Shown: one piece after another, positions 1 through 64,000 of the stretch
Layout: each line of letters opens with the position of its first letter
Position numbering within the stretch: position 1 is the first letter of the stretch
Origin: Pedobacter sp.
GTDB lineage: Bacteria > Desulfobacterota > Desulfuromonadia > Desulfuromonadales > Syntrophotaleaceae
DNA length: 64,000 bases
Direction: 5' to 3'
NCBI GenBank assembly: GCA_050253415.1
Contig: JBFWJC010000001.1
Location: forward strand, 744,679-808,678
Made by a program: the position numbers and the translations under genes
Notes under the pieces: model-generated
Seen by the model: the letters and a program-made list of their open reading frames with translations, nothing else
Databases searched by the model: none
Told to the model about the DNA's origin: nothing

Positions 1-256
1 CCGCACGTTGCAGCGCCGCCCGGCAACGCTCGGTCTCCTGCATCATGCCCGAAGCGATAAGCTCCTTGCCAGCGGTCAGATCGGCAATGTGGGCCAGATA
101 CAGGTCGTAGCCTGCGACCACCTGGCTGTCGGCTATGGCCTGCTCGGCGCGGCGGGTGCGATCGAGGCGGTTACCGGGTCCGATGCCGACCACGAACAGT
201 TTTCCCGGGCTATGGCGATGGTGACACTCTTGATGATGGTTTTCGGTAGTATTAAT
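1..256 (-). CDS. cbiH: Cobalt-factor III/precorrin-3B C17-methyltransferase, 5' part (runs off the window); start uncertain, candidate ATT at 256
   Basis: Manual translation gives GKLFVVGIGPGNRLDRTRRAEQAIADSQVVAGYDLYL...SGMMQETERCRAAL, a typical CbiH/CobJ N-terminus. No in-frame ATG/TTG lies upstream. AAGGAGG (262-268) is 5 nt before an in-frame ATT. Confidence 0.85.
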   Translation of the reverse strand, partial: MNTTENHHQECHHRHSPGKLFVVGIGPGNRLDRTRRAEQAIADSQVVAGYDLYLAHIADLTAGKELIASGMMQETERCRAALQRA

Positions 257-963
257 TGGGTCCTCCTTCCTGCCAGCAGGGCGGCCGGTTCGGCCACCGC
301 CGGCAAGGCGACTTTATCTTCAACAAAAGTGGAATGAGCAAACAAACGGCCGCTGGCGCGGATTTCGGCACCGGAGATCAGCCGCAAAGGAATATCGAGT
401 CGTTCGGCAGCCTCCAGCAGTCCCGCTTCGTCGGCCTTGAGGTCGGCCGACGCCAGCAGACGTACCTCTTGGGGGCGGTGCCCGACCTGGGCCAGCCCTT
501 CTGTCACCGCGGCGACAATGGTCTCGGCCGGGGTGCCGCGCCGGCAACCGACACCGACGATGAGATTCTTGGCCGCTTCCGAGGTGGTGGTGATGACCGG
601 TTCCGCCTCAAGAATGTTGGCGATGCGCAGGGTCAGAGGGTTGGCGCCGCCTTCGTGACCGCACAGCAGGCTGATGGCCCAGCGTCCCAACACATCGACC
701 ACCACCACTGCCGGATCCTTGAGTTTGTGTTCGACCAGTGGGGCAATGGCCCGAACTACCACGCCGCTTGGCATGATATAGACCAATCCGCGGCAGCGTC
801 CGAACAGATCGCGGGTGAGATCGGCGACTTTGCTAAACCGGTGGATCTCCGTTGCCCCTTCGACCGAGTCATGCACATAGATCTCGACGTCGCAAAAATG
901 CGGAGCCAGACTGCGGGCAACGTTCAACCCTTCGGCGGACAGAGAGATCAGCGCGATGCTCAT
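133..963 (-). CDS. cbiG: Cobalt-precorrin-5A hydrolase CbiG
   Basis: Motifs GVVVRAIAP, KLKDPAVVVVD, ISLLCGHEGGAN, VITTTSE, VGVGCRRG, VAEPAAL; ATGA overlap with the cbiF stop. Confidence 0.95.
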   Translation of the reverse strand: MSIALISLSAEGLNVARSLAPHFCDVEIYVHDSVEGATEIHRFSKVADLTRDLFGRCRGLVYIMPSGVVVRAIAPLVEHKLKDPAVVVVDVLGRWAISLLCGHEGGANPLTLRIANILEAEPVITTTSEAAKNLIVGVGCRRGTPAETIVAAVTEGLAQVGHRPQEVRLLASADLKADEAGLLEAAERLDIPLRLISGAEIRASGRLFAHSTFVEDKVALPAVAEPAALLAGRRTQLILPKTIIKSVTIAIARENCSWSASDPVTASIAPAAPSRP

Positions 964-1718
964 GACGAACGGCCCTGGCGGTATTCGTGGGTAAACGCAG
1001 CGTCGTACAGTTTGGAGACCGGAATATCCCGCGACAACGCCCAGCCCACCACAATCATGGCCGTCTTGGTAATCCCGGCGGTGTCCGCCTGGGCGCCGAT
1101 ATCCGCCAGCGTGCCGCGCAGCACCAGTTGATCGGGCCAGGAGGCGTGATAGACCACCGCTACCGGGCACTGGCCGCCATAGGGTTCGGCCAGGGTTTTC
1201 GCGACCTCGCCGATTTTGTGAGCCGACAAAAAGATGCACAGGGTGGCGTTGCTTTTGGCCAGTTTCAACAGGTCCTGGTCTTCCGGCATCGGGGTACGCC
1301 CTGCGGTGCGGGTCAAAATGATGGTCTGGGAAATCTCCGGCGCGGTGAGTTCGGTACACAGCGCAGCCGCTGCAGCCTGAAACGAACTTACCCCCGGCAC
1401 CACTTCGTAGCCGATGCCGAACCTGTCGAGTTCGTTCATCTGCTCGCGGATCGCGCCGTAAATGGATGGATCGCCGGAGTGCAGTCGGACCACGTCCAGG
1501 TCACGCTGCTGGGCGGCCTGAAACATCACGGTGATTTCGTCCAGACTCATAAGCGCCGAGTCGTAGCGCTCGGCATCGGCGGGCAGGTGATCGAGTACCG
1601 CGGGGTTGATCAGCGAGCCGGCATAGATGCAGATCGGGCAGTTGCTCAGCAGGCGTTTTGCCTTGAGGGTGAGGAGTTCTGGGTCGCCGGGGCCGGCGCC
1701 GATAAAATAGACTTTCAT
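960..1718 (-). CDS. cbiF: Cobalt-precorrin-4 C11-methyltransferase
   Basis: MKVYFIGAGPGDPELLT, YAGSL, RLHSGDPSIYGAIREQM, SKLYDAAFTHEYR; GGAG RBS. Confidence 0.96.
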   Translation of the reverse strand: MKVYFIGAGPGDPELLTLKAKRLLSNCPICIYAGSLINPAVLDHLPADAERYDSALMSLDEITVMFQAAQQRDLDVVRLHSGDPSIYGAIREQMNELDRFGIGYEVVPGVSSFQAAAAALCTELTAPEISQTIILTRTAGRTPMPEDQDLLKLAKSNATLCIFLSAHKIGEVAKTLAEPYGGQCPVAVVYHASWPDQLVLRGTLADIGAQADTAGITKTAMIVVGWALSRDIPVSKLYDAAFTHEYRQGRSS

Positions 1719-1807
1719 ATAGTTTATCTCCTTGCAGGGATGTGTGATCGAATACCGAGTACCGATAGCTGTAGGCTTTATGCTGTAAGCTGAGTTCAAA
1801 ATCTGCT

Positions 1808-2342
1808 ACTTCAAGTTCGCCGGTCCCGGCCGGCAGCCGGGATACTTTCTTTGCAAGGCCCCAAAGAAAGTATCCAAAGAAATGGCCTTGGCGTGCGCCT
1901 ACCCCACTGGTGCGAAGAGGAGATGGCTTTGCGAACCGGCCATGCGATCCCGGAACAACACGTCTGCGGGCGCTCCACTTGCCACCAGGGGCGGTCCGCC
2001 ACCGGTGAAGGAGGATCTATTCAACACCGGCGCTGCGGGTAAAGGCACACCGACAACCCGGCATTAAAGATTTGGGAGCAGGTTTTGTCTATGCTTTTCA
2101 CCCAATAGCACCTTGACGCCAGCCTCGCAAGGGGAGCAACGTCCATCTCTGGCAAGTAATTCGCGCAAGAGAAACAGTTCCAAGAAACCAGCGGGATGAC
2201 CAATCGGTGCCACCGTTGTGAAATCCGCTGTCCTTCGCGACAACATCGCCCCCCGCAGGGGAAAGCCATTTTTTGCTTACTTTTTGTTGGCGTGAAAAAA
2301 AGTAAGGCGCCGGGCGGGGGCGCCACCCCGCGGTCTTGAAGT
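1808..2342. repeat. Type-1 intergenic element (535 bp), full copy, A-end on the left
   Basis: Bounded by ACTTCAAG...CTTGAAGT inverted ends, with subterminal TACTTT...AAAGTA hairpins; aligns end to end with copies at 4935, 8007 and 17814. Confidence 0.93.
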
Positions 2343-2377
2343 CCGGGCGAGTACCGTGTGCTGCGAAAACAAATACT

Positions 2378-3022
2378 TCACCCTTCCAACACTTCCGGTC
2401 GCACCAACAGCACCACCGTGCGGGGACTGGCCTCTAACCCGGCCAAATCGTCAGCCATGACTTCCGTTACCCTTTCTTCGGGCAGGGTAAGCTCCTCGCA
2501 CACCAGAATGCGGCGCGGTGCCAGTTGCGCGGCCAATGCGCCGATCCAGCGCAGGGCGGTGGACGATCCCGCCAACACGGCGATCTTGTCCGCCGGTGCG
2601 AAATCCTGAATATCGTTGTCCGGCAGGGCACCGTGGGCACTGAGGATGCGCGCATCCATCCAGTCGAGTCCGGCGGCGGCGAAGGCGGCCTGTACGGAAC
2701 TGACCGCGGGGATGATACGGCACAGGGCGCGGCCGAAATGGCGCACCACCGGGCGGGCCAGGCTGTGCAGCCCGGGGTCGCCGGTGACCAGCACCACCAT
2801 GGGCGTCTTTCCGATACGGCTGTCCATCTCGTTCAGGGCGGCCGCGATATCGGCTCCGACGGCAATCCGTTCGGCTTTCGCATCCGGGAAAAGCTCCAGC
2901 AAACGGCTCGCCCCGATCAAAAGCTCCGCCTGGTCCACGGCATGCCGGGCTGCATCGGTAAGATAGGCGAGGCCGCCGGGGCCGCAGCCGACGATAGTGA
3001 TGGGCCTGTCTGTTACTGCCAT
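2378..3022 (-). CDS. cbiE: Cobalt-precorrin-7 C5-methyltransferase CbiE (no CbiT domain)
   Basis: ITIVGCGPGG, LIGASRLL, VLVTGDPGLHS, IIPAVSSVQAAFA, VCEELTLPEERV. Confidence 0.93.
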   Translation of the reverse strand: MAVTDRPITIVGCGPGGLAYLTDAARHAVDQAELLIGASRLLELFPDAKAERIAVGADIAAALNEMDSRIGKTPMVVLVTGDPGLHSLARPVVRHFGRALCRIIPAVSSVQAAFAAAGLDWMDARILSAHGALPDNDIQDFAPADKIAVLAGSSTALRWIGALAAQLAPRRILVCEELTLPEERVTEVMADDLAGLEASPRTVVLLVRPEVLEG

Positions 3023-4065
3023 GGGGTCAGATCTCCACTGAAGCCAAGCTGGTCGCCGGCCAGGTTGATGAGTACCGTGGTTACCGGTGCATGATAATTG
3101 AGTCGGTGGCTGATCGCGATCTGTATGGCACGCGCCAGGGCATCGCCGAGGCATCTGCGGTGTTCGGGGGAAAGTTCGGCAAACACCCCTTCCACCGTGG
3201 TTGCTTCGGCTACCGGATGTTCTAGTACTCGGCTGGCAAGTTTCCTTACAGAGAGGACCGGACTGATCGAGCGGCTTGAATGGGTATCCCAGTGACCCAT
3301 GGGCAACTTGGCCAATTTCCCCGGATGCCCCAGTACCAGCAACCCGTCGATGGGCCTGTGGGTCACCAGGTCGATCATGGTGCCCCATTCGTTTCCCGCT
3401 TCCACGACCTGCTCGGCGGTCAACTGAAAATGTCGGCGTGCGGCCCGTTCGCCGATATGTCCCGGCACCAGCACCGGATGGCGCACGCCGGCGGCCATGG
3501 CAACATTGTAGGCGCACTCCATGGTCTTGCGGACCGCCTCAAGGCTGAACGGACGCACCCTGCCGGTGGTGCCGAGCACCGAGATTCCGCCGACGATGCC
3601 GAGGCGGGGATTGAAGGTGCGTGCCGCCAACTCTTCGCCGGTTGGAATGGCGACAGTAATGCGCAGACCGCGTTCGGTCACTTCGCGCACGGCCGCTTCG
3701 ATCATGCGGCGAGGACCTGGATTGATGGCCGCTTCGCCGGGGGGCAGGGCCAAGCCCGGTTTGGTGACGATGCCGACTCCTTTGCCGGCGCAGAACCGTA
3801 GCTCCCCATCCATCCATGAAAGGCGTGAGATGACAAGGGCGCCGTCGGTGACATCGGGATCGTCCCCGGCATTTTTGCAGACGGCCGCCTCGGCGCCGTC
3901 AGGCAGGGCGCGGACATACGCCAGCGGTAACGATTCCCGTGATCCGTCCGGTAAGGGAATGGAGACCGCCTCACCGACTGGAAATCCGCACAGCAGGCAG
4001 GCTGCAGCTTTGGCCGCCGCCGCCGCGCAGGCGCCGGTGGTAAATCCTCCCTGCAAACCGCCCAT
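3013..4065 (-). CDS. cbiD: Cobalt-precorrin-5B C1-methyltransferase
   Basis: GFTTGACAAAAAKAA, KNAGDDPDVTDG, GVGIVTKPGL, AINPGPRRMI, TFNPRLGIVGGISVLGTTG. Confidence 0.97.
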   Translation of the reverse strand: MGGLQGGFTTGACAAAAAKAAACLLCGFPVGEAVSIPLPDGSRESLPLAYVRALPDGAEAAVCKNAGDDPDVTDGALVISRLSWMDGELRFCAGKGVGIVTKPGLALPPGEAAINPGPRRMIEAAVREVTERGLRITVAIPTGEELAARTFNPRLGIVGGISVLGTTGRVRPFSLEAVRKTMECAYNVAMAAGVRHPVLVPGHIGERAARRHFQLTAEQVVEAGNEWGTMIDLVTHRPIDGLLVLGHPGKLAKLPMGHWDTHSSRSISPVLSVRKLASRVLEHPVAEATTVEGVFAELSPEHRRCLGDALARAIQIAISHRLNYHAPVTTVLINLAGDQLGFSGDLTPWQ

Positions 4066-4067
4066 GG

Positions 4068-4838
4068 TCAGGCAACCTCCTCGGAAGCGGGATTCTGTTC
4101 CCAGGAGCGGCTCCCAACACGGACGATAACTGTCGACATGTAGCCATGACTGTCGTCGGTAAGAGCCTCGCGGAAATTGCGGAAGATGGCCTCGCGGCCG
4201 TTTTGTTCCACATAGCAGGCCAGTCGGGCCTGATCGAGTAACCGGTGTTCTTCCAGGAGTACAGCCAGTTGCCGCAAGCGTGGTCCGACTTTGTAAAGGA
4301 CCAGTGTTTCGCAATGTTTAAGGGCATGAGCAATGGCCACCATATCGGTGGCGGGCATCATGGTCAGGCGGTCTTCCTGCAGGGTCAGCGGTTCGACCAG
4401 CAGGGCCGCGGTTGCCTGGAAGGCACTGATGCCGGGTACGACATGGATGTGTCCGGACGGCAGCAGGTCGGTCAGACTTTCGATCAGGTAGGAACTGGTG
4501 CTGTAGATCATCGGGTCACCGATGGTGACCTGCACCACGGACAAGCCGGCGCTGACTCGCGTCGCCACTTCTGCCGCCACTTCCGCCCAGCAGGCCCGCG
4601 TCTGGGCCGAGTCGCGTTTCATCGGGTAAACGTGTTCGATAACTTCCTGCTCGCCGATCAGATCGCGGATGGTGACCAGGGCCAGGCTTTCGCCGGCCAG
4701 TTCCGAGCGCGGCACGATCACCGTGTCGGCGGATTGGATAAGATTCGCGGCTCGCAGGGTGATCAGGTCGGGGGATCCGGGGCCGACTCCGACGGCGTAG
4801 AAGTGGCCGGGTTGACAGTTTTTTAGTTTTATATTCAT
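4068..4838 (-). CDS. cbiL: Cobalt-factor II C20-methyltransferase
   Basis: FYAVGVGPGSPDLITLRA, YPM, TIGDPMIYSTSSY, VPGISAFQA; AAGGAG RBS. Confidence 0.95.
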   Translation of the reverse strand: MNIKLKNCQPGHFYAVGVGPGSPDLITLRAANLIQSADTVIVPRSELAGESLALVTIRDLIGEQEVIEHVYPMKRDSAQTRACWAEVAAEVATRVSAGLSVVQVTIGDPMIYSTSSYLIESLTDLLPSGHIHVVPGISAFQATAALLVEPLTLQEDRLTMMPATDMVAIAHALKHCETLVLYKVGPRLRQLAVLLEEHRLLDQARLACYVEQNGREAIFRNFREALTDDSHGYMSTVIVRVGSRSWEQNPASEEVA

Positions 4839-4934
4839 GGACTTACTCCTTGGAAAGGTGTTCGGCGAGCGGTGATATGTCATCCGAAACCTGAAATTCT
4901 TGCATTAATCTTTGAACTTCACTTCAAACTATCA

Positions 4935-5469
4935 ACTACAAGACCGCGGGGTTGCGCCCCCGCCCGGCGCCTTACTTTTTGTCCAAGCCAACAAAAAGTA
5001 AGCAAAAAATGGCTTTCCCCTGCGGGGGGCAATGTGGTCGCGAAAAGTGGCGGATCCCAAAACGATGGCGTCAACCCATCGTGCCACTGGTTTCTTGGTA
5101 CTGTTTCTTTTACGCAGGTTACTGAATCAAGAGGACAGTTGCTCCTCTTGCGAAACGGGCAGCAAGGTGTTGTTGAGTGAAAAGCTTAAGCAAAACCTGA
5201 ACCCAAATCTTTGCAGAGCCGGATCTCGGTGTGCCTTTACCCGCAGCGACGGTGTTGAAAAGATCCTCCTTCACCGGTGGTAAATCACCTCTGGTGGCAA
5301 GTGGAGCGCCCGCAGACGCGCCATTCCTGGATCGCAGCGAGTGTGCGTTGAGCCTGATTCCTCCGCGCCAGTGGTGTCGGCGCAGCCAAGGCCATTTCTT
5401 TGGATACTTTCTTTGGGGCCTTGCAAAGAAAGTATCCCGGCTGCCGGCCGGGACCGGCGAACTTGAAGT
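4935..5469. repeat. Type-1 intergenic element (535 bp), full copy in opposite orientation to 1808-2342
   Basis: ACTACAAGACCGCGGGG...GGACCGGCGAACTTGAAGT; same length and ends as the first copy. Confidence 0.93.
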
Positions 5470-5502
5470 TAAGGTTTCAAGACTTCCGACAACCAAACAC
5501 CA

Positions 5503-5530
5503 ACTTCAACACCGCGGGGTCGCGTCTCCC
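5503..5530. repeat. Truncated B-end stub of a second element after a 33-nt linker
   Basis: ACTTCAACACCGCGGGGTCGCG; the linker at 5470-5502 recurs almost identically at 18350-18382. Confidence 0.8.
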
Positions 5531-5536
5531 TAGCCT

Positions 5537-6733
5537 CTACCAGACCACGATCATCACCCAAGTACAGAACAGCACGAAACAAACCCTTAACACCTGCGCA
5601 CTGACAGCCATCACCAGGCCGGGTCGTGCGCCGAGGGTGGCCAGGTAGGTGGGCAGGGCGTGGCGCAGGGTACGAATCGGGGCGGTGATGACCGAACCGA
5701 GCAGGATCACGGTGACGGCCTGTTTGATGGACAGGCTGCCGGCATCGACGAAGTTGGCTGCCGCGATGGCGCCGTTATACATATTGACCGCCTGGGCCGG
5801 GATAATGGCTACCGCCTGCGGTGGCAAGAAAGCGGGTTTGAACACACTGGGCAGCCACACCGCCAGGTATTCGAAAACCTTGCATTGTTCCAGCAGCGCC
5901 ATGGCCGCGAAGGTCGGTACCACGTACAGCAGCAGGCGCCGGATGGTGCGCCGGGATCGCTTCCATACCCGTTTCCAGAAATCCACACTGGCAAAAGCCG
6001 GTCGTTGCAGTGTTTTGCCGTTATCGGCAACGGCCTGGCCAGGGACATTGAAACCGGCCCGGTCTTCATTCCACCGCTGGCTGAGCCAGCTGGAAACCAT
6101 CAGCACCAGCACGATTTCCAGGCCGATGGCGGCCAGTCTTACCCCGAACAGGGCACCGGTAGCCATCCAGCCGAAAGCGAAACCCAGTGGCACGATAAAG
6201 GTCGGCAGATGGGCAAACAGCGAGATGCAGGACACCACCAGTACGGAGGTATAGAGATGGCGGTTGTTAATAACCCCCTCGTCGCGGTACGAGACCAGCA
6301 TGCTGTTGGCTACCGCACCCGATTGAAAGGCCATGATAAAGGCCGGAGCTGCCGCGCGGGGCAGGCGTCCCAGTCGGATCAGCGGCCAGGCCAGCACCGA
6401 TAAAGCACTTATCCAGCCAGCCACCTCCAGAATCTGACCGATGAGGATACCTGCGGCAATGATAAAGCCCAGTTCCACCAGCAATACCGCTTTTTGCGGC
6501 CAGAAAGGGAGTTTGCGTTTCCAGCTGCTGTAGGCGGAAGGCCGGGATCTTTCTTGGCGGCGTGCCTGCTCCAGAGCGCGGCCCCGTTCCCCTTCGGCCC
6601 GGATTTTGCCAGGTTTTGACGTAGCGACTTCGGTGGTGGCTGAATGTTCCATGGCTGCAACAGGACAGACGTGTCCCATTGATCCCAACCCGAGAGTCAG
6701 CAAGACCAGCAGCAATAGCAGGGTGCGTCGCAT
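5537..6733 (-). CDS. Nucleoside-recognition (Gate) domain membrane protein, possible metal or corrinoid transporter
   Basis: N-terminal hydrophobic leader and many TM segments; PLIRLGRLP..AAPAFIMAF and a conserved-looking RTLRHALPTY motif; 4 nt downstream of cbiK. Confidence 0.7.
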   Translation of the reverse strand: MRRTLLLLLVLLTLGLGSMGHVCPVAAMEHSATTEVATSKPGKIRAEGERGRALEQARRQERSRPSAYSSWKRKLPFWPQKAVLLVELGFIIAAGILIGQILEVAGWISALSVLAWPLIRLGRLPRAAAPAFIMAFQSGAVANSMLVSYRDEGVINNRHLYTSVLVVSCISLFAHLPTFIVPLGFAFGWMATGALFGVRLAAIGLEIVLVLMVSSWLSQRWNEDRAGFNVPGQAVADNGKTLQRPAFASVDFWKRVWKRSRRTIRRLLLYVVPTFAAMALLEQCKVFEYLAVWLPSVFKPAFLPPQAVAIIPAQAVNMYNGAIAAANFVDAGSLSIKQAVTVILLGSVITAPIRTLRHALPTYLATLGARPGLVMAVSAQVLRVCFVLFCTWVMIVVW

Positions 6734-6737
6734 ACGT

Positions 6738-7613
6738 TTATCCTTCTGCTGCCTGGAGGGCGGTCATAGCGGCATCAAGGTGACGGAAGAAGATGTCGCG
6801 GATGCCGGCGTTGTAGCCGAGCGGCCGGGAACAGGTCGCTTCAGGGGCGCCAATCAGGCTTTTCCACGAATCGGGTTCGTCACCCAGGACATCGTTCTCG
6901 ATGTGATCGCCGGCTACCAGCATCAACGGCACGAAATGCACCGCCCCCGCTTTTGCGGCATGTTCCCGCGCCCAGGGCAATTTGGCCAGGCCGGGTTTTC
7001 CTTCCACGCTGCAGATGACGGCGTTGTCGCATTGCGATTCGACGGTAGCGGCAAAGTCCAGTAACGCCTGATTGTAGCGGGAGTATTTGCTGTTGCCGTG
7101 GGTGACGAACACCGTCGGACGGTCCGAAGCGATGTCTTCGCTTACCGCGGCAGCTACGGCACGGATATCTTCAGGCGTTGCCATCAGCGGTTGCCCGTAA
7201 GATACTTTCACGCTGCCGGTCGGGACCTGGGCTATTTCCGCATCCTTTTCACCGGGCACGATCATCAGCGATTGCAGTACGGCCTGACGATAGCCCTGGG
7301 CCTGAAGTTCTGCGAGGGTTTCTGGCAGGTTACGCACCTGGACCCCGCGTGTGTGCAGCCGATCCACAACGGTCTGGGAGGTGAAAGCCAGGAAGATGTC
7401 ATGGTCTGGATAGCGTTCCTGCGCTGCCTGCTCGATGACGTCGAACACTTCCCGACCTTTGTCCGAAGTGGTACCGAAGGCGACCAGCACGATGGCCGGT
7501 GTTGTTTGGCTCATGATTGCATCCTTCCCAACAGCAGTGCCGGACTCTTTCGCCGCACAGCCGGGCAGGGCAAAAAGCAGCAGGCATGCGATGAATCTGG
7601 ATAGAAGGGTCAT
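6738..7613 (-). CDS. cbiK: Sirohydrochlorin cobaltochelatase CbiK with lipoprotein-like signal peptide
   Basis: AIVLVAFGTT, AFTS, QSLMIVPGE, HGN, PLMLVAGDHIENDV (both catalytic His); leader MTLLSRFIACLLLFALPGC. Confidence 0.92.
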   Translation of the reverse strand: MTLLSRFIACLLLFALPGCAAKESGTAVGKDAIMSQTTPAIVLVAFGTTSDKGREVFDVIEQAAQERYPDHDIFLAFTSQTVVDRLHTRGVQVRNLPETLAELQAQGYRQAVLQSLMIVPGEKDAEIAQVPTGSVKVSYGQPLMATPEDIRAVAAAVSEDIASDRPTVFVTHGNSKYSRYNQALLDFAATVESQCDNAVICSVEGKPGLAKLPWAREHAAKAGAVHFVPLMLVAGDHIENDVLGDEPDSWKSLIGAPEATCSRPLGYNAGIRDIFFRHLDAAMTALQAAEG

Positions 7614-7657
7614 TGATGTTCTCTCCTAAATGGGCTGACCAGTTTTCAAAACCTTAA

Positions 7658-7955
7658 TTTCAAGTCCACATTCCGGTTTTGGCCTTAGATGTGGTTTGGC
7701 TTATGTTTTTCACTCAACAACACCGTGCTGCCCGTTTCGCAAGAGGAACAACGGTCCTCTTGATTCAGTAATCCGCGTAAGAGAAACAGTCCCAAGAAAC
7801 CAGTGGCACGTTGGGTCGACGCCATCGTCGTGGAATCCGCCACTTTTCGCGACCCCATTGCCCCCCGCAGGGGAAAGCCATTTTTTGCTTACTTTTTGTT
7901 GGCTTGGACAAAAAGTAAGGCGCCGGGCGGGGGCGCGACCCCGCGGTCCTGAAGT
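7658..7955. repeat. Type-1 element, internally deleted copy (A-end stub plus B-half)
   Basis: 7692-7955 matches 8281-8544; ATTTCAAGT stub at the left, preceded by a linker remnant AAACCTTA. Confidence 0.88.
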
Positions 7956-8006
7956 CAGGGTTGCGTAGCGTGTTCCGAGTGCTGAGTTCAAAAGCTTACA
8001 ATCCTA

Positions 8007-8544
8007 AAGTCAAGTTCGCCGGTCCCGGCCGGCAGCCGGAATACTTTCTTTGCAAGGCCCCAAAGAAAGTACCCAAAGAAATGGCCTTGGCTGCGCCGAC
8101 ACCACTGGCGCGGAGGAATCAGGCTCAACGCACACTCGCTGCGATCCAGGAATGGCGCGTCTGCGGGCGCTCCACTTGCCACCAGAGGCGATTTGCCACC
8201 GGTGAAGGAGGATCTTTTCAACACCGTCGCTGCGGGTAAAGCAACACTGACATCCGGTTCCGCTAAAAAAAATTGGGTTGAGGTTTGGCTTATGCTTTTC
8301 ACTCAACAACACCGTGCTGCCCTTTTCGCAAGAGGAGCAACGGTCCTCTTGATTCAGTAATCCGCGTAAGAGAAACAGTCCCAAGAAACCAGTGGCACGA
8401 TGAGTCGACGCCATCGTTGTGGAATCCGCCACTTTTCGCGACCACATTGCCCCCCGCAGGGGAAAGCCATTTTTTGCTTACTTTTTGTTGGCTTGGACAA
8501 AAAGTAAGGCGCCGGGCGGGGGCGCGACCCCGCGGTCCTGAAGT
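8007..8544. repeat. Type-1 element, full copy within a 589-bp-period tandem array
   Basis: Both ends present; the linker 7956-8006 is repeated at 8545-8595. Confidence 0.93.
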
Positions 8545-8595
8545 CAGGGTTGCGTAGCGTGTTCCGAGTGCTGAGTTCAAAAGCTTACAATCCTA

Positions 8596-8828
8596 AACTC
8601 AAGTTCGCCGGTCCCGGCCGGCAGCCGGGATACTTTCTTTGCAAGGCCCCAAAGAAAGTATCCAAAGAAATGGCCTTGGCTGCGTCGACACCACTGGCGC
8701 GAAGGAATCAGGCTCAACGCACACTCACTATGATACTGAAATCGGGCGTCTGCGGACGCTCCATTTGCCACCATAGGCGGTTCGCTACCGGTGAAGGAGG
8801 ATCTTTTCAACACCGTCGCTGCTGGGTA
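8596..8828. repeat. Type-1 element, A-half only
   Basis: Matches 8007-8238, then similarity stops. Confidence 0.9.
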
Positions 8829-8915
8829 GTCAAAACCGACAGCTCGGTTTTGCATTAGCGTCGACGCGATTTCCGTTACGGAGGGCCGATGCCTCAGCCC
8901 TCCGTATCTAGCTGC

Positions 8916-10331
8916 TTACAGCGAAGTCAAATCGATGCTGGTCGTGGTGTCCGCATCCCAATCTTCCCACAGATAGGTGTCTTCCTTACCGTCGGCGATC
9001 AGACGCAGGGCATAGCGTACCTGCTCTTCGTACAGTTCGCAGAATGCGCCGGGGACGTTCTGGCCACCGTTCATTTCATGCGCTTCGGCGGGGCAGGGCG
9101 AACCGCAGAAATGGCGGATTGCGCAGTTTTTACAGGGGTCGATGTTTTCCACCACGCGTTCGGTGACAGCGCGGAAGGGTTCGCTTTGCAGCACCGCCTC
9201 GATATCGTCGGTGTACAGGTTGCCGCCTTTGAAGCGTTCCACACCGACGAATTCGCTGCAGGGGAACATGTCGCCGGAGGCGGACAGGGCGAAGAAACAG
9301 CGACCACCGCCGCAGGGCGAGATGTCGCACATCAGGCGGCGGGCCGCCGGTGCCACGACGCTGACCAGCACATTGGCGAAGTTGGCCACTACCAGCTTGC
9401 GGCCGGTTTTTTCGTACAGCTCGTAGGTGCGATCGAGGGCCTTGAGGTACCACTTGGCCATTTCATGATCGAGGGGCTTGATGTCGCGCGCGCCCTGGCG
9501 GGTGCAGCGTACCTGATTGAGCATGCAGATCGGAACCTCATGCTCGTGGAAGAAATCGACCATCTCCACCAGTTTGTCCATATTCTCCTGGGTGACGGTG
9601 CAGATGACGTTGAAATTGGCGTAGCCCTTGAGTTTGTTCATGGCCCGGACCACGTGGGCGTAGACACTGTCGCCTTCCCAGGTTTTGCGGGTGCGGGTGC
9701 AGATGTCTTCGAGGTGGCTGTCGAGGGACAGACCGATGCCGATGTTGCGCTCGGTAAGAAAGGCAATAGCTTCGTCATCCAGCAATGTGCCGTTGGTCTG
9801 TACGCCGAAACGGAAATCGTCCAGGTAGGCATCGATGCCGGCAAAAACCGCTTCGCGGGCCATCATAGGCTCGGCGCCGTGGAAGATGATCTGCGGCTTG
9901 TGACCCTCGGGAACGGTGGTTTTAAAGTATTCCTTGAGGATGCCCAGGGCTTTGATCAATTCGTCCGGAGTCATGGTCTTGCCGTCGCTGCGCATGTCCT
10001 CCGGGATGTAGCAGTAGGAACAGTTGAGATTGCAGCGGTCGGTGGGGTTGAAATAGACCGCCGACGGTTTCAGGCCGAAGCGCAAAGCGTCGATCTCCTC
10101 AAGGAATTCATCGCGACGGCTCAGAAACTGCTGCATGAAAGTGCTTTCGTTGCACAGCGCCTCACCCAGTTTGTCCTTCTGGATAAGGGACCAGAACGCC
10201 GCATCGGGATCGAGCAGCGCGACATACTCGGGGTGATCGATGCTGATGGGCAGCAAGCTGGGGCCGTTGCCGGTGTTGAAGTGGATGCCGCGGGAGCAGG
10301 CCTTGTTGTCAAACGTTTTTGTCTCGGACAT
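8916..10331 (-). CDS. cbpB: Peptide-modifying radical SAM/SPASM enzyme (CbpB type)
   Basis: CNLNCSYC radical SAM motif, IIFHGAEP, SPASM cysteines (CDISPCGGGRC, FPCSEF, CKNC..RHFCGSPCPAE); GAGGAG RBS; downstream of a short peptide gene. Confidence 0.9.
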   Translation of the reverse strand: MSETKTFDNKACSRGIHFNTGNGPSLLPISIDHPEYVALLDPDAAFWSLIQKDKLGEALCNESTFMQQFLSRRDEFLEEIDALRFGLKPSAVYFNPTDRCNLNCSYCYIPEDMRSDGKTMTPDELIKALGILKEYFKTTVPEGHKPQIIFHGAEPMMAREAVFAGIDAYLDDFRFGVQTNGTLLDDEAIAFLTERNIGIGLSLDSHLEDICTRTRKTWEGDSVYAHVVRAMNKLKGYANFNVICTVTQENMDKLVEMVDFFHEHEVPICMLNQVRCTRQGARDIKPLDHEMAKWYLKALDRTYELYEKTGRKLVVANFANVLVSVVAPAARRLMCDISPCGGGRCFFALSASGDMFPCSEFVGVERFKGGNLYTDDIEAVLQSEPFRAVTERVVENIDPCKNCAIRHFCGSPCPAEAHEMNGGQNVPGAFCELYEEQVRYALRLIADGKEDTYLWEDWDADTTTSIDLTSL

Positions 10332-10413
10332 GCAGTATCTCCTCAAATAGCGATATGGTTATCGGTTCCGCACTCATATTCGGCGGTCTTATACCTGGAT
10401 TGATTTTTAGGGT

Positions 10414-10478
10414 GCGGAGCGCTCGGGAGCGCTCCGCGGGGTTTCGTTTTTATGCGAGAAAAGGGTAGTTTCTCGCAT
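10414..10478. promoter_or_regulatory. Two stem-loops between the peptide gene and its maturase
   Basis: GCGGAGCGCTC-GG-GAGCGCTCCGC (10414-10437) and ATGCGAGAAA-N7-TTTCTCGCAT (10452-10478). Confidence 0.6.
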
Positions 10479-10484
10479 GAAAAC

Positions 10485-10586
10485 TTAGTTGGTCTTCTTG
10501 TCCATCAAGATGTAATGGGAAAGACCGGTGCCGCTCGCCGTGCAGGATTTGCGGTAGGCGATGACTTCCTTGCGCTGTTGCTTCAT
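10485..10586 (-). CDS. cbpA: Modified-peptide precursor (CbpA type), 33 aa: MKQQRKEVIAYRKSCTASGTGLSHYILMDKKTN
   Basis: Not in the ORF track. Strong RBS AAAGGAGGTGA, IAYRKSC...GTGLSHYIL motif, directly upstream of the radical SAM/SPASM gene. Confidence 0.9.
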   Translation of the reverse strand: MKQQRKEVIAYRKSCTASGTGLSHYILMDKKTN

Positions 10587-10701
10587 GCAATCACCTCCTT
10601 TCTTTTTGGATGGTGGAACAAAGCTCATCCCATCTGGCTGCGACGGATGTTGTTATGTTTTGATTCCCAACTAGCAACTTCGAAATATTCTTTATCTCTT
10701 T

Positions 10702-11188
10702 ACTTCCAAGACCGCGGGGTTGCGCCCCCGCCCGTCGCCTTACTCTTTTAAAACGCGTCAAAAGAGTAAGCAGAAAAGCGCGCCCCGCCTCCTTGCCCGC
10801 CTGCGGCGGGTACCCTGCGCTACGCAACCGCCGGGCGGGCGGAGAAGATTCGCTGCGCTCAGTCCTCCGCCTGTTTCGCCCGTCGCTTGCTTCGCTCCGG
10901 CAGCGTCACAGGGGAATTCAAAATCAAAAACAAACGCAAAAGCGTTTATCAAATCTCGCAGTGCCGGTGCAGGCAACGGCTGTGCTGCGAGCTGTGCGCA
11001 TCACTTCTGCTGATAAATGCGCCCTACGAAGACGTACTGCTTATCATTTGCTGTGACCGTTAGATGTCGCATTCCGTGTCGCGACAGACATAACGGCGAA
11101 GCCAGACGTTACGTCCTTTCTTTGCTTATTTTCTTTAGACGGGTAAAGAAAGTAAGCCGGCTGCCGGCCGGGACCGGCGAAGTTGTTC
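10702..11188. repeat. Type-2 element: same outer termini as type 1, different interior
   Basis: Starts ACTTCCAAGACCGCGGGGTTGCGCCCCCGCCCG plus a TTACTCTTT...AAAGAGTAA hairpin; ends with a TTCTTTA...TAAAGAA hairpin plus CCGGCTGCCGGCCGGGACCGGCGAA. Confidence 0.88.
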
Positions 11189-11200
11189 TTTTAGTCTTTA

Positions 11201-11416
11201 AAATCAAGACCGCGGGGTCGCGCCCCCGCCCGGCGCCTTACTCTTTTAAAACGCGTCAAAAGAGTAAGCAGAAAAGCGCGCCCCGCCTCCTTGCCCGCCT
11301 GCGGCGGGTACCCTGCGCTACGCAACCGCCAGGCGGGCGGAGAAGATTCGCTGCGCTCAGTCCTCCGCCTGTTTCGCCTGCCGATTGCTTCGCTCCGGCA
11401 GCGTCACAGGGGACTC
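11201..11416. repeat. Type-2 element, second copy of the B-half
   Basis: Near-identical to 10707-10915. Confidence 0.9.
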
Positions 11417-11440
11417 AACGGCAAAGACGGAGAGTCAAAT

Positions 11441-12115
11441 TCAAAAAGACTGTCTTCCCAACGCCAACTCACACAGAGCATGAATCACGCTGACCGCCAG
11501 CGGCGAACCGCCGCGCCGTCCTTCGATGGTGATGTAAGGCACGCCCATCTCCATCAATTCCTGTTTGCTTTCCACCACGTGAACGAATCCGACCGGCATG
11601 CCGATGACCAGTGCCGGACGCAGATCGGTTTCCTGGATCAGCCGGTTGAGTTCAAGAAGTGCGACCGGCGCATTGCCGAATACCGCGATGCCGCCGTGGA
11701 GTTGCTGTTCGGCTTTGCGCACGGCGTAAAGCGAACGTGGCAGGCTGGCCTGCCGTGCTTTTTCGGCGACGTCGGCATCGGCCACGTGGCACAGGATCGA
11801 CTCCGGCTGGTACGTGGGACATACCTTTTTCAGGCGTGCCAGCGACAGGCCCGACCGGATCATGTTGGAATCGGCGTAGATGGGCGCCCCGCCGCGCAGC
11901 GCCTGGCAGGCCGCATCGATGGCGTCGGGTGAAAAGCGCACCATGTCGAGCAGGGAAAAGTCAGCGGTGGTATGCACCATACGTCGCACCACCGGCCATT
12001 GCTCCGGCGTGAAGGTGTGGGCCGGTGCTTCCTGGTCGATGATAGCCAGGGAGCGGTCTTCGATCTGTTGCCCGCTTAAGGGGTTGTTCAGTAAATCGTG
12101 GATCAACGGTTTCAT
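11441..12115 (-). CDS. cbiC: Cobalt-precorrin-8 methylmutase
   Basis: IEDRSLAII, RRMVHTTAD, GNAPVAL, IGMPVGFVHVVESK, GRRGGS. Confidence 0.96.
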   Translation of the reverse strand: MKPLIHDLLNNPLSGQQIEDRSLAIIDQEAPAHTFTPEQWPVVRRMVHTTADFSLLDMVRFSPDAIDAACQALRGGAPIYADSNMIRSGLSLARLKKVCPTYQPESILCHVADADVAEKARQASLPRSLYAVRKAEQQLHGGIAVFGNAPVALLELNRLIQETDLRPALVIGMPVGFVHVVESKQELMEMGVPYITIEGRRGGSPLAVSVIHALCELALGRQSF

Positions 12116-13494
12116 GATTCTCCTCGGCAAAAATCGATAAAAGCCCTTGCCGCGCCGGGGCGGCTGGCAAAATGGACGTGGACATAGCTGGCGAACAGGC
12201 GGCTGCGTTGATAGCCTTCCGCTACCGGTTTGCCGGCGCGGCGATAGCTGACCTGCCAGGCGCTCTGCCAGTCCGGGGTGGCCGGTTCGGCAATGGCTTC
12301 GGAATAATGGAATTCGTGGCCGCGCAGGCAGGTGCCGGCAGCTCCGAAAGGCCCATCGGCAAGCTGGCGAACTTCCGCATAGCCAAGCCGCTTGCGGGTG
12401 GCCAGCATGCGGGTGGCAAAGGGCAGGGCTCCGGTCATGGCATGTCGGCTGCCGTCACGCAGTTCGATCCCTTCGGACAGGTACATGAGTCCGCCGCATT
12501 CGGCGTAGATCGGGCGGTTGGCGACGGCGAAAGCGGCCACGGCCTTGCGCATGGTGTGATTGGCTTCCAGCGTGGCGGCATGTTCCTCGGGATAGCCACC
12601 GCCAAGGAACAGAGCATCCAGATCGGCGGGCAGCGTGTTGTCATGCAGGGGGGAAAACCGCACCAGGGTCGCGCCGGCTTCTTCCAAAGCCTGAAGGTTG
12701 TCCGGATAGTAGAAATGGAACGCTTCATCAAACGCCAGGCCAATGCGAATCGGCCGATCTTGGTTGCCGGAGTCCGACGAAACGGGGATAGTCGGGCCTG
12801 ACGGTACCTTTTCGGCAAGGCCGAGGATGCGCGGCATGTCGAGCTGCCGTTCAACGGCGTCGGCCAGACTGTTCAGTGCTTCGGTCGTCAAATTCTGACG
12901 GTCTGCGGTGACCAGACCCAGATGGCGGCTGGGCAAGGTCGGCAGGGAATCCCGCATGACCGCTCCGGCCAGCGGCGGCAGGCCGACGGCGGCCAGGGCG
13001 TCCCCCAGCCAGTCGGCATGGCGCGCCGACCCGCAGCGGTTGGCGATGGCACCAGCCAGGTGCAGCTCGGGGTCGAATTCGGCGTACCCTTTGACCAGGG
13101 CGGCCAGGCTGCGGGCCATGCCATGGGCGTTGACCACCAGCAGTACCGGTGCGTCGAGCCAGCGGGCGATTTCTGCGGTACTGCCCTGGGCGCTTGCCGG
13201 GTCAGCGCCATCGAACAGGCCCATGACCCCCTCGATAATGGCGATATCCGCATCGGCACTGGCTTTTGCAAACCGTTCCTGCACGTAGTCGGGGCCGCAC
13301 ATCCAGCCGTCGAGGTTGATACAGGGACGACCGCTGGCCAGCGACAGCCAGGTGGGGTCGAGGAAGTCGGGTCCGACCTTGAAGGTCTGGACGTTCAAGC
13401 CCCGCCGGCGCAGGGCGGCTGTCAGCCCCAGAGTCAGGGAGGTTTTGCCGACGCCGCTGGAGGTGCCGGCGATGACCAGTCTTGGACAACTCAT
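12112..13494 (-). CDS. cbiA: Cobyrinate a,c-diamide synthase
   Basis: AGTSSGVGKT, FKVGPDFLDP, IEGVMGLFDG, LPSRHLGL, AECGG, GHEFHYS. Confidence 0.97.
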   Translation of the reverse strand: MSCPRLVIAGTSSGVGKTSLTLGLTAALRRRGLNVQTFKVGPDFLDPTWLSLASGRPCINLDGWMCGPDYVQERFAKASADADIAIIEGVMGLFDGADPASAQGSTAEIARWLDAPVLLVVNAHGMARSLAALVKGYAEFDPELHLAGAIANRCGSARHADWLGDALAAVGLPPLAGAVMRDSLPTLPSRHLGLVTADRQNLTTEALNSLADAVERQLDMPRILGLAEKVPSGPTIPVSSDSGNQDRPIRIGLAFDEAFHFYYPDNLQALEEAGATLVRFSPLHDNTLPADLDALFLGGGYPEEHAATLEANHTMRKAVAAFAVANRPIYAECGGLMYLSEGIELRDGSRHAMTGALPFATRMLATRKRLGYAEVRQLADGPFGAAGTCLRGHEFHYSEAIAEPATPDWQSAWQVSYRRAGKPVAEGYQRSRLFASYVHVHFASRPGAARAFIDFCRGES

Positions 13495-13496
13495 AG

Positions 13497-14027
13497 TCAG
13501 AACTCCACCCCGGATTGGGCCGGCCTGCCTTGTTGCAGACCGTGCTTGACGCAGCGCATTTCGGTGACGGTATCGGCCAGTTCGATGAGTGTTTCCGTTG
13601 CGTGACGGCCGGTCAGGGCCAGACGCAGCCGTGCAGGGGCCTGCCGCAGCAATTCGGCCACCTCTTCTTCTTCCAGCAGACCGGCGGCGATGGCGCCGCA
13701 GATCTCGTCGAGTACCACCAGATTGTAGTCATCGGACAGGACCGCTTCGCGGGCCAGGGCCAACCCTTCCTTGGCAACCCTTTGATGATCTTCAAACCTC
13801 GGATCGTCACGTCGTTTCGGCACGAACCCGAGACCACGCCGCACGAATTCCACCCCCGGCAATTTTTGCAGGGCGGCGATTTCGCCGCTGCCGGTATCCG
13901 ATTTGAGAAACTGCACGACCTTGGTGCGCATGCCGTGGCTGCTGGCTCTCAGCGCCATGCCCATAGCGGCGGTGGTTTTGCCTTTGCCGTCGCCGGTGAA
14001 GATGAGGATGCGTGGTTTGTCGTTCAT
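13497..14027 (-). CDS. cobO: Cob(I)yrinic acid a,c-diamide adenosyltransferase (CobO/BtuR family)
   Basis: TGDGKGKTTAAMG, QFLK, VVLDE, LTGR, ADTVTEM. Confidence 0.96.
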   Translation of the reverse strand: MNDKPRILIFTGDGKGKTTAAMGMALRASSHGMRTKVVQFLKSDTGSGEIAALQKLPGVEFVRRGLGFVPKRRDDPRFEDHQRVAKEGLALAREAVLSDDYNLVVLDEICGAIAAGLLEEEEVAELLRQAPARLRLALTGRHATETLIELADTVTEMRCVKHGLQQGRPAQSGVEF

Positions 14028-14078
14028 TGTCGGTAAACTCTCGTATTTTTATGACTGTGATTTATGGTCTTTTCTTCC

Positions 14079-14184
14079 ACCACGAAGGGCACGAAAATCA
14101 CGAAGAAAGACTTACAAAAAAACAAGATTTCTTTATCCAAAAAAAGCCCGGTTTACCCTTCGTGTTCTCTGTGCTCTTCGTGGT
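14079..14184. repeat. REP-like inverted repeat with 9-nt-periodic arms (CACGAA units)
   Basis: ACCACGAAGGGCACGAAAATCACGAAG (14079-14105) pairs imperfectly with CTTCGTGTTCTCTGTGCTCTTCGTGGT (14158-14184). Confidence 0.8.
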
Positions 14185-14225
14185 TAAAAGAGACCAGTAG
14201 CTTAAAGTCAGGGATGTGTCTCCCC

Positions 14226-15185
14226 TTAGTTGGTCGTTAGCCATATCCACCCGAATCTCATGCTCAAAAATGCCAGCGCCGCCAACAGCGAAGTGAGCAG
14301 CATCAGCTGCACCGCTGCTGCAATGTGCCGGGATGCCAATGGTTGCCCGGCATCGCCAAAATAGGGCATGTCGGTCAGTTTGCCCTGGCGGTAGACCGGA
14401 CCGCCCAGTTGAATCTCCAGGGCGCCGGCGGTGGCGGCTTCGCTCCAGCCTGAGTTGGGGCTGGGATGGTTGCGCCAGTCGCGCAGGGCGATGCGCCAGG
14501 TGTGTTTCGGGCGCAGGCCGAGCAGGGCGGCTGCGGTTACCGTGATCGGCAGGGTCAGGCGCGCCGGCAGGTAGTTGAGCACGTCGTCAAAGCGGGCCGA
14601 GGCCCAGCCGAACTGCAGGTAACGTTCGTTTTTGTAGCCGAAGGTCGAGTCGAGGGTGCTGGCGGCCTTGTACGCCAGGGCGCCGATCGGACCGAGCAGC
14701 ACCGCCCAGAACAGCGGCGCGGTGACGCCATCCACGGTGTTTTCCGCCACGCTTTCCACCGCCGCACGCACTACCCCGGACCGGTCGAGAGGAGCGGTGT
14801 CGCGGCCGACCAGCCAGCCGACGCGTTGCCGGGCCAGTTCCAGGTTGCCAAGGCGCAGGGCCTTGAGAACCTGCCAGGCGTGCACGGCCAGGTCGCGGGC
14901 GGCGAAGCAGGTCGAGAGCAGCAGGATGCCCAGGGCGTCACCCGCCCAGGGGTGCAGGCGGTATGCTGCGGTAAGCAGCAGGGTGGACACTCCTGCCGTG
15001 GTGGCGACGACGATCATGGTCGTGACGATGCCGGCCAATCGCGGATTGGTAATACTGCGGCGCAGCGGGGCTTCCAGGGCCATGGCCAGCCGTCCCATGC
15101 CTTTGACCGGATGCGGCAGGCGGCGCGGGTCGCCCCACAGCAGATCGAGGCCGATGGCGGCCAGTATCTGCATCTCGAGAGTCAT
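14226..15185 (-). CDS. cbiB: Adenosylcobinamide-phosphate synthase
   Basis: [47 protein letters not shown]. Confidence 0.96.
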
Positions 15186-17776
15186 CGCAACCCCATAAGG
15201 CGATAGATGGCGGGGATGTCGAGACTTTGGCGCACGGCGTCGGCCAGCCGTTCAAAAGCCGGTTCCAGATCGTAGCTGGCCTGGATGGTGCCGAGGGGCT
15301 TGAGACCCTTGCGTTGCCGCAAACGGTCGATGAACCAGCGGCGGAAACCATCGGCGTCGAGCAGGCCGTGCAGATAGCTGCCCCAAAGCAGGCCGTCGCT
15401 GCGGCAGGCGCCCATGGCCTGTCCGCTGCTGCCGATCAGAGCTGGCGGAATGTCTTCTGCCCGGCTCTGGCCATGATGGATTTCGTAGCCGAAGACTTTC
15501 ATGCCGGAAATGCGGTGGCGGGCTTCGGTGCGCGTCAGGGTTTTGTCCTGCTCGAGAACCGTGTCGATGGGAAGCAGCCCGAGACCGACCAACTCGGTTC
15601 CCGGTGATTCGATGCCATGCGGATCGTTGATCGAACGACCGAGAATCTGGTAACCGCCGCAAATGCCGACGATTTCACAGCGGCCCGCGGCGGCCAGCTC
15701 TTGCAGACTGCGGTCGAGGCCGACGGCGCGCAGAAAGGTCAGGTCGCCGATGACGTTTTTGCTGCCCGGCAGGATCACGGCATCCGGGCGACCAAGATCC
15801 TGTACGCGTCGTACGATGCGCAAGCGGACATCCGGTTCGATGCGCAGCGGTTCCACATCGGTGAAATTGGAAATGTGCGGCAGGTCGAGCACGACGATAT
15901 CTACGCCGTCGTCCGCGGAACGCTGGTCGTCGAACAGACCGGACTTGAAGCCGACGGAATCTTCTTCCGGCAGGCCCAGATCCTTCAGGTAGGGCACCAC
16001 CCCGAATACCGGACGTCCGGTGTGCTCCAGGGTGTAATCGAGCGCATCTTTGAGCAGGCTGGCCTGACCCCGAAACCGGTTGACGACGAATCCGGCGATC
16101 TGGGCGCGTTCACTTTCCGACAGGACTTCCATGGAACCGACAAACGAAGCGAAAACGCCGCCGCGGTCGATATCGCCGACCATCAGCACCGGAGCTTTTG
16201 CATACTGGGCCATTTTCATGTTGACGATGTCATGGGCCTTGAGATTGACCTCGGCAGGGCTGCCGGCGCCTTCCAGTACCACGGCGTCATACCCGGCGGC
16301 CAAAGAGTCGTAGGATTCCTTGACCCGTTCGAAGGCTTCGGCCTTGTAACGGAAATATTCCATGACTTTCATATTGCCGACCGGTTTGCCGCAAACGATC
16401 ACCTGGCTGCCGGTGTCGCTGCTCGGCTTGAGCAGGATGGGGTTCATGCGCACGTCCGGATCCAGTCGCGCGGCCTGGGCCTGCACGACCTGGGCGCGCC
16501 CCATCTCTCCGCCGTCGCGGGTGACGAAGGAGTTCAACGACATGTTCTGGGCTTTGAACGGCGCCACCCGGTAGCCGTCCTGCAGCATGATGCGGCACAG
16601 GGCGGCGGCCAGAACACTCTTGCCCGCATTGGAACTGGTGCCCTGGAACATGATGGCCGGTGTATGGTGGCGGGTGGTGATCAGGGGCGCCATGAAAAGT
16701 TCCTGGCGCAGAGCTTCGACCAGTTGCTGGTTTTCGGGTTCGGTGCGCACCGCGATCCGGAAGAAACGTCGGTCAAGGCCTTCGAAATTATCGCAGACCC
16801 GGATGGCCAGGCCGCGTTTGAGTAATCGCGCAGCCAGGGCGGGTGCGTCCATGGAGGTGCGATCACAGCGCACCAGCATGAAATTTGCCTGCCCCGGATA
16901 GACCTTCAGGTAGGGAATCTGCTCCAGTTGCATACGCAATTTGTCGCGCAGAACACCGATGGCGGCCCGTGACTGTTGGGTGTACTCGGTATCGAGCAAG
17001 GCAGCCTCGCCGACCTTCTGGGCGATCGTATTGACCGACCAGGGGGGTTGCAGAGATTTGACCTTCTGCACGGTTGACGGCGAAGCCACGGCCAGGCCCA
17101 GGCGCAATCCGGGGATGGCGAAAATCTTGGTCAGAGACAGCATTACCACGACATTGCCGGGGCGGTTGACGGTGAGGCTGTCGAAATCTTCCACAAAATC
17201 GGCAAAAGCCTCATCCACGATAAAGGTCGCGTTAGGGAAACGCCGCGCCAGATGCCGTAGGCGATGCGCGTCGAAGGTCCGGCCCGTCGGATTGTTGGGT
17301 TGACCCAGGGGCACCATGGTGGGGGTGTCCGCCAATGCCTTCAAGGCTGCTTCGACCTGATCGAAGTCGAGGGCGAAGCCGGTTTCTTCTGACATAGGCA
17401 GAATGTGAATTCTCAAACCGGCGACACGCGCGGCACTTGCGTAATCGACATAGCTCGGCACCGGGATGAGTGCCTGCCGAACCTTGAGAGCATGGGGAAG
17501 CAGGTAAAACAGCTCGGTGGAACCGTTGCCGATAAGAATCTCGTCAGGATTTACGCCATAACGCTCGCAAGCGGCCTCGACCAATGCCTGGCCCTCAGGG
17601 TCGGGGTAGTGCACCAACGAGCTGATGCTGCCACTGATGCGGGCGCGCAACCACTCGGGGGGGCCCAGAGGGTTGATGTTGGCCGAAAAGTCGCGCAGTG
17701 ATTCGGGGTTCACACCGGCGGTCATGGCCAATTGTCGCAGGTGGCCTCCGTGTCGCCAGTTGCCGGATTCCGTCAT
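15182..17776 (-). CDS. cbiP: Fusion of threonine-phosphate decarboxylase CobD and cobyric acid synthase CbiP/CobQ
   Basis: N-half [39 protein letters not shown]-half [39 protein letters not shown]. Confidence 0.95.
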
Positions 17777-17813
17777 GGTTTTATCCTTTTTATAGTTTCA
17801 ATCTGCTCTATCA

Positions 17814-18349
17814 ACTACAAGACCGCGGGGTTGCGCCCCCGCCCGGCGCCTTACTTTTTGTCCAAGCCAACAAAAAGTAAGCAAAAAATGGCTTTCCCCT
17901 GCGGGGGGCAATGTGGTCACGACAGGTGGAAGATTCCACGACGATGGCGTCAACCCATCGTGCCACTGGTTTCTTGGTACTGTTTCTCTTACGCAGGTTA
18001 CTGAATCGAGATGGCCATTACTCCTCTTGCGAAATGGGCAGCAAGGTGTAGTTGAGTGAAAAGCCTAGGCAAAACCTCAACCCAAATCTTCGCCGAGCCG
18101 GAACTCGGTGTGTCTTTACACGCAGCGACGGTGTTGAAAAGATCCTCCTTCACCGGTGGCAAATCAACTCTGGTGGTAAGTGGAGCGCCCGCAGACGCGC
18201 CATTCCAGGATCGCTGCGCCGGTTCGCAAAGCCATCTCTTTTTCGCGCTAGTGGTGTCGGCGCAGCCAAGGCCATTTCTTTGGATACTTTCTTTGGGGCC
18301 TTGCAAAGAAAGTATCCCGGCTGCCGGCCGGGACCGGCGAAGTTGAAGT
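17814..18349. repeat. Type-1 element, full copy
   Basis: Aligns over its full length with 4935-5469. Confidence 0.93.
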
Positions 18350-18382
18350 TAAGGTTTCAAGGCTTCCGACAACCAAACACCA

Positions 18383-18718
18383 ACTTCCAGACCGCGGGGT
18401 CGCGCCCCCGCCCGGCGCCTTACTTTTTGTCCAAGCCAACAAAAAGTAAGCAAAAAATGGCTTTCCCCTGCGGGGGGCAATGTGGTCGCGAAGGGTGACG
18501 AATCCTATAATCCTTGCGTTAATTGATCATGCCGCTGGTTTCTTGAAACTGTCCCTCTTGCGAGAGGGATAGCTAAAGAGAGCATTTACTCCTCCTGCGA
18601 TGTGGTCATTAAGGTGTTATTGGGTGAAAAGCTTAAGCAAATCCTCAACCCATAACATCAGCAATACCGGTTTGCCGGTGTGTCCTTACCTGCCGGCCGG
18701 GACCGGCGAACTTGAAGT
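18383..18718. repeat. Type-1 element, diverged copy lacking ~200 bp including the A-end hairpin
   Basis: Intact B-end; interior jumps from GTGTGTCCTTAC to CTGCCGGCCGGGACCGGCGAACTTGAAGT. Confidence 0.88.
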
Positions 18719-18726
18719 CAAGGTTC

Positions 18727-19470
18727 TCACATCCCTCCAAAGGCCAGTGCAGCAGCCACCAGAGCCGGGATCAATTCCGTCAGTTCGCAGGCCGCACCGA
18801 GAGTATCCCCGGTAAATCCGCCGATCTTTCTTTTGCTGTAGGCCGCCAGCAGAAGGATGACTGCCAAGCTGGCTCCAGCCGTTATCAAACCTGATGGTCC
18901 CTGCAGTAGCCAGGCGCTGCCGGTCAGCAGGACCGCCGTTGTCAGCCCTGCTCGAAGAGTCGGCCGAAACACCTCGGCCAGGCCGCCGGTGGTGCGTGCA
19001 TAGGGGAGCACCGCCAGACTTACTGTCAGAGCCGTGCGTCCGGCCAGGGGCATGAGTACGATGGTGGTCATGCGTAACGGCGCGGGCACTGCAGCCAGTG
19101 TGGTGACTTTAAGTAGCAGCAGGCCGCAGATGGCCATGACGCCCATGGGGCCGCTGCGGCTGTCGCGCATGATTTCCAGCATGCGCTCGCGACTGCGGGA
19201 GCTGAAAAAGCCGTCGGCCGAGTCGGCCAATCCATCCATGTGCAGGCCGCCGGACGCTGCCAGCAGGATCAGCACAGTGATCACGCTGACCACGGTTGGC
19301 GGCAGGATCATCCCCAGGCCCAGGTCGATGATTGCGGCAAGCATGCCGATCAGGGCACCGACCAGGGGAAACCAGATCAGGCTGCGGCCAAGATCCTCAC
19401 CGGTGCCAAGCCAGCGGGCCGGCAGCGGCAGCACGGTGAGAAAACCGAGGGCGGCGAACAGGCTTTTCAT
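18727..19470 (-). CDS. cobS: Adenosylcobinamide-GDP ribazoletransferase (cobalamin synthase)
   Basis: FLTVLP, GGLHMDGLADSADG, IMRDSRSG, GGFTGDTLGA. Confidence 0.97.
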   Translation of the reverse strand: MKSLFAALGFLTVLPLPARWLGTGEDLGRSLIWFPLVGALIGMLAAIIDLGLGMILPPTVVSVITVLILLAASGGLHMDGLADSADGFFSSRSRERMLEIMRDSRSGPMGVMAICGLLLLKVTTLAAVPAPLRMTTIVLMPLAGRTALTVSLAVLPYARTTGGLAEVFRPTLRAGLTTAVLLTGSAWLLQGPSGLITAGASLAVILLLAAYSKRKIGGFTGDTLGAACELTELIPALVAAALAFGGM

Positions 19471-20537
19471 GCGTCCACGTTGCTCTGGCTGACGGCGGCC
19501 TCTTCAAAGGTGGCCATCTCGGTGAGGAGGCGTTGGGCGCCTTCCACCAGGGTCATGGCCAGGGCCGCGCCGGTGCCCTCACCGAGACGGAAATCGAGGT
19601 CCAGAAGAGGTTTTTTGCGCAGACGTTCAAGGGCCAGGCGGTGTCCCTGTTCGATGCTGTGGTGCGCGGCAATCATGTAGTCGGCCGAGGCCGGTGCCAC
19701 GGACTGCGCTATCAGCGCGGCGGCGGTACTGATGAAACCGTCAATGATGACCGGTTTGCGCAGGGCCGCGGCGCCGAGGATCAGGCCGGCCAGACCACCG
19801 ATTTCAAAGCCGCCGACCTTGGCCAGCACGTCGATCCCATCGTGGGGATCGGGCTGGTTGATATCCAGGGCCCGCTGAATCACGGAAACCTTGTGCCGCC
19901 GCTGCGCGTTGTCGATACCGGTACCGTTGCCGGTCGCCTGCTCAGCGCTGGCTCCGGCCAGCAGGGCGACGATGGCGCTGCTCGGTGTGGTGTTGGCGAT
20001 CCCCATATCTCCCGTACCGAAAAGGTCGGTGTCGCTGGCGAAGGCCTGGGCGACTTCGATGCCGGCCTCCAGACTCTGAAGGGCCTGTCCGCGGGTCATG
20101 GCCGGGCCCAGGGCCATATTTGCGGTGCCGGATGCGACAGCTTTGCACAGGATGGCCCCGCTGTCGGTCAGGGCCGAAAGATCGCAGGCGGTACCCATGT
20201 TCACCACCAGCACCCGGGCTCCTGCGACGCGTGCCAGGGCGTTGATGCCGGCACCGCCGGCGACGATGTTGCCGATCATCTGGCCGGTGACTGCCTGGGG
20301 GAAGGCGCTGACCCCTTCGTCGGCAACGCCATGATCGCCAGCCATGGTCACGATCAGGCGCCGTGCTACCTCCGGTTTGAGGGAACCGGTCATCCCTGCC
20401 AGATCGAGAGCCAGGTCCAACAGGCGTCCCAGAGCCCAGTGCGGCATGGTCAGCCGGTCGAGGCGGTCTTTAGCCTGGCGGCGGATATCTTCATCCTGGG
20501 GCTTGATGTTGGCGATGGTCGCATTGAGCAGATTCAT
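19467..20537 (-). CDS. cobT: Nicotinate-nucleotide-dimethylbenzimidazole phosphoribosyltransferase
   Basis: AGDHGV, GDMGIANTT, VGGFEI, DGFI, RLGEGTGA. Confidence 0.97.
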   Translation of the reverse strand: MNLLNATIANIKPQDEDIRRQAKDRLDRLTMPHWALGRLLDLALDLAGMTGSLKPEVARRLIVTMAGDHGVADEGVSAFPQAVTGQMIGNIVAGGAGINALARVAGARVLVVNMGTACDLSALTDSGAILCKAVASGTANMALGPAMTRGQALQSLEAGIEVAQAFASDTDLFGTGDMGIANTTPSSAIVALLAGASAEQATGNGTGIDNAQRRHKVSVIQRALDINQPDPHDGIDVLAKVGGFEIGGLAGLILGAAALRKPVIIDGFISTAAALIAQSVAPASADYMIAAHHSIEQGHRLALERLRKKPLLDLDFRLGEGTGAALAMTLVEGAQRLLTEMATFEEAAVSQSNVDA

Positions 20538-21088
20538 GAAATATCCTCCTGTTTCAGATGCAATGGCAGGCCGCAGGCCACCAGGGTAACCTGGTTGGCA
20601 TTGGCGGCGAGCAACTGGTTGCAGCGTCCCAACAGATCGCGGAACAATCGGGCCTCCCGGTTTTCCGGGACGATACCCAGTCCGACCTCACCGCTGACGA
20701 AAATGACAGTGCCAGGATGCCGCTTTACCGCCTCGATCAGGGCGTGACAGCGCCGTTGCACATCTTCTTCGGACAACGGCAGATTGTTGTTGCAGCCGGC
20801 TTGATACATGAGATTGTTGATCCACAGGGTCAGGCAGTCGACGAGCACCGTGGGGCAGCTTGTGGCCTGCGCCAAGGTGGCGGGCAAGTCGAGCGGTTCT
20901 TCAAGGGTTTGCCAGTGCTGCTGCGTACGGGCCTGACGGTGTTTGCGGATGCGTTCCGCCATCTCCGCATCGGTTACCGGACAGGTCGCCACATAGGCGC
21001 GCGGGCCGGGTAGCGATTCCGCCAGGCTCTGGGCATAGGCGCTCTTGCCGCTACGGGCGCCACCGGTTACCAGGATCATGCGACTCAT
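20534..21088 (-). CDS. cobU: Adenosylcobinamide kinase/guanylyltransferase
   Basis: GGARSGKS, RIRKHR, LVDCLTLW, EVGLGIVP, FRDLLG. Confidence 0.97.
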   Translation of the reverse strand: MSRMILVTGGARSGKSAYAQSLAESLPGPRAYVATCPVTDAEMAERIRKHRQARTQQHWQTLEEPLDLPATLAQATSCPTVLVDCLTLWINNLMYQAGCNNNLPLSEEDVQRRCHALIEAVKRHPGTVIFVSGEVGLGIVPENREARLFRDLLGRCNQLLAANANQVTLVACGLPLHLKQEDIS

Positions 21089-21708
21089 GCGGTTATCCCC
21101 TGCAGGTGACTGCGGTCGTTGAGGCGGGTCAACACGCCTTGATCGCCAAACAGGCGCACGGCGGAGATAGATGCCGGGTCGATTTCAAATAACAGGTAGT
21201 GCTTGGCCGGCAAGCCGAGCCACTGGCAGATCAGTGCGCGGATCACGCCGCCGTGGGCGAACACGGCCACCGGTTCGGTTTGCGCAGCGGCGGTGCGGGC
21301 GATGCGCTCGGCGGCCCGTTGAATGCGATGCAGAAAATCCGTGTAAGCCTCGCCCTGCGGGAAGCGGAAGTCCTGCTCCAGGCGCGCCCAGCGATCCACG
21401 TCTTCGGGGTAATCGCGTGCAATTTCGGCGAAGGAGAGAGATTCCCAAAGGCCAAAATCGATTTCACGCAGATCGTCATCCTGTTGGCACATCATGTCGA
21501 TAGACGCGTTTGCGATGGTTTCGCGTACGCGCAACATGGGGCTGCAGAAAGCTTCCCGGCAGGCTGATAATTCGGTGCAGTGCGCCAGGGCCTTAGCCTG
21601 CGCCTGCCCCAGAGGACTCAGCGGCACATCCCGTCGGCCGACGAACCGACCTTTGAGGGCTTCACCGGTATCACCATGGCGGATGAGAAACACCTGTGCG
21701 CCGTTCAT
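21085..21708 (-). CDS. cobC: Histidine phosphatase, probable alpha-ribazole/adenosylcobalamin phosphatase
   Basis: LIRHG, LREIDFGLWE, AHGGVIR; operon context. Confidence 0.9.
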   Translation of the reverse strand: MNGAQVFLIRHGDTGEALKGRFVGRRDVPLSPLGQAQAKALAHCTELSACREAFCSPMLRVRETIANASIDMMCQQDDDLREIDFGLWESLSFAEIARDYPEDVDRWARLEQDFRFPQGEAYTDFLHRIQRAAERIARTAAAQTEPVAVFAHGGVIRALICQWLGLPAKHYLLFEIDPASISAVRLFGDQGVLTRLNDRSHLQGITA

Positions 21709-22958
21709 GCTGCGACCCCTTCCATCAGCCTGCTTAAAACGGCGAAGGCCGTTTCATGGTCCGTGGCTGCGGCAATTTCTTCGACCGTGCCGGGCCGGAA
21801 CCAGTCCATGTTTGAAAAGGCCGAAACCACCTCACCGACCACGATCAGGCCAGGGCCCTCGGAGCCATCGGCGGTTTTTTCGACTTCTTCCACGATGGTT
21901 GCCAGGGTACCTATGAAACGTTTTTGCCGACTGGTGGTACCGTCGGTAATCAACGCCACGGGGGTTGCGGCCGGTCGCCCCTGGCGTACCAGCTTGTCCG
22001 CTACGGTGGAGAGCATGGTTTTACCCATGAGCAGGATCAGCGTGTCGGGACCCTGAGCCATGCGTCGCCACTGTTCTTCACTCAATCCTGCGCCGTCTTT
22101 TTTATGAACGGTATAGACGCCGAAGGATGTGCCGAATTCACGGTCGGTGATAGGGATGCCGGCGTAGGCCGGTACCGCTGCCACGCAGCTGACGCCGGGT
22201 ACGATCTCGAAGGGGATGCCGGCTTCGCACAGGGCGCGGGCCTCTTCGCCGCCGCGGCCGTAAATGGTCGGGTCGCCTCCCTTGAGGCGCGCCACATTGC
22301 GCCCTTGCAGCGCCAGTTCGAGCATCAGTCGGGTGATATCCTCCTGGTTGAATTTGTAGTTGCCCTTGCGTTTGCCGACGTCGATTTTTTCAGCATGGGG
22401 GGCATAGCGTGTGACCAGCAGCGGGTTGGCGATGGCATCGAACAGCACCACGTCGGCCTGGCGCAGGCAGTCGGCGCCTTTGACCGTAAACAGGCCGGGG
22501 TCGCCGGGGCCGGCACCGATCAGGTAAACCTTGCCGGGAAGGCCGGTGTTTTCTCGACTAACGGCATTGACAGCGGATGCCGTGGGTGGGCAGGGAAGGT
22601 TCGTACCCGTGGCTTGTGTACCGGGCAACACGAAATCTCCCGACAGGGGATCATCGCCACGCATGAGCAGGATCCCGGCGGCACGCGCGTCGGCTGCCAC
22701 CCGCGAGTTGATTTCAGGATCGGCGGCGTCGGTGACGACCAGAAAAACGCCGTCAAGATCTTCGCGCCGGTAGGGGCTTTGCCGGATTTCGATACAATCG
22801 GGCATCTGTTCAGCCAGGGGTGAAGTCGTGGGTGAGTCGATCAGTCGCAGGTGCGCACCGGAAGCGGATAGCTTGGGAATAAGCGCTCGGACGAAGGGGC
22901 CGTTGCCGACCAGCAGGCAAAGACGTTCTTCGATGGATAGATGAATCGGCAGGTACAT
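21705..22958 (-). CDS. cobA: Uroporphyrinogen-III C-methyltransferase with a shortened CysG/SirC-like N-terminal domain
   Basis: GKVYLIGAGPGDPGL, VGKR, RLKGGDPTIYGRGGEE, YAGIPITDR; N-terminal ~115 aa resemble the CysG NAD-binding domain; GGAGAGG RBS. Confidence 0.9.
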   Translation of the reverse strand: MYLPIHLSIEERLCLLVGNGPFVRALIPKLSASGAHLRLIDSPTTSPLAEQMPDCIEIRQSPYRREDLDGVFLVVTDAADPEINSRVAADARAAGILLMRGDDPLSGDFVLPGTQATGTNLPCPPTASAVNAVSRENTGLPGKVYLIGAGPGDPGLFTVKGADCLRQADVVLFDAIANPLLVTRYAPHAEKIDVGKRKGNYKFNQEDITRLMLELALQGRNVARLKGGDPTIYGRGGEEARALCEAGIPFEIVPGVSCVAAVPAYAGIPITDREFGTSFGVYTVHKKDGAGLSEEQWRRMAQGPDTLILLMGKTMLSTVADKLVRQGRPAATPVALITDGTTSRQKRFIGTLATIVEEVEKTADGSEGPGLIVVGEVVSAFSNMDWFRPGTVEEIAAATDHETAFAVLSRLMEGVAA

Positions 22959-22972
22959 GGGAACCTCTCCGC

Positions 22973-23008
22973 AAAAAAAAAATCCCCGAAGCATAAGGCT
23001 TCGGGGAT
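22973..23008 (-). terminator. Intrinsic terminator of the riboswitch expression platform
   Basis: Minus strand ATCCCCGAAGC-N5-GCTTCGGGGAT running into a run of ~10 T, just before the first gene's RBS. Confidence 0.9.
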
Positions 23009-23093
23009 AACGTTTTTTATCCGCCTGTTACGGTTTGCACACGGCGAATCTTTGTCCGGCCTCAATCCTCGAAGGTCGTAACAGCACGTGTGC

Positions 23094-23254
23094 AGGACAG
23101 GCAGGTCTTCTGGCTCCCGGGTCATTCTTTCGGCCACGCCTTCCCTTTCGTCGTTACGAAAAGTGGCATTCTGTGGCTTTCGTCACCGGTTACAGCGGCG
23201 GGACCGCGACGGATTCACACCGTCTTCCCTGTTAGGCTTTAAAGCACCTGTCCT
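23094..23254 (-). ncRNA. Cobalamin (B12) riboswitch
   Basis: Minus strand AGGACAGGTG...AACAGGGAA-GACGGTGTGAATCCGTC-GCGGTCCCGCCGCTGTAA...GCCACT...GGGAAGGC...GAGCCAGAAGACCTGCCTGTCCT (B12 box), upstream of the cob/cbi cluster. Confidence 0.97.
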
Positions 23255-23378
23255 TGGTCAAATTGTAAGGCACCAGGTCGAAGCTGCAAGCTTCTAAGTA
23301 CCTGTTGTATGTTTTAACAGATGACCTCCGGTAAAACTATCCCCAAAATGGGGTATTTCTTTTCTCCCCCATCGAATA

Positions 23379-24206
23379 TCAGGATGAGGTGTCTGACACC
23401 GGTTCGTGACGCAAACGCAGATGCCAGGCCAGCGGCAGACAGAATTTGGAGATACCGGTCAGAAGGGTTCCGGTTAGTACGATGGCCCACATGGTCCCGG
23501 CATCCAGCTGGTCCCGGAACAGCCCGGTGACCAGGGTGGTGCCCCACAGCAGGCTTAATCCAAGTATCAGCTGAACATTCTGGCTCATGGCGTGTATGCC
23601 CCAGAAATTTTCGGAAATACGACTCAGATTGCCATGACGCAATTTAATTTCAATGAGTTTAAACCAGACCCGCCCTTCGGCGACCTGCGCCGAGCCGTCG
23701 AAAATATGATGCAGCAGATAAAGCACGATAAGCAGATATTTGCTGAAGGTCAAATTGCCGAAACAGGAGCTGAAAAACGGCGGATAGCACAGCACCAGCA
23801 TCGCTGCGCCGAGGGCCTGGCCGATGCCGACCAGGGTCAGCCCGTTGATAAGCTTTTGCAGCTGATGATGTTTGTCGGCCAATCGCTCCAGGTGATCGAC
23901 AAAGGATGAGACTTTGATGCTGCTGACGAAGGTGATGCCGGGATACACATATTTGGTTAATACCCCCAGCACCGCGGCGACCTTGTACTCGGTTTCGGCC
24001 ATGGTGAACATGGTGTAGAGAACCGCGCCTTCAAGGATGCTCTTGCCTATCGTGTACATGAAGTTACCGGCTTCGCCAAAACGGTAGAAGCGGCTGATGA
24101 CCAGCGCATGAGCCCATAGGTGCGTCTTGTGGATGACATCACGGACCAGCCCGGGGTGTCCATTGTGGGAAGGCGACTCAATCTTAGGAGGCAGTTCATG
24201 ATTCAT
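23379..24206 (-). CDS. Unknown integral membrane protein (about 5-6 TM segments)
   Basis: 275-aa ORF with several hydrophobic segments; no family recognised. Confidence 0.75.
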   Translation of the reverse strand: MNHELPPKIESPSHNGHPGLVRDVIHKTHLWAHALVISRFYRFGEAGNFMYTIGKSILEGAVLYTMFTMAETEYKVAAVLGVLTKYVYPGITFVSSIKVSSFVDHLERLADKHHQLQKLINGLTLVGIGQALGAAMLVLCYPPFFSSCFGNLTFSKYLLIVLYLLHHIFDGSAQVAEGRVWFKLIEIKLRHGNLSRISENFWGIHAMSQNVQLILGLSLLWGTTLVTGLFRDQLDAGTMWAIVLTGTLLTGISKFCLPLAWHLRLRHEPVSDTSS

Positions 24207-24257
24207 GGGGTCGGTTCTTTCCCTGTGGCTAATACCGTGCAGAGTGCCGCCTGGTTG

Positions 24258-24293
24258 AAAAAAGGCGTAACGACGAATTAAGACCGTTACGCC
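24258..24293 (-). terminator. Probable intrinsic terminator after the lyase gene
   Basis: GGCGTAACG/CGTTACGCC stem with a T6 run on the minus strand; a second hairpin lies at 24321-24349. Confidence 0.65.
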
Positions 24294-24358
24294 CTGTCGA
24301 GCATAGCTGCTTCTGTAGTCGGGACGCCGGCGGCTACCGCCGACGTCCCTGGATGAGA

Positions 24359-26620
24359 TTACATGGCTTTCAGCAGCTTCACCGTTTCACGGGCCGCTTT
24401 GCGCGGATCGAGACCGGTGTTGGAAATACCGGAAATAACCTTGGTCACATCATGGTCGACGGTACCGGCGGCCCAGGTGGCCGGGGCAACACGGGTCATG
24501 TAGACCGAGTAGGCATGATGACCGCTACCCGGGCGTTCGCCGATGATGTGGATGATGGCCTTGGGAGTCGTGGCGGGATCCGTGAACAGGATGTCGCCGG
24601 CCTGATATCCAGCGCGTACGCGGCCGCTGGTTACCACGATGTTTTCCTTGGCCACGGTCCAGCCGGCCTTGGCCAGTTCAGACTTCAGCTCATCCATGTA
24701 AGGCATGAGATGGTCCTCGTCCATGAGCGCCTTGGCGTTCAAACCATCGGAAAGAACGATCTGTACATCCGGAGCTTTACCGCCCCAGGCGGCCCGCAGT
24801 TTATTGAGGGTTGCCACGGAGGCGTCATTGAATTCCTCGCCAGTGCTCGGATGCGCGACATAGTCTTCCCGGTCGGCCGATTTGGTCTGCAGCGTCACGG
24901 CGTTGGGGATGGAGGCGATGAATTCAGGAGTGAACTCGGCCCACAGACTGACCTTGGCGTCGTCATACAGGGCATGCATCTCCTGGTTGGTTTTCGGATT
25001 CAGATCCCAGATGTTTTTGCCAAACCCGATGGCCAGGGGTACGCCGCGAGCCTGAACTTCATCCACCTTCTTCTGACCTTCGGCGTAGATCTCCTTCATG
25101 CTGCGGGTATCGCCTTTGGCCAGGCGGTACTGATAGTAGACCCAGATGGGATCGCCAAAATGTTCAGTCGGTTTGCCGTTGGCGTCGATGACCTTGATTT
25201 TCTTGAAGAAGTTCCACATGTCATCGTTAACTTTGAAACCGAATTTTTCGCGCAGGCGCACATGGTCCTGGTAACCCGTGGTCAGGTAGCTGAGCATCGG
25301 GTCGTTTTTGGTCGGCAGCGCCATCAGGTAGCCGGGGTTGGCCGGGGCGATCTGGTCCTGGCACCAGTCGAGGTCGTCCAGGGTAACGGGCATGTGCAAG
25401 GTGGAGCAGATATCGAGGCCGATGATCAGGCCATGCAGTTTGCCCATGGCGATGTCTTCCAGACAGGTGCGGACCAATTGCTCGCGGGTTTTGAAGACTT
25501 CGGGACCGATGAAACCGGCTACGTCGTTGACATGACACCAGGCACCCTGGCCGTCGGTCTGGGCGGCTGCAACCTGCTGTTTGAGTGCGCGGGCGAAGCC
25601 GTATTTGCGCGATTCATGCACGACCATGTCAAAGCCTTTGCCATGGCCGTTGGTGAAGTCGGCACCCTGGCCGGTTTCATGATACAAACCGTATTTGCCG
25701 GTGCGCATTCTCGCGTAATTCATCATTTTTTCCAGGGTCAGGTCGAAAGTCTTGTTGGCGTCGACTACGCCGGCCAGACTCTGGAACCAGATCGCGGTGG
25801 ACCCGGGGTTGTTCTTTTCAACCTCGGCCTGCACATCGATGTGCGACAGCACGCACCAGGGGTTGTACTTGTCGACGCCGAAGGTCTGCATGACGTCGCG
25901 CAGGGCCAGTTCGATGTTTTCGATGTTCTGCGGTTGGCTGTCAACGGGGTTGTTGCCGACCACGATGTCGCCGACGGCATAGGAGTAGGCGTCAAAGGTC
26001 TGCCAGACGATGTCGTCGAGATTGTCGGTCGGCGAGTTGGGCTGGATGCGGGCGCTAATGTAGCCTTTGGCGCCGATTTTGGAACCGGGCAGGGGGTTGA
26101 AGACCGTCTGGCCGATTCTGGTCAGTTCGTCGTTGGACATCATTTTGACCACGTTGGCGATGATATCGCTGTGCAACCCGTACATGATGCTCTTGATCTG
26201 GGCTTCGGACTTGGTCAGGAGAAAGTTTTTCAGTTCACCCATGGTCCAGTTTTTGACTTTGTTGTACTGGGCCATGTCGGTGGTGTTGGTGATGAGTTCG
26301 TACTGCGCATCCAAAAACAAGGGCTTGTCCACCAGATCCTTGATTTTGGTGTTGGCCATGAGTTTGCGGGCATTTTCACGGCTGGCATCGTCATCGGCCG
26401 CTACGCCGATGGCCTCATCGCCTTCCTTGAAGGAGTTGGCGGCCCCGACCACTTGTTGGTAAAGGGTCTGGTCAAATTGACCTTTGGCCCGCGTAACGTA
26501 GGCGAATATGTCTTCGCCCGGTTTGACGTCGCGGATGGCGACCGCTCCGGCCAGGCTCGCCACAAAAGTCAGGGCCAGGCCAAACGTGATGCCGTACAGC
26601 AATTTTGCGTTGAGTTGCAT
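24359..26620 (-). CDS. eutB: Single-chain ethanolamine ammonia-lyase (EutB-EutC fusion) with N-terminal signal peptide
   Basis: EutB motifs RIQPNSPTDN, GDIVVGNNP, CVLSHI, FQSLAG, ETGQG, GFIGPE, LEDIAMGKL; EutC motifs DVQIVLSDGL, GRV, IGERPG; leader MQLNAKLLYGITFGLALTFVASLAGA; GGAGG RBS. Confidence 0.9.
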   Translation of the reverse strand: MQLNAKLLYGITFGLALTFVASLAGAVAIRDVKPGEDIFAYVTRAKGQFDQTLYQQVVGAANSFKEGDEAIGVAADDDASRENARKLMANTKIKDLVDKPLFLDAQYELITNTTDMAQYNKVKNWTMGELKNFLLTKSEAQIKSIMYGLHSDIIANVVKMMSNDELTRIGQTVFNPLPGSKIGAKGYISARIQPNSPTDNLDDIVWQTFDAYSYAVGDIVVGNNPVDSQPQNIENIELALRDVMQTFGVDKYNPWCVLSHIDVQAEVEKNNPGSTAIWFQSLAGVVDANKTFDLTLEKMMNYARMRTGKYGLYHETGQGADFTNGHGKGFDMVVHESRKYGFARALKQQVAAAQTDGQGAWCHVNDVAGFIGPEVFKTREQLVRTCLEDIAMGKLHGLIIGLDICSTLHMPVTLDDLDWCQDQIAPANPGYLMALPTKNDPMLSYLTTGYQDHVRLREKFGFKVNDDMWNFFKKIKVIDANGKPTEHFGDPIWVYYQYRLAKGDTRSMKEIYAEGQKKVDEVQARGVPLAIGFGKNIWDLNPKTNQEMHALYDDAKVSLWAEFTPEFIASIPNAVTLQTKSADREDYVAHPSTGEEFNDASVATLNKLRAAWGGKAPDVQIVLSDGLNAKALMDEDHLMPYMDELKSELAKAGWTVAKENIVVTSGRVRAGYQAGDILFTDPATTPKAIIHIIGERPGSGHHAYSVYMTRVAPATWAAGTVDHDVTKVISGISNTGLDPRKAARETVKLLKAM

Positions 26621-26737
26621 GTGACACCTCCATTGTTCGGGTGAACCACAGGGTCTGTGATTTTCTTAGGGTTACCCTGTGTGTCAGTTCGCGTACACGG
26701 ATAGAGAAGATCGTCTAACGGAGATGATGCCAAAATT

Positions 26738-27847
26738 CTATTCCCGGTGTTTTTTCGCCTCCTCCCACATATCGTTGAACGCTTTTTCTGTCTCCTCGCT
26801 CATGACCCGCCATAAGGCGACGGTCTTGAAATAGTTTTCGTCTCCTACGTGGAACATGGTTTTTTCCTTGTCGTCAAGCAGGTCGCCCACATCGGCGATG
26901 ACCGGCGAGACACCTTGCGCTTTGACCACGTCAGCCTGCCGCACCGGATCAAGCATGAAGTTGATCCATTCCTCGGCCAGGGTTTTGGTCATGCCCTTGG
27001 CGCCGGCGCCGATGTACCAGCAGTCGATCCAGGCGGTACCGCCTTCCTGGGGGCTGGCCAACAGCCAGTTACCTCCTTTGAGGTTGGCCTGGGCGGCGGC
27101 AAAACCCCAGGTGGTTGCCAGCGACAGTTCCGGAAACTCATCCGGATTGGCGGCTCCATCCCACAGGCTTTTGGCATTTTTGGCGAGTACGTTGAGTTGT
27201 TGCTGAACTTTGTCCCGATCAAGACGCTCGATGTCGAAGATGTCGGCATAGCCGTAACCGAGAGCCAGCGCCGTGATCCAGACATTAACCTTGGGGAAAT
27301 TATTGTTGATGGTGTATTTGCCGGCGTACCGGGGTTCCCACAGGATGTTCCAGCTGTCCGGGGCTTCAGTGACCTGGTCCAGGTTGTAGGCCAGGCCGTA
27401 GGGGCCGCAATTGTAGGGAACGCCGTAGCGCTGACCGGCAAAAATCGGGGTGGTGTCGTCACGGAACACCGGCATCATGTTTTTGAGGTTGGGGATATTG
27501 TTGATATCCACCGGCTGCAGGTAAGGAGTCTCCTCGGAATAAGCATAAAAACGCGGGATTTTCGGCAGTTCGATGGGGGGCGAGATCAGATCCGCCGTGT
27601 TGTCTTTTACCGCCATGAAGAACTCGTCCTGATCCGTAGGATTGGCGATCAACACTTCGACATCGACCTGGTACTTATCCTTGATCAGTTTCTGGAAATC
27701 GGCCACATAAGGTTTGGCATAGCCGCTCCAGCATGTAATACGCAACGTTTCTTTTTTGGCCTTACTGCAACCCGGAGCCAGTGCCAGGCCGATGGCGACC
27801 AGGCCCAGGATGCCGAAAAGCGGTACCTGCCAAAATGCTTTTCTCAT
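26738..27847 (-). CDS. PotD/PotF-like extracellular solute-binding lipoprotein
   Basis: Lipoprotein-like leader ending APGC; WSGY, NIPNL, YGVPY..GPYGLAYN, PDSWNILW, PQEG..AWID, WINFML; AGGAGG RBS. Confidence 0.88.
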   Translation of the reverse strand: MRKAFWQVPLFGILGLVAIGLALAPGCSKAKKETLRITCWSGYAKPYVADFQKLIKDKYQVDVEVLIANPTDQDEFFMAVKDNTADLISPPIELPKIPRFYAYSEETPYLQPVDINNIPNLKNMMPVFRDDTTPIFAGQRYGVPYNCGPYGLAYNLDQVTEAPDSWNILWEPRYAGKYTINNNFPKVNVWITALALGYGYADIFDIERLDRDKVQQQLNVLAKNAKSLWDGAANPDEFPELSLATTWGFAAAQANLKGGNWLLASPQEGGTAWIDCWYIGAGAKGMTKTLAEEWINFMLDPVRQADVVKAQGVSPVIADVGDLLDDKEKTMFHVGDENYFKTVALWRVMSEETEKAFNDMWEEAKKHRE

Positions 27848-27938
27848 GATGATCCTCCTGCTGTTTCGGTGTTCGGGGTTCATGGGTGCCGTGGCTTGTT
27901 GCCTGGCCGGCACGAGGTCTCGGCCGGTCAAACGTTTG

Positions 27939-27964
27939 CGGCGGGGAGGACGTCCTCCCCGCCG
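27939..27964. promoter_or_regulatory. Perfect GC-rich stem-loop after the porin gene (stabiliser or attenuator)
   Basis: CGGCGGGGAGGA-CG-TCCTCCCCGCCG. Confidence 0.6.
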
Positions 27965-27989
27965 GAGATAAAAATTAAAAAGCCTTTGG

Positions 27990-28727
27990 CTAGAAGGTGA
28001 AGGTCAGGTTGAGCGCTGCCGCCGTCTCGGTGTCGATAAGGTCCTTGGCGGCACTGCTGATCGGCGATGAGAAAATAAAGATCGGGCTGATGGTCAGCTG
28101 GTCGGTCAATGCGTAATCGAGGCTGGCACTCAGCTCATAGTTATGCCACCCGGCGTAGTCGGCTACGGTGCCATCGGCATGCTGGTTGTAGGAAATCAGG
28201 GCGCCGAGATTCAGGGTGGTTTCGGGAATCCACTGAGTAAGGTCGAAGCTATGGCCAACGTCAAAGCTGAAGAACAGGCCGTCTTCTTCAGCGCGGTCCC
28301 AGTCGTAGGAAATTTTCAGGTTCGGCGAGAGCAGGGTGTTGACGGTGAAGGTAACGAACAGCTCGTTGGTGTCCTCCCCTTCGATCATGTACCAGATATC
28401 GCCGACCGACATGGAAATCATGTCGCCCAGATCAAATGCATAGGTCAGGATAACGTCGGTTTCGTTGAGTTCCCCGGAATCCCAGTTGGGACCGCTGGTC
28501 AACTGCCAGTTGTGCCAGGTGCTGAGGGTAAATCCGCCGCCGAGAGTCAGGTCGATGCCGCCCTGGATGGTCGGGCGGGAGTCACTCAGATTAAATCCAC
28601 GCCACATGTACTTGTCCCAGAGGCCGACGTAGGCATCGCCTTCGACCTCGATTTTTGCCTGGGCGGTGGTTGCCAGCCCGGCACACAACACGAACATCGC
28701 AACAAACAACACACTCCACTTTTTCAT
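27990..28727 (-). CDS. Putative outer-membrane beta-barrel (TorF/TIGR02001-like porin)
   Basis: Signal peptide ending AQA; KYMWRG, PTIQGG, ETD...Y; alternating beta strands; C-terminal LTFTF. Confidence 0.82.
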   Translation of the reverse strand: MKKWSVLFVAMFVLCAGLATTAQAKIEVEGDAYVGLWDKYMWRGFNLSDSRPTIQGGIDLTLGGGFTLSTWHNWQLTSGPNWDSGELNETDVILTYAFDLGDMISMSVGDIWYMIEGEDTNELFVTFTVNTLLSPNLKISYDWDRAEEDGLFFSFDVGHSFDLTQWIPETTLNLGALISYNQHADGTVADYAGWHNYELSASLDYALTDQLTISPIFIFSSPISSAAKDLIDTETAAALNLTFTF

Positions 28728-29132
28728 TGTCATTACCTCCATGTTCAGCATGAAAGGTTGCCAAACTATCCAGGAACCTTCCCGGAGTTTGTGCAACCGC
28801 TTAAAAACAGGTGATCCCTCCGTTTTGCCGAAAAAAGTCGGCCAATTCAATAAGGCATGCAGAGATACGAACGTTTGGTTCATGGCGAAGGACGGTGCCA
28901 AAATGGGTTCGGGACATGGGGCTGCGAACCAATTGGTGACGAATCCCTCGTTTAATGTGTGGAAACTTAAAAGCTGGCTACCCCGGATTTATGAGGGTGA
29001 CCAGCAGTTTCGATACAATCAAAAAGTAACACAGAGTTGGAAGGTTGCAAGGATTTGAGCTGAATATCAACCAAAAGTAACTATAGGATTTGCAAGAAAA
29101 ACGGTAGGCATGAAAGGAGGTGAATGAGAAGG

Positions 29133-30830
29133 TCAGATTTCGATTTCTTTGACCTGTATGGCCGAGCCGGGACGGGTCAGGTAGACAAACAGCAGCACGG
29201 TGCGAAGGGTTTCCTTGCCGGGGAGTCTGGAAAACACACAAGCCAGGTGCTGGAGTTTGATCCCCTGTCCTTTGATGCTCTCGGTTTCGAGGCGTACATG
29301 CTCGCGTACGCGCTCCTGCTCGTCGGGACGCAGGTCGAGGTTGAGGAATTCCGGAGCGTGGGCGGGAGCCACTCTTTCGACCCGGACAAAGTCACGGGCC
29401 AGGGCCTCCTGCAGTGGTGGAAGCTGTAGTGGATCGCAAGCGTGCTGGATAAAATTCCAGCATTCATCGAACAGGGAACGCTGGGACATCAGGCGGCGGA
29501 ACAGCCCCTGACTGCGCCAGAAAGTTTCCAGAGCCCTTAACGCAGCCGAAAGGCTTCCGTGAAGCATCGAAAGCTGTTCAAGGAATTCCTGCAGCCGCCC
29601 CGAGTTCCAGGTCAGGTCCAGCAGTCGGCCGATGCCGCGCAGACCCTCAAGTTCCTCAAAAGTCAGGTCGGGAGTGGCAAGAACACCGTAGGGTGGATGG
29701 GGGTCGAAGCGCAGTCCCAGGGCGGCGGCATCGCGTCGCAGTGGGGCGCCGGGCAGCAATTTTACTGGTTCCAATTGCAGATGGTGAGGGCGCAGGGCCA
29801 TGACCCGGTCGACCGATTGCAAAAAGGAGTCGCTCCCCTGGCCGGGCAGCCCGGCGATCAGGTCAAGATGCAGGTGAATGTTGCCCGACCGGCAGAGGCG
29901 TCGGACATTAGCTTCCAGTTTTTCCAGGGAGGTTTCGCGTCCGATGGCTTCGAGGGTTTCCGGCAGGGTGGACTGTACGCCAATCTCGAACTGGAATATC
30001 TCGTCGGGGACCTGTTCCAGCAACGACAGCGTAGCATCGTCCAGCAGGTGAGCGCCGATCTCGAAATGGAACCGGCTGACGCGGTTGTGCTCCAGAATGA
30101 AACGGAAGATGTCGCGGGCACGCGCAGCATCGTAATTGAAGGTGCGATCCACCAGCTTGATGGTAGGAACCTCGTGCTGCATCAGCCAGAGCAGGTCGGC
30201 CCGGATGCGTTGCATGGAATAGGAGCGCACCCGGGTGTCGAGAGCACTCATGCAGAAGGAGCAGCGGTAAGGGCAACCACGACTGGTTTCAAGGTAGACC
30301 AACCCGCGCGACAGGTCGACCAACTCCAGCAGATAAGGCGACGGGATGTCGTCAAGGTCGGTCAACAATGGGCCGTCTGGACCGGATTGCACGTTTTCGC
30401 CGTCTCGCCAGCTGAGCCGTGGAATGCCGGCGGGCCGATGCCCCTGCTGCCAGGCGTCGAGTAGTGCCCGCAGCGGGAGTTCACCCTCGCCATGCACCAG
30501 CGCGGCGATACCGGGGTGGCGCTCAAACAGTTGCGGACCGTCGAAGGACACCTCGGGGCCGCCCAGCACCACCCGCAGACCGGGCCGGGCCACGGCCAGG
30601 GCATCGGCCAGTTCCAGTGTGGCGGTGCGGTTCCAGATGTAGACGGAAAACGCCACCACGTCAGGTTGCTCGGCCAGCAGTGCCGCCAGCACCGTCTCTT
30701 TCGGTTCGTGGACCGTGAACTCCCGGATGAGCAAGGCCGGTTGCGACTGACGGCAATAAGCCGCAAGCAGTGGCAGAGCCAGGCTGGCATGAATGAATTT
30801 ACTGTGAAGGGTCGACAGGATAACGCGCAT
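29133..30830 (-). CDS. B12-binding-domain radical SAM protein (DUF4080-type C-terminus)
   Basis: SKFIHASLAL, FSVYIWN, LGGPEVS, ETSRGCPYRCSFC, VDRTFN, FEIGVQS, HLDLIAGLP. Confidence 0.9.
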   Translation of the reverse strand: MRVILSTLHSKFIHASLALPLLAAYCRQSQPALLIREFTVHEPKETVLAALLAEQPDVVAFSVYIWNRTATLELADALAVARPGLRVVLGGPEVSFDGPQLFERHPGIAALVHGEGELPLRALLDAWQQGHRPAGIPRLSWRDGENVQSGPDGPLLTDLDDIPSPYLLELVDLSRGLVYLETSRGCPYRCSFCMSALDTRVRSYSMQRIRADLLWLMQHEVPTIKLVDRTFNYDAARARDIFRFILEHNRVSRFHFEIGAHLLDDATLSLLEQVPDEIFQFEIGVQSTLPETLEAIGRETSLEKLEANVRRLCRSGNIHLHLDLIAGLPGQGSDSFLQSVDRVMALRPHHLQLEPVKLLPGAPLRRDAAALGLRFDPHPPYGVLATPDLTFEELEGLRGIGRLLDLTWNSGRLQEFLEQLSMLHGSLSAALRALETFWRSQGLFRRLMSQRSLFDECWNFIQHACDPLQLPPLQEALARDFVRVERVAPAHAPEFLNLDLRPDEQERVREHVRLETESIKGQGIKLQHLACVFSRLPGKETLRTVLLFVYLTRPGSAIQVKEIEI

Positions 30831-31018
30831 GGCCGCCAGCATAACGAAGGATGCTTCGCGAGAAAAGGGGAAAATCACTGCCGCCAGCACTTAAGGGTGA
30901 ATGCCTGTTTTAGTGAGGCCGGTTCGACCTCCATGATCTAAACCATTTTCATGGCTACCTTGTTAACGTGTCCTTCGTGTCCTCACCTGTTGACTGAAAA
31001 CCTCAAGATACTGTTCTT

Positions 31019-31099
31019 ACAGGGATACTCAGGATAGATAGGATGAAGATCCACGGCTTTGGGGTTAGGATTTATCCTGATCATCCTGAATATCCCTGT
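31019..31099. repeat. REP-like inverted repeat with 9-nt-periodic arms (AGGAT units)
   Basis: ACAGGGATACTCAGGATAGATAGGAT (31019-31044) vs ATCCTGATCATCCTGAATATCCCTGT (31074-31099). Confidence 0.8.
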
Positions 31100-31258
31100 T
31101 CGTAGTGGCTTTGTCATTATCGGAACAGGTTCGCAAGTTTCGTGGTAATGACAGGATATTTCCCCATGCAACAGGGGACTATTCCCTCCGTCGACATGAT
31201 TATGGTATGCTTGGCGGTCTAAGTGACTATCGCACCGACAGAAAAGGAAATTTATAGC

Positions 31259-32590
31259 ATGAAACGCAAGAAGACCATCCTGGCCGTGGTGGCGGACGCC
31301 TCCGGTGAAGTATTTGAACATCCCGATCTGCTCATGGTCGGCATGAACGGTTCCCATGCCCGGCCGCCGCGTTCGGAAGAACTGATCCCTCTGCCGCCAG
31401 GCAGCCGTCTTTTCACCATCCCCGACACCCCCCCCATCGGATTGGACGGCCGCAACAAACGCATGGTTACCTTGCGCAAATTGCCGCGTCATTACGGTGG
31501 CGGCAAGGCTCAGGCAGTGTCGGCGTTTTTGACGCCGGGCTATACCCGAACCCTGTTGCCGGCCGCAAGCTACGGGGATAAACAGGTGCAATTGCCCCTG
31601 TGGTCCTATACGGCTGTGGGTTGGTGCGTCGAGGAAGAGCGCTTTTACGCGGCAGCGGTGCGCGTCGACCGCAACACCCAGTGGGAGCCGGATCATTTCG
31701 ATGATCGCAAACTCGATCCCCTGGTCAAGAAGGCCTTGCGCGAGCATCCCGACAACCGACTGCTCGAGCAGTTGGCCCGCTGCGCGCTGGACTATCACTG
31801 TTTCGCCGCCAAGAACCTGTTTTTCCGTCGCTGGGAAGCGCCGCTGCCGACCTCGCCGGTGTGCAATGCCCACTGCCTCGGCTGCATCTCCTTGCAGGAA
31901 GCCCCGGAGTGCTGCCCCTCCAGCCAGGATCGCATTACCTTTGTGCCGACGGTTGAAGAGCTTTGCCAGATTGCCGTGCCGCATCTCGAGCAGGCGGAAA
32001 ACGCCATCGTTTCTTTTGGTCAGGGGTGCGAGGGGGATCCGATCCTGCAGGCGGATACTATCTGCAAGGCGGTACGCGAAATGCGCCGGAGCACCAAGCG
32101 CGGCACCATTCATTTCAACTCCAACGCTTCCGATCCCGATGCCGTCGATCGTCTGGCGCAGGCCGGTATCGATTCCATCCGGGTATCGATGAATTCGGTG
32201 CAGGACCATTTTTACCAGGCGTACCACCGCCCTTGCGGTTATACCATCGAGCAGGTGCGCGAATCCCTGCGGCGGGCCAAAAACCATGGCCTGTTCACCA
32301 TGATTAATTACCTGGTCTTTCCGGGACTCAACGACCGGCCTGAAGAAGTCGAAGCGCTTGGCGACCTGGTCGAAGAAGCTGGCGTCGACCTGATCCAGAT
32401 GCGCAATTTGAGTATCGACCCCGCATTGTACTGCGAGGCGTTGGCGATCGACGGAGAGGGGATAGGCATGGTTGAGATGCTTACGCGCCTTAAACAACGC
32501 ATTCCCCGACTGCAGTACGGCTATTTCAACCGTACACAGGAGAATTTCTATCCCGAAGGTTATCAGACCGACTGGCCGCTGCCGGCCTGA
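31259..32590 (+). CDS. Radical SAM protein of unknown function
   Basis: CNAHCLGC motif, SFGQGCEGDP, IRVSMNS. Confidence 0.88.
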   Translation: MKRKKTILAVVADASGEVFEHPDLLMVGMNGSHARPPRSEELIPLPPGSRLFTIPDTPPIGLDGRNKRMVTLRKLPRHYGGGKAQAVSAFLTPGYTRTLLPAASYGDKQVQLPLWSYTAVGWCVEEERFYAAAVRVDRNTQWEPDHFDDRKLDPLVKKALREHPDNRLLEQLARCALDYHCFAAKNLFFRRWEAPLPTSPVCNAHCLGCISLQEAPECCPSSQDRITFVPTVEELCQIAVPHLEQAENAIVSFGQGCEGDPILQADTICKAVREMRRSTKRGTIHFNSNASDPDAVDRLAQAGIDSIRVSMNSVQDHFYQAYHRPCGYTIEQVRESLRRAKNHGLFTMINYLVFPGLNDRPEEVEALGDLVEEAGVDLIQMRNLSIDPALYCEALAIDGEGIGMVEMLTRLKQRIPRLQYGYFNRTQENFYPEGYQTDWPLPA

Positions 32591-32620
32591 TTGGCGGTGA
32601 TGTTCAGCGAATGGCGGACT

Positions 32621-34066
32621 ATGCGTATTCTTCGTCCCAAATCGTTTCTTTCCCTGGTGCTGATCGGCTTTGCCATGGTGGCCCTGCCGTTCAACCTGGC
32701 CATGATCAATGCCGAGTTTTTCATGGATCGTTTGGCCCGGCGCGGCTCCCAGGCGGTGTATCGCTCGGTCACGGTGATCCAGGAAAGCCGCAACCTGGTT
32801 GAGCAGCTGTTGGCTCTGGAGCGTCGCGTGCGCCAATACCAGGTACTTGAGGCCGGTGAGATGCTGGCCGGTATCGAGGAAAAGCATAAGGAGTTCGTGG
32901 TATCCGCTGAACGCCTCGGTACCTTGCCATTGAAGCAGGATCAGTTGCAGCGCTTGCAACGCCTGGCATCAGGGGAGCAGCAGCTTTATACCAGTCTGCG
33001 CAGCAATGGTCACAACGCCAGTGAGGACAAGGCGTTTCTGGCGAGGTTCGACGAACTTAACGATCTGGCGCGAGGTCTTTACGACGAGAGTCAGGAGCTC
33101 ATCGTCCGCGAGGTCGATGCCCTTCGCTCCTCGACCACCCGTGCGCGGCGCATACTCCTGTGGCTGGCGGTTTTGCTGGTGCCGGTGACGGGCTTGTTTG
33201 CCAGTTTTTTCGCCCAGCGGATTACCAATCCGATCAGGCAGATAAATCGCGGTATCACCCGCCTTGGGGAGGGTGATTTTACCTCCCCTATCGAGGTCAG
33301 AGGGCCGGATGATCTGCGCTTTCTCGGTACCCGCCTGGATTGGCTGCGTCAGCGCCTGGATGCGGTGGACAAGGAAAAAAGCAAATTCGTATCGCACGTA
33401 TCCCATGAGTTGAAAACACCGCTGGCCTCCATCCGCGAAGGTACGGAACTGTTGGTTGAGGAAGAGGTCGGTCCCCTCAACGATCAGCAGCGGGAGATTG
33501 CCTGGATCCTGCGCAAAAATGGTGTGCAGTTGCACAAGCTTATCGATAATCTGCTCGGTTTCAGTCGCATGCAGGCCAAAATATCCCCCTTTCGCGGCAC
33601 CCAGATTGACTTTTCCCGCCTGATCGAGGGGATTGTTGCGTCGCAGCGGCCCGCTATACTGAAAAAGAATCTGAATCTTAAGCTTGATGTGATGGATCTG
33701 CAGCTTTACGGCGACCGTGAACGGCTGCGAAATGTGGTGGATAATTTACTGTCCAATGCTGTCAAGTACACGCCGGTCGACGGGGTGATTCATCTTAACC
33801 TTCGCCGGCAGGGAAATCTTGCCGTATTGGAAGTGGCTGATTCGGGGCCCGGGATCCCTGAAGACGAGCGACAGAAAATTTTTAAACCTTTTTATCAGGG
33901 ATCGGCACCCATGGTCGGGCCTGTGCAAGGGACGGGAATAGGTTTGTCTATAGTGCAGGAATATGTACGGGATCATGGTGCCCGTATCGAAGTCCTGGAT
34001 AGCCCTCTGGGTGGTGCTTGCTTTAAAGTGAGTCTGCCGCTGTCGAATCAGGAGGAAACGGCATGA
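32621..34066 (+). CDS. glrK: Sensor histidine kinase, GlrK/QseE-like
   Basis: Two TM segments, LERRVRQY, HAMP, SHELKTPLASIREG, DNLLSNAVKY, DSGPG, GTGIGL. Confidence 0.85.
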   Translation: MRILRPKSFLSLVLIGFAMVALPFNLAMINAEFFMDRLARRGSQAVYRSVTVIQESRNLVEQLLALERRVRQYQVLEAGEMLAGIEEKHKEFVVSAERLGTLPLKQDQLQRLQRLASGEQQLYTSLRSNGHNASEDKAFLARFDELNDLARGLYDESQELIVREVDALRSSTTRARRILLWLAVLLVPVTGLFASFFAQRITNPIRQINRGITRLGEGDFTSPIEVRGPDDLRFLGTRLDWLRQRLDAVDKEKSKFVSHVSHELKTPLASIREGTELLVEEEVGPLNDQQREIAWILRKNGVQLHKLIDNLLGFSRMQAKISPFRGTQIDFSRLIEGIVASQRPAILKKNLNLKLDVMDLQLYGDRERLRNVVDNLLSNAVKYTPVDGVIHLNLRRQGNLAVLEVADSGPGIPEDERQKIFKPFYQGSAPMVGPVQGTGIGLSIVQEYVRDHGARIEVLDSPLGGACFKVSLPLSNQEETA

Positions 34067-34584
34067 TGCCAAAACGTATACCTGGAGTGGTCATCGGGGT
34101 GCTATTGCTGGGGCTGTTGGTCGCCGGTTGCAGCAACTTTCCGCGCGTGTGGTGGCCACAGTTGCCGAGTGAAGGGGTGCAAGCTGAGACGGTGCTCGAC
34201 TACTACCGCAAAGCCAGTACGCTAAGTATCGCCGCCGGCAGCAAGGAGTTGATCCGTTTGCGCAAAGCCTATCGCAAAAGTCCGGACGATGAGACCCTTT
34301 TTCAACTTGTGGCGCTGGGTTTACAACCCGGACGTTCCCTTGCCGATCGGCAACTGGCATCCGATTTGCTGAAGGAATTCCGCCAGCGCGACGAGGGGGG
34401 GCGTACTTTGATGACCCTGGTGTCGTTGCTGCAAGATCAACTCGGTGACCAGCTGCGGCTTGCCGGGGAGCGCGACAAGGCTCGGCAGCAGGCTCAGGAG
34501 CTGGAAACCACCTCCCGGGAACTGCAAGATAAGCTGCGGGCTCTGGAGAATATCGAAAAAATTCTGCGCCAACGGGAAAAGTAA
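34063..34584 (+). CDS. QseG-like lipoprotein
   Basis: Lipobox VAGC; C-terminal coiled coil LQDKLRALENIE; position between kinase and regulator as in qseEGF. Confidence 0.75.
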   Translation: MMPKRIPGVVIGVLLLGLLVAGCSNFPRVWWPQLPSEGVQAETVLDYYRKASTLSIAAGSKELIRLRKAYRKSPDDETLFQLVALGLQPGRSLADRQLASDLLKEFRQRDEGGRTLMTLVSLLQDQLGDQLRLAGERDKARQQAQELETTSRELQDKLRALENIEKILRQREK

Positions 34585-34614
34585 TTCTCCCCTGGCGGCA
34601 ATCTGAGGACATTG

Positions 34615-35970
34615 ATGGAAACGAAGAAACAGCGCCTGTTGTTGGTAGATGACGACACCGATCTGCTGCGGTTACTGTCCATTCGCCTGCGCGGGGCGGG
34701 ATATGACATCCATATCGCGGAAAGTGGCGAGGAAGCGTTGGCCAAAATTCCGGCGGTTCGTCCTCATTTGGTGATTACCGATCTGCGTATGGCAGGGATG
34801 GACGGCATGGCCCTATTTGATGCCATACGAACCCGTCAGGCCTCCTTGCCGGTTATTATTCTCACCGCCCATGGCTCCATTCCCGACGCGGTCGAAGCGA
34901 CCCGGCGGGGAGTTTTCAGCTTTCTTACCAAACCCCTGGACAGTAAAGCCCTGCTGGAGGAAATTCAGCGTGCCCTGCGTATTTCCGGTGATGCCGCCGA
35001 GCAGGAAACCCAGGGTGAGGAGTCCTGGCGCAGTGAAATCATCACCAAGAGCCCTGTTATGGAGGAACTGCTGGCCAAGGCACGGCTTGCCGCCGAGAGT
35101 GATGCAGCCGTCCTGATCCGGGGCGAAAGCGGTACCGGTAAGGAATTGATCGCGCGTGCCATCCATCGGGCCAGTGTCCGAGCCGATAAGCCTTTTGTTG
35201 CCGTCAACTGCGGTGCCATTCCCGATACCCTGCTCGAATCGGAATTGTTCGGCCATGCCAAGGGGGCGTTTACCGGCGCGTTAAAGGATTATCCCGGTCT
35301 GTTCCGGTCGGCTGCAGGGGGAACCCTGTTTCTTGACGAGATTGGCGATATGCCACTGCCCCTGCAGGTCAAACTGCTGAGGGTGCTGCAGGAAAAACAG
35401 ATGCGGCCTGTCGGATCGGTAACCAGCTGCGCCATCGATGTGCGGATTATCTCCGCAACCCATCGTCATCTCGAAGACGAAATCACCGCCGAGCGGTTTC
35501 GGGAAGATCTCTATTATCGGCTCAACGTCGTGTCTCTCGATTTGCCGAGTCTGGCAGAACGCCGGGAAGATATTCCCTTGCTGGCCAGCCACTTTCTGCA
35601 AAAAATCGCGGCCCGCAGTGGCAAAAAAGTCACCGGCTTTGCACCCGAGGCCATGGAAGCACTGTTGGCAGCCTCCTGGCCTGGAAATGTGCGGCAGCTG
35701 ATCAACGTGGTCGAACAGGGGCTGGCCTTGACTACCACTTCGCTGATTTCAGCTTCGCTGGTGGCGGATGCTATTCACGAAAATGTTGAAACGATTCCCT
35801 GCTTCAGCGAAGCACGCAGACAGTTTGAACAGGACTATCTGGTGCGCTTGATGCAGCTTACCCGTGGCAATGTCGCCCATGCTGCGCGTTTGGCCGGACG
35901 CAATCGAACCGAATTTTATAAATTATTGGGTCGCCATCATATCGTACCGAGCCTGTTTAAAAATGTCTGA
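34615..35970 (+). CDS. glrR: Sigma-54-dependent response regulator, GlrR/QseF-like
   Basis: Receiver domain with [33 protein letters not shown]-terminal [12 protein letters not shown] typical of GlrR. Confidence 0.9.
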
Positions 35971-36006
35971 AAACCCCGTGTCTCTAAAAAGAGACGCGGG
36001 GTTTTT
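35970..36006 (+). terminator. Stem-loop terminator that also contains a GlrR-like box
   Basis: AAAACCCCGTGTCTC-N6-GAGACGCGGGGTTTTT; TGTC-N10-GACG at 35979-35996. Confidence 0.7.
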
Positions 36007-36172
36007 GGGGGAAGTATTGTGCTTTTTCCGCCTTTTGCCTCACTTAAAGGGGGAGGCAAGAAGGTGTCCTTCCTCATCTTTGTTGCCAATAAACGACAAA
36101 TCACCCCTTTTTCCCCTTTATGTGATCCACCCCGTCTGCTGGATAAGCCATTGTTAGCGCCTTTGTAAAAAT

Positions 36173-36188
36173 TGGTGCGGGCTTTGCT
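36173..36188 (+). promoter_or_regulatory. Candidate sigma-54 -24/-12 promoter
   Basis: TGGTGCGGGCTTTGCT has exact GG-N10-GC spacing with TTGCT; TGTT-N10-GACA at 36081-36098 upstream. Confidence 0.65.
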
Positions 36189-36286
36189 CATGCATATCGC
36201 CAATCTTGAATTTATCCTGTTGTCAGACGGAGGTGATCGTTATAACGGACCGATCACCAGGTCTAAATGTGAGAGGTTTTTTTGCA

Positions 36287-36493
36287 ATGAACGGATTTTT
36301 GCGTGTTGTGCTGCTGGTCGTTTGTGGTGGTCTCATGGCTCTGGCGGCCCTGGCAGGGCAAATTGGGTATGGTGACGATTACGGCCGGGCTACTTTTCCT
36401 TACGCGAGCATCGACACATCGGAGGGAGCCGGGGCTCAGGCCAATGGGATGATCATCGGCCACCAAACTCAAGCCGGGGTGGAGAAACCATGA
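36287..36493 (+). CDS. Small (68 aa) putative exported protein
   Basis: MNGFLRVVLLVVCGGLMALAALA signal-like leader; GAGAGG upstream; ATGA coupling to the next gene. Confidence 0.5.
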   Translation: MNGFLRVVLLVVCGGLMALAALAGQIGYGDDYGRATFPYASIDTSEGAGAQANGMIIGHQTQAGVEKP

Positions 36494-37185
36494 AACGACC
36501 GATAACCAGGGTTGAAATTTCGAAACGCTGCGAACGTATAGGCCCCCAACTTTTACACACCGACCGGCATGGCCTGAACCTGTCTCTGCGGCTGCTGATG
36601 GTTTTAGTACTGCTAGGCGCGAGTATTTCAACAGCGTGGGGTGCGTATATTACTGATCAAATCCCTGTAACCTTGAGGCGCGGTCCAGGTACCGGGTACC
36701 GCATCCTTAAATCGCTGACCAGTTCCGCAAAAATTGAAATCCTGGAAGATGGCGACGACTATGTCAAGGTCCGCACTGCGGATGGAACCGAAGGGTACGT
36801 CCTCAAACAATATGTTTCCAGCCAGGAACCCCAAGCCGTCATCGCAGAACGCCTGCAACGCGAACAGCTCGCCTTGCGCAAAAAACTGGATGATTTGACG
36901 GAGCAGAACAAAAAACTACAAGGTGTTGAGGCGGAACTGCAAAAAATAACGGGTCAATACGAGCGCCTGCAACAAGGGGCCCAGAACATAACCGAAACCA
37001 TGGCAGAACGTGACCGTCTGCAGCAGGAAAACGCGGCCCATCTGCAGAAAATCACTTCGCTTGAGGCGGAAAACCATTATTTGTGGCGCAATAATATCTT
37101 ACGCTGGTTTTTTGCCGGTGCTGGGGTATTGTGTCTCGGTTGGCTGCTTGGTCGCCGGCCGCCGCGCCGTACTCGTTCGTTCTGA
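36490..37185 (+). CDS. SH3-domain membrane-anchored protein (YgiM/TIGR04211-like)
   Basis: YITD..VTLRRGPGTGYRI, VRTADGTEGYV, coiled coil, C-terminal WFFAGAGV TM segment with basic tail. Confidence 0.88.
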   Translation: MKRPITRVEISKRCERIGPQLLHTDRHGLNLSLRLLMVLVLLGASISTAWGAYITDQIPVTLRRGPGTGYRILKSLTSSAKIEILEDGDDYVKVRTADGTEGYVLKQYVSSQEPQAVIAERLQREQLALRKKLDDLTEQNKKLQGVEAELQKITGQYERLQQGAQNITETMAERDRLQQENAAHLQKITSLEAENHYLWRNNILRWFFAGAGVLCLGWLLGRRPPRRTRSF

Positions 37186-37293
37186 CCTTGGCTCTATTCC
37201 TGATCCAAGATCGTTCCCTCCTTGTTCTGAACCCGCCGTCATGCTAAAAATGGCGCAAACGCGAACGCCTGAAGGCGACTTAAGGAGGATGGT

Positions 37294-38130
37294 ATGCTCG
37301 ATCTGGTGATAGACGGTGATAAGTGCACCCGATGTGAACAATGCGTCAGGGACTGCCCGTTAATGGTTCTGGTCATGGACCAGGGCGTGCCCTACGTCGG
37401 TGAAGACAAAGCGGAAAAATGTATCGAGTGTCAGCATTGCCTGGCGGTTTGTCCGACCGGCGCCCTGGGTATTTTCGGGCTAAAGCCGGAAGACAGTCTG
37501 CCTCTTGCCGGACATTTTCCCGAGCCCGCCCAGATGGAAACCCTGATCAAGGGCCGTCGTTCCATCCGTCGCTTTCAGCGAGAGCCGGTCGACCCCGCTA
37601 CCATCGAACAATTGCTCAAAATATCCACCCATGCTCCCACCGGCGTCAATTCGCGCAAGGTACTGTTTACCGTGGTTGAAGATCCGCAGACCATGGAGCA
37701 GGTCAAGCACGCGACCATGGAAGGCGTTCGGAAAATGGTTCAGGACGAGAGCCTGCCCAAGGGCAAGGAGTTTTACGGCGGTATTCTGCGGGCCTGGGAC
37801 AAGGGCGCGGATATCCTTTTCCGCAAGGCGCCGCATCTGCTGATCGTGTCCGTCGATGCCAAGGCCCCGACCCCCATCGCCGACGGATTCATCGCCATGA
37901 CCACCTTCGAGATGATGGCTGCAACCCTGGGCCTGGGCACCCTGTGGGACGGTCTGGCCAAATGGGCCATGGTCGACATGAATCCTGAGCTGGGCGCCCA
38001 GCTTGGCATCCCCGAATCTCATGAGATTGTCTACGTCATGCTGTTCGGAAAGCCCGCGGTGACCTATCACCGTACGGTACAGCGCGATGCGGATCTTAAA
38101 GTTAACCGCGTGGTGTGGGATAAGAAATAG
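37294..38130 (+). CDS. Nitroreductase with N-terminal 4Fe-4S ferredoxin domain
   Basis: CTRCEQCVRDCP, CIECQHCLAVCP, RRSIRRF, APTGVN, GLGTLW. Confidence 0.93.
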   Translation: MLDLVIDGDKCTRCEQCVRDCPLMVLVMDQGVPYVGEDKAEKCIECQHCLAVCPTGALGIFGLKPEDSLPLAGHFPEPAQMETLIKGRRSIRRFQREPVDPATIEQLLKISTHAPTGVNSRKVLFTVVEDPQTMEQVKHATMEGVRKMVQDESLPKGKEFYGGILRAWDKGADILFRKAPHLLIVSVDAKAPTPIADGFIAMTTFEMMAATLGLGTLWDGLAKWAMVDMNPELGAQLGIPESHEIVYVMLFGKPAVTYHRTVQRDADLKVNRVVWDKK

Positions 38131-38198
38131 GCACCTAGCGGATTTGATAAAGGCTCCGTCTATCATATGACGGGGGTAATGACTGGATAAAACAGTAT

Positions 38199-38236
38199 AA
38201 AAAAGGCCTTCCAATATATACGGAAGGCCTTTTTTT
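38199..38236. terminator. Bidirectional intrinsic terminator
   Basis: A6-GGCCTTCC-N9-GGAAGGCC-T7. Confidence 0.85.
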
Positions 38237-38554
38237 ATAGGAGTGTCCCGTCCTAAAAGGCGGTTTGCGGGGCCGCATAGTGGTCAACTTACCTGATAGC
38301 TGAAACAGTAAGCGCTACTTGCAAGTGGCTTCGTGCCGGGATCACCTCTCAATGCCCGGGCTGATGATGTGTTGACCTAAGTTAGGTTGTCGAGAATTTG
38401 CTAAGAGCTCCATTTTATTCGCCTCCAGCGAAAGGACTCGCCCTGGTTTCGTAGCCGCTCCCAACCCATGTCGGTGCCATCGTATTTTTTGCCTTAGTGC
38501 GTTTTCTTGCGGTTGCTGGATATCTGCCAGAAATTCTTATAAAACCTGGTCTAC

Positions 38555-38704
38555 GAGAAAAGCCCTCCGGTTCGCATGGTGGGCTTTTCATGTCTGAATC
38601 ACTGTGTTTTGCGATACTTTCCCTGGAATCGGAACGGTTAAGTAGCCGAGTTCAATGCATCGGGGAAATGCCTGATTTCATAGGCGTCCCTCCTTCTGTT
38701 CCCC
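38555..38704. repeat. ~150-bp imperfect direct repeat, copy 1
   Basis: GAAAAGCCC...GGGCTTTTC hairpin, then AAGTAGCCGAGTTCAATGCATC...CCTGATTTCAT..GCGTCCCT; matches 39278-39427. Confidence 0.85.
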
Positions 38705-38737
38705 AGATCCGGTTTGAGCGCATCTGACCTTGCCCAA

Positions 38738-39013
38738 TTAATTCTGAATTTCTTTCAATCTATCAGTTTGCACGTATATGTTACGAATATTTTCCGATAT
38801 ACGGTTATCTAACTTGTCTCTAACTATAATCATGTCCTTTAAAACAATTTTTTCGCCAGAAATAGTAAAGTAGGAAATTTTTCTGGAGGAATCACCAAGG
38901 TCCTCAACAATAACAAATCTGTCAGCGCCAAGAGCTGTTACTTCAGAATAACTTTCATTTACAAATGTACCGAAAATAATCAAAGCTAAAAAAGTAACAA
39001 ATATAAGCCTCAT
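38738..39013 (-). CDS. AT-rich hypothetical exported protein (91 aa)
   Basis: GGAGG RBS, hydrophobic leader, markedly lower GC than its neighbours. Confidence 0.7.
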   Translation of the reverse strand: MRLIFVTFLALIIFGTFVNESYSEVTALGADRFVIVEDLGDSSRKISYFTISGEKIVLKDMIIVRDKLDNRISENIRNIYVQTDRLKEIQN

Positions 39014-39277
39014 TTTTTCCTCCATTGATTTTTGATTAAAGGAATGAGCCTCCTGAAAAGTAAAATTCTGTGGCTGTATTTTACAATCAACGCACGCCAA
39101 GGCAGGCGCGTTTGCCTGATTTATTACATTTTATGGTGGATAGAACCGATGCCTGAGATTTTTAAATATTATCTTTATTAAATGTTAGGTCAAGCTTGGG
39201 TCGCCTGAAAAACGTTCCCAGTTTGTTCAAGACGAAAATACTAAGAGAACTTTTATTTCTTGCAATTCCTGAAATGT

Positions 39278-39427
39278 GAGAAACGCCCACCGGTCAGCAT
39301 GGTGGGCGTTTCATGTCTACGGACCGGTGAGGTTTGCGAAACATCTAATGGAGCGAGAATGGCCAAGTAGCCGAGTTCAATGCATCCGGGAAATACCTGA
39401 TTTCATGTGCGTCCCTTCCTCTGCCCC
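39278..39427. repeat. ~150-bp imperfect direct repeat, copy 2
   Basis: GAAACGCCCACC...GGTGGGCGTTTC hairpin and the same AAGTAGCCGAGTTCAATGCATC block. Confidence 0.85.
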
Positions 39428-39672
39428 ATCCGCTAGCAATGAGGTGAACATACTTTTCAGAAGAAAGAATCTTCGACATGCTGCCATGCGAGAAGATAGT
39501 GGAAAATATTTCATTGAACCGCATATGCGGGCAATGTTTGAAGAACTCTGGAAGATTCACTTCAAACAGCAAGAGAGTTAGTCCTTTCCCAATTGCCCGG
39601 CTTGAAATTTAGCTCCGAGCTGAGAGAATAGCAGGGTAGCGAAACGTAAACTCCAAAAACAAGGAGGCGATG

Positions 39673-39792
39673 ATGCGTTCTGTTCAAAGATGGCAGTGTA
39701 TGGTCTGTGGTTTGATTGTTGAAGGCGCGGCTCCACCTAAAATTTGTCCTAAATGTGGTGCCAGATCCGACCGCTTTATCAAGATCAAGTAG
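39673..39792 (+). CDS. Short rubredoxin-like protein MRSVQRWQCMVCGLIVEGAAPPKICPKCGARSDRFIKIK
   Basis: Not in the ORF track; AAGGAGG RBS; WxCxxCG...PxxCPxCG motif. Confidence 0.9.
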   Translation: MRSVQRWQCMVCGLIVEGAAPPKICPKCGARSDRFIKIK

Positions 39793-40173
39793 CGCCTCCA
39801 ACACCCCGTTCCGTATCAAAATACAGGCTACCTTTCAAGGGCCTGGGTACAAATTCCGATATCTTGTTTGACAGTTTCCCGGCGATTTGGATGTTACTCA
39901 GACCGCCAAAATGATTTGTCCGAGTTGCCATATGCGCAATCCATATTTAAGGGTACCCGGATAACGACTTGCGAAAATATGTTCAACCGAATCCTACCCC
40001 GGATTTATGCCGACATGCTGCACATGTTGTTTAGCTTGCGCAGATTATGAATGCAAAAAGGTGGCTTTCCGATGATTTTTTTTGCCATTTTTCTGGCCGT
40101 TTGGATTGGCAGATTCAAGAAAAGGTTGCGGATCAAAAAACAACCCGCGTAAGTCTCGTAAATTGATGGTTAG

Positions 40174-42417
<2,244 letters not shown>

Positions 42418-42573
42418 TCAAAAAAGAACGTGTTTGAGGGGTTATGGCAGGACGGAAAGAAAACGGTCAGCCAGCAAACGGTTCCAGCGGACGGCTATTG
42501 CTGCTGGAACCGGCACGTCAAGGCAAAAACCGTCCTGATTGAGGGAGACGCAATCACCCTATTCAATGTGCCC

Positions 42574-42608
42574 AAAGGCCCAGCCTGAATATCAGGCTGG
42601 GCCTTTTT
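42574..42608. terminator. Intrinsic terminator between convergent genes
   Basis: AAAGGCCCAGCCTGA-ATA-TCAGGCTGGGCCTTTTT. Confidence 0.88.
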
Positions 42609-42626
42609 GTATTGGAAGGCGATGAC

Positions 42627-43541
42627 TCAAGGTGACGCAGTGGCGCTTGCCGATGCAGGGGTGGTCGGCGGGGAAAATCGCTTTCGATAGGTGCAGCGTC
42701 GACAAAGGTCTTCGATGGCATGCTGTCGGGAAAACCCGTCGCGCATACGCCGGGCGCGGTCGCTGGCCAGGATCTCCCGCAACTCCTGTCGGTGGATGTT
42801 CCCCAAGGGGATGTCGCCTTCGGCATCGAGGCAGCAGGGTACCACGGTGCCATCGACTAAAATGCCGATATGATCCCGCAGTCCTCGACAGAATCCCCGC
42901 TCACCTTGGTCGCATGTCAAGGCATGGGGCCAGTTAAATTCAAGATCCTGGCTGAGAAACACCCTGGGTGCCAGGCGTATCCCCTGGCCGGGTGTCAGGC
43001 TGGCCGGAATGTCCATCGGCAAGGCAAAAAAATCCTTGAGACGCTGCATCAGTTGACGATTTGGCTGGTCTGTTGATGCCGCTGCGGTATTCTGCAGGTT
43101 CCACAGGCGCAGGCTGATATATACGGCACTTTTTGCCCGGGCTTCACCGATGAAATCGAAGGCTTCGTCCAGGTAGGTATGCAGGGCGGAGGAGTCTTGT
43201 GCGTTTTCAAAGCTGTGCAGGGAAATGTTGATCTGGCGCAGGGCAGGGCTGGCCAGCAGCGTGTCGCGTGTTTGCGGCAGCAACGTGGCGTTGGTGGTCA
43301 GGTTCACCCGTTTACCGTGCGTATGACAGTTCTCCAGTAGCAAAGCAAGGTCAGGATGTAGCAGTGGTTCGCCGAGTAGATGCAGCGCCAGGTAGTCCGT
43401 AAGGTTCCCGATTTGCAGCAGAATATGGTCAAACTCCGCCGGAGAGACAAACGCCTTGGTCCGTTTGCTCTGATGGCAGAAGCTGCACGAGAGGTTGCAG
43501 CGATTGGTGATCTCGACAAATATGCGTTTGAACTTTTTCAG
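42627..43541 (-). CDS. Radical SAM protein with C-terminal SPASM/twitch domain; probable CTG start
   Basis: The frame continues upstream of the tracked ORF as LKKFKRIFVEITNRCNLSCSFC...HLLGEPLLHP; C-terminal CRG..DGTVVPCC..CRRC. Confidence 0.85.
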   Translation of the reverse strand: MKKFKRIFVEITNRCNLSCSFCHQSKRTKAFVSPAEFDHILLQIGNLTDYLALHLLGEPLLHPDLALLLENCHTHGKRVNLTTNATLLPQTRDTLLASPALRQINISLHSFENAQDSSALHTYLDEAFDFIGEARAKSAVYISLRLWNLQNTAAASTDQPNRQLMQRLKDFFALPMDIPASLTPGQGIRLAPRVFLSQDLEFNWPHALTCDQGERGFCRGLRDHIGILVDGTVVPCCLDAEGDIPLGNIHRQELREILASDRARRMRDGFSRQHAIEDLCRRCTYRKRFSPPTTPASASATASP

Positions 43542-43664
43542 ACGGGTAAGTTCTCAACGGGTGGACATTGGCAATGTGCGGCATGCGCCCTAATCTAAAG
43601 TGAAATGCAACCCGTGGCAAGAAAATCCTGAGATGGCTGAGGGGAAAACAGGGATCCCTTGGGA

Positions 43665-44114
43665 TTAGTCCCGAACCTCCAGGATAAAGCGGGCACCGAC
43701 GTAGACGATGTACCCTGGCACAAAGACCCTGAAAAAACGTTCCGGTCGGTTGAGATAGTCGCTGACCCGGCTGCGGTCCTGGGGCAGATCGACAAAAATT
43801 TCACCTTCGATCGCTTCACCGTGCAGGGTGGTAATTTGGACCGTGTATTTCTTGCCCAGCATCATCAGTTCGTGGCGCTCATCATCCGCAGGAGTACTGG
43901 CCTTGATGATGTTCGCAACATTCAGGTGAACGGTGCCGTCGGCAGTCTTTACCGGCAAGAAGGCGTCTTCTCCGTTGAGCAGTTCACCGACTCGTTGCGA
44001 GCCCTGGCGATGTGCTTCGTAGAGACTGAGAAATACTTCCCCCGTGACTTCGCTGCCATCGGCAAGGGTAAAAATAACCTGCCGACGATTCTTGGCGATC
44101 TTCTGCTCTTCCAT
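43665..44114 (-). CDS. Hypothetical protein with two similar halves
   Basis: AAGGAG RBS; repeated pattern GEVF...RVGELLN / GEIF...RVSDYLN. Confidence 0.75.
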   Translation of the reverse strand: MEEQKIAKNRRQVIFTLADGSEVTGEVFLSLYEAHRQGSQRVGELLNGEDAFLPVKTADGTVHLNVANIIKASTPADDERHELMMLGKKYTVQITTLHGEAIEGEIFVDLPQDRSRVSDYLNRPERFFRVFVPGYIVYVGARFILEVRD

Positions 44115-44278
44115 GCCTACTCCTTTGGTGTCCTGTAAGGTATCGTGCCTTCTCATTCCGACCTTTTTACGCGGTCTGGGTTTGGCCAGCTAAACTCAAG
44201 GTCCGCATTGGCAGACTTCTGCATTGCAAGAAAAGTATCATTAATTTGATATCATGGCTACCATCAAAGGGTGGGTTG

Positions 44279-45322
44279 TTACTGAAACAACGACTTGTTG
44301 GATGCGAATTTGTGAGCTTCCTCCCGGGTGATCTTGCCTGCCGTAAGCAAATCCTGAATGGCTTGATCCATAAGCATCATCCCCTGGGATTTGCCGGTCT
44401 GGATCACCGAAGGGATCTGGAAGGTCTTACCTTCGCGGATCAGGTTTGACACCGCCGGGGTGACGGCCAGGATCTCCAAAGCGGCGCAGCGTTTACCGTC
44501 TACGGTGCGCAACAGTTGCTGGGCGATAACGCCCTTGAGGGACTCGCCGAGCATGGTGCGGACCTGTTCCTGCTGGTTGGTGGGAAACACGTTGATGATG
44601 CGATCGACGGTCTTGGCGGCGCTGCTGGTATGCAGGGTGCCGAATACCAGATGGCCGGTTTCCGCAGCGGTAATGGCCAGTTCGATGGTTTCCAGATCGC
44701 GCATCTCGCCAACCAGTATCAAATCCGGATCCTCTCGCAGGGCTGCTTTGAGAGCCGTCGCGAAAGAGCGGGTGTGCCGACCGACCTCCCTCTGGTTGAT
44801 CAGGCTCTGTTGACTGACATGGACGAATTCGATGGGGTCTTCGACGGTCAGAATGTGCTCCTTGCGGGTCCGGTTGACATGATCGATCATGGCCGCCAGG
44901 GTCGTTGATTTGCCGCTTCCGGTCGGGCCGGTGACCAGTACCAGCCCTTTTTTGAACTGGGTGAAGTTGAGCACCGCCGGGGACAGGCCCAGTTGTTCGG
45001 CGCTGAGGATTTCAGCAGGAATGAGGCGAAAAACCGCGCTCATGCCCAGGCGCCCCATGAAGATATTGGCGCGAAAGCGGGATTTTAACTCCGATACTTC
45101 ATAAGCAAAATCGACATCGCGGGTGGTCTCATAGGTTTTGCGCTGCGCCTCGGTCATGATTTCGTAAAGCAGGACTTTGTTCTGCTCGTGGGTAAGCGTC
45201 TGGCTCATGATTGCTTCGAGGTCGCCCGATTTGCGAATCAGCGGCGGGTTTCCGGGGGAGAGATGCAGGTCGGAGCCGCTTTTGTCCTTCAAAATTTTGA
45301 ACAGCGCGTCAATTTTTGCCAT
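44279..45322 (-). CDS. pilT: Type IV pilus retraction ATPase, PilT family
   Basis: SDLHL, GPTGSGKSTT, EDPIEF, QREVG, ALREDPD..LVGEMRD, GHLVFGTLHT, NLIREGK. Confidence 0.95.
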   Translation of the reverse strand: MAKIDALFKILKDKSGSDLHLSPGNPPLIRKSGDLEAIMSQTLTHEQNKVLLYEIMTEAQRKTYETTRDVDFAYEVSELKSRFRANIFMGRLGMSAVFRLIPAEILSAEQLGLSPAVLNFTQFKKGLVLVTGPTGSGKSTTLAAMIDHVNRTRKEHILTVEDPIEFVHVSQQSLINQREVGRHTRSFATALKAALREDPDLILVGEMRDLETIELAITAAETGHLVFGTLHTSSAAKTVDRIINVFPTNQQEQVRTMLGESLKGVIAQQLLRTVDGKRCAALEILAVTPAVSNLIREGKTFQIPSVIQTGKSQGMMLMDQAIQDLLTAGKITREEAHKFASNKSLFQ

Positions 45323-45551
45323 GATGGTATCCCTAACACCCCTCGGGCGAACAGTTAGAATGTTTATTTGTAATATGATTTCAGCTAATTAGCCTGGATT
45401 CTGGCGCTTTGGATGAATATCGGCCGCAGGTGTTATTGCATTTTACATGCCTTTTGTGGGGGATCTGGCAGCGCATCCTTGAGGTGCTTGGCGCTGCCCA
45501 CAGGTGTTACAATGAGACAACCGGTAGCGGATAAAACCCTAGGAGGCAACT

Positions 45552-46208
45552 ATGGAAACTGTCGAACTTTTCAGCGCCCGGGTGTGTCCCTTTGCCCATC
45601 GCTGCCGTCTGGCGTTGATGGAAAAGGGGTTGCCCTTTGAAGTAATCGAAATCGATCTGCGAAATAAACCCGCATGGTACCGGCAGATCAATCCCGACGA
45701 AGCGGTTCCCGCTTTGCGGCAGGGTCATTTTATGCTGCGGGAATCGCTGATTATCAATGAATATATTGACGAACTCGTTGCCGAGCCCCCATTGCTGCCG
45801 GCTTCGCCACAAGGTCGGGCCCGGGCGCGGCTGTGGGCTGAATTCGCCAATACGCGTTTTGTCCCTCTGTTTTACCGTCTGCTCAAGGCGCAGGGGGAGG
45901 ATGAGCGCGTTGCGGCGCGTGATAAATTGGTGTGTGTCCTGTCGGTCCTGAATGCGGAATTGCACCGGAGCCAATCGGACGGGGGCTACTGGTTCGGTCA
46001 AAATGTTGGCCTGACCGACATTGCCTTTTATCCCTGGTTTGAACGCTGGCCTGTCCTGGAACATTATCGGGGGGTGCGCATTCCTGGTGAGCTGACATCG
46101 CTTTTGCGCTGGATCGAAACCATGCAGGGACGGGAGGTCGTCAAAAAGGCCAGGCAGACGGCCGAATTTTACATTGCCGGATATGAAGATTACGCCAGGG
46201 GTGGGTGA
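45552..46208 (+). CDS. Glutathione S-transferase (omega-like, CPFA motif)
   Basis: CPFAHR, KPAWY, VPAL, ESLIINEYIDE, DIAFYPWFER. Confidence 0.9.
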   Translation: METVELFSARVCPFAHRCRLALMEKGLPFEVIEIDLRNKPAWYRQINPDEAVPALRQGHFMLRESLIINEYIDELVAEPPLLPASPQGRARARLWAEFANTRFVPLFYRLLKAQGEDERVAARDKLVCVLSVLNAELHRSQSDGGYWFGQNVGLTDIAFYPWFERWPVLEHYRGVRIPGELTSLLRWIETMQGREVVKKARQTAEFYIAGYEDYARGG

Positions 46209-46215
46209 CTTAAAT

Positions 46216-46329
46216 AAAAAAAGGGCGCGTCGCCCTGGAGGGGGAACAACGCGCCAAAAGATGGAGGTTTAAACCGTGTTTTTTTAAATCGTGTGTTTGT
46301 TGATCGCTCTGTCGAGCGTTGTGTTCGTT
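46216..46329 (-). ncRNA. Candidate small RNA (~115 nt)
   Basis: Minus-strand TGGTCA-N17-TAGAGT promoter-like motif, A/C-rich body, two CCTCC motifs, GC-rich terminator with T7. Confidence 0.4.
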
Positions 46330-46480
46330 GAGTGAACTCTAGCCTTTTCCGGGATCACTGACCACGTGGCTTTCCGTAATAATGCCGGATAGAACAACCA
46401 CTGCCGACTGTGCATTTGAACAGTCGGCAGTTTTAAAATAAAAAATATAGAATAAAATCAGCTACTTGAAATTTCAAAGT

Positions 46481-46861
46481 TTAGGACTTTACCACTTCTA
46501 CCAGATAACCGTCAGGATCCGCGAGAAAATAAAATTTCGGTTCGCCGCCCGCCAGGCCCTTGAGAGGTTTGGGGTTGAAACCCAACGCCTCGTGCTGTTT
46601 ATGGGAAGCAAGCAAGTCCTTGACCCCCACGGCCAGATGGGAATAACCGGTACCCATTTCGTAGGGCTCGGTCTGGTCGTGGTTCCAGGTAAGCTCGAGT
46701 TCGAAGGTGCCCCCGGGGGTTCGCAGGTAGGACAGAGTGAATTTGTGATCGGGGAAGTCAAGCCGCCGCGCAATCTCGAAGCCGAAGGCTTGCTGGTAAA
46801 ACTGTTCGGATTTTTTCAGGTTCATGACCCGGATGCAGGTGTGAATCATCTCGTATTTCAT
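46481..46861 (-). CDS. gloA: Lactoylglutathione lyase (glyoxalase I)/VOC family
   Basis: HTCIRV, ELELTWN, YEMGTGYSHLAVGV, DPDGYLVE. Confidence 0.9.
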   Translation of the reverse strand: MKYEMIHTCIRVMNLKKSEQFYQQAFGFEIARRLDFPDHKFTLSYLRTPGGTFELELTWNHDQTEPYEMGTGYSHLAVGVKDLLASHKQHEALGFNPKPLKGLAGGEPKFYFLADPDGYLVEVVKS

Positions 46862-47008
46862 CTGCAGAACTCCTTTGTTATTTACGGCCCTTAGTGGGCG
46901 TGGATAAAAAAATGTTGGATGAAGTATATGCATAAGTGGCGGTTTCGGCCATGATGATTTATGCGGCCATATTGTGGACAATATAGATATTTTAAAGCAA
47001 TAGACCTT

Positions 47009-47782
47009 TCATGGGATGCGACGCAACAGCGTGTCCATGGATTCCGTCATCCCTTCGAGCAGCAGTCTGCCGTCCGCATCCAGAACATGCACGGGTCGCT
47101 TGGCGAAATCGAGCCAGCGCACGTCGAGTCGTCCGTTCATGGCACGTCTTTGATCTGCAACCCGATTTCGCAAGGCATGGCGCTCGGCCGATGTAAGTCC
47201 ATAGATACCGCGCTTTTCATGCCCCCGGCCGCGAGGGATAAAGGGCAGGATGCTCAGACGCTTTACACCGTGGCGCAGGCAATAGTCGGCCACCCAATCG
47301 ACAACCCAGGCGCTATTGCCTACCACGGTGGTCTGAACGGAGGCAGGCACTCGGGCGTCGACAAGGTGGCGGAGGTTTTTGCTGGTATGACAAAAGGCTT
47401 CACGTCCGACGAGATGGTCGTGGTGCTCCGGGGAGCCGTGCAGGCTTACCTTGACCTGCGTGCCGGTGTTGCGCAGCGCCGGCAGAAGTTCGTCATTCAT
47501 TTCGATGGCGTTGGTGGTGAGTTTAAGTTTGGCGCCGCGTGTATGGGCGTAAGTCAGTAGCTGGGGGAGGGCTGGATGCATGGTCGGTTCGCCGCCGCAG
47601 AAGTGGATGCCCGTGACCCCGTGGGATAGCAGCCAGTCGATACGGCCCATGAGTGTCGTCGCACAGGGGTGACTTTCGTTGCGGGGAGCGAGACAGAACC
47701 GGCAATCGGCATTGCAGCGACGCGTGATGCGAAAGCATATGGCTGGCGGCAGTTGCAGCTTTAGTACCGGGCGGCGTTTCAT
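47009..47782 (-). CDS. Radical SAM protein
   Basis: [25 protein letters not shown]-coupled to the upstream gene. Confidence 0.88.
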
Positions 47783-48145
47783 GGTCGTCGGCGTTCGGCA
47801 AGCATGTTGCAAAACATCTGCCCCTGTTCGATAGCGTCATCGAGGGCTACATGGGTGTGGGGAATGTTGTCGAACCAGCGTTGCGGCATGTTGCGCTTGG
47901 TGCAGCGGCGGTAGTCCTTGCCCAACATCACCATGGCCATGGTCTTGATGTCCAGAGCGGAAAAACTGAATGGACTGCGACCGGCAAATTGGATCAGGTA
48001 CCAGTAGATGAACATGAAATCGAAGGCCGCCGGATAGCCGACGAATACCGGCTGGTCGGGCAGGGTTTCGAGCCATTGCGCATATTCGGGCATAACCTGT
48101 TGCGGTGTGCGCAGGTTGCTGCGGCATGCCTGCCAGGCATGTGCG
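47779..48145 (-). pseudogene. 5'-truncated DEDDh 3'-5' exonuclease (Rv2179c-like)
   Basis: YPAAFDF, ALDIKT and HTHVALDDA motifs present. The frame extends to AWQACR and then meets a stop, with no N-terminal DxE motif. Confidence 0.7.
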
Positions 48146-48583
48146 AAGGATCTTTGCTAAGCAGCATCGGGATTCCTTGCTTTTTGGCGATAGCGATTTA
48201 TTCACAGCAGAGGATATTGTTCCTCATTAATATAGCGCGTATCCGGATTTAATAGCAGCGGGCTCAATGTGAATACCATTGCTCATTCGGATCATTGAGA
48301 AGCCGCGCACCTTGACCCGCTCCTGCCCATGCAGTTTTACAGGAGGGCACAGGGTTTCAAGGAAAGTGTTTTTTTACAGTTTACCCAGTGTTCCGGGTTT
48401 TCGCAAAAGAGCGTAAAGATCGGCGAGTGAAATCTGTCTGCATCCTCATCCTAATGGCCACCTAACCATATAAATTGATAATCAACAGCCCGCCGACTTC
48501 CGGAAGACATGGGGGCTTTCGCATCCGGGGAACTTTTTGCTACTGTGAAAGGGATTCTTCTGCTTTTACAGAAAGGGCACCGC

Positions 48584-50023
48584 ATGTCTTATGCCTGGCT
48601 TGAGGATCTGTTCTGGCTGCTGCTGATAAGTTACGGTCTGCTGACGGCGCTGCATGCCTTGCTCTACAAACGCGATCCGCGGGCCGCTCTCGGCTGGATT
48701 GTGACCTCTCTGGCGGTACCCGGTGTCGGGCCGTTGTTTTACTGGCTGCTCGGTGTTAATCGCATTCGTGCGCGGGGGCGCGGTTGGCAGGAGGGGGGAA
48801 ACGGGCTGCCACTGCGGGGCGCGCCGGTTTGCGTGTGGTCGGCGGAGCTGGCGGCTTCCGGTCTTCCGTTCCGTGATGAATGGTATGCGCCTTACCTGAC
48901 TCTGGCGGACACCGTAACCCGACGTCCGCTGCTCGGTGGCAACGCGGTCGAAATCCTGGTCAACGGGGATGCGGCGTACCCCGCCATGCTTGAGGCGATT
49001 AACGCCGCCCGCCAGACGATCTACCTTTCCAGTTATATCTTTGAGAGCAATACTACCGGACGCCGGTTTGTCGAGGCCCTTAGCCAGGCGGTGGAACGGG
49101 GGGTGGAGGTCCGGGTATTGGTCGATGCCCTCGGCGAGTGTTATTCCAGGCCTCCCATCGGTCGATTGTTAACCCGCAGCAGGGTGCCCGTAGCACGGTT
49201 TTTACCCTTTTCCCTGGGCGACCGCGGGTTGCATTTTAATCTGCGAAATCACCGTAAGTTGCTGGTGGTGGATGGTCATCTGGGATTTACCGGCGGGATG
49301 AACATCGGTGACAGACATTTGCTTGAGACCGCAGCCGACGGTGGCGTAAGGGATCTGCATTTTCGCATCGAGGGGCCGGCGGTCGGACAGATGCAGGATG
49401 CTTTTTGTGAAGACTGGGGGTTTGCAACGGGGGAACACCTGGCAGGGAGCCGGCCGACCCTTGAACATTACGGTTCGGCCATGTGTCGCGGGATCAGCGC
49501 CGGTCCCAACGAAGACTTTGAAAAGCTGTACTGGTTACTGACGGGGGTGTTGGCCGTTGCGCGGCAGCGGGTCTGCATCATGACGCCTTATTTTATCCCC
49601 GACCGTCAACTTGTCATGGCTTTGAATACTGCAGTCCTGCGGGGGGTGAAGGTCGATTTGCTGCTGCCGGAACGCAATAATCTGCCGCTGGTGCAGTGGG
49701 CGAGCCGTGCTTATTTCTGGGAGTTGCTGCAGTACGGGGTGGGTATTTATTTGCAACCTCCGCCCTTCGACCATAGCAAACTGCTGTTGGTTGATGATCT
49801 CTACAGCCTGGTCGGTTCCGCCAATCTCGATCCCCGCAGCCTGCGCCTGAATTTCGAGTTTAATCTCGAGGTCTACGATTCAGCCCTCAATGCCCGGCTT
49901 GCCGCTCATTTCAATGCTTGCCGCAGCGGTGCACGCCCTGTAACCCAGGACGAGATGGACGGTCGGTCTCTGCCGGTCAAGATGCGCGATGCCACGGCGA
50001 AACTGCTGTCACCCTATCTTTGA
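48584..50023 (+). CDS. cls: Cardiolipin synthase
   Basis: Two N-terminal TM segments; two HKD motifs NHRKLLVVDG and HSKLLLVDD; GSANLD.RS. Confidence 0.93.
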   Translation: MSYAWLEDLFWLLLISYGLLTALHALLYKRDPRAALGWIVTSLAVPGVGPLFYWLLGVNRIRARGRGWQEGGNGLPLRGAPVCVWSAELAASGLPFRDEWYAPYLTLADTVTRRPLLGGNAVEILVNGDAAYPAMLEAINAARQTIYLSSYIFESNTTGRRFVEALSQAVERGVEVRVLVDALGECYSRPPIGRLLTRSRVPVARFLPFSLGDRGLHFNLRNHRKLLVVDGHLGFTGGMNIGDRHLLETAADGGVRDLHFRIEGPAVGQMQDAFCEDWGFATGEHLAGSRPTLEHYGSAMCRGISAGPNEDFEKLYWLLTGVLAVARQRVCIMTPYFIPDRQLVMALNTAVLRGVKVDLLLPERNNLPLVQWASRAYFWELLQYGVGIYLQPPPFDHSKLLLVDDLYSLVGSANLDPRSLRLNFEFNLEVYDSALNARLAAHFNACRSGARPVTQDEMDGRSLPVKMRDATAKLLSPYL

Positions 50024-50024
50024 G

Positions 50025-50154
50025 GATCCGTGACAGGTGATTAGTGATTGGTTGTTTGGCGAATCGATTGGCGGGGTGGGATTGTATCTGTGATCGGGAG
50101 TTGCGAATGGGGCAAGCATGACTTTAACCAGTCACTAATCACTAATCACGGATC
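50025..50154. repeat. Inverted repeat with 7-nt-periodic arms (GTGATTA units)
   Basis: GATCCGTGACAGGTGATTAGTGATTGGTT (50025-50053) vs AACCAGTCACTAATCACTAATCACGGATC (50126-50154). Confidence 0.82.
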
Positions 50155-50201
50155 TTCCTCGCCCCTGCCTGTAAGCAGGAGCGAGGAAGATCCAGTTTTT
50201 T
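50150..50201 (+). terminator. Long stem-loop terminator between convergent genes
   Basis: GGATCTTCCTCGC...GCGAGGAAGATCC followed by a T run. Confidence 0.7.
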
Positions 50202-50607
50202 ACTTGAGACCCTTGGCGTTCAAAAAGGGACTGTACTGCATGTCGCTGCCCTTGATATGGCTGCGCAGCCAGTCTCCAAGGAAGTTCATGACCGAAACGG
50301 ACAGGCCGAGCCGACCTTCGTCAAACCCCTGCTTGAATTCGCCGACTTTGGCGGTAAAGTCGCGGTGTTCCTGTTTGTGGGCGGCGGTTGCCGGGTAGCC
50401 GTAGCGGTCGAAATATCTTTCTTCGGTGGCAAAATGGGAGGCCGTGTAGGTTGCCAGCCCGCCGATGATTTTACCGATGACGTCTTTGCCGCGTCCTTGC
50501 ACCATGGCATCGTTGAGTTCGTTAATCATGGCGACCAGGCGCTGGTGCTGGGTGTCGATTTCAGCGATATTGACGGATAGGGTGGCGTTCCATTGGATAA
50601 GAGCCAT
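50200..50607 (-). CDS. Bacteriohemerythrin
   Basis: IDTQHQRL, HFATEE, HKQEH, WLRSHIKGSD. Confidence 0.95.
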   Translation of the reverse strand: MALIQWNATLSVNIAEIDTQHQRLVAMINELNDAMVQGRGKDVIGKIIGGLATYTASHFATEERYFDRYGYPATAAHKQEHRDFTAKVGEFKQGFDEGRLGLSVSVMNFLGDWLRSHIKGSDMQYSPFLNAKGLK

Positions 50608-50760
50608 GTGCTTCTCCTGCAGTGTGAATTAAGTTGAAATGAAACCTCGGGGAAAACGCATTTGAATCTAGACCGAAATTGTAAGGAATAGATTAGCGGT
50701 TCAGACGGAGAAGGGCAATTATTAAATTAATTGTTTCAGGTGTTTTTTACAGAGTGACCA

Positions 50761-51306
50761 TCAGTACTGGTTGAAACGACTCATAACATCGAAATCTTTG
50801 CGGGATTTCGCACGCAGGGGATAGTCCGGCGGGGCGTATCCGAGGCTGATAATCAGACCGATGCGGCGCCGACGGGGGATGTGCAGTAGCGTTTTGATGG
50901 TTTTTTCATCGAACCATCCCATCATGCAGGTAGCCAGGCCGAGCTCGGTGGCTTGCAGGCAAAAATGGGCCGCGGCGATACCGATGTCGATAAGGGGGAA
51001 CGCCCTTCGCTGAATAAGCGCTCCCACACGCATGGTCCATTTCGGTTCTTCCACAACCAGCACCGCGATGACAGGCGCCTGCGTGGCAAAGCCGTTCAGC
51101 CCGAGGGTTTTGCTGCAGGTGGCTTGAGCCACCTGGTTTTTAAGCTGCGGCTCGTCAACCAGGATCAAAGTCCAGGGCTGGGCGTTGCAGGCGGACGGTG
51201 CCAGCCGTACGGCCTCAATCAGTTGTTGCAGCTTTTGTGCTTCAACGGGTGTGTCGCGGTATTTGCGAACGCTCTGGCGGTTCAAGAGCAATTGCGAAAA
51301 GTCCAT
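50761..51306 (-). CDS. Nitroreductase family protein
   Basis: RQSVRKY, APSACNAQPW, DIGIA, GLATC. Confidence 0.93.
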   Translation of the reverse strand: MDFSQLLLNRQSVRKYRDTPVEAQKLQQLIEAVRLAPSACNAQPWTLILVDEPQLKNQVAQATCSKTLGLNGFATQAPVIAVLVVEEPKWTMRVGALIQRRAFPLIDIGIAAAHFCLQATELGLATCMMGWFDEKTIKTLLHIPRRRRIGLIISLGYAPPDYPLRAKSRKDFDVMSRFNQY

Positions 51307-51340
51307 GATTTTATCCTGTGAACATCGGCTGGAGCAGGGG

Positions 51341-51634
51341 TTATGAACGTCCGCCCCAGACCGGATCCTCTTCAAATTGCCGGCGGACCCGTTCCTCCGG
51401 GCATTGTTCGTAAAAGGTGTCCTCGTCAAAGCTGAAACGGTAATGGCGAGTGTATTCCAGCAGCAAGCGGTAGGCTTCATTCAATTGCCGGATGGCCTTC
51501 CCATCCCCCTGGTTTCCGGCGTCCGGGTGGTAACGTTTGGCCAGTTCCCGGTGGCGGGTCTTGATCTCCCGCAGGGATGCCTGCTCCTCCAGTCCGAATA
51601 CCTTCAATGCTTGCTGTAATTCCTGATAGGTCAT
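51341..51634 (-). CDS. Small J-domain (DnaJ-like) protein
   Basis: EIKTRHRELAKRYHPD...LNEAY. Confidence 0.9.
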   Translation of the reverse strand: MTYQELQQALKVFGLEEQASLREIKTRHRELAKRYHPDAGNQGDGKAIRQLNEAYRLLLEYTRHYRFSFDEDTFYEQCPEERVRRQFEEDPVWGGRS

Positions 51635-51847
51635 AACCGGCAGCACTCCATGTTTATTCGGTTTTCGAATCCGGCATCAAAAATGTGCCGTTTTCGTTTG
51701 TTCGATGATAGCATGAAACCCAGAGGTTGTGTTTTGTCCAGCCCGATTACCTATTCTTACGCCAGGTCCTCATTTTCCCGATCCGCTTTCATGGGGCAAC
51801 CTGGCCGCATTGACCACCTGTCACGAAAACTCAGGATAGGGTTGAAG

Positions 51848-53212
51848 ATGCCATCCACAATGCAAAAATTTATCTCTACCGTGCTCGGCGGGGTTTTTTT
51901 TACCACTTGTCTGCTGGCATGCGATGGTGCTAGGCGGACAGGTCAGACAAGTGTTCCCGCTTCGGCCCAGCGATCCGGAACAAAAAACATCATCGTGATG
52001 ATCTGCGACGGCATGGGCTATAACCACTATCAGGCCGCCAGCCTGTTCCTCTATGGCGAGCCGGACGGGCAGACCTACAACGCTTTTCCTGTGCGTGTCG
52101 GGATGAGTACCTTCCCGGCGGGGGGCCAGTACGATCCGGCCGGGGTCTGGGCTGATTTCGATGGGGTCACCCAGGGGGCTACTGACTCTGCGGCCGCAGC
52201 TACCGCCATGGCGACCGGCCGCAAGACCTACCGATATGCCGTCGGTGTGGACACCGGGCGCCGGGACCTGCGCAACGTGGTCGAAGTGGCGGAGAAGACC
52301 GGGCGGGCCACAGGGGTTATCACCAGCGTGCCGTTCAGCCATGCCACCCCCGCCGCTTTTGTGGTGCATAGTCCGACGCGGAACAACTACGAAGAAATTG
52401 CCCGGGACATGCTCGAAGAAAGTGGCCTGGAGGTGCTGATGGGATGCGGCCATCCCTGGTATGACGATGACGGCCGCAGACAGGAACCGTCGTCTTCGTA
52501 CCGCTACATCGGAGGGGAAAAGACCTGGAAGGCTCTGCAGCAAGGGACTCTGGGCAATGATTGCGATGGCGACGGTATAAATGATCCATGGGTTCTGATC
52601 CAGGATCGTCAGTCTTTCGTAAAGCTTGCCGAGGGCGAAACCCCCAAGCGCATTGTTGGTATCGCGAAAGTCGCCCAGACTCTGCAACAGAAACGCGCCG
52701 CTGGCGGATCCGATACGGCTTTTTCGCAACCTTTCATCGAGTCGGTACCGACTCTGGTAGAGATGACCGGCGCTGCCTTGAACGTACTGGATGACGATCC
52801 GGACGGCTTCTTTCTGATGGTGGAGGGCGGCGCCATCGATTGGGCCAGTCACGCCAATCAGAGCGGGCGGATGATCGAAGAACAGATCGCGTTTGATCGG
52901 GCGGTGGCACGGGTCATCGAGTGGGTGGAAACCCACAGTTCGTGGAAGGAGACGCTGCTGATCGTCACGGCCGACCATGAATGCGGCTTTCTCAACGGGG
53001 CCGGTCCGGTCAACCGGGGGATGTTGAGACAACCGGCTATGCAATGGCAAAGCCGTGGGCACACCAACGCCCTGGTGCCTCTGTTCGCAAAGGGCGCGGG
53101 GGCGGAATTGTTCAAAAACTATTACCAGCCCGAAGTCGATCCGGTTCGCGGACGCTATGTGGACAACGTTGCTGTCGGTCAACTGATCATGTCATTGCTG
53201 GCCAACCGCTAA
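51848..53212 (+). CDS. Alkaline phosphatase (PhoA family), probable lipoprotein; start could be 51860
   Basis: DGMG, TDSAAAATAMATG, HATPA, VEGGAIDWASH, TADHE; lipobox LLAC. Confidence 0.92.
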   Translation: MPSTMQKFISTVLGGVFFTTCLLACDGARRTGQTSVPASAQRSGTKNIIVMICDGMGYNHYQAASLFLYGEPDGQTYNAFPVRVGMSTFPAGGQYDPAGVWADFDGVTQGATDSAAAATAMATGRKTYRYAVGVDTGRRDLRNVVEVAEKTGRATGVITSVPFSHATPAAFVVHSPTRNNYEEIARDMLEESGLEVLMGCGHPWYDDDGRRQEPSSSYRYIGGEKTWKALQQGTLGNDCDGDGINDPWVLIQDRQSFVKLAEGETPKRIVGIAKVAQTLQQKRAAGGSDTAFSQPFIESVPTLVEMTGAALNVLDDDPDGFFLMVEGGAIDWASHANQSGRMIEEQIAFDRAVARVIEWVETHSSWKETLLIVTADHECGFLNGAGPVNRGMLRQPAMQWQSRGHTNALVPLFAKGAGAELFKNYYQPEVDPVRGRYVDNVAVGQLIMSLLANR

Positions 53213-53282
53213 GACCAATGCGTCCTATGCCTCAGGCCTGGATATGAATCAAGTTTGCACGATTTTATGCACGGCCCGTTTA

Positions 53283-53390
53283 TTGACACGCGTGTCGGGC
53301 CCATGCCATAGTTCTAGGGCAGCCACAATGACGTGATTGTAATTATTGGCAACGAGGCCTGCAGGGGAGATCCCCCCGCAGGCTTTTTTT
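53283..53390 (+). promoter_or_regulatory. Sigma-70-like promoter, dual-hexaloop ANTAR-type motif and overlapping terminator
   Basis: TTGACA-N18-CATAGT; CAC-AATGAC-GTG (53324-53335) and GGC-AACGAG-GCC (53348-53359); terminator GCCTGC...GCAGGC-T7 (53357-53390). Confidence 0.75.
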
Positions 53391-53418
53391 ATCTGTTCAC
53401 AACAATCTTGGAGGGACG

Positions 53419-53829
53419 ATGGCCACGGTGATTTTTTGGGAAAAACCGGGATGTAAAGGAAATGCTCGCCAAAAGGAAATATTGCTGGCTTCCGGGCATG
53501 AACTGGAGGTGCGCGATCTGCTGACCGAACCTTGGACAAAGGAACGCCTCGCTCGGTTTTTCGGTGCTCGGCCGGTGGCGGAATGGTTCAACATGACCAA
53601 CCCCCAGGTTAAAGCAGGGGAAATCGTACCCGCCAAGGTGACACCCGAAGAGGCTTTGACCATGATGGTGGCCGAGCCGTTGTTGATCGGTCGTCCGTTG
53701 ATGCAGGTCGGCGAGGAGCGGCTTGCCGGGTTTGATGTTGAGAGGGTTCACAACTGGATCGGCTTGAAGTCCGACACGGTCGGAAACCGGGATCCGAGCA
53801 TCTGTCCCTGTGTTACCAGCCAGGGGTAG
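53419..53829 (+). CDS. ArsC/Spx-family nitrogenase-associated protein
   Basis: FWEKPGCKGNARQK..L.ASGH, DLL..PW, EWFN, PLLIGRPLM. Confidence 0.85.
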   Translation: MATVIFWEKPGCKGNARQKEILLASGHELEVRDLLTEPWTKERLARFFGARPVAEWFNMTNPQVKAGEIVPAKVTPEEALTMMVAEPLLIGRPLMQVGEERLAGFDVERVHNWIGLKSDTVGNRDPSICPCVTSQG

Positions 53830-54092
53830 GCTGGTCGCAAGCGCAGGTCGGGAGTAATAGATCCTGCAATAGTAAGATTTTTGCTGCTTCGTCCCGCAAA
53901 TTATGGTGAACTGAAGCCAGCCCCTGACAAGGCGTGATGTCATTGGCCTTCTTAATCCGATGGCAAGTAAAATATTACAGTTCTGCAGGAGTCCGAAGTT
54001 GCATGGACCGCCGAACAAGGTGGCTGCATGCTGAAGGTTCCTGCTGTTTCCCTGAGTTTGAATCGTTAAATATTCAACAGAATTGGTATGAA

Positions 54093-54551
54093 ATGAAAAT
54101 ATGGGTAGATGCCGATGCATGCCCGGCGGTGATTAAAGAGATATTGTTTCGGGCGGCAGAGCGTACCGGATTGCAAATGATGCTTGTAGCAAATCACTCC
54201 ATGCGTATTCCACCGTCACGGTATATTCAGTTCCTGCAAGTCGCATCCGGTTTCGATGTCGCGGACAATGAGATCGTCAAGCGGCTGGATGCCGGTGACC
54301 TTGTCATCACGGCGGATATCCCCCTGGCCGCCGAGGTGATTGAAAAAGGCGGGCATGCGCTCAATCCTCGCGGCGAACTTTATACCGTCGACAATATTAG
54401 GGAACGCCTGGTTATGCGGGATTTTATGGATACGCTGCGTGCCAGTGGTATCGATACCGGGGGGCCCGCGCCGTTAAACCAAAGCGACCGGAAATATTTT
54501 GCCAATCAACTGGATGCGTTTCTGACCAAGCACGCAAGCCAGCGTGGATAA
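54093..54551 (+). CDS. YaiI/YqxD (UPF0178) family protein
   Basis: [29 protein letters not shown]. Confidence 0.95.
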
Positions 54552-54771
54552 GGCAAGTTTGACGGTTTTCTGTGACGGGGTTATGGAGGTCGGATTTAAG
54601 CGTACAACGAGCTGTGGCCGTCTTGACGGTGCGTTCTGACGTGGTAGGGTTAAATTTATTTCAGACGGATTCCTGTGGCGATTGCCCCCTGTAAATTTTA
54701 GCCGAGGGGTTTGGCGAAGGTCAGCCATTTAAGCAGCCATAGAGGAGTAAATAACCCAGGAGGATGAAACC

Positions 54772-55821
54772 ATGATCGAGCGCATCGGTGCATTGTTGGG
54801 GGAAGAAAAAGCCCTTCTTGAATATTCCTGTACGGGTATCGACCGGCAGCGTTTGCAGCTGCCGGGGCCCGATTTCATCGAACGTGTGGTGTTGCCTTCG
54901 GATCGTTCGGTGGCCACCTTGCGCAATCTGGGGTTGTTATTCAACACGGGCCGGTTGGCCGGTACCGGTTACCTGTCGATCCTGCCTGTAGATCAAGGGG
55001 TGGAGCATTCCGGCGGAGCCTCCTTTGCCCCGAATCCCGATTACTTTGATCCGGCAAAGATTGTCGAACTGGCTATCGAGGGGGGCTGTAACGCGGTTGC
55101 CTCCACCGCCGGCGTGCTCGGCGCTGTGGCCCGCCGTTATGCGCACCGGATTCCGTTTATTCTCAAGGTTAACCACAACGAACTTCTCACCTACCCCAAT
55201 ACCTACGATCAGGTGCTGTTTTCCAGTGCGGATCGGGCTTTCGACATGGGCGCGGTGGGTGTCGGTGCGACCATCTATTTCGGTTCGCCGGAATCCCATC
55301 GGCAGATCGTGGAAATCGCCAACCTTTTCCAGCGGGCCCATGAGCTGGGCATGTTCACGGTCTTGTGGTGCTATCTGCGCAACTCCGCGTTCAAGCGGGA
55401 CAAGGATTACCATGCCTCCGCCGACCTCACCGGGCAGGCCAACCATCTGGGCGTGACGCTGCAGGCGGATATCATCAAGCAGAAACAGCCTGAGTGCAAC
55501 GGCGGCTACCCTGCCATCGAATTCGGCAAGACCCACAAGCGCATCTACGGCGATCTGGTTCCGGATCATCCCATCGAATGGACCCGCTACCAGGTCGCCA
55601 ACTGTTACATGGGGCGGGCCGGCTTGATCAACTCCGGCGGGGCTTCAAAAGGTCATGACGATCTGGCCCAGGCGGTGCGCACGGCGGTGATCAACAAGCG
55701 CGCCGGCGGCACGGGACTCATCAGTGGCCGCAAGGCCTTTCAGAAGCCGATGAAGGAAGGCGTGGAGTTGCTGAACGCCATTCAGGATGTTTATCTGTGC
55801 CCGGAGGTGACCATCGCCTGA
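54772..55821 (+). CDS. fbaB: Class I fructose-bisphosphate aldolase
   Basis: [42 protein letters not shown]. Confidence 0.96.
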
Positions 55822-55889
55822 CCATTTCGAACGGTTGCAAAGCTGATCGTTGGGGCTTCCGGATTGGCGATCCGGGTTGGAGGAACAGC

Positions 55890-57209
55890 ATGGGACATCT
55901 GGTCGGCAAGGATCTTTATCGCAAGCTCGGCAAGAAAATCGACAACCTTACCGTTCGTGCGCCCTGGAACGATACCCTCTACGCCATCCTCAAACAACTT
56001 TACTCGGATGAGGAAGCCGAGCTGGTGGTCCGGATGCCTTATTCGCTGGCCAGCCTGGAGCGTATCGCGCAACTCACCGGCTGGCCGGTGAAGCGTCTGC
56101 GATCTCTGCTCGAAGGGTTGTGCGATAAGGGGCTGGTTCTTGATCTGTGGGTTAACGGAGAGTATTGCTATATGCCGTCGCCCATGGTGATCGGTATCTT
56201 CGAGTTCACCCTGATGCGGACCGGTTCGGATCTCGACACTCCTGAACTGGCCAAGCTTTTCCACCATTACCTGTACGATGACCAGGCTTTTGTTGCGGCC
56301 AATTTCGATGACGACAAACAGGTCTCCATCATGCGCAGCCTTCCGCACGAAGAAGCTCTGCGGGAGGGAGAGTACCTGGAGGTGTTCGATTACGAACGGG
56401 CCAGCGCCCTTATCGAAACCTCCGACAAGTTTGCCATCGGTATCTGCAGCTGCCGCCACGAAAAGCTGCATGCCGCCACGAAGGAGTGCGACGTTCCGCT
56501 TGAGAGTTGTACGACCTTCGGTTTCGGCGCCGATTATCTCATCCGCCATAACCTTGCCAGGGAGGTCTCCCGCTCGGAGATGCGCGACCATTTTGCCCGT
56601 TCCCGGGATATGGGGCTGGTGCTTAATGCTGACAATGTTAAACGGAACATGGCCTTCGTCTGCCACTGCTGCAAGTGTTGTTGCAACCCCCTGCTCGGCA
56701 TCCGCCGGTTGGGCTATCCTCACTGCGTGGTCACTTCGAGTTTTATTGCCACCATCGACGCCACTACCTGTATCGGCTGCGGCCGCTGCGCCAAGGCCTG
56801 CCCTATCGAGACGATTTCCCTGACGCCGGTTGCAACCGATACTTCGCAGGGCAAAACCAGGCAGATTGCGGTCGTCGACAACGCCATCTGCCTCGGGTGC
56901 GGGGTCTGTGCCCTCAAATGCAAACCGGGCGCCTGTCGCCTGACCAAACGCTCACAGCGGGTCATCCATCCCGAAACCACCTTCGAGCGCATCATGCTGC
57001 AATGTCTGGAGCGGGGGACTCTGCAAAACCAGATCTTTGACGATCCCCAGAGTCTGAATCACAAGTTCATGCGCGGTTTCGTCGGCGGTTTCCTGAAACT
57101 GCCGCCGGTCAAAAAAGCCCTCATGAGCGATGCCTTGCGCTCGCGCTTTCTCGACGCTATGAAACAGGGGGCGGCCAAGCAGGGCAAGGGGTGGTTGTCC
57201 GAGATGTAA
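55890..57209 (+). CDS. 4Fe-4S dicluster-containing protein
   Basis: CSCRH, CHCCKCCC, CIGCGRCAKACP, CLGCGVCALKC; GGAGG RBS. Confidence 0.9.
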   Translation: MGHLVGKDLYRKLGKKIDNLTVRAPWNDTLYAILKQLYSDEEAELVVRMPYSLASLERIAQLTGWPVKRLRSLLEGLCDKGLVLDLWVNGEYCYMPSPMVIGIFEFTLMRTGSDLDTPELAKLFHHYLYDDQAFVAANFDDDKQVSIMRSLPHEEALREGEYLEVFDYERASALIETSDKFAIGICSCRHEKLHAATKECDVPLESCTTFGFGADYLIRHNLAREVSRSEMRDHFARSRDMGLVLNADNVKRNMAFVCHCCKCCCNPLLGIRRLGYPHCVVTSSFIATIDATTCIGCGRCAKACPIETISLTPVATDTSQGKTRQIAVVDNAICLGCGVCALKCKPGACRLTKRSQRVIHPETTFERIMLQCLERGTLQNQIFDDPQSLNHKFMRGFVGGFLKLPPVKKALMSDALRSRFLDAMKQGAAKQGKGWLSEM

Positions 57210-57244
57210 GGGCGGTTGAGGGGCTGTGTTGCCAGAGGAAGCGG

Positions 57245-57427
57245 ATGAAAAATCCGGACAGAGCAAAAGTTACACGACTCGATGAACTGCCAAATATTGG
57301 CAAGGCCATGGCGCAGAATCTTCGTTTGATCGGTATCGATCATCCTATGGAAGGCGGCGAACCACTGTCATGATGGTCGTTCACCGGGAAACGAAAAAAG
57401 AAGTTCTGCAAAACTCAAAGGAAATGA
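57245..57427 (+). pseudogene. Decayed helix-hairpin-helix (Cdd1/mitomycin-resistance-like) gene
   Basis: MKNPDR...LPNIGKAM...IGIDHP joined directly to MEGGEPLS-stop-WSFT; the central part appears deleted and TGA sits where Trp is expected. Confidence 0.65.
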
Positions 57428-57629
57428 GGTGCCTGACTCTGTCACCGGATATCCTTGGCAGTCTTTTATGCATCACGCCATTGGGGCGCCACGATAAATA
57501 TTCTTCCCATGGTTCTCCGTCATCTGATCTTTAACATGTTCCGGCAGGTGATAAACTGGAAACGAGACTCGCAACAGCAGGAGCGAGACCGGCTGCCTCA
57601 CAGGGCATGATCCGGAAGGGGAGGAGAGC

Positions 57630-59444
57630 ATGACCACGCCGATACAGCAGCTCAGTCCGTTGCGCAACACCACCTGTGCCGAAGATGCGACTGCACTGAC
57701 CGCCGAGCAACTGCGTCATTTCGGCATCGACCCCACAGGAGATTACGGGCAGGCTCTCGCTACCTTGACCCACAGCCTCTACCAGGCCCATGGGGCGGTC
57801 CATGAATTGTGGCGCATCACCGCAGAGACCCTGAGCAGGCTTGATCGTAGCGACCGCATCGCCTACTTCAACGCCAAACGCTTCGCTTCCTTCCAGTTGG
57901 CCAAGATCCTCGACACCTTGCAGACTCCTTTGAGACGCACCTATCAGTCACTCAGCGTCCGCCCGCGCGGTTACGCCAGTCGTGGGGCCTATCCCCTGTT
58001 CGACAATGTGCCGGCAATCTTCAGTGCCAACCCGGTCATCGCCCGTACGGCCACCTATCTGTTTGCCTGCACCGAATGGGTCGAGGATGCCTTCAAGGGA
58101 AGGGAGTCCTTGCTGGATATTTACTCCCGACTTTTCAATCCGACCTCCATTAGCCTTGCTCACCATATGGTCGAGTTGGAAGCCGGAGCGCTGGCCGGAG
58201 AGTATATGGCCTGGAATTTTAATTCCGGCATGGCCGCCATCGATGGCCTGCTGGCCCATCTGATCGGTTCCCGCGATATCGTGCTTGTCAGCCGCAACAT
58301 CTATGGCGGGACCTACCAGTTGCTGCACGACTGGTACGGCAACAGGAACAAACTCGATATCGCTCTCGAGTGGTTCGACGGGTTTGACGGCCCGGCCTTT
58401 GAACAGGCGCTGCAGCATTGCCGCAGCAAGCATGCCGCGCGCCTGGCCGAGGGGCGCAGGATCTGCGTCTACCTCGAGTCACCCTGCAATCCCCACGGAA
58501 ACGTACTCGATGTTCCCGAGATAAGCCGTATCGCTCACCAGTATGGCTCTCTCGTGGTTTGCGACGCCACCATCGGCACCCCGTTTCTCTTCCCGGTGTT
58601 GAAGCGTCAGGATCCGACCGAACGCCCCGACTTTGTCATCCACTCCTACACCAAGGACCTCTCGGGTAGCGGGACCACTACCGCCGGGGTGGTGATCGGG
58701 CGCACCGAGCGCATGTTCCTCCCCAAAGGGGATAGCGTCACCATCGACGGCCCGGACGGTCACGCCGAAATCATCCCTTGGGATCAGACCATGTTCTGGA
58801 ACGTCTTCTACGTGAAGGGGGCGTTTCTCGATGCGGACAAGGCCTTCGAGGTTCTCAACGGTTTGCGCACCTTCGAAAGTCGCATGCTGCAAAAGGGGAT
58901 CAACACTCTGGTGCTGGCGCGGGTGCTTGATCGCCATCCTAACATCAATGTCCACAGTTCGGCGGTGAGAAACCATCCCAACGCCCCCTTGCGGGAGAAA
59001 CGGATGTTCCTTGGACTTCCGGCTCCCCTGTTCACAATCGACCTGGAACCGAAATCCAGTCGTCTGCCGATTCCCACGGAGGCTTTCAAACGCTTTTTCG
59101 ACTGCCTCGAACCGGCGGTGGGGTTGCAGGTGAGTTTGGGGCAAACCAACACCATGGTCCTTTGTCCGGCTTTGACCAGTCACTCGGAACTCTCTGCCGA
59201 GGCTCTCAAGGAGGCAGGGATCGCTCCAACCACCATTCGGATTTCGGTCGGTCTCGAAGATCCCCGCGTGCTTTTGGCCCATATGCTGCGGGCGGCACAG
59301 CTATGCATCGAACCTTTCCGTCCCGGCTTTTGCAGCGGGTTTCCCGAGGCGGAGGAGATCGATCATCTTTATCGCAGTATCTACCTCGAATGGCACCGCC
59401 GCTTCATCGAAGCCCAGCCCGATTTTACGACTTTGGCCTCGTAA
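57630..59444 (+). CDS. Large PLP-dependent Cys/Met metabolism (trans-sulfuration fold) enzyme
   Basis: YSRLFNPT, SGMAAI, YGGT, ESPCNP, DATIGTP, HSYTKDLSG (PLP lysine), VSLG, IRISVGLE. Confidence 0.88.
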   Translation: MTTPIQQLSPLRNTTCAEDATALTAEQLRHFGIDPTGDYGQALATLTHSLYQAHGAVHELWRITAETLSRLDRSDRIAYFNAKRFASFQLAKILDTLQTPLRRTYQSLSVRPRGYASRGAYPLFDNVPAIFSANPVIARTATYLFACTEWVEDAFKGRESLLDIYSRLFNPTSISLAHHMVELEAGALAGEYMAWNFNSGMAAIDGLLAHLIGSRDIVLVSRNIYGGTYQLLHDWYGNRNKLDIALEWFDGFDGPAFEQALQHCRSKHAARLAEGRRICVYLESPCNPHGNVLDVPEISRIAHQYGSLVVCDATIGTPFLFPVLKRQDPTERPDFVIHSYTKDLSGSGTTTAGVVIGRTERMFLPKGDSVTIDGPDGHAEIIPWDQTMFWNVFYVKGAFLDADKAFEVLNGLRTFESRMLQKGINTLVLARVLDRHPNINVHSSAVRNHPNAPLREKRMFLGLPAPLFTIDLEPKSSRLPIPTEAFKRFFDCLEPAVGLQVSLGQTNTMVLCPALTSHSELSAEALKEAGIAPTTIRISVGLEDPRVLLAHMLRAAQLCIEPFRPGFCSGFPEAEEIDHLYRSIYLEWHRRFIEAQPDFTTLAS

Positions 59445-59609
59445 CCGGACAGGTTGAATACCGTACGGTTGGGATTCGATTTGACACAGACTCTAATTAA
59501 AGATAAAATTAATTATGACAAAATTGGTTTTGTTTTTGTGCGAGACCGGACGCCTTGGGGCTTCGGATAAAGAGGGACAACGCAAGACAGTCAGAACGAG
59601 GAGGGGGCC

Positions 59610-59957
59610 ATGCGAAGAGTCGTCGAAATTACAGCACTGACCCTTAAAAGGCTTCAGAACTACCGACAGGTTGTTGACAATGAATTGCATCACGCGCATA
59701 AGCGGCAGTGGATGGAAATGACCCTGGAGAGTATGCAGGCCTGCGAAGTCGCCGTGAAAAAGTCGGATCGCATCGGTGCCGCGGTGGGTTATGCCAGCGT
59801 CCAGTTCAGGATCCAGAATGGATTAACTCATGATAGGTCCCTGTATGGTGAACCGTTGCTGGTTAACGGGCTGGTCGGCTTATTGAGAGAACTATGCATC
59901 CCCGTAGTAATGATCGATACCCCCGAACGGACTCCGGAATCCATGCTCTCGAATTAG
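59610..59957 (+). CDS. Hypothetical protein
   Basis: GGAGGGG RBS, 115 aa, followed by a stem-loop at about 59987-60030. Confidence 0.65.
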   Translation: MRRVVEITALTLKRLQNYRQVVDNELHHAHKRQWMEMTLESMQACEVAVKKSDRIGAAVGYASVQFRIQNGLTHDRSLYGEPLLVNGLVGLLRELCIPVVMIDTPERTPESMLSN

Positions 59958-60047
59958 CTGGAGTTTTCATTCAGAGGAGATCCATAACCGCTGGTTGCTG
60001 AGCTTGTAGATAGCGCGCAACCAGCGGTTGTCCATTCAAAATCTTTG

Positions 60048-60821
60048 TCAGTAACGAAAGTGCTTGATCCTTTCGCCTTTATCCTCGATTTCCGTCATGG
60101 CCTCGATGCCGATCTGCAGGTGGATGTCGGTCCATTTACGGGAAACCATCTGATCCATTTCTTCGGTCTTGATGCCTTCCGGAGTCAGCGGCAGGTCGGA
60201 GGTGAGCAGCAAAGCACCCCGTGCGATGGCGTTGTAGTGACCGACAATAAACAGGGTGGCTGTCTCCATGTCGATGGCGATGCAGGTCATCGCCTGCAGC
60301 CGCTTCAAAAAGGCCCGGTCATGCTCCCATAATCGGCGGTTGGTGGTATAGACCACGCCGGTGCGGTACTCGTGCCCGTGGGCGACGATCTTTTCCGACA
60401 CGAATTTGTGCAGTTTGAAGGACGGCAGAGCAGGCACTTCGGGTGGGAAATAATCGTTGCTGGTGCCTTCGCTGCGAATGGCCGCGATGGGCAGGATGAA
60501 ATGCCCGATTTCCGAGGATTGTTTGAGACCACCGCATTTGCCGAGCAGCAGGACCCCCTTGGGGCTGCGCGCGCTGAGTAGATCCATGATGGTGGCGGCA
60601 TTAGCCGAGCCCATGCCGATGTGAATCATGGTCAGACCATGGCTGTTGGTGGCGGCAGGCATCGGTCTGTCCGCACCGCGAATGTCACAATTGAATCGTG
60701 CGGCAAAGTGATTGAGATAGGATCGGAAATTGGTCAGCAGAATGTAATCCCCGATTTCGTCCAGGGCCATTCCGGTGTAACGGGGTAGCCAGTTTTTGGC
60801 GATATCCAGTTTTTCGGTCAT
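60048..60821 (-). CDS. amn: AMP nucleosidase (short form)
   Basis: NWLPRYTG, ILLTNF, GMGSANAATIMDLL, LGKCGGL, IDMETAT. Confidence 0.92.
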   Translation of the reverse strand: MTEKLDIAKNWLPRYTGMALDEIGDYILLTNFRSYLNHFAARFNCDIRGADRPMPAATNSHGLTMIHIGMGSANAATIMDLLSARSPKGVLLLGKCGGLKQSSEIGHFILPIAAIRSEGTSNDYFPPEVPALPSFKLHKFVSEKIVAHGHEYRTGVVYTTNRRLWEHDRAFLKRLQAMTCIAIDMETATLFIVGHYNAIARGALLLTSDLPLTPEGIKTEEMDQMVSRKWTDIHLQIGIEAMTEIEDKGERIKHFRY

Positions 60822-60887
60822 CGGCAAGTTAATCTCCCTTTTGGTGCAGAGCATTCTATTTCAATTCTAAATCACGGTTCATACCGG

Positions 60888-61598
60888 TCAGGGGCGGGGT
60901 ATCCTGTTGTGTCGGTCGCCACCTCGAGTTTGCTGGAGCTGCAGGATGAAATCGTCCCTTTCCATGCCGAGGAGGAAACGGGATCCGCAGTAGCCGCATC
61001 CAACCGGCTCCAGAACTTTGGGCGCCAGGGTCAGAACCTTACCGCAAACCGGGCACCACATGTCGATGGCGGCCCCTTGGCGGATCTCTGCCAGCGCTTT
61101 CTCGAAAATCTTGCGGTGCGCCCGTTCCTGTTCGGCTACATCCTCAAACAGGTCGCTGACAGGGCCGCAGGTTTCCCGGGCGAAATAGCGGTAAATGATA
61201 TCGGCCCGCTGCTCCTGGACAATATCTGTTACCAGGGCGCGCACGACGCTCCGCATCCCCGGTATCGGGTCGACCTCCGGAACCCGAACCTCGTCGAACA
61301 GATCCTCGGGAAAAACGATTCTGGGCACAGGTTCGTTGGTTGGATTGAGGGCCTGGGCCGCTTCCAGAAACCACTCCCGGTGGACGATTTCGACCTCCAC
61401 CACACCAAGCAGGTCGCGCAGAATTACCGGTACCGGTCGGAAGTGATAAACCTCGTCCAGCACGTAATATTGCGGGACCAGTGGTGTCGTGGCGAAAGGG
61501 TCCCGATGATGCTGGCGGGTGTAGAGCAAGATGGCGAAATCTTCGCGCCCGGCGCTCTCCAGCAGGCAGCTCACGGCATAACGGTCCTGGGAATTCAT
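60888..61598 (-). CDS. Ferritin/rubrerythrin-like protein with C-terminal CxxC...CxxC ribbon
   Basis: EIVH and ERAH (ExxH) motifs, EQRA..IY; CPVCG...CGYCG. Confidence 0.7.
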   Translation of the reverse strand: MNSQDRYAVSCLLESAGREDFAILLYTRQHHRDPFATTPLVPQYYVLDEVYHFRPVPVILRDLLGVVEVEIVHREWFLEAAQALNPTNEPVPRIVFPEDLFDEVRVPEVDPIPGMRSVVRALVTDIVQEQRADIIYRYFARETCGPVSDLFEDVAEQERAHRKIFEKALAEIRQGAAIDMWCPVCGKVLTLAPKVLEPVGCGYCGSRFLLGMERDDFILQLQQTRGGDRHNRIPRP

Positions 61599-61657
61599 AG
61601 GCACCCCCTCTAAGAGAATCCTGGCTCATGCTTAAGAGCATATATCCCGATAACCTT

Positions 61658-62134
61658 TTACGATTCCGCCAAAATTCGGATCAAAAGCCTCTGCAAGTAG
61701 GAAACGGCCTCGGGCATGCCCTCCTTCGGAGCCCACGGAGCCAGTTCCTTTGGGGCATCGGGTATGTAGGGCCCCGGCTTGGTTTCAAAAAGTACCGAGC
61801 CGGATTCCAGACACACCACCGTATGCCAGACTCCGGTCGGAATGTCGATGCCGAGAACGGGTTCGCCCTTACCGAAAATCTGCAACTTTTGTATTTCACC
61901 ACCATCACCGAAAATCACCAGTACCATCCTGCCGCGCAGGCCGAGCAGACACTCGGGCTTGGGATCGAGCAAATGCCGGTGGGGATGGACGTAAGTCCCG
62001 GGTTCCATGGCGATCAACAGCCGCTGACACGTCTCATCCGGGCTGTTGTGGAGGTTGTGGTGATGACGCAGGCGTGCGGATTCCGCAGCCTGTCGTGAAA
62101 GGTTTGTGAATAAAGAGGAATCGAGGAGTTTCAT
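61658..62134 (-). CDS. WbuC-family cupin fold metalloprotein
   Basis: RLRHHHNLH, QRLLIA.EPGTYVHPHRH, WHT, FETKPGPY. Confidence 0.9.
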   Translation of the reverse strand: MKLLDSSLFTNLSRQAAESARLRHHHNLHNSPDETCQRLLIAMEPGTYVHPHRHLLDPKPECLLGLRGRMVLVIFGDGGEIQKLQIFGKGEPVLGIDIPTGVWHTVVCLESGSVLFETKPGPYIPDAPKELAPWAPKEGMPEAVSYLQRLLIRILAES

Positions 62135-62243
62135 GCGGTCGACCTTCCTGTCCGCGGTTATTCGTAACCGCCCGAGGTTAAATCATACCAGAAAGGATCG
62201 GCATGGAGGGCGGGAAAGAGTGGGCGGGAGGTTCGGCCTCTCT

Positions 62244-63404
62244 TTAGCAGGATGCCGGAGCGCCAGCGGGATGCAGAGGATAGGTCGCCATGAAGGTGGT
62301 TCCTCCCTCCTTGGTGCTGGTAAAAGAAACTTCGCCCTGGAGGTAACCGCTGAGCAACCGCAAGCTGTAGGTACCTAGCCCTCGACCTGGCCCTTTGGTG
62401 GAGAAGGACCGCTGGAAAATCTGCAATTGCGTCTCTCTTGGAATGACGCCCGGGTTATGCACGCGGAACTGAATCCGCTCCCCGATGGTGCTGCACCCGA
62501 CGGTGACGGTTTCGCCTGGGGCGCAGGCCTCCAGGGCGTTTTTGATCATGTTGCCCAGCACACGGCCGAGCAGCGCGCGGTCGCTGTGGAAGATGATCTC
62601 CGGGACGTCCGATTCAAGCGCCAGATTGCGTTCTTTCGTCACCTCGTGACGCCGGTATATACCGACTGTCTTTTGTAGAAAGTCGATCAGGTGCAAGGGT
62701 TCCGGTCTGCTCTGCAGGTCCTGGTTTTCCGCCGCGACCAGTATTCTCTGATTCTGGATTTCTTCGATAGTCTGGTCGGCCGCGGCTTGAATCAGGGTGT
62801 AGATTTCCTCTTTCTCAGCCGGTGGCTGGTGCAGAAGGAGTTCGGCGAAGCCGCGGATGCTGCCGGTCACGTTGAGGATATCGTGGAAAAAAATGTGTTC
62901 AAGGACCTGACGTCGTTTTTCGTGGCTGATGTCGCAGATGGTGAAAACGCTGAACGACTCCCCTGCACAGCTGAGCGGAGTCGTCTTTATCCGCAGATCG
63001 AGAGCCTCGTGCTGGCCTTCCCTGGAGCGGGAGATGCGACACTCCTGCTGATCTGTCCGGCCCGCCAAGCCGGATAGCGTCGCCAGCACCGCGCCGCAGG
63101 TTCTGCAGGCCTCGCTGGTTCCGCAGCCACCCTCGGCTTTTACGGCGACAGGGCAATCAAGCACCTCGCCTGGGCGTAAGCCATGAATCTGACGCTCCTC
63201 CTCCGCGATCATTTCCAGCGCGCCCCGATTGGCGTAAACGATCTGGTGGGATTGGTTGAGGATCATCAGCGGGGTGGGGATGGCGTCGAGCAACTGGCGG
63301 TTAAGGGAATCATCGGAAAAATATGCGACCTGTCGATGAAGGTCGCACGTGGGGGCGCGTTCGGGTGGGGCAAGGGGAGCAGTATGGGAAGCGCCGGTCG
63401 ACAT
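62244..63404 (-). CDS. Cytoplasmic PAS-domain histidine kinase with Cys-rich insert
   Basis: FFHDILN H-box, NMIKNALEA, FSTKG.GRGLG; RPGE..C-x9-C-x5-C-x2-C. Confidence 0.9.
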   Translation of the reverse strand: MSTGASHTAPLAPPERAPTCDLHRQVAYFSDDSLNRQLLDAIPTPLMILNQSHQIVYANRGALEMIAEEERQIHGLRPGEVLDCPVAVKAEGGCGTSEACRTCGAVLATLSGLAGRTDQQECRISRSREGQHEALDLRIKTTPLSCAGESFSVFTICDISHEKRRQVLEHIFFHDILNVTGSIRGFAELLLHQPPAEKEEIYTLIQAAADQTIEEIQNQRILVAAENQDLQSRPEPLHLIDFLQKTVGIYRRHEVTKERNLALESDVPEIIFHSDRALLGRVLGNMIKNALEACAPGETVTVGCSTIGERIQFRVHNPGVIPRETQLQIFQRSFSTKGPGRGLGTYSLRLLSGYLQGEVSFTSTKEGGTTFMATYPLHPAGAPASC

Positions 63405-63635
63405 GATTGATTCCCTTCGAAGCGGATTGCTTCGTCTGTTATTACTGCAGGAGATGCCATGATGTCAACAAGTTAGCGTCGCTTCCGCTGCTCAGCCAGG
63501 CACCCATCGGTTTACGGTCGTTTGTCGGCCGGTGTATTTGCCGAAACGGCATTCCGTCGATTGTAGCACAGTCGGTATGTGTTACATTTATCCGTATCAT
63601 GAGTGTTTGAAATGTTTTTTATCCAGGGAGGGGTT

Positions 63636-64000
63636 ATGTCACGTTTGTTTGCTCTGTTCTTCGCTCTGCTGTGGATGTCGGTATCGACAAGCCATGCCGC
63701 GCGGTCCGATGGCGGCACCCCTCTGCTGGTGGCCTCCACCACCCAGATCGCCGATTTCGCCCGGCAGATCGCCGGCGACCTATGGATCGTCAAAAGCATT
63801 TTGGCGCCGGGCGCCGATCCCCATACCTATCAGCCTACGCCGGATGATGTGCAGATCGTGCTGGGAGCCGACCTATGTCTGGAGAACGGCCTTCACCTGG
63901 AAGGCAAGAACTGGATGGCCACCCTGGCAGGCGACGCCGGCAAACCGCTGGTCACCGCCGCCCGCGGTCTGGCCCCCTTGGAGATCAGTGCCAACGGTCA
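63636..64000 (+). CDS. Metal (Zn/Mn) ABC transporter solute-binding protein, ZnuA/TroA family, partial
   Basis: Manual translation: signal peptide MSRLFALFFALLWMSVSTSHA, then VASTTQIADFA, GADPHTYQPTPDD, ENGLHLE. Confidence 0.92.
   Translation, partial: MSRLFALFFALLWMSVSTSHAARSDGGTPLLVASTTQIADFARQIAGDLWIVKSILAPGADPHTYQPTPDDVQIVLGADLCLENGLHLEGKNWMATLAGDAGKPLVTAARGLAPLEISANG

Follow-up and report, generated by a model that had tools for sequence, protein, structure and literature searches.

Within a 64,000-nucleotide stretch of DNA, referred to here as the window, we examined a pair of genes on the minus strand, cbpA and cbpB, which encode a short peptide and a radical SAM/SPASM enzyme. The pair and the features around it are listed here, numbered from the first nucleotide of the window.

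5537..6733, minus strand: Gate-domain membrane protein (PF07670, 33.2 bits)
6738..7613, minus strand: CbiK family protein, the downstream neighbour (PF06180, 144.1 bits), with a signal-peptide/lipobox-like N-terminus
7690..8860: 589-nt dispersed repeat, two copies, filling the gap between cbpB and the CbiK-like gene (44 genome matches)
8916..10331, minus strand: cbpB, 471-aa radical SAM/SPASM peptide maturase (TIGR04163, PF04055, PF13186)
10339..10344, minus strand: Shine-Dalgarno GAGGAG of cbpB, 7 nt before the ATG at 10331 (read from the sequence)
10414..10437 and 10452..10478, minus strand: two stable hairpins in the spacer between cbpA and cbpB (RNA fold)
10485..10586, minus strand: cbpA, 33-aa precursor peptide (TIGR04164, alignment A1, synonymous-codon pattern)
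10592..10598, minus strand: Shine-Dalgarno GGAGGTG of cbpA, 5 nt before the ATG (read from the sequence)
10688..11413: 498-nt dispersed repeat, two copies, filling the gap between cbiC and cbpA (50 genome matches)
11441..12130, minus strand: cbiC (precorrin-8X methylmutase), the upstream neighbour (PF02570, 235.8 bits)
23083..23266, minus strand: cobalamin riboswitch at the head of the cob cluster (RF00174, 121.8 bits), 12.5 kb upstream of cbpA

The cbpA reading frame translates as MKQQRKEVIAYRKSCTASGTGLSHYILMDKKTN. An earlier note on this DNA had described it as a 33-residue frame with a strong ribosome-binding site, one Cys, one His and two Tyr, all of which we confirmed from the sequence. 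That note had also assigned the two genes to the CbpA and CbpB families and proposed a profile search to check this. CbpA scored 60 bits against the NCBIfam model TIGR04164 (cut-off 35, E 1.1e-16, profile positions 1-25 of 25), and CbpB scored 790.7 bits against TIGR04163 (cut-off 375, profile positions 2-428 of 428). Both curated cut-offs are passed, the match goes far beyond chance, and it is virtually certain that the window pair is a true member of the CbpA/CbpB family. It matches the family in its proteins, gene order, core motif and B12 context, and differs from it only locally, where dispersed repeats have been inserted to either side. NCBIfam already lists the family by name; the pair is a standard member of it and, for the window itself, ordinary. 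Our literature search, in a library without subscription journals or the texts of database annotations, turned up no publication on these proteins and no published function. In the 2013 TIGRFAMs paper, the word cobalamin is absent and the sole match to "TIGR0416" is TIGR04160, a methanobactin companion family.

The pair had been placed between cbiC and cbiK. The gene order is as claimed, but the pair is adjacent to neither gene: repeats about 850 nt long separate cbpA from cbiC, and some 1300 nt of them lie between the CbiK-like gene and cbpB. A 92%-identical relative (L010) lacks these dispersed repeats, and its corresponding gaps are 143 nt and 330 nt. The neighbour called a chelatase does belong to the CbiK family and is the sole PF06180 match in the genome, but because its N-terminus is signal-peptide-like, it may not be the cytoplasmic chelatase. 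No protease or exporter gene is adjacent to the pair in the window, as had been stated, nor is one conserved among the related loci in the flanks that were annotated. Between 7500 and 11600 we found 18 terminator-like hairpins against 5.6 expected, and the same scan found no sigma-70-like promoter in that stretch, against 1.6 expected. The spacer between cbpA and cbpB is 153 nt long in the window. Its RNA fold has an energy of -52.2 kcal/mol (z -4.84), and none of 200 shuffled sequences folded as well. Neither spacer hairpin is followed by a U-run on the coding strand, and these hairpins may stabilise or attenuate the transcript. On the plus strand, a 504-residue antisense open reading frame (8889-10403) overlaps cbpB and is probably a shadow frame of a G+C-rich gene.

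The peptide is strongly conserved. In an alignment of 61 sequences (A1), the residues R12, C15, G19, G21, L22, S23, H24 and Y25 are invariant and Y11 varies; the window CbpA carries all eight invariant columns and the core motif R-K-x-C-x3-G-x-G-L-S-H-Y. Positions I9, A10, K13, T20 and L27 are at least 90% conserved, and conservation spans about 22 residues, on both sides of GLSHY. The segment G-x-G-L-S-H-Y is nearly invariant among relatives, and the 229 CbpA cores that we compared read GLSHY in 225 cases, GLSHF (Tyr to Phe) in 3 and GLAHY in 1. Cys15 is missing from 4 of these cores, and in 14 more its distance to GLSHY is shifted by 1-4 residues. Across 75 loci, the entropy at the codons of the six invariant residues G, G, L, S, H and Y was 0.06, 0.00 and 1.47 bits at codon positions 1, 2 and 3, respectively. 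Because all synonymous codons are used for the invariant residues of G-x-G-L-S-H-Y, we infer that the cbpA peptide is translated; this codon comparison shows selection on CbpA at the amino-acid level.

Tandem CbpA modules, two per protein, occur in two natural proteins, which is what a substrate would be expected to show. Most of the other "longer" CbpA matches are over-called starts. In three Omnitrophota proteins an Asn-synthase-like domain runs in frame into CbpA, and single fusions of CbpA to CbiM (one protein) and to CbpB (one protein) were also seen. We considered the fusions as pointers to a functional partner and rejected them as too few and too lineage-bound. Assembled metatranscriptome contigs, a source blind to strand, transcript ends and co-transcription, cover cbpA and parts of cbpB, and the regions that they leave uncovered carry no information. 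One contig from an RNA-labelled run spans 10438-10605 with no differences; DNA carry-over is possible, and we regard this as a weak hint that cbpA is expressed.

We compared the window with 80 related loci, which span at least ten phyla. In 76 of these 80 loci cbpA comes just before cbpB on the same strand, and these are all 76 of the loci where enough sequence is available; the four that have no cbpA call extend no more than 160 nt upstream beyond the cbpB match. The median gap between the two genes is 39 nt. This shows that cbpA and cbpB always travel together. At least one carrier, Rhodoblastus acidophilus DSM 137 (locus L033), is cultured.

The relationship of the pair to B12 control differs between the window and the family. 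The earlier note had proposed co-regulation by the B12 riboswitch. Family-wide, the link to B12 is much stronger than the sequence of the window alone could have shown. Within the window, the single Rfam match is the riboswitch at 23083..23266, and three repeat-filled gaps with terminator-like hairpins lie between it and cbpA; because it is 12.5 kb away, with dispersed repeats in between, co-regulation in this window is not established. Among the related loci, a cobalamin riboswitch lies directly before cbpA in 61 of 75 (60 by script, at less than 600 nt upstream, and one, L075, by inspection). Rfam RF00174 confirmed it in 28 of the 28 loci tested (8/8 and 20/20), and it ends a median of 69 nt before the called cbpA start (55 loci with a positive distance). 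Of the 14 loci that have no direct riboswitch, 13 are in cob operons and one follows a TonB-dependent receptor gene. The cob-operon loci have cbiC, cobS or cobDQ upstream of the pair, and in ten of them the pair comes straight after cbiC. Thus in most lineages the pair is shown to sit directly behind a cobalamin riboswitch, and otherwise inside a cob operon. We consider it very likely that cbpAB belongs to the B12 regulon, and we describe the CbpA/CbpB family as a self-contained two-gene module of that regulon.

The genes that follow cbpB are less uniform. Same-strand B12-related genes found 3' of cbpB encode CbiM/CbiN (5 loci), CbiX (1), CbiK (the window and L010), CobT (5, all in Syntrophales and directly after the pair), CobC (3), a BtuF-like protein (2) and CobQ (1); at one locus there is an adenosyltransferase gene with a TonB receptor gene. 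Twelve annotated loci lack cob neighbours altogether and have unrelated flanking genes, the next one often on the opposite strand. Placement before the chelatase and Gate protein had earlier been taken to suggest a role in cobalt handling. The wider comparison does not bear out a cobalt-specific role, since cobalt genes (CbiK, CbiM/N, CbiX) follow cbpB in 8 loci only, the window and 7 of the 80, and the remaining loci have cobT, cobC, cobQ, BtuF-like or unrelated genes there. Within the window's own family, CbpB and CbiC occur in exactly the same 6 of 17 genomes, and CbpB occurs in none of the 11 that lack CbiC. Elsewhere in the order we sampled 24 further families, of which 20 have CbiC and none has CbpB, so the pair is dispensable for B12 synthesis in general. 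Neither CbiC nor CbiF was found in three small cbpAB-carrying MAGs (0.9-1.2 Mb, completeness not given); if these genomes are complete, this would be a hint against a role tied to cobalt insertion.

The architecture of CbpB is that of a peptide-modifying enzyme. It matches the Pfam models Radical_SAM (PF04055, 71.1 bits) and SPASM (PF13186, 30.2 bits), and Pfam found no PqqD domain in it. Across 40 sequences, the radical SAM CxxxCxxC cysteines (C100/C104/C107) are invariant, as are eight further ones at positions 335, 340, 358, 400, 403, 409, 413 and 431. The enzyme is 56-70% identical between phyla, and its top 120 relatives, which come from several phyla, share 64-93% identity with it. An AF2 model of CbpB (pLDDT 80.9) has strands at 27-29, 36-41 and 46-51 and helices at 52-58 and 64-85, from which the N-terminal domain, about residues 27-85, is predicted to be RRE-like. 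The best Foldseek matches to this model are CteB (5why/5wgg), followed by anSME, ChlB and SuiB.

An ESMFold2 model of the CbpA-CbpB complex scored 0.85, against 0.01 for the best of three controls, a mark that 116 of 157 solved complexes reach and only 2 of 215 mismatched pairs, although the pass may partly reflect likeness because the model resembles solved RRE-peptide complexes. At least 73% of contacts agree between runs, and the partner pLDDT is at least 67. In the model, CbpA residues 7-10 lie against CbpB 46-51 (strand 3 of the N-terminal domain), the VIA-x-RK segment is placed on the RRE-like domain, and residues 5-29 form the interface and are threaded through the barrel mouth. We conclude that CbpB is likely to use CbpA as its substrate.

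Comparison with characterised enzymes suggests what the chemistry might be. CteB, the thioether maturase of the SCIFF peptide CteA (PDB 5wgg/5why), is the best profile match to CbpB (116.6 bits) as well as the best fold match (E 1e-19 over 464-472 columns, N-terminal domain included), and its substrate contains Cys, as CbpA does. However, CteB and CbpB are only 22% identical, the SCIFF maturase model gives 104 bits against a cut-off of 425, and CbpA has one Cys where the SCIFF peptide has six, with 4 of 229 CbpA cores having none. No B12 control is known for SCIFF systems. The PapB model is the best non-CbpB NCBIfam match (135.7 bits) and QhpD gives 101.9 bits, both far under their cut-offs of 340 and 453. 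PapB-type ranthipeptide maturases and QhpD make Cys thioethers and use an acidic acceptor residue, which is not invariant in CbpA. The anaerobic sulfatase maturase anSME (PDB 4k36-4k39; 93.6 bits, Foldseek E about 1e-15) has the radical SAM and full SPASM fold in common with CbpB. It oxidises Cys or Ser of its substrate, and CbpA has an invariant Cys and Ser. On the other hand, anSME is without an N-terminal RRE-like domain, its alignment beginning at CbpB residue 89, and CbpA lacks the C/S-x-P/A-x-R sulfatase motif. We put thioether chemistry by CbpB at somewhat short of even odds. The 4 of 229 cores that lack Cys15, and the 14 more in which its spacing varies, weaken the proposal of a thioether ring of fixed size. 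From the natural variants without Cys or with Phe for Tyr, His24 is predicted to be the most important residue for modification.

Taken together, these observations point to a cytoplasmic peptide, repressed by B12 and modified by its enzyme, with a part in supplying cobalt or corrinoids, a reading to which we assign a probability of roughly 0.55. Under this reading, scarce B12 would lead to expression of cbpAB. Through its VIA-x-RK segment, CbpA would add a beta-strand to the RRE-like N-terminal domain of CbpB. This would bring the invariant C-x3-G-T-G-L-S-H-Y stretch to the radical SAM/SPASM active site, where hydrogen abstraction would install a modification within CbpA. Our first guess at this modification is a thioether that links Cys15 to the GLSHY segment, and our second is a Cys-independent cross-link centred on His24/Tyr25. 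The modified CbpA would be neither cut nor exported, would remain inside the cell, small and basic, and would help to provide the B12 pathway with cobalt or corrinoid, for instance by binding the metal or the corrinoid through His24 and Cys15. A role in cobalt or corrinoid handling is itself tentative. Its most specific form, in which modified CbpA is a riboswitch-controlled carrier or cofactor that binds cobalt or corrinoid through the invariant His (and Cys) when B12 is scarce, is possible but doubtful. Such a carrier would be a peptide-based metallochaperone counterpart for the early-cobalt pathway or a salvage route, in anaerobes of at least ten phyla. According to a review, CbiK takes cobalt at in vivo availabilities and does both supply and insertion, which implies that a chaperone is not required in Salmonella; the review also describes CobW as the B12-cluster metallochaperone by which cobalt is supplied in the late-insertion pathway (PMC7689651). 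CobW is an unrelated GTPase, and would be a possible functional analogue of CbpA in proposed role alone.

Alternatively, the conserved segment could be destined for excision. In the manner of PQQ or mycofactocin, CbpB would cross-link the S-H-Y region and housekeeping proteases would free a small redox-active or metal-binding molecule, which would be used by an enzyme of the B12 pathway. The PqqA/PqqE and MftA/MftC systems resemble cbpAB in pairing a small, strongly conserved precursor with a SPASM enzyme, and in having a housekeeping, non-antibiotic role. The small number of strictly invariant residues, the retention of GLSHY in 225 of 229 cores and the established B12 control are likewise consistent with a cofactor. 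Those systems carry several more dedicated genes, however. Unlike them, cbpAB has no protease, oxidase or other tailoring gene conserved beside it, and the mycofactocin maturase model (MftC) gives CbpB 55 bits, far under its cut-off of 265. The roughly 22 conserved residues around GLSHY fit a product that keeps its whole length, and we consider excision unlikely.

It could also be the case that cbpAB replaces or spares a B12-dependent function, as metE or nrd do behind B12 riboswitches. This would be in keeping with the riboswitch-controlled stand-alone operons far from cob genes (12 annotated loci) and with the MAGs in which CbiC and CbiF were not detected. It sits poorly with the 13 of 75 loci in which the pair is embedded in a cob operon, ten of them straight after cbiC and some with CbiK or CbiM next, and with the restriction of the pair to CbiC genomes in the window's family (6/6 versus 0/11). 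We therefore rate a stand-in as quite unlikely.

A third possibility is that CbpA is a scaffold or partner subunit rather than the final substrate, and that it would hold or present to CbpB something other than a peptide, for instance a precursor of the lower ligand or a corrinoid intermediate, on which CbpB would act. Conservation of the whole peptide with no visible leader/core split, the dispensability of Cys in 4 of 229 cores and the CobT genes directly 3' in five Syntrophales loci would all suit such an arrangement. Yet the combination of an RRE-like domain, a radical SAM domain and a full SPASM domain is typical of enzymes that act on peptides or proteins, and the nearest structures, CteB, anSME, ChlB and SuiB, all act on peptide or protein residues. 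The modelled path of CbpA 5-29 through the barrel mouth and the existence of tandem two-module precursors also speak for a substrate, which leaves a scaffold very improbable. Finally, the closeness of the PapB (135.7 bits) and DynA (133.2 bits) models and of CteB might suggest a sactipeptide- or ranthipeptide-like product that is secreted as an antimicrobial or a signal and whose genes lie among the cob genes by coincidence. We consider this highly implausible: exporter, leader protease and immunity genes are not conserved with the pair, the peptide hardly changes between Planctomycetota and Syntrophales, unlike fast-evolving bacteriocins, and 61 of 75 loci are under B12 riboswitch control. 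The earlier note's view that the product is not an antimicrobial is supported here, as the classical features of an exported RiPP (leader peptidase, exporter) are absent in the window and unconserved in the flanks.

We return to modified CbpA as a peptide that would stay in the cell, and to cbpAB as a gene pair that probably assists the supply of B12 or cobalt in a way not recognised before. The B12 pathway is among the best mapped in microbiology, yet cbpAB is B12-regulated and has no assigned step. The module is directly testable, as it consists of two genes only and its peptide is short enough for mass spectrometry. If its product carries cobalt or corrinoids, it would be a new kind of player in B12 supply, a peptide matured by a radical SAM enzyme, and would help explain how some anaerobes handle scarce cobalt or B12.

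The pair pointed out in the earlier note, a 33-aa ORF followed by a radical SAM/SPASM gene, is real. The genes, and the riboswitch that stands first in their cluster, lie as follows:

10485-10586, minus strand: cbpA, encoding MKQQRKEVIAYRKSCTASGTGLSHYILMDKKTN
8916-10331, minus strand: cbpB, 471 aa, with an ATG start preceded by GAGGAG
23083-23266, minus strand: riboswitch RF00174, 121.8 bits

GGAGGTG is found 5 nt ahead of the cbpA ATG, and the 153-nt spacer between the genes contains two strong hairpins (-52.2 kcal/mol, z -4.84 by RNA folding). CbpA scored 60 bits against the NCBIfam model TIGR04164, "modified peptide precursor CbpA" (cut-off 35), and CbpB scored 790.7 bits against TIGR04163, "peptide-modifying radical SAM enzyme CbpB" (cut-off 375), with Radical_SAM and SPASM domains identified by Pfam. 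Both the observation and the family names given in the earlier note are therefore correct. The genome encodes one CbpA and one CbpB. The pair is a standard member of an already named family and so no new discovery.

A protein search gave 2514 matches at E <=1e-20 among 8000 candidates scored, the best 120 of which were 64-93% identical to the CbpB of the window. Scanning one genome per species yielded 119 relatives, from which 80 loci were kept. Their record titles assign them to Desulfuromonadales, Syntrophales, Desulfomonile, Desulfovibrionales, Anaeromyxobacteraceae, Planctomycetota, Verrucomicrobiota, Lentisphaerae, Kiritimatiellota, Omnitrophota, Dehalococcoidia, Acidobacteriota and Rhodoblastus acidophilus DSM 137. 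One bin each was labelled Desulfotomaculum and Thermoleophilia; the peptides in both are of the Syntrophales type, and mis-binning is possible. When a profile built from the CbpA core was run over all six frames of the 80 loci, cbpA turned up immediately upstream of cbpB, and on its strand, in 76, and each of the other four had at most 160 nt available upstream of the cbpB match.

Across 61 aligned peptides, R12, C15, G19, G21, L22, S23, H24 and Y25 were invariant, and I9, A10, K13, T20 and L27 were at least 90% conserved, while Y11, the first of the two tyrosines remarked on in the earlier note, varied. The six invariant residues of GxGLSHY use all synonymous codons, with entropies of 0.06, 0.00 and 1.47 bits at codon positions 1, 2 and 3 (75 loci). 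Such a pattern marks selection acting on a product that is translated. There is no long leader: the 67 of 75 called peptides that are 60 aa or shorter have a median of 36 aa, and the shortest, at 29 aa, has only three residues ahead of the VIA segment. A profile search of the full library gave 260 representative clusters; 227 proteins (P0121-P0347), holding 229 cores, were analysed. The motif was GLSHY in 225 cores, GLSHF in three and GLAHY in one; the Cys was missing in four and shifted by 1-4 residues in 14. Several natural variants were seen. P0220 and P0221 (75-76 aa) each hold a tandem of two complete CbpA modules; in P0206, CbpA is fused to CbpB and Ala stands in place of the Cys; P0193 links CbpA directly to CbiM, CbpB being absent between them; and the cores of P0217, P0209 and P0330 lack the Cys, one of the three being from Prosthecochloris sp. 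GSB1. At an Omnitrophota locus (L065, 6683-7732), an Asn-synthase-like (PF00733) protein reads in frame, without a stop, into a CbpA core. Three diverged proteins of this form (P0173, P0191 and P0196; 343-349 aa) contain a zinc-ribbon-like CxxC...CxxC stretch, and CbpA may here be genuinely fused to a second modifying enzyme.

The regulatory context of these loci places cbpAB in the B12 regulon across phyla. RF00174 lies directly upstream of cbpA in all eight loci examined that have no cob neighbours (68-93 bits), and likewise in 20 of 20 further loci. Using an nhmmer profile trained on confirmed elements, we detected a same-strand riboswitch-like element no more than 600 nt from cbpA in 60 of 75 loci, or 61 with L075, where the start call had been too long; the median distance from element end to called cbpA start was 69 nt (55 loci with a positive distance). 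Among the 14 remaining loci, cbiC is directly upstream in ten; cobS is upstream in two and cobDQ in one, these last three having a riboswitch-like element at the operon head; and one is a short contig with a TonB-dependent receptor gene upstream. In seven Planctomycetota loci (L011, L012, L013, L028, L034, L042 and L059), two riboswitch-like elements stand back to back on opposite strands, one heading cbpAB and the other cobC-cobU-cobT-cobS; both elements of L059 were confirmed by Rfam.

In the window, cbpAB sits inside a long minus-strand cobalamin cluster. After the riboswitch come a cysG-like gene, cobC, cobU, cobT, cobS, a cobD/cobQ fusion, cbiB, cobO, cbiA and cbiC, followed by cbpA, cbpB, a CbiK family gene, a Gate-domain gene, cbiL, cbiD, further methylases and cbiG. 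The fusion (15182-17776, minus) is one 864-aa ORF joining a CobD-type aminotransferase domain to CobQ domains. Just past the riboswitch lie large ORFs of 275 aa (23379-24206, minus) and 763 aa (24353-26644, plus), for which Pfam gave no match at E 1e-4; the latter is overlapped by an antisense ORF of 753 aa, so that either strand may code. The cluster genes are not contiguous, and the larger gaps hold two related dispersed repeat families, with units of about 589 and 498 nt, often in tandem and bearing GC-rich hairpins, which may be MITE-like or REP-like:

1811-2358: dispersed intergenic repeats
4935-5481: dispersed intergenic repeats
7690-8860: dispersed intergenic repeats
10688-11413: dispersed intergenic repeats
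17814-18715: dispersed intergenic repeats

Two 498-nt repeats (50 matches across the genome) occupy the gap between cbiC and cbpA, and two 589-nt repeats (44 matches) that between cbpB and the CbiK-like gene. In a relative, L010, whose CbpB is 92% identical, the same genes are closely packed without repeats (cbiC, 143 nt, cbpA, 147 nt, cbpB, 330 nt, cbiK), so the repeats are a recent local insertion. Between 7500 and 11600 we counted 18 terminator-like hairpins versus 5.6 expected, and found no sigma-70-like promoter. The proposed co-regulation by the B12 riboswitch is supported as family context; in the window itself the element is distant, with repeats and terminator-like hairpins between, and may or may not still govern cbpAB. 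A contig from an RNA-labelled metatranscriptome run spans 10438-10605 with zero differences, and contigs from other such runs cover parts of cbpB; carrying no strand or transcript ends, and coming from libraries that may contain DNA, they are a weak hint of expression.

Among 41 related genomes, the window's own included, CbpB was found in six, all from its own family, and CbiC was present in exactly the same six of the 17 genomes of that family. Of the 24 other families sampled from the order, 20 had CbiC and none had CbpB. It follows that the pair accompanies a single kind of cob cluster and that B12 synthesis in general can do without it. The flanks of 12 loci lacking cob genes are mutually unrelated, the next gene often being on the opposite strand, which shows that the unit is cbpA and cbpB alone. 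Where a same-strand B12-related gene follows cbpB, it is CbiM/CbiN (five loci), CbiX (one), CbiK (the window and L010), CobT (five), CobC (three), CobQ (one), a BtuF-like binding protein (two) or an adenosyltransferase with a TonB receptor (one). The absence of an adjacent protease or exporter noted earlier extends to the annotated related loci, where none recurs. This pattern supports a B12-related, non-antibiotic role, with cobalt, a corrinoid or another target all compatible. Just 3' of cbpB in L019, from a Chthoniobacteraceae genome, lies a group II intron domain (9430-9535, minus; RF00029, 46.8 bits).

CbpB has invariant cysteines at C100, C104 and C107 and eight more, enough for two fully ligated auxiliary clusters. 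Its closest solved relatives by sequence are CteB (5wgg, 116.6 bits) and anSME (93.6 bits). CteB is also the best structural match (E 1e-19, 464-472 columns) of the AlphaFold2 model (pLDDT 80.9, pTM 0.83), followed by anSME, TigE, ChlB and SuiB. Modelled residues 27-85 form three strands and two helices, a predicted fold as in RiPP recognition elements (RREs). Three runs of a CbpA-CbpB complex model that included SAM and three clusters gave scores of 0.85, 0.84 and 0.86, versus 0.01 for the best of three controls. Of 157 solved complexes, 116 attained that mark, as did 2 of 215 mismatched pairs. The score may partly reflect likeness to RRE-peptide complexes, since such complexes have been solved. 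Contact agreement between runs was at least 73% and partner pLDDT at least 67. In the models, CbpA 7-10 runs along CbpB 46-51, CbpA 11-14 packs against CbpB 326-328, and the remainder, as far as residue 29, sits along the barrel mouth and the SPASM domain. The models support binding of CbpA by CbpB.

The families nearest CbpB, those of PapB, the SCIFF maturase and QhpD, make Cys thioethers, and anSME, also near, oxidises Cys or Ser. As the Cys of CbpA is near-invariant, our first guess, held at somewhat below even odds, is a thioether from this Cys into the GLSHY segment. Three facts weaken the thioether: four natural cores have no Cys, the spacing between Cys and GLSHY varies, and the His is absolutely conserved. 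A cross-link centred on His or Tyr therefore stays a serious alternative.

We infer that the CbpA product would stay inside the cell and would work in cobalt or corrinoid supply. CbiK, CbiM/N or CbiX follows cbpB in three lineages, as a cobalt role would suggest. Against such a role, most cbpAB loci stand alone, three small MAGs (completeness not given) have cbpAB without detectable CbiC or CbiF, and CbiK is reported (PMC7689651) to acquire cobalt unaided in Salmonella. The CbiK family protein of the window (6738-7613, minus) is the sole PF06180 match in its genome. Its N-terminus, MTLLSRFIACLLLFALPGC, looks like a signal peptide or lipobox, a Gate-domain membrane protein (5537-6733, minus) comes next, and a small CbiX is encoded about 100 kb away (646295-646606 of the same contig); because of these features, the CbiK family protein and the Gate-domain protein may be an envelope uptake system rather than the cytoplasmic chelatase. 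In the literature searched we found no published function for the CbpA/CbpB family, which poses a well-defined problem through its tight coupling, in many phyla, to B12 riboswitches.

What the first reader, a model, noticed from the sequence alone, without database searches (positions are those of the whole stretch)
23379..28727. Apparent periplasmic B12-radical enzyme system: porin, orphan binding lipoprotein, exported single-chain ethanolamine ammonia-lyase and an unknown membrane protein
Seen: four co-oriented genes directly upstream of the B12 riboswitch. The lyase fuses EutB and EutC and begins with a Sec-like leader (Lys, hydrophobic core, AGA cleavage site, no twin-Arg). The porin and binding protein also carry export signals. 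The window shows no ABC permease or ATPase, eutA reactivase, microcompartment shell gene or aldehyde dehydrogenase. Established: characterised EutBC enzymes are two-subunit, cytoplasmic or microcompartment-bound, and need adenosylcobalamin. Inference: substrate enters by the porin, is captured by the lipoprotein and is deaminated in the periplasm, which could replace a microcompartment for containing acetaldehyde. The fusion would let both subunits be exported together. This implies an unknown route to supply and exchange AdoCbl outside the cytoplasm.
Basis: partly seen in the sequence, partly recalled or inferred. Interest (0 to 1): 0.9.

Follow-up and report, generated by a model that had tools for sequence, protein, structure and literature searches.

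The report
Exported single-chain ethanolamine ammonia-lyase system
A B12-dependent ethanolamine-splitting enzyme that normally works inside the cell here carries a conserved export signal, so it probably works in the periplasm, which would be unusual for this class of radical enzyme.

Summary
On the minus strand lie four genes: a TorF-type porin, a PotD/F-like binding lipoprotein, a fused EutB-EutC lyase and an unknown membrane protein. A cobalamin riboswitch and the cob operon follow. The genome is a Syntrophotalea (Pelobacter) close to S. carbinolica. The cluster and the "unusual fusion" were described there in 2012, but as a cytoplasmic enzyme fed by uptake.

New here:
- The fused lyase belongs to a large family (517 confirmed genome loci) that almost always carries an export signal.
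- Desulfuromonadales and Desulfobacterales have a classical Sec/SPase-I leader: -1 is Ala in 109 of 117 homologues.
- Bacteroidota, Planctomycetota, Myxococcota and others have twin-arginine (Tat) leaders.
- Catalytic residues and fold match E. coli EutBC.
- The genome has no shell proteins, EutH or true EutA.
- The unknown membrane protein has the fold of one six-helix half of an MFS transporter and is predicted to form a homodimer.
- It sits beside 17 of 26 Sec-type copies and 0 of 40 Tat-type copies, usually followed by a corrinoid-type ABC system. One such system lies beside the paralogous cluster 6 kb outside the window.

Best reading: a periplasmic lyase (about 0.7). A cofactor-traffic role for the membrane protein is speculative. 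No experiment supports localisation yet.

The parts
27990..28727 (-). TorF/Gcw_chp-family outer-membrane porin with a Sec signal peptide (MKKWSVLFVAMFVLCAGLATTAQA|KIEVEG)
   Evidence: Pfam PF09694 3.5e-10. TIGR02001 49.5 bits, above the 47.15 cut-off. The leader is conserved in homologues next to EutBC.
26738..27847 (-). PotD/PotF-like solute-binding protein, probably a lipoprotein (lipobox-like LAPGC). No cognate permease in the window.
   Evidence: SBP_bac_6 1.3e-48. Distant relative of solved putrescine/spermidine binders, best 7xjm_A at 1.7e-14. The Cys is conserved in Desulfuromonadales copies, while L012, L016 and L023 have a plain Sec leader.
24359..26620 (-). Single-chain ethanolamine ammonia-lyase, EutB-linker-EutC, 753 aa
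   Evidence: The AF2 model matches 3abo_A (TMt 0.89, rmsd 2.2 A) and 3abo_B (TMt 0.72).
26543..26620 (-). Predicted Sec/SPase-I signal peptide, residues 1-26, cleavage AGA|VAIRD
   Evidence: RBS GGAGG. n/h/c-region statistics over 117 homologues. In the model it is a low-confidence lone helix, pLDDT 58-63, with residues 18-24 below 50.
25112..26497 (-). EutB (large-subunit) part, residues 42-503
   Evidence: NF011649 643.7 bits. R191, Q193, N224, E315 and D403 are invariant and M433 is at least 90% conserved in A1.
24362..25021 (-). EutC (small-subunit) part, residues 534-753
   Evidence: Pfam EutC 1.1e-35. Aligns to 3any_B, 5ysn_B and 3abo_B.
23379..24206 (-). Unknown six-helix membrane protein with the fold of one MFS half; predicted homodimer
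   Evidence: No family match. AF2 pLDDT 90.2. All 50 top VIA rows are MFS transporters, Z 15.4-10.5. Dimer ipSAE 0.60 against a best control of 0.00.
23083..23266 (-). Cobalamin riboswitch aptamer heading the downstream cob operon (not the four genes)
   Evidence: RF00174 121.8 bits.
22982..23008 (-). Terminator-like hairpin (11 pairs plus a T run); likely expression platform of the riboswitch

Best explanation
The four genes encode an ethanolamine-splitting system that works outside the cytoplasm.

- The single-chain EutB-EutC lyase is made with a Sec signal peptide, exported, cleaved after Ala26 and assembled in the periplasm.
- There it converts ethanolamine, which enters through the TorF-type porin and is possibly captured by the PotD/F-like lipoprotein, into acetaldehyde and ammonium.
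- Acetaldehyde diffuses into the cell, where this organism's acetaldehyde-centred fermentation uses it.
- The conserved six-helix half-MFS protein is a homodimeric transporter that serves the exported enzyme.
- Its most likely job is traffic of adenosylcobalamin or spent corrinoid across the inner membrane. It would act together with the corrinoid-type ABC system encoded beside the paralogous copy.

Shown: gene content, family membership, conservation of the leader, and co-occurrence. Inferred: localisation, cleavage, substrate route and cofactor route.
For: 1. Start and leader. GGAGG lies 6 nt before the ATG. The paralogue has the same layout.

2. Leader statistics. 117 of the 120 best homologues could be scored; 3 N-terminally truncated ones were dropped.
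- 116 have K/R in the first 10 residues.
- 117 have a 10-residue hydrophobic window of at least 1.8.
- Position -1 is Ala in 109; position -3 is Ala in 91 and Val in 14; position +1 is Val in 108.
- Median leader length is 26.
- The h-region sequence varies freely, while the site and the mature end are conserved.

3. Leaders across 80 genome loci. I read them by eye: 31 Sec-like, 34 with RR (xRRxFL-type), 12 with [ST]RKxF[LIM], and 3 other (one leaderless, one truncated, one unclear).
- TIGR01409 TAT_signal is over its cut-off in 7 loci and listed below it in 11.
- It is absent from the 30 Sec-like loci scanned and from both window paralogues.
- h-regions are more hydrophobic in the Sec class (mean 2.72) than in the Tat classes (1.89 and 1.84).

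4. The enzyme is intact.
- EutB is above the curated cut-off.
- The residues aligned to E. coli R160, Q162, N193, E287, D362 and M392 are conserved and invariant or nearly so in 36 family members.
- The model superposes on 3abo chains A and B.

5. The genome has no BMC shell domain, no EutH and no real EutA. An ATP-dependent reactivase would be useless in the periplasm.

6. Aldehyde:ferredoxin oxidoreductase is adjacent in 6 loci. This fits acetaldehyde as the product.

7. The membrane protein.
- It is adjacent in 17 of 26 Sec-type loci with enough downstream DNA, and in 0 of 40 Tat-type loci.
- 14 of those 17 are followed by an ABC ATPase, a Peripla_BP_2 protein and a FecCD permease.
- In a 401-genome phylum sample it occurs in 16 genomes, 14 of which have the fused lyase.
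- Fold and dimer: (ipSAE 0.60, best control 0.00; partner pLDDT at least 73; contact agreement at least 87%).
Against: - No experiment bears on localisation. No AdoCbl-dependent radical enzyme is known outside the cytoplasm or a microcompartment (my knowledge; searches found none).
- Export by Sec means an unfolded apo-protein. A roughly 500-kDa oligomer would then have to assemble and acquire a light- and oxygen-sensitive cofactor in a compartment without ATP, adenosyltransferase or reactivase.
- The link with the membrane protein is imperfect. 9 of 26 Sec-type loci lack it nearby.
- It was not found in the genomes of L011, L026, L036, L037 and L046 (completeness unknown), nor in G390 (99% complete, Sec-like leader).
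- Kin are not independent. The co-occurrence may reflect only two or three evolutionary events.
- FecCD/BtuC-type ABC systems are importers. No exporter function is known for the half-MFS fold seen here.
- The cob operon and the adenosyltransferase beside the cluster fit a cytoplasmic enzyme equally well.
Confidence: 0.7

Rival explanations
1. Cytoplasmic lyase with uptake (the 2012 annotation model). The binding protein and the multi-helix membrane protein import ethanolamine (or choline), and the lyase acts in the cytoplasm. The N-terminal hydrophobic stretch is not used, is a mis-called start, or tethers the enzyme to the inner face of the membrane.
For: - Aklujkar et al. 2012 proposed uptake by these proteins (PMC3543383, section 12 passages).
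- AdoCbl synthesis, the adenosyltransferase and the riboswitch lie in the same gene array.
- The membrane protein has a transporter fold.
- The binding protein resembles amine binders.
Against: - The RBS fits the upstream ATG. The next in-frame Met is residue 88, inside the EutB domain.
- Conservation of AxA at -3/-1, with a freely varying h-region, has no reason in an uncleaved anchor.
- A positive n-region predicts N-in, so the body is outside.
- Relatives carry Tat motifs.
- The membrane protein occurs in 7 loci that have no binding protein, so the two are not an obligate pair.
Confidence: 0.12
2. Exported but not cleaved. The leader acts as a signal anchor, so the lyase sits on the periplasmic face of the inner membrane.
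For: The hydrophobic stretch plus c-region is about 20 residues, enough to span the membrane. Being tethered next to a membrane transporter would suit cofactor hand-over.
Against: - Ala at -1 in 109 of 117 and a small residue at -3 in 103 of 117 is the signature of SPase I sites.
- The median length of 26 is typical of cleaved Gram-negative leaders.
Confidence: 0.1
3. Exported corrinoid-binding protein rather than an enzyme. A lyase-derived periplasmic B12 scavenger or store, which would explain its place inside the cob/btu gene array.
For: It sits between cobalamin biosynthesis genes and next to a corrinoid-type ABC system.
Against: - All substrate- and ribose-contacting residues are invariant across the family.
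- Identity across phyla is 54-83% over the whole length.
- Aldehyde:ferredoxin oxidoreductase is adjacent in 6 loci.
- The relative S. carbinolica grows on ethanolamine (PMC3543383).
Confidence: 0.05

Closest known systems
Ethanolamine ammonia-lyase EutB/EutC of E. coli and Salmonella (PDB 3abo and others)
   Same: - Both domains are present.
- 30% identity to EutB, with all aligned active-site residues kept.
- The model superposes: TMt 0.89 on chain A and 0.72 on chain B.
   Different: - One chain instead of two.
- The EutC N-terminal encapsulation region is replaced by a conserved linker.
- It carries an N-terminal export signal.
- The genome has no shell proteins, EutA or EutH.
eutBC-1 and eutBC-2 clusters of Pelobacter (Syntrophotalea) carbinolicus, Pcar_0490-0493 and Pcar_0466-0469 (Aklujkar et al. 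2012, PMC3543383)
   Same: - Orthologous: lyase 92% identical, membrane protein 80%.
- Same duplication, same embedding in the cob array, and the same absence of eutA was noted.
   Different: That paper treats the lyase as cytoplasmic and the neighbours as an uptake system. None of its three 'signal peptide' passages concerns EutBC. Its Table S2 lists the porin and the membrane protein as conserved hypothetical proteins (term search only).
Tat-exported corrinoid reductive dehalogenases (e.g. PceA)
   Same: An exported corrinoid-dependent enzyme. Tat leaders occur in many relatives of the window's lyase.
   Different: Dehalogenases use a non-adenosylated corrinoid plus Fe-S clusters and belong to an unrelated fold. 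The window's own protein has no twin arginine. (Comparison from my knowledge; PMC4771760 was seen in a search listing only.)
BtuCDF vitamin B12 ABC importer
   Same: The ABC genes beside the paralogous cluster score best against corrinoid ABC ATPase (230.7 bits) and BtuC permease (262 bits) models.
   Different: Both scores are below the curated cut-offs (537 and 461). The binding protein is 377 aa with a long N-terminal extension. The system is genetically coupled to the half-MFS protein.
Major facilitator superfamily transporters
   Same: The six-helix bundle superposes on the N- or C-half of many MFS structures, e.g. 9jbs_A at Z 15.4, 205 residues, rmsd 3.6 A.
   Different: It has only six helices in 275 aa, no Pfam MFS match and no sequence similarity. 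It would need to dimerise.

Membership tests
Ethanolamine ammonia-lyase (EutB + EutC) | EutB large-subunit domain above the curated threshold | tested here: met
   Pfam 479.7 bits (cut-off 25). NF011649 643.7 bits (cut-off 554).
Ethanolamine ammonia-lyase (EutB + EutC) | EutC small-subunit domain | tested here: met
   Pfam EutC 123.6 bits (cut-off 25.8). The NCBIfam equivalog NF003971 gives only 95.9 bits against a 230 cut-off. Fold match to 3abo_B, TMt 0.72.
Ethanolamine ammonia-lyase (EutB + EutC) | Active-site residues (E. coli R160, Q162, N193, E287, D362, M392). The list is recalled from the structural literature; only Glu287 was checked in print (PMC4413051 passage). | tested here: met
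   All are aligned and identical. R191, Q193, N224, E315 and D403 are invariant and M433 is at least 90% conserved in 36 sequences.
Ethanolamine ammonia-lyase (EutB + EutC) | Two separate subunits, cytoplasmic or encapsulated | tested here: not met
   A single 753-aa chain with an export leader. No shell genes.
Ethanolamine ammonia-lyase (EutB + EutC) | AdoCbl-dependent deamination of ethanolamine | not testable with these tools
   Needs an enzyme assay.
Sec-type (SPase I) signal peptide | Positive n-region, hydrophobic h-region, small residues at -3 and -1 | tested here: met
   Window: K6, a 10-residue hydrophobic window above 1.8, A24-G25-A26. No SignalP was available.
Sec-type (SPase I) signal peptide | Actual translocation and cleavage | not testable with these tools
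   Needs fractionation and N-terminal sequencing.
Twin-arginine (Tat) signal peptide | RR motif (S/T-R-R-x-F-L-K) before a mildly hydrophobic h-region | tested here: not met
   The window protein and its paralogue have no Arg in the leader and no TIGR01409 hit. By contrast it is met in 34 of 80 related loci read by eye, with 7 over the model's cut-off.
Major facilitator superfamily (for the 275-aa membrane protein) | Sequence match to an MFS family model | tested here: not met
   No Pfam or NCBIfam hit at E <= 0.01.
Major facilitator superfamily (for the 275-aa membrane protein) | Six-helix MFS half fold | tested here: met
   All 50 listed VIA rows are MFS transporters, Z 15.4-10.5, with 174-226 residues aligned. 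Foldseek alone found nothing at E <= 0.001. Helical bundles can reach Z 13 by chance, so this is a fold statement only.
Major facilitator superfamily (for the 275-aa membrane protein) | Twelve helices from two halves (here by homodimer) | tested here: inconclusive
   Prediction only. ipSAE runs 0.71, 0.55 and 0.60, median 0.60; best of 3 controls 0.00. The mark was reached by 20 of 30 solved homomers and 1 of 23 monomers.
TorF/Gcw_chp porin | Family model above the cut-off, plus a signal peptide | tested here: met
   TIGR02001 49.5 bits against 47.15. Pfam 40.7 against 24. Leader.
ABC-type polyamine uptake system (PotD/PotF binding protein) | Binding protein encoded with its permease and ATPase | tested here: not met
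   Binding-protein fold family is met (SBP_bac_6). No permease or ATPase is next to it in either paralogous cluster or among the 38 window ORFs scanned. The rest of the genome was not searched for Pot permeases.
Microcompartment-type eut operon | Shell proteins, EutA reactivase, EutH permease | tested here: not met
   PF00936: 0 hits. PF04346: 0 hits. PF06277: only 29.3 bits over 45 of 475 positions in an unrelated 417-aa frame. The genome is 100% complete.

The most novel reading that the evidence does not exclude
Fused EutBC is a widespread family of exported adenosylcobalamin radical enzymes. Tat-type members leave the cytoplasm folded and loaded with cofactor. Sec-type members, including this one, are exported as apo-protein and depend on a dedicated cofactor cycle across the inner membrane: a homodimeric half-MFS protein exports AdoCbl, and a BtuCDF-like importer recovers spent corrinoid for re-adenosylation. 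This cycle would replace EutA and EutT. The half-MFS protein would then be the first identified cobamide exporter.
Probability: 0.2. Interest if true: 0.9.

Novelty: new variant of a known kind. Interest (0 to 1): 0.8.

Why it matters
All characterised AdoCbl-dependent radical enzymes work in the cytoplasm or inside microcompartments. There ATP-driven reactivases and adenosyltransferases keep them loaded with cofactor. A periplasmic lyase would matter for several reasons:
- It would show that this chemistry can run without those helpers.
- It would offer a second solution, besides the microcompartment, to acetaldehyde toxicity and to the cost of importing a charged substrate and exporting ammonium.
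- It would require AdoCbl to reach the periplasm.

How cobamides cross the inner membrane outward is unknown. A 2026 study of Salmonella cobamide excretion says so explicitly (PMC13532332, passages read). The conserved half-MFS protein and its ABC neighbour give a concrete, testable candidate. The Sec/Tat split within one enzyme family is also a natural experiment on cofactor loading before or after export.

Tried and rejected
- **Selenocysteine in the membrane protein.** The genome search flagged in-frame TGA in four genomes. tblastn alignments over residues 26-265 show no stop. The stops lie in the read-through ends, so I dropped the idea.
- **Riboswitch before the paralogous cluster.** None was found in L003.
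- **Protein atlas look-up of the membrane protein.** No usable hit and no model.
- **Foldseek of the membrane-protein model against PDB.** Nothing at E <= 0.001; the best was 7pmx_A at E 0.024. Only the exhaustive VIA search gave the consistent MFS list.
- **Distant relatives of the membrane protein.** A profile search of 1.84 billion representatives gave 29 hits. 16 are 473-875-aa proteins carrying the domain in their middle, and none of the 16 has a Pfam match. They gave no functional lead.
- **Conserved neighbours of Tat-type copies.** Clustering and Pfam on 91 co-oriented neighbours found no recurrent partner. Exceptions were occasional porins (Gcw_chp in L028 and L029, Legionella_OMP in L058).
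- **Expression.** Two public runs hold small shares of the stretch (0.14 and 0.07 of sampled words). Laid contigs are short pieces, mostly 90-99% alike. One 260-nt piece of a marine-sediment metatranscriptome is identical over 25999-26258. These are contigs of relatives in an RNA library, so they show neither a transcript start nor expression in this strain.
- **Earlier findings of the scan.** None for this place.
- **Literature.** Searches found no paper that reports or predicts an exported EutBC. The library lacks most subscription journals, and the 2009 comparative-genomics paper on eut operons could not be read.
- **Weak TIGR02811 'formate TAT' hits in L005 and L007** (13 bits, E 0.08-0.09). 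They span in-frame sequence upstream of the Met, and I discounted them.

Full report
**What is there**

Between 23379 and 28727 the minus strand carries four co-oriented genes.
- A TorF/Gcw_chp porin (27990-28727).
- A PotD/PotF-like solute-binding protein with a lipobox-like LAPGC (26738-27847).
- A 753-aa fusion of EutB (residues 42-503) and EutC (534-753) (24359-26620).
- A 275-aa membrane protein with no family match (23379-24206).

Downstream lie a cobalamin riboswitch (23083-23266, 121.8 bits) and a strong terminator hairpin. Then comes the cob operon: cysG/cobA, cobC, cobU, cobT, cobS, a CobD-CbiP fusion, cbiB, the CobA/BtuR adenosyltransferase, cbiA, cbiC, cbiK, cbiD and cbiG. The riboswitch therefore heads the cob genes, not the four genes of the finding.

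None of the 38 larger window ORFs I scanned (of 63 called) is an ABC component, a shell protein or an aldehyde dehydrogenase.

**Where it comes from and what was known**

The lyase is 92% identical to that of Syntrophotalea (Pelobacter) carbinolica DSM 2380. The window lies in a 4.1-Mb genome scored 100% complete.

That genome holds a second copy of the whole four-gene unit 6 kb outside the window, with the lyase 71% identical. It is followed, with overlapping stop and start codons, by:
- an ABC ATPase, a Peripla_BP_2 lipoprotein and a FecCD permease;
- then MoxR, DUF58 and VWA genes.

The ABC parts score best against corrinoid ABC ATPase and BtuC models, though below the curated cut-offs.

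Aklujkar et al. 2012 (PMC3543383) described exactly this arrangement in P. carbinolicus. I read the passages of section 12, and term-searched the main text and Table S2. They noted:
- duplicate eutBC genes, 'an unusual fusion';
- binding proteins and multi-transmembrane proteins 'that may mediate uptake';
- proteins of unknown function;
- no eutA;
- a corrinoid-like ABC transporter.

They did not mention a signal peptide on the lyase. None of the paper's three 'signal peptide' passages concerns it.

**Is the leader real?**

The ATG at 26620 has a GGAGG six bases upstream. The paralogue has the same layout. The next in-frame Met is residue 88, inside the EutB domain.

The leader reads MQLNAKLLYGITFGLALTFVASLAGA|VAIRDVKPGED. 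About 37 residues precede the first residue that aligns with E. coli EutB.

All but two of the 120 best database homologues are 749-774 aa and fused; P0035 (684 aa) and P0036 (680 aa, partial) are shorter. I could score 117 of the 120; three are N-terminally truncated.
- 116 have Lys or Arg in the first ten residues.
- All 117 have a strongly hydrophobic window.
- Position -1 is Ala in 109.
- Position -3 is Ala in 91, Val in 14, Gly in 5, Cys in 4 and Ser in 3.
- Position +1 is Val in 108.
- The median leader length is 26.

The hydrophobic core varies freely in sequence. The AxA site and the mature end (VTIxDVKPGEDVF) are conserved. That is the pattern expected of a cleaved Sec signal peptide, not of a membrane anchor or a mis-called start.

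In the AlphaFold model, residues 1-21 form a lone low-confidence helix. Residues 18-24 fall below pLDDT 50, and the body from about residue 30 is confident.

**The family as a whole is exported**

A scan of one genome per species found 599 matching stretches. 517 were confirmed as relatives, and the best 80 were kept. All 80 are fused forms at 54-83% identity. They come from Desulfuromonadales, Desulfobacterales, Myxococcota, Bacteroidota, Planctomycetota, Balneolales, Riflebacteria and a few alphaproteobacterial MAGs.

I read the in-frame upstream sequence by eye and classed the loci as follows.
- 31 are Sec-like.
- 34 have a twin-arginine motif (for example TRRDFL, SRRYFLG, SRRQFLV).
- 12, all Bacteroidota or Balneolota, have [ST]RKxF[LIM], often followed by a lipobox Cys.
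- 3 are other: L042 has a stop six codons before a leaderless start, L029 is cut by the contig end, and L073 is unclear.

The TIGR01409 Tat model was run on the leader region of 78 loci (L011 and L029 were left out) plus the two window paralogues.
- It is over its cut-off in 7 loci.
- It is listed below the cut-off in 11.
- It is absent from all 30 Sec-like loci scanned and from both window paralogues.

Leader hydrophobicity also separates the classes: 2.72 ± 0.41 in 26 Sec rows, 1.89 ± 0.27 in 33 RR rows and 1.84 ± 0.20 in 11 RK rows. This is the direction known for Sec against Tat signals. Relatedness inflates any test on these numbers.

A maximum-likelihood tree of 82 rows was rooted with a distant leaderless fused form, L095 at 38% identity; L025 was dropped as too short. 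The Sec label needs three changes, at least two of them forced by well-supported branches. Two Tat clades are nested among Sec-type branches. Leader type has therefore switched more than once, while the presence of a leader is near-universal.

**It still looks like a working lyase**
- The EutB part exceeds the curated NCBIfam cut-off.
- The residues aligned to E. coli R160, Q162, N193, E287, D362 and M392 are identical. They are invariant, or for the Met at least 90% conserved, in 36 diverse family members.
- That residue list is recalled from the structural literature. Only Glu287 was confirmed in print here (PMC4413051).
- The model superposes on E. coli EutB (3abo_A, TMt 0.89, rmsd 2.2 A) and EutC (3abo_B, TMt 0.72).
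- Aldehyde:ferredoxin oxidoreductase is adjacent in six Sec-type loci, as expected if acetaldehyde is the product.
- The own genome has no shell domain, no EutH and only a 45-position partial EutA match in an unrelated frame.

**The unknown membrane protein**

It has no Pfam, NCBIfam or atlas match. It has only 100 sequence clusters of close relatives (at least 44% identity to the window protein), all unnamed and from Desulfuromonadales or 'delta' MAGs.

The alignment (A2, 34 sequences) shows many invariant polar residues in the helices: E45, D104, E107, C140, Q174, E177, R179, E186, R190, S208, N210 and K254. H166 and H167 are at least 90% conserved.

The AlphaFold model is confident (pLDDT 90.2, pTM 0.86) and shows six long helices.
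- Foldseek gave nothing at E <= 0.001.
- The exhaustive VIA search returned 50 rows that are all MFS transporters, each matched over one six-helix half. Z ranges from 15.4 (9jbs_A, 205 residues, rmsd 3.6 A) down to 10.5.
- Helical bundles can score about 13 by chance. The uniformity of the list is the argument, and it speaks for fold only.

A homodimer test passed.
- ipSAE 0.71, 0.55 and 0.60, median 0.60, against a best control of 0.00.
- Partner pLDDT at least 73; contact agreement at least 87%.
- The mark was reached by 20 of 30 solved homomers and 1 of 23 monomers.
- The symmetric interface is made of the conserved stretches 89-108 and 199-217.

I read it as a half-size MFS-like transporter that works as a dimer.

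**Co-occurrence**

By tblastn against the 80 loci:
- The membrane protein lies just downstream of the lyase in 17 of the 26 Sec-type loci that have at least 1 kb of downstream DNA.
- It lies there in 0 of 40 Tat-type loci with the same amount of flank, and in 0 of the 3 others.
- In 14 of the 17 it is followed by the ABC ATPase, Peripla_BP_2 and FecCD genes.

In a sample of 401 genomes of the phylum:
- 20 have a fused lyase of at least 57% identity, and 16 have the membrane protein. 14 have both.
- The two with only the membrane protein (G273, G374) are fragmented assemblies of a genus that otherwise has both.
- Of the six with only the lyase, five have RR leaders (G392, G356, G296, G082, G240) and one has a Sec-like leader (G390, 99% complete).
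- I did not read the leaders of nine of the 20 genomes.

Against a strict rule:
- Nine Sec-type loci lack the gene nearby.
- It was not found in the genomes of L011, L026, L036, L037 and L046, whose completeness is unknown.
- The binding protein is confined to 11 loci, and the porin family to 14. The membrane protein occurs in 7 loci without the binding protein. Those two are therefore not an obligate importer pair.

**How it most likely works**

Shown:
- a fused, apparently catalytically intact lyase with a conserved Sec-type leader;
- exported neighbours;
- no microcompartment, reactivase or EutH;
- a partner membrane protein of transporter fold tied to Sec-type copies.

Inferred:
- The lyase is exported by Sec, cleaved after Ala26, and assembles in the periplasm.
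- Ethanolamine enters by the porin and may be concentrated by the amine-binding lipoprotein.
- Acetaldehyde diffuses inward to the organism's acetaldehyde-based fermentation, and ammonium stays outside.
- For a fermenter of very low energy yield, this saves the import of a charged substrate and the export of ammonium. It also keeps the aldehyde source out of the cytoplasm.

The open problem is the cofactor. Tat-type relatives can fold and bind AdoCbl before export. Sec-type ones cannot, and the periplasm has no ATP for adenosylation or reactivation. The membrane protein and the corrinoid-type ABC system accompany Sec-type copies and never Tat-type ones. That is what one would expect if they supply AdoCbl and recover spent corrinoid. 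However, this rests on few independent evolutionary events, has exceptions, and has no biochemical precedent. I give it about 0.2-0.3.

**Rivals**
- The 2012 uptake model with a cytoplasmic enzyme (0.12). It is hard to square with the conserved cleavage site and with the Tat leaders of relatives.
- An uncleaved signal anchor holding the enzyme on the outer face of the inner membrane (0.1).
- A non-catalytic corrinoid binder (0.05). The invariant active site speaks against it.

**Novelty and limits**

The genes and the fusion are in print. In the library I could search, the export signal, its family-wide conservation, the Sec/Tat split and the half-MFS partner are not. That library lacks most subscription journals.

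Everything on localisation is sequence inference. No SignalP-type predictor was available, my leader classes were assigned by eye, and the RNA data found do not bear on the question.

Noticed in passing
G000:C1:734521-742787 (locus L003, 6 kb before the window start): A paralogous porin, binding protein, EutBC and membrane protein cluster. It is followed by a corrinoid-type ABC transporter (ATPase, 377-aa Peripla_BP_2 lipoprotein with a long N-terminal extension, FecCD permease) and then MoxR, DUF58 and VWA genes. The membrane-protein stop overlaps the ABC ATPase start.
   Followed up: yes
L035, L045, L048, L054, L062, L066, L070, L074, L079, L082 (Bacteroidota loci): The EutBC leaders combine a Tat-like motif (often S-R-K-x-F-L, with Lys in place of the second Arg) with a lipobox Cys (for example LNGC, LSGC, FNGC). 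This suggests Tat-exported lipoprotein forms of the lyase.
   Followed up: partly
L042 (Desulfobacteraceae MAG); L095 = G297:C277; G204 and G317: Fused EutB-EutC forms without any leader. L042 is 61% identical and branches at the base of the exported family. L095 (38% identical) lacks a leader by the sequence I read; the 32%-identical 705-aa forms in G204 and G317 were not read, and I only infer that they lack one. Fusion therefore predates or is independent of export.
   Followed up: partly
proteins P0229-P0248: Distant relatives of the six-helix membrane domain sit in the middle of 473-875-aa proteins that have large flanking regions and no Pfam match at all. This is an uncharacterised wider family.
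   Followed up: partly
window 15182-17776 (-): An 864-aa fusion of a class I/II aminotransferase domain (CobD-like) with a CobQ/CbiP amidotransferase, inside the cob operon.
   Followed up: no
window 5537-6733 (-): A 398-aa protein with only a weak 'Gate' (nucleoside recognition) domain, directly beside cbiK. The 2012 genome paper says the cobalt uptake route of the close relative is unknown, so this is a candidate worth a look.
   Followed up: no
window 29133-30890 (-): A B12-binding radical SAM protein with DUF4080 lies immediately upstream of the porin gene, co-oriented with it.
   Followed up: no
L015, L020, L021, L033, L043, L046: Aldehyde:ferredoxin oxidoreductase genes lie directly beside Sec-type EutBC genes in Desulfobacterota MAGs.
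   Followed up: partly
window 8889-10403 (+): A 504-aa ORF without any Pfam match lies on the opposite strand in the middle of the cob operon. I did not check whether it is a real gene.
   Followed up: no
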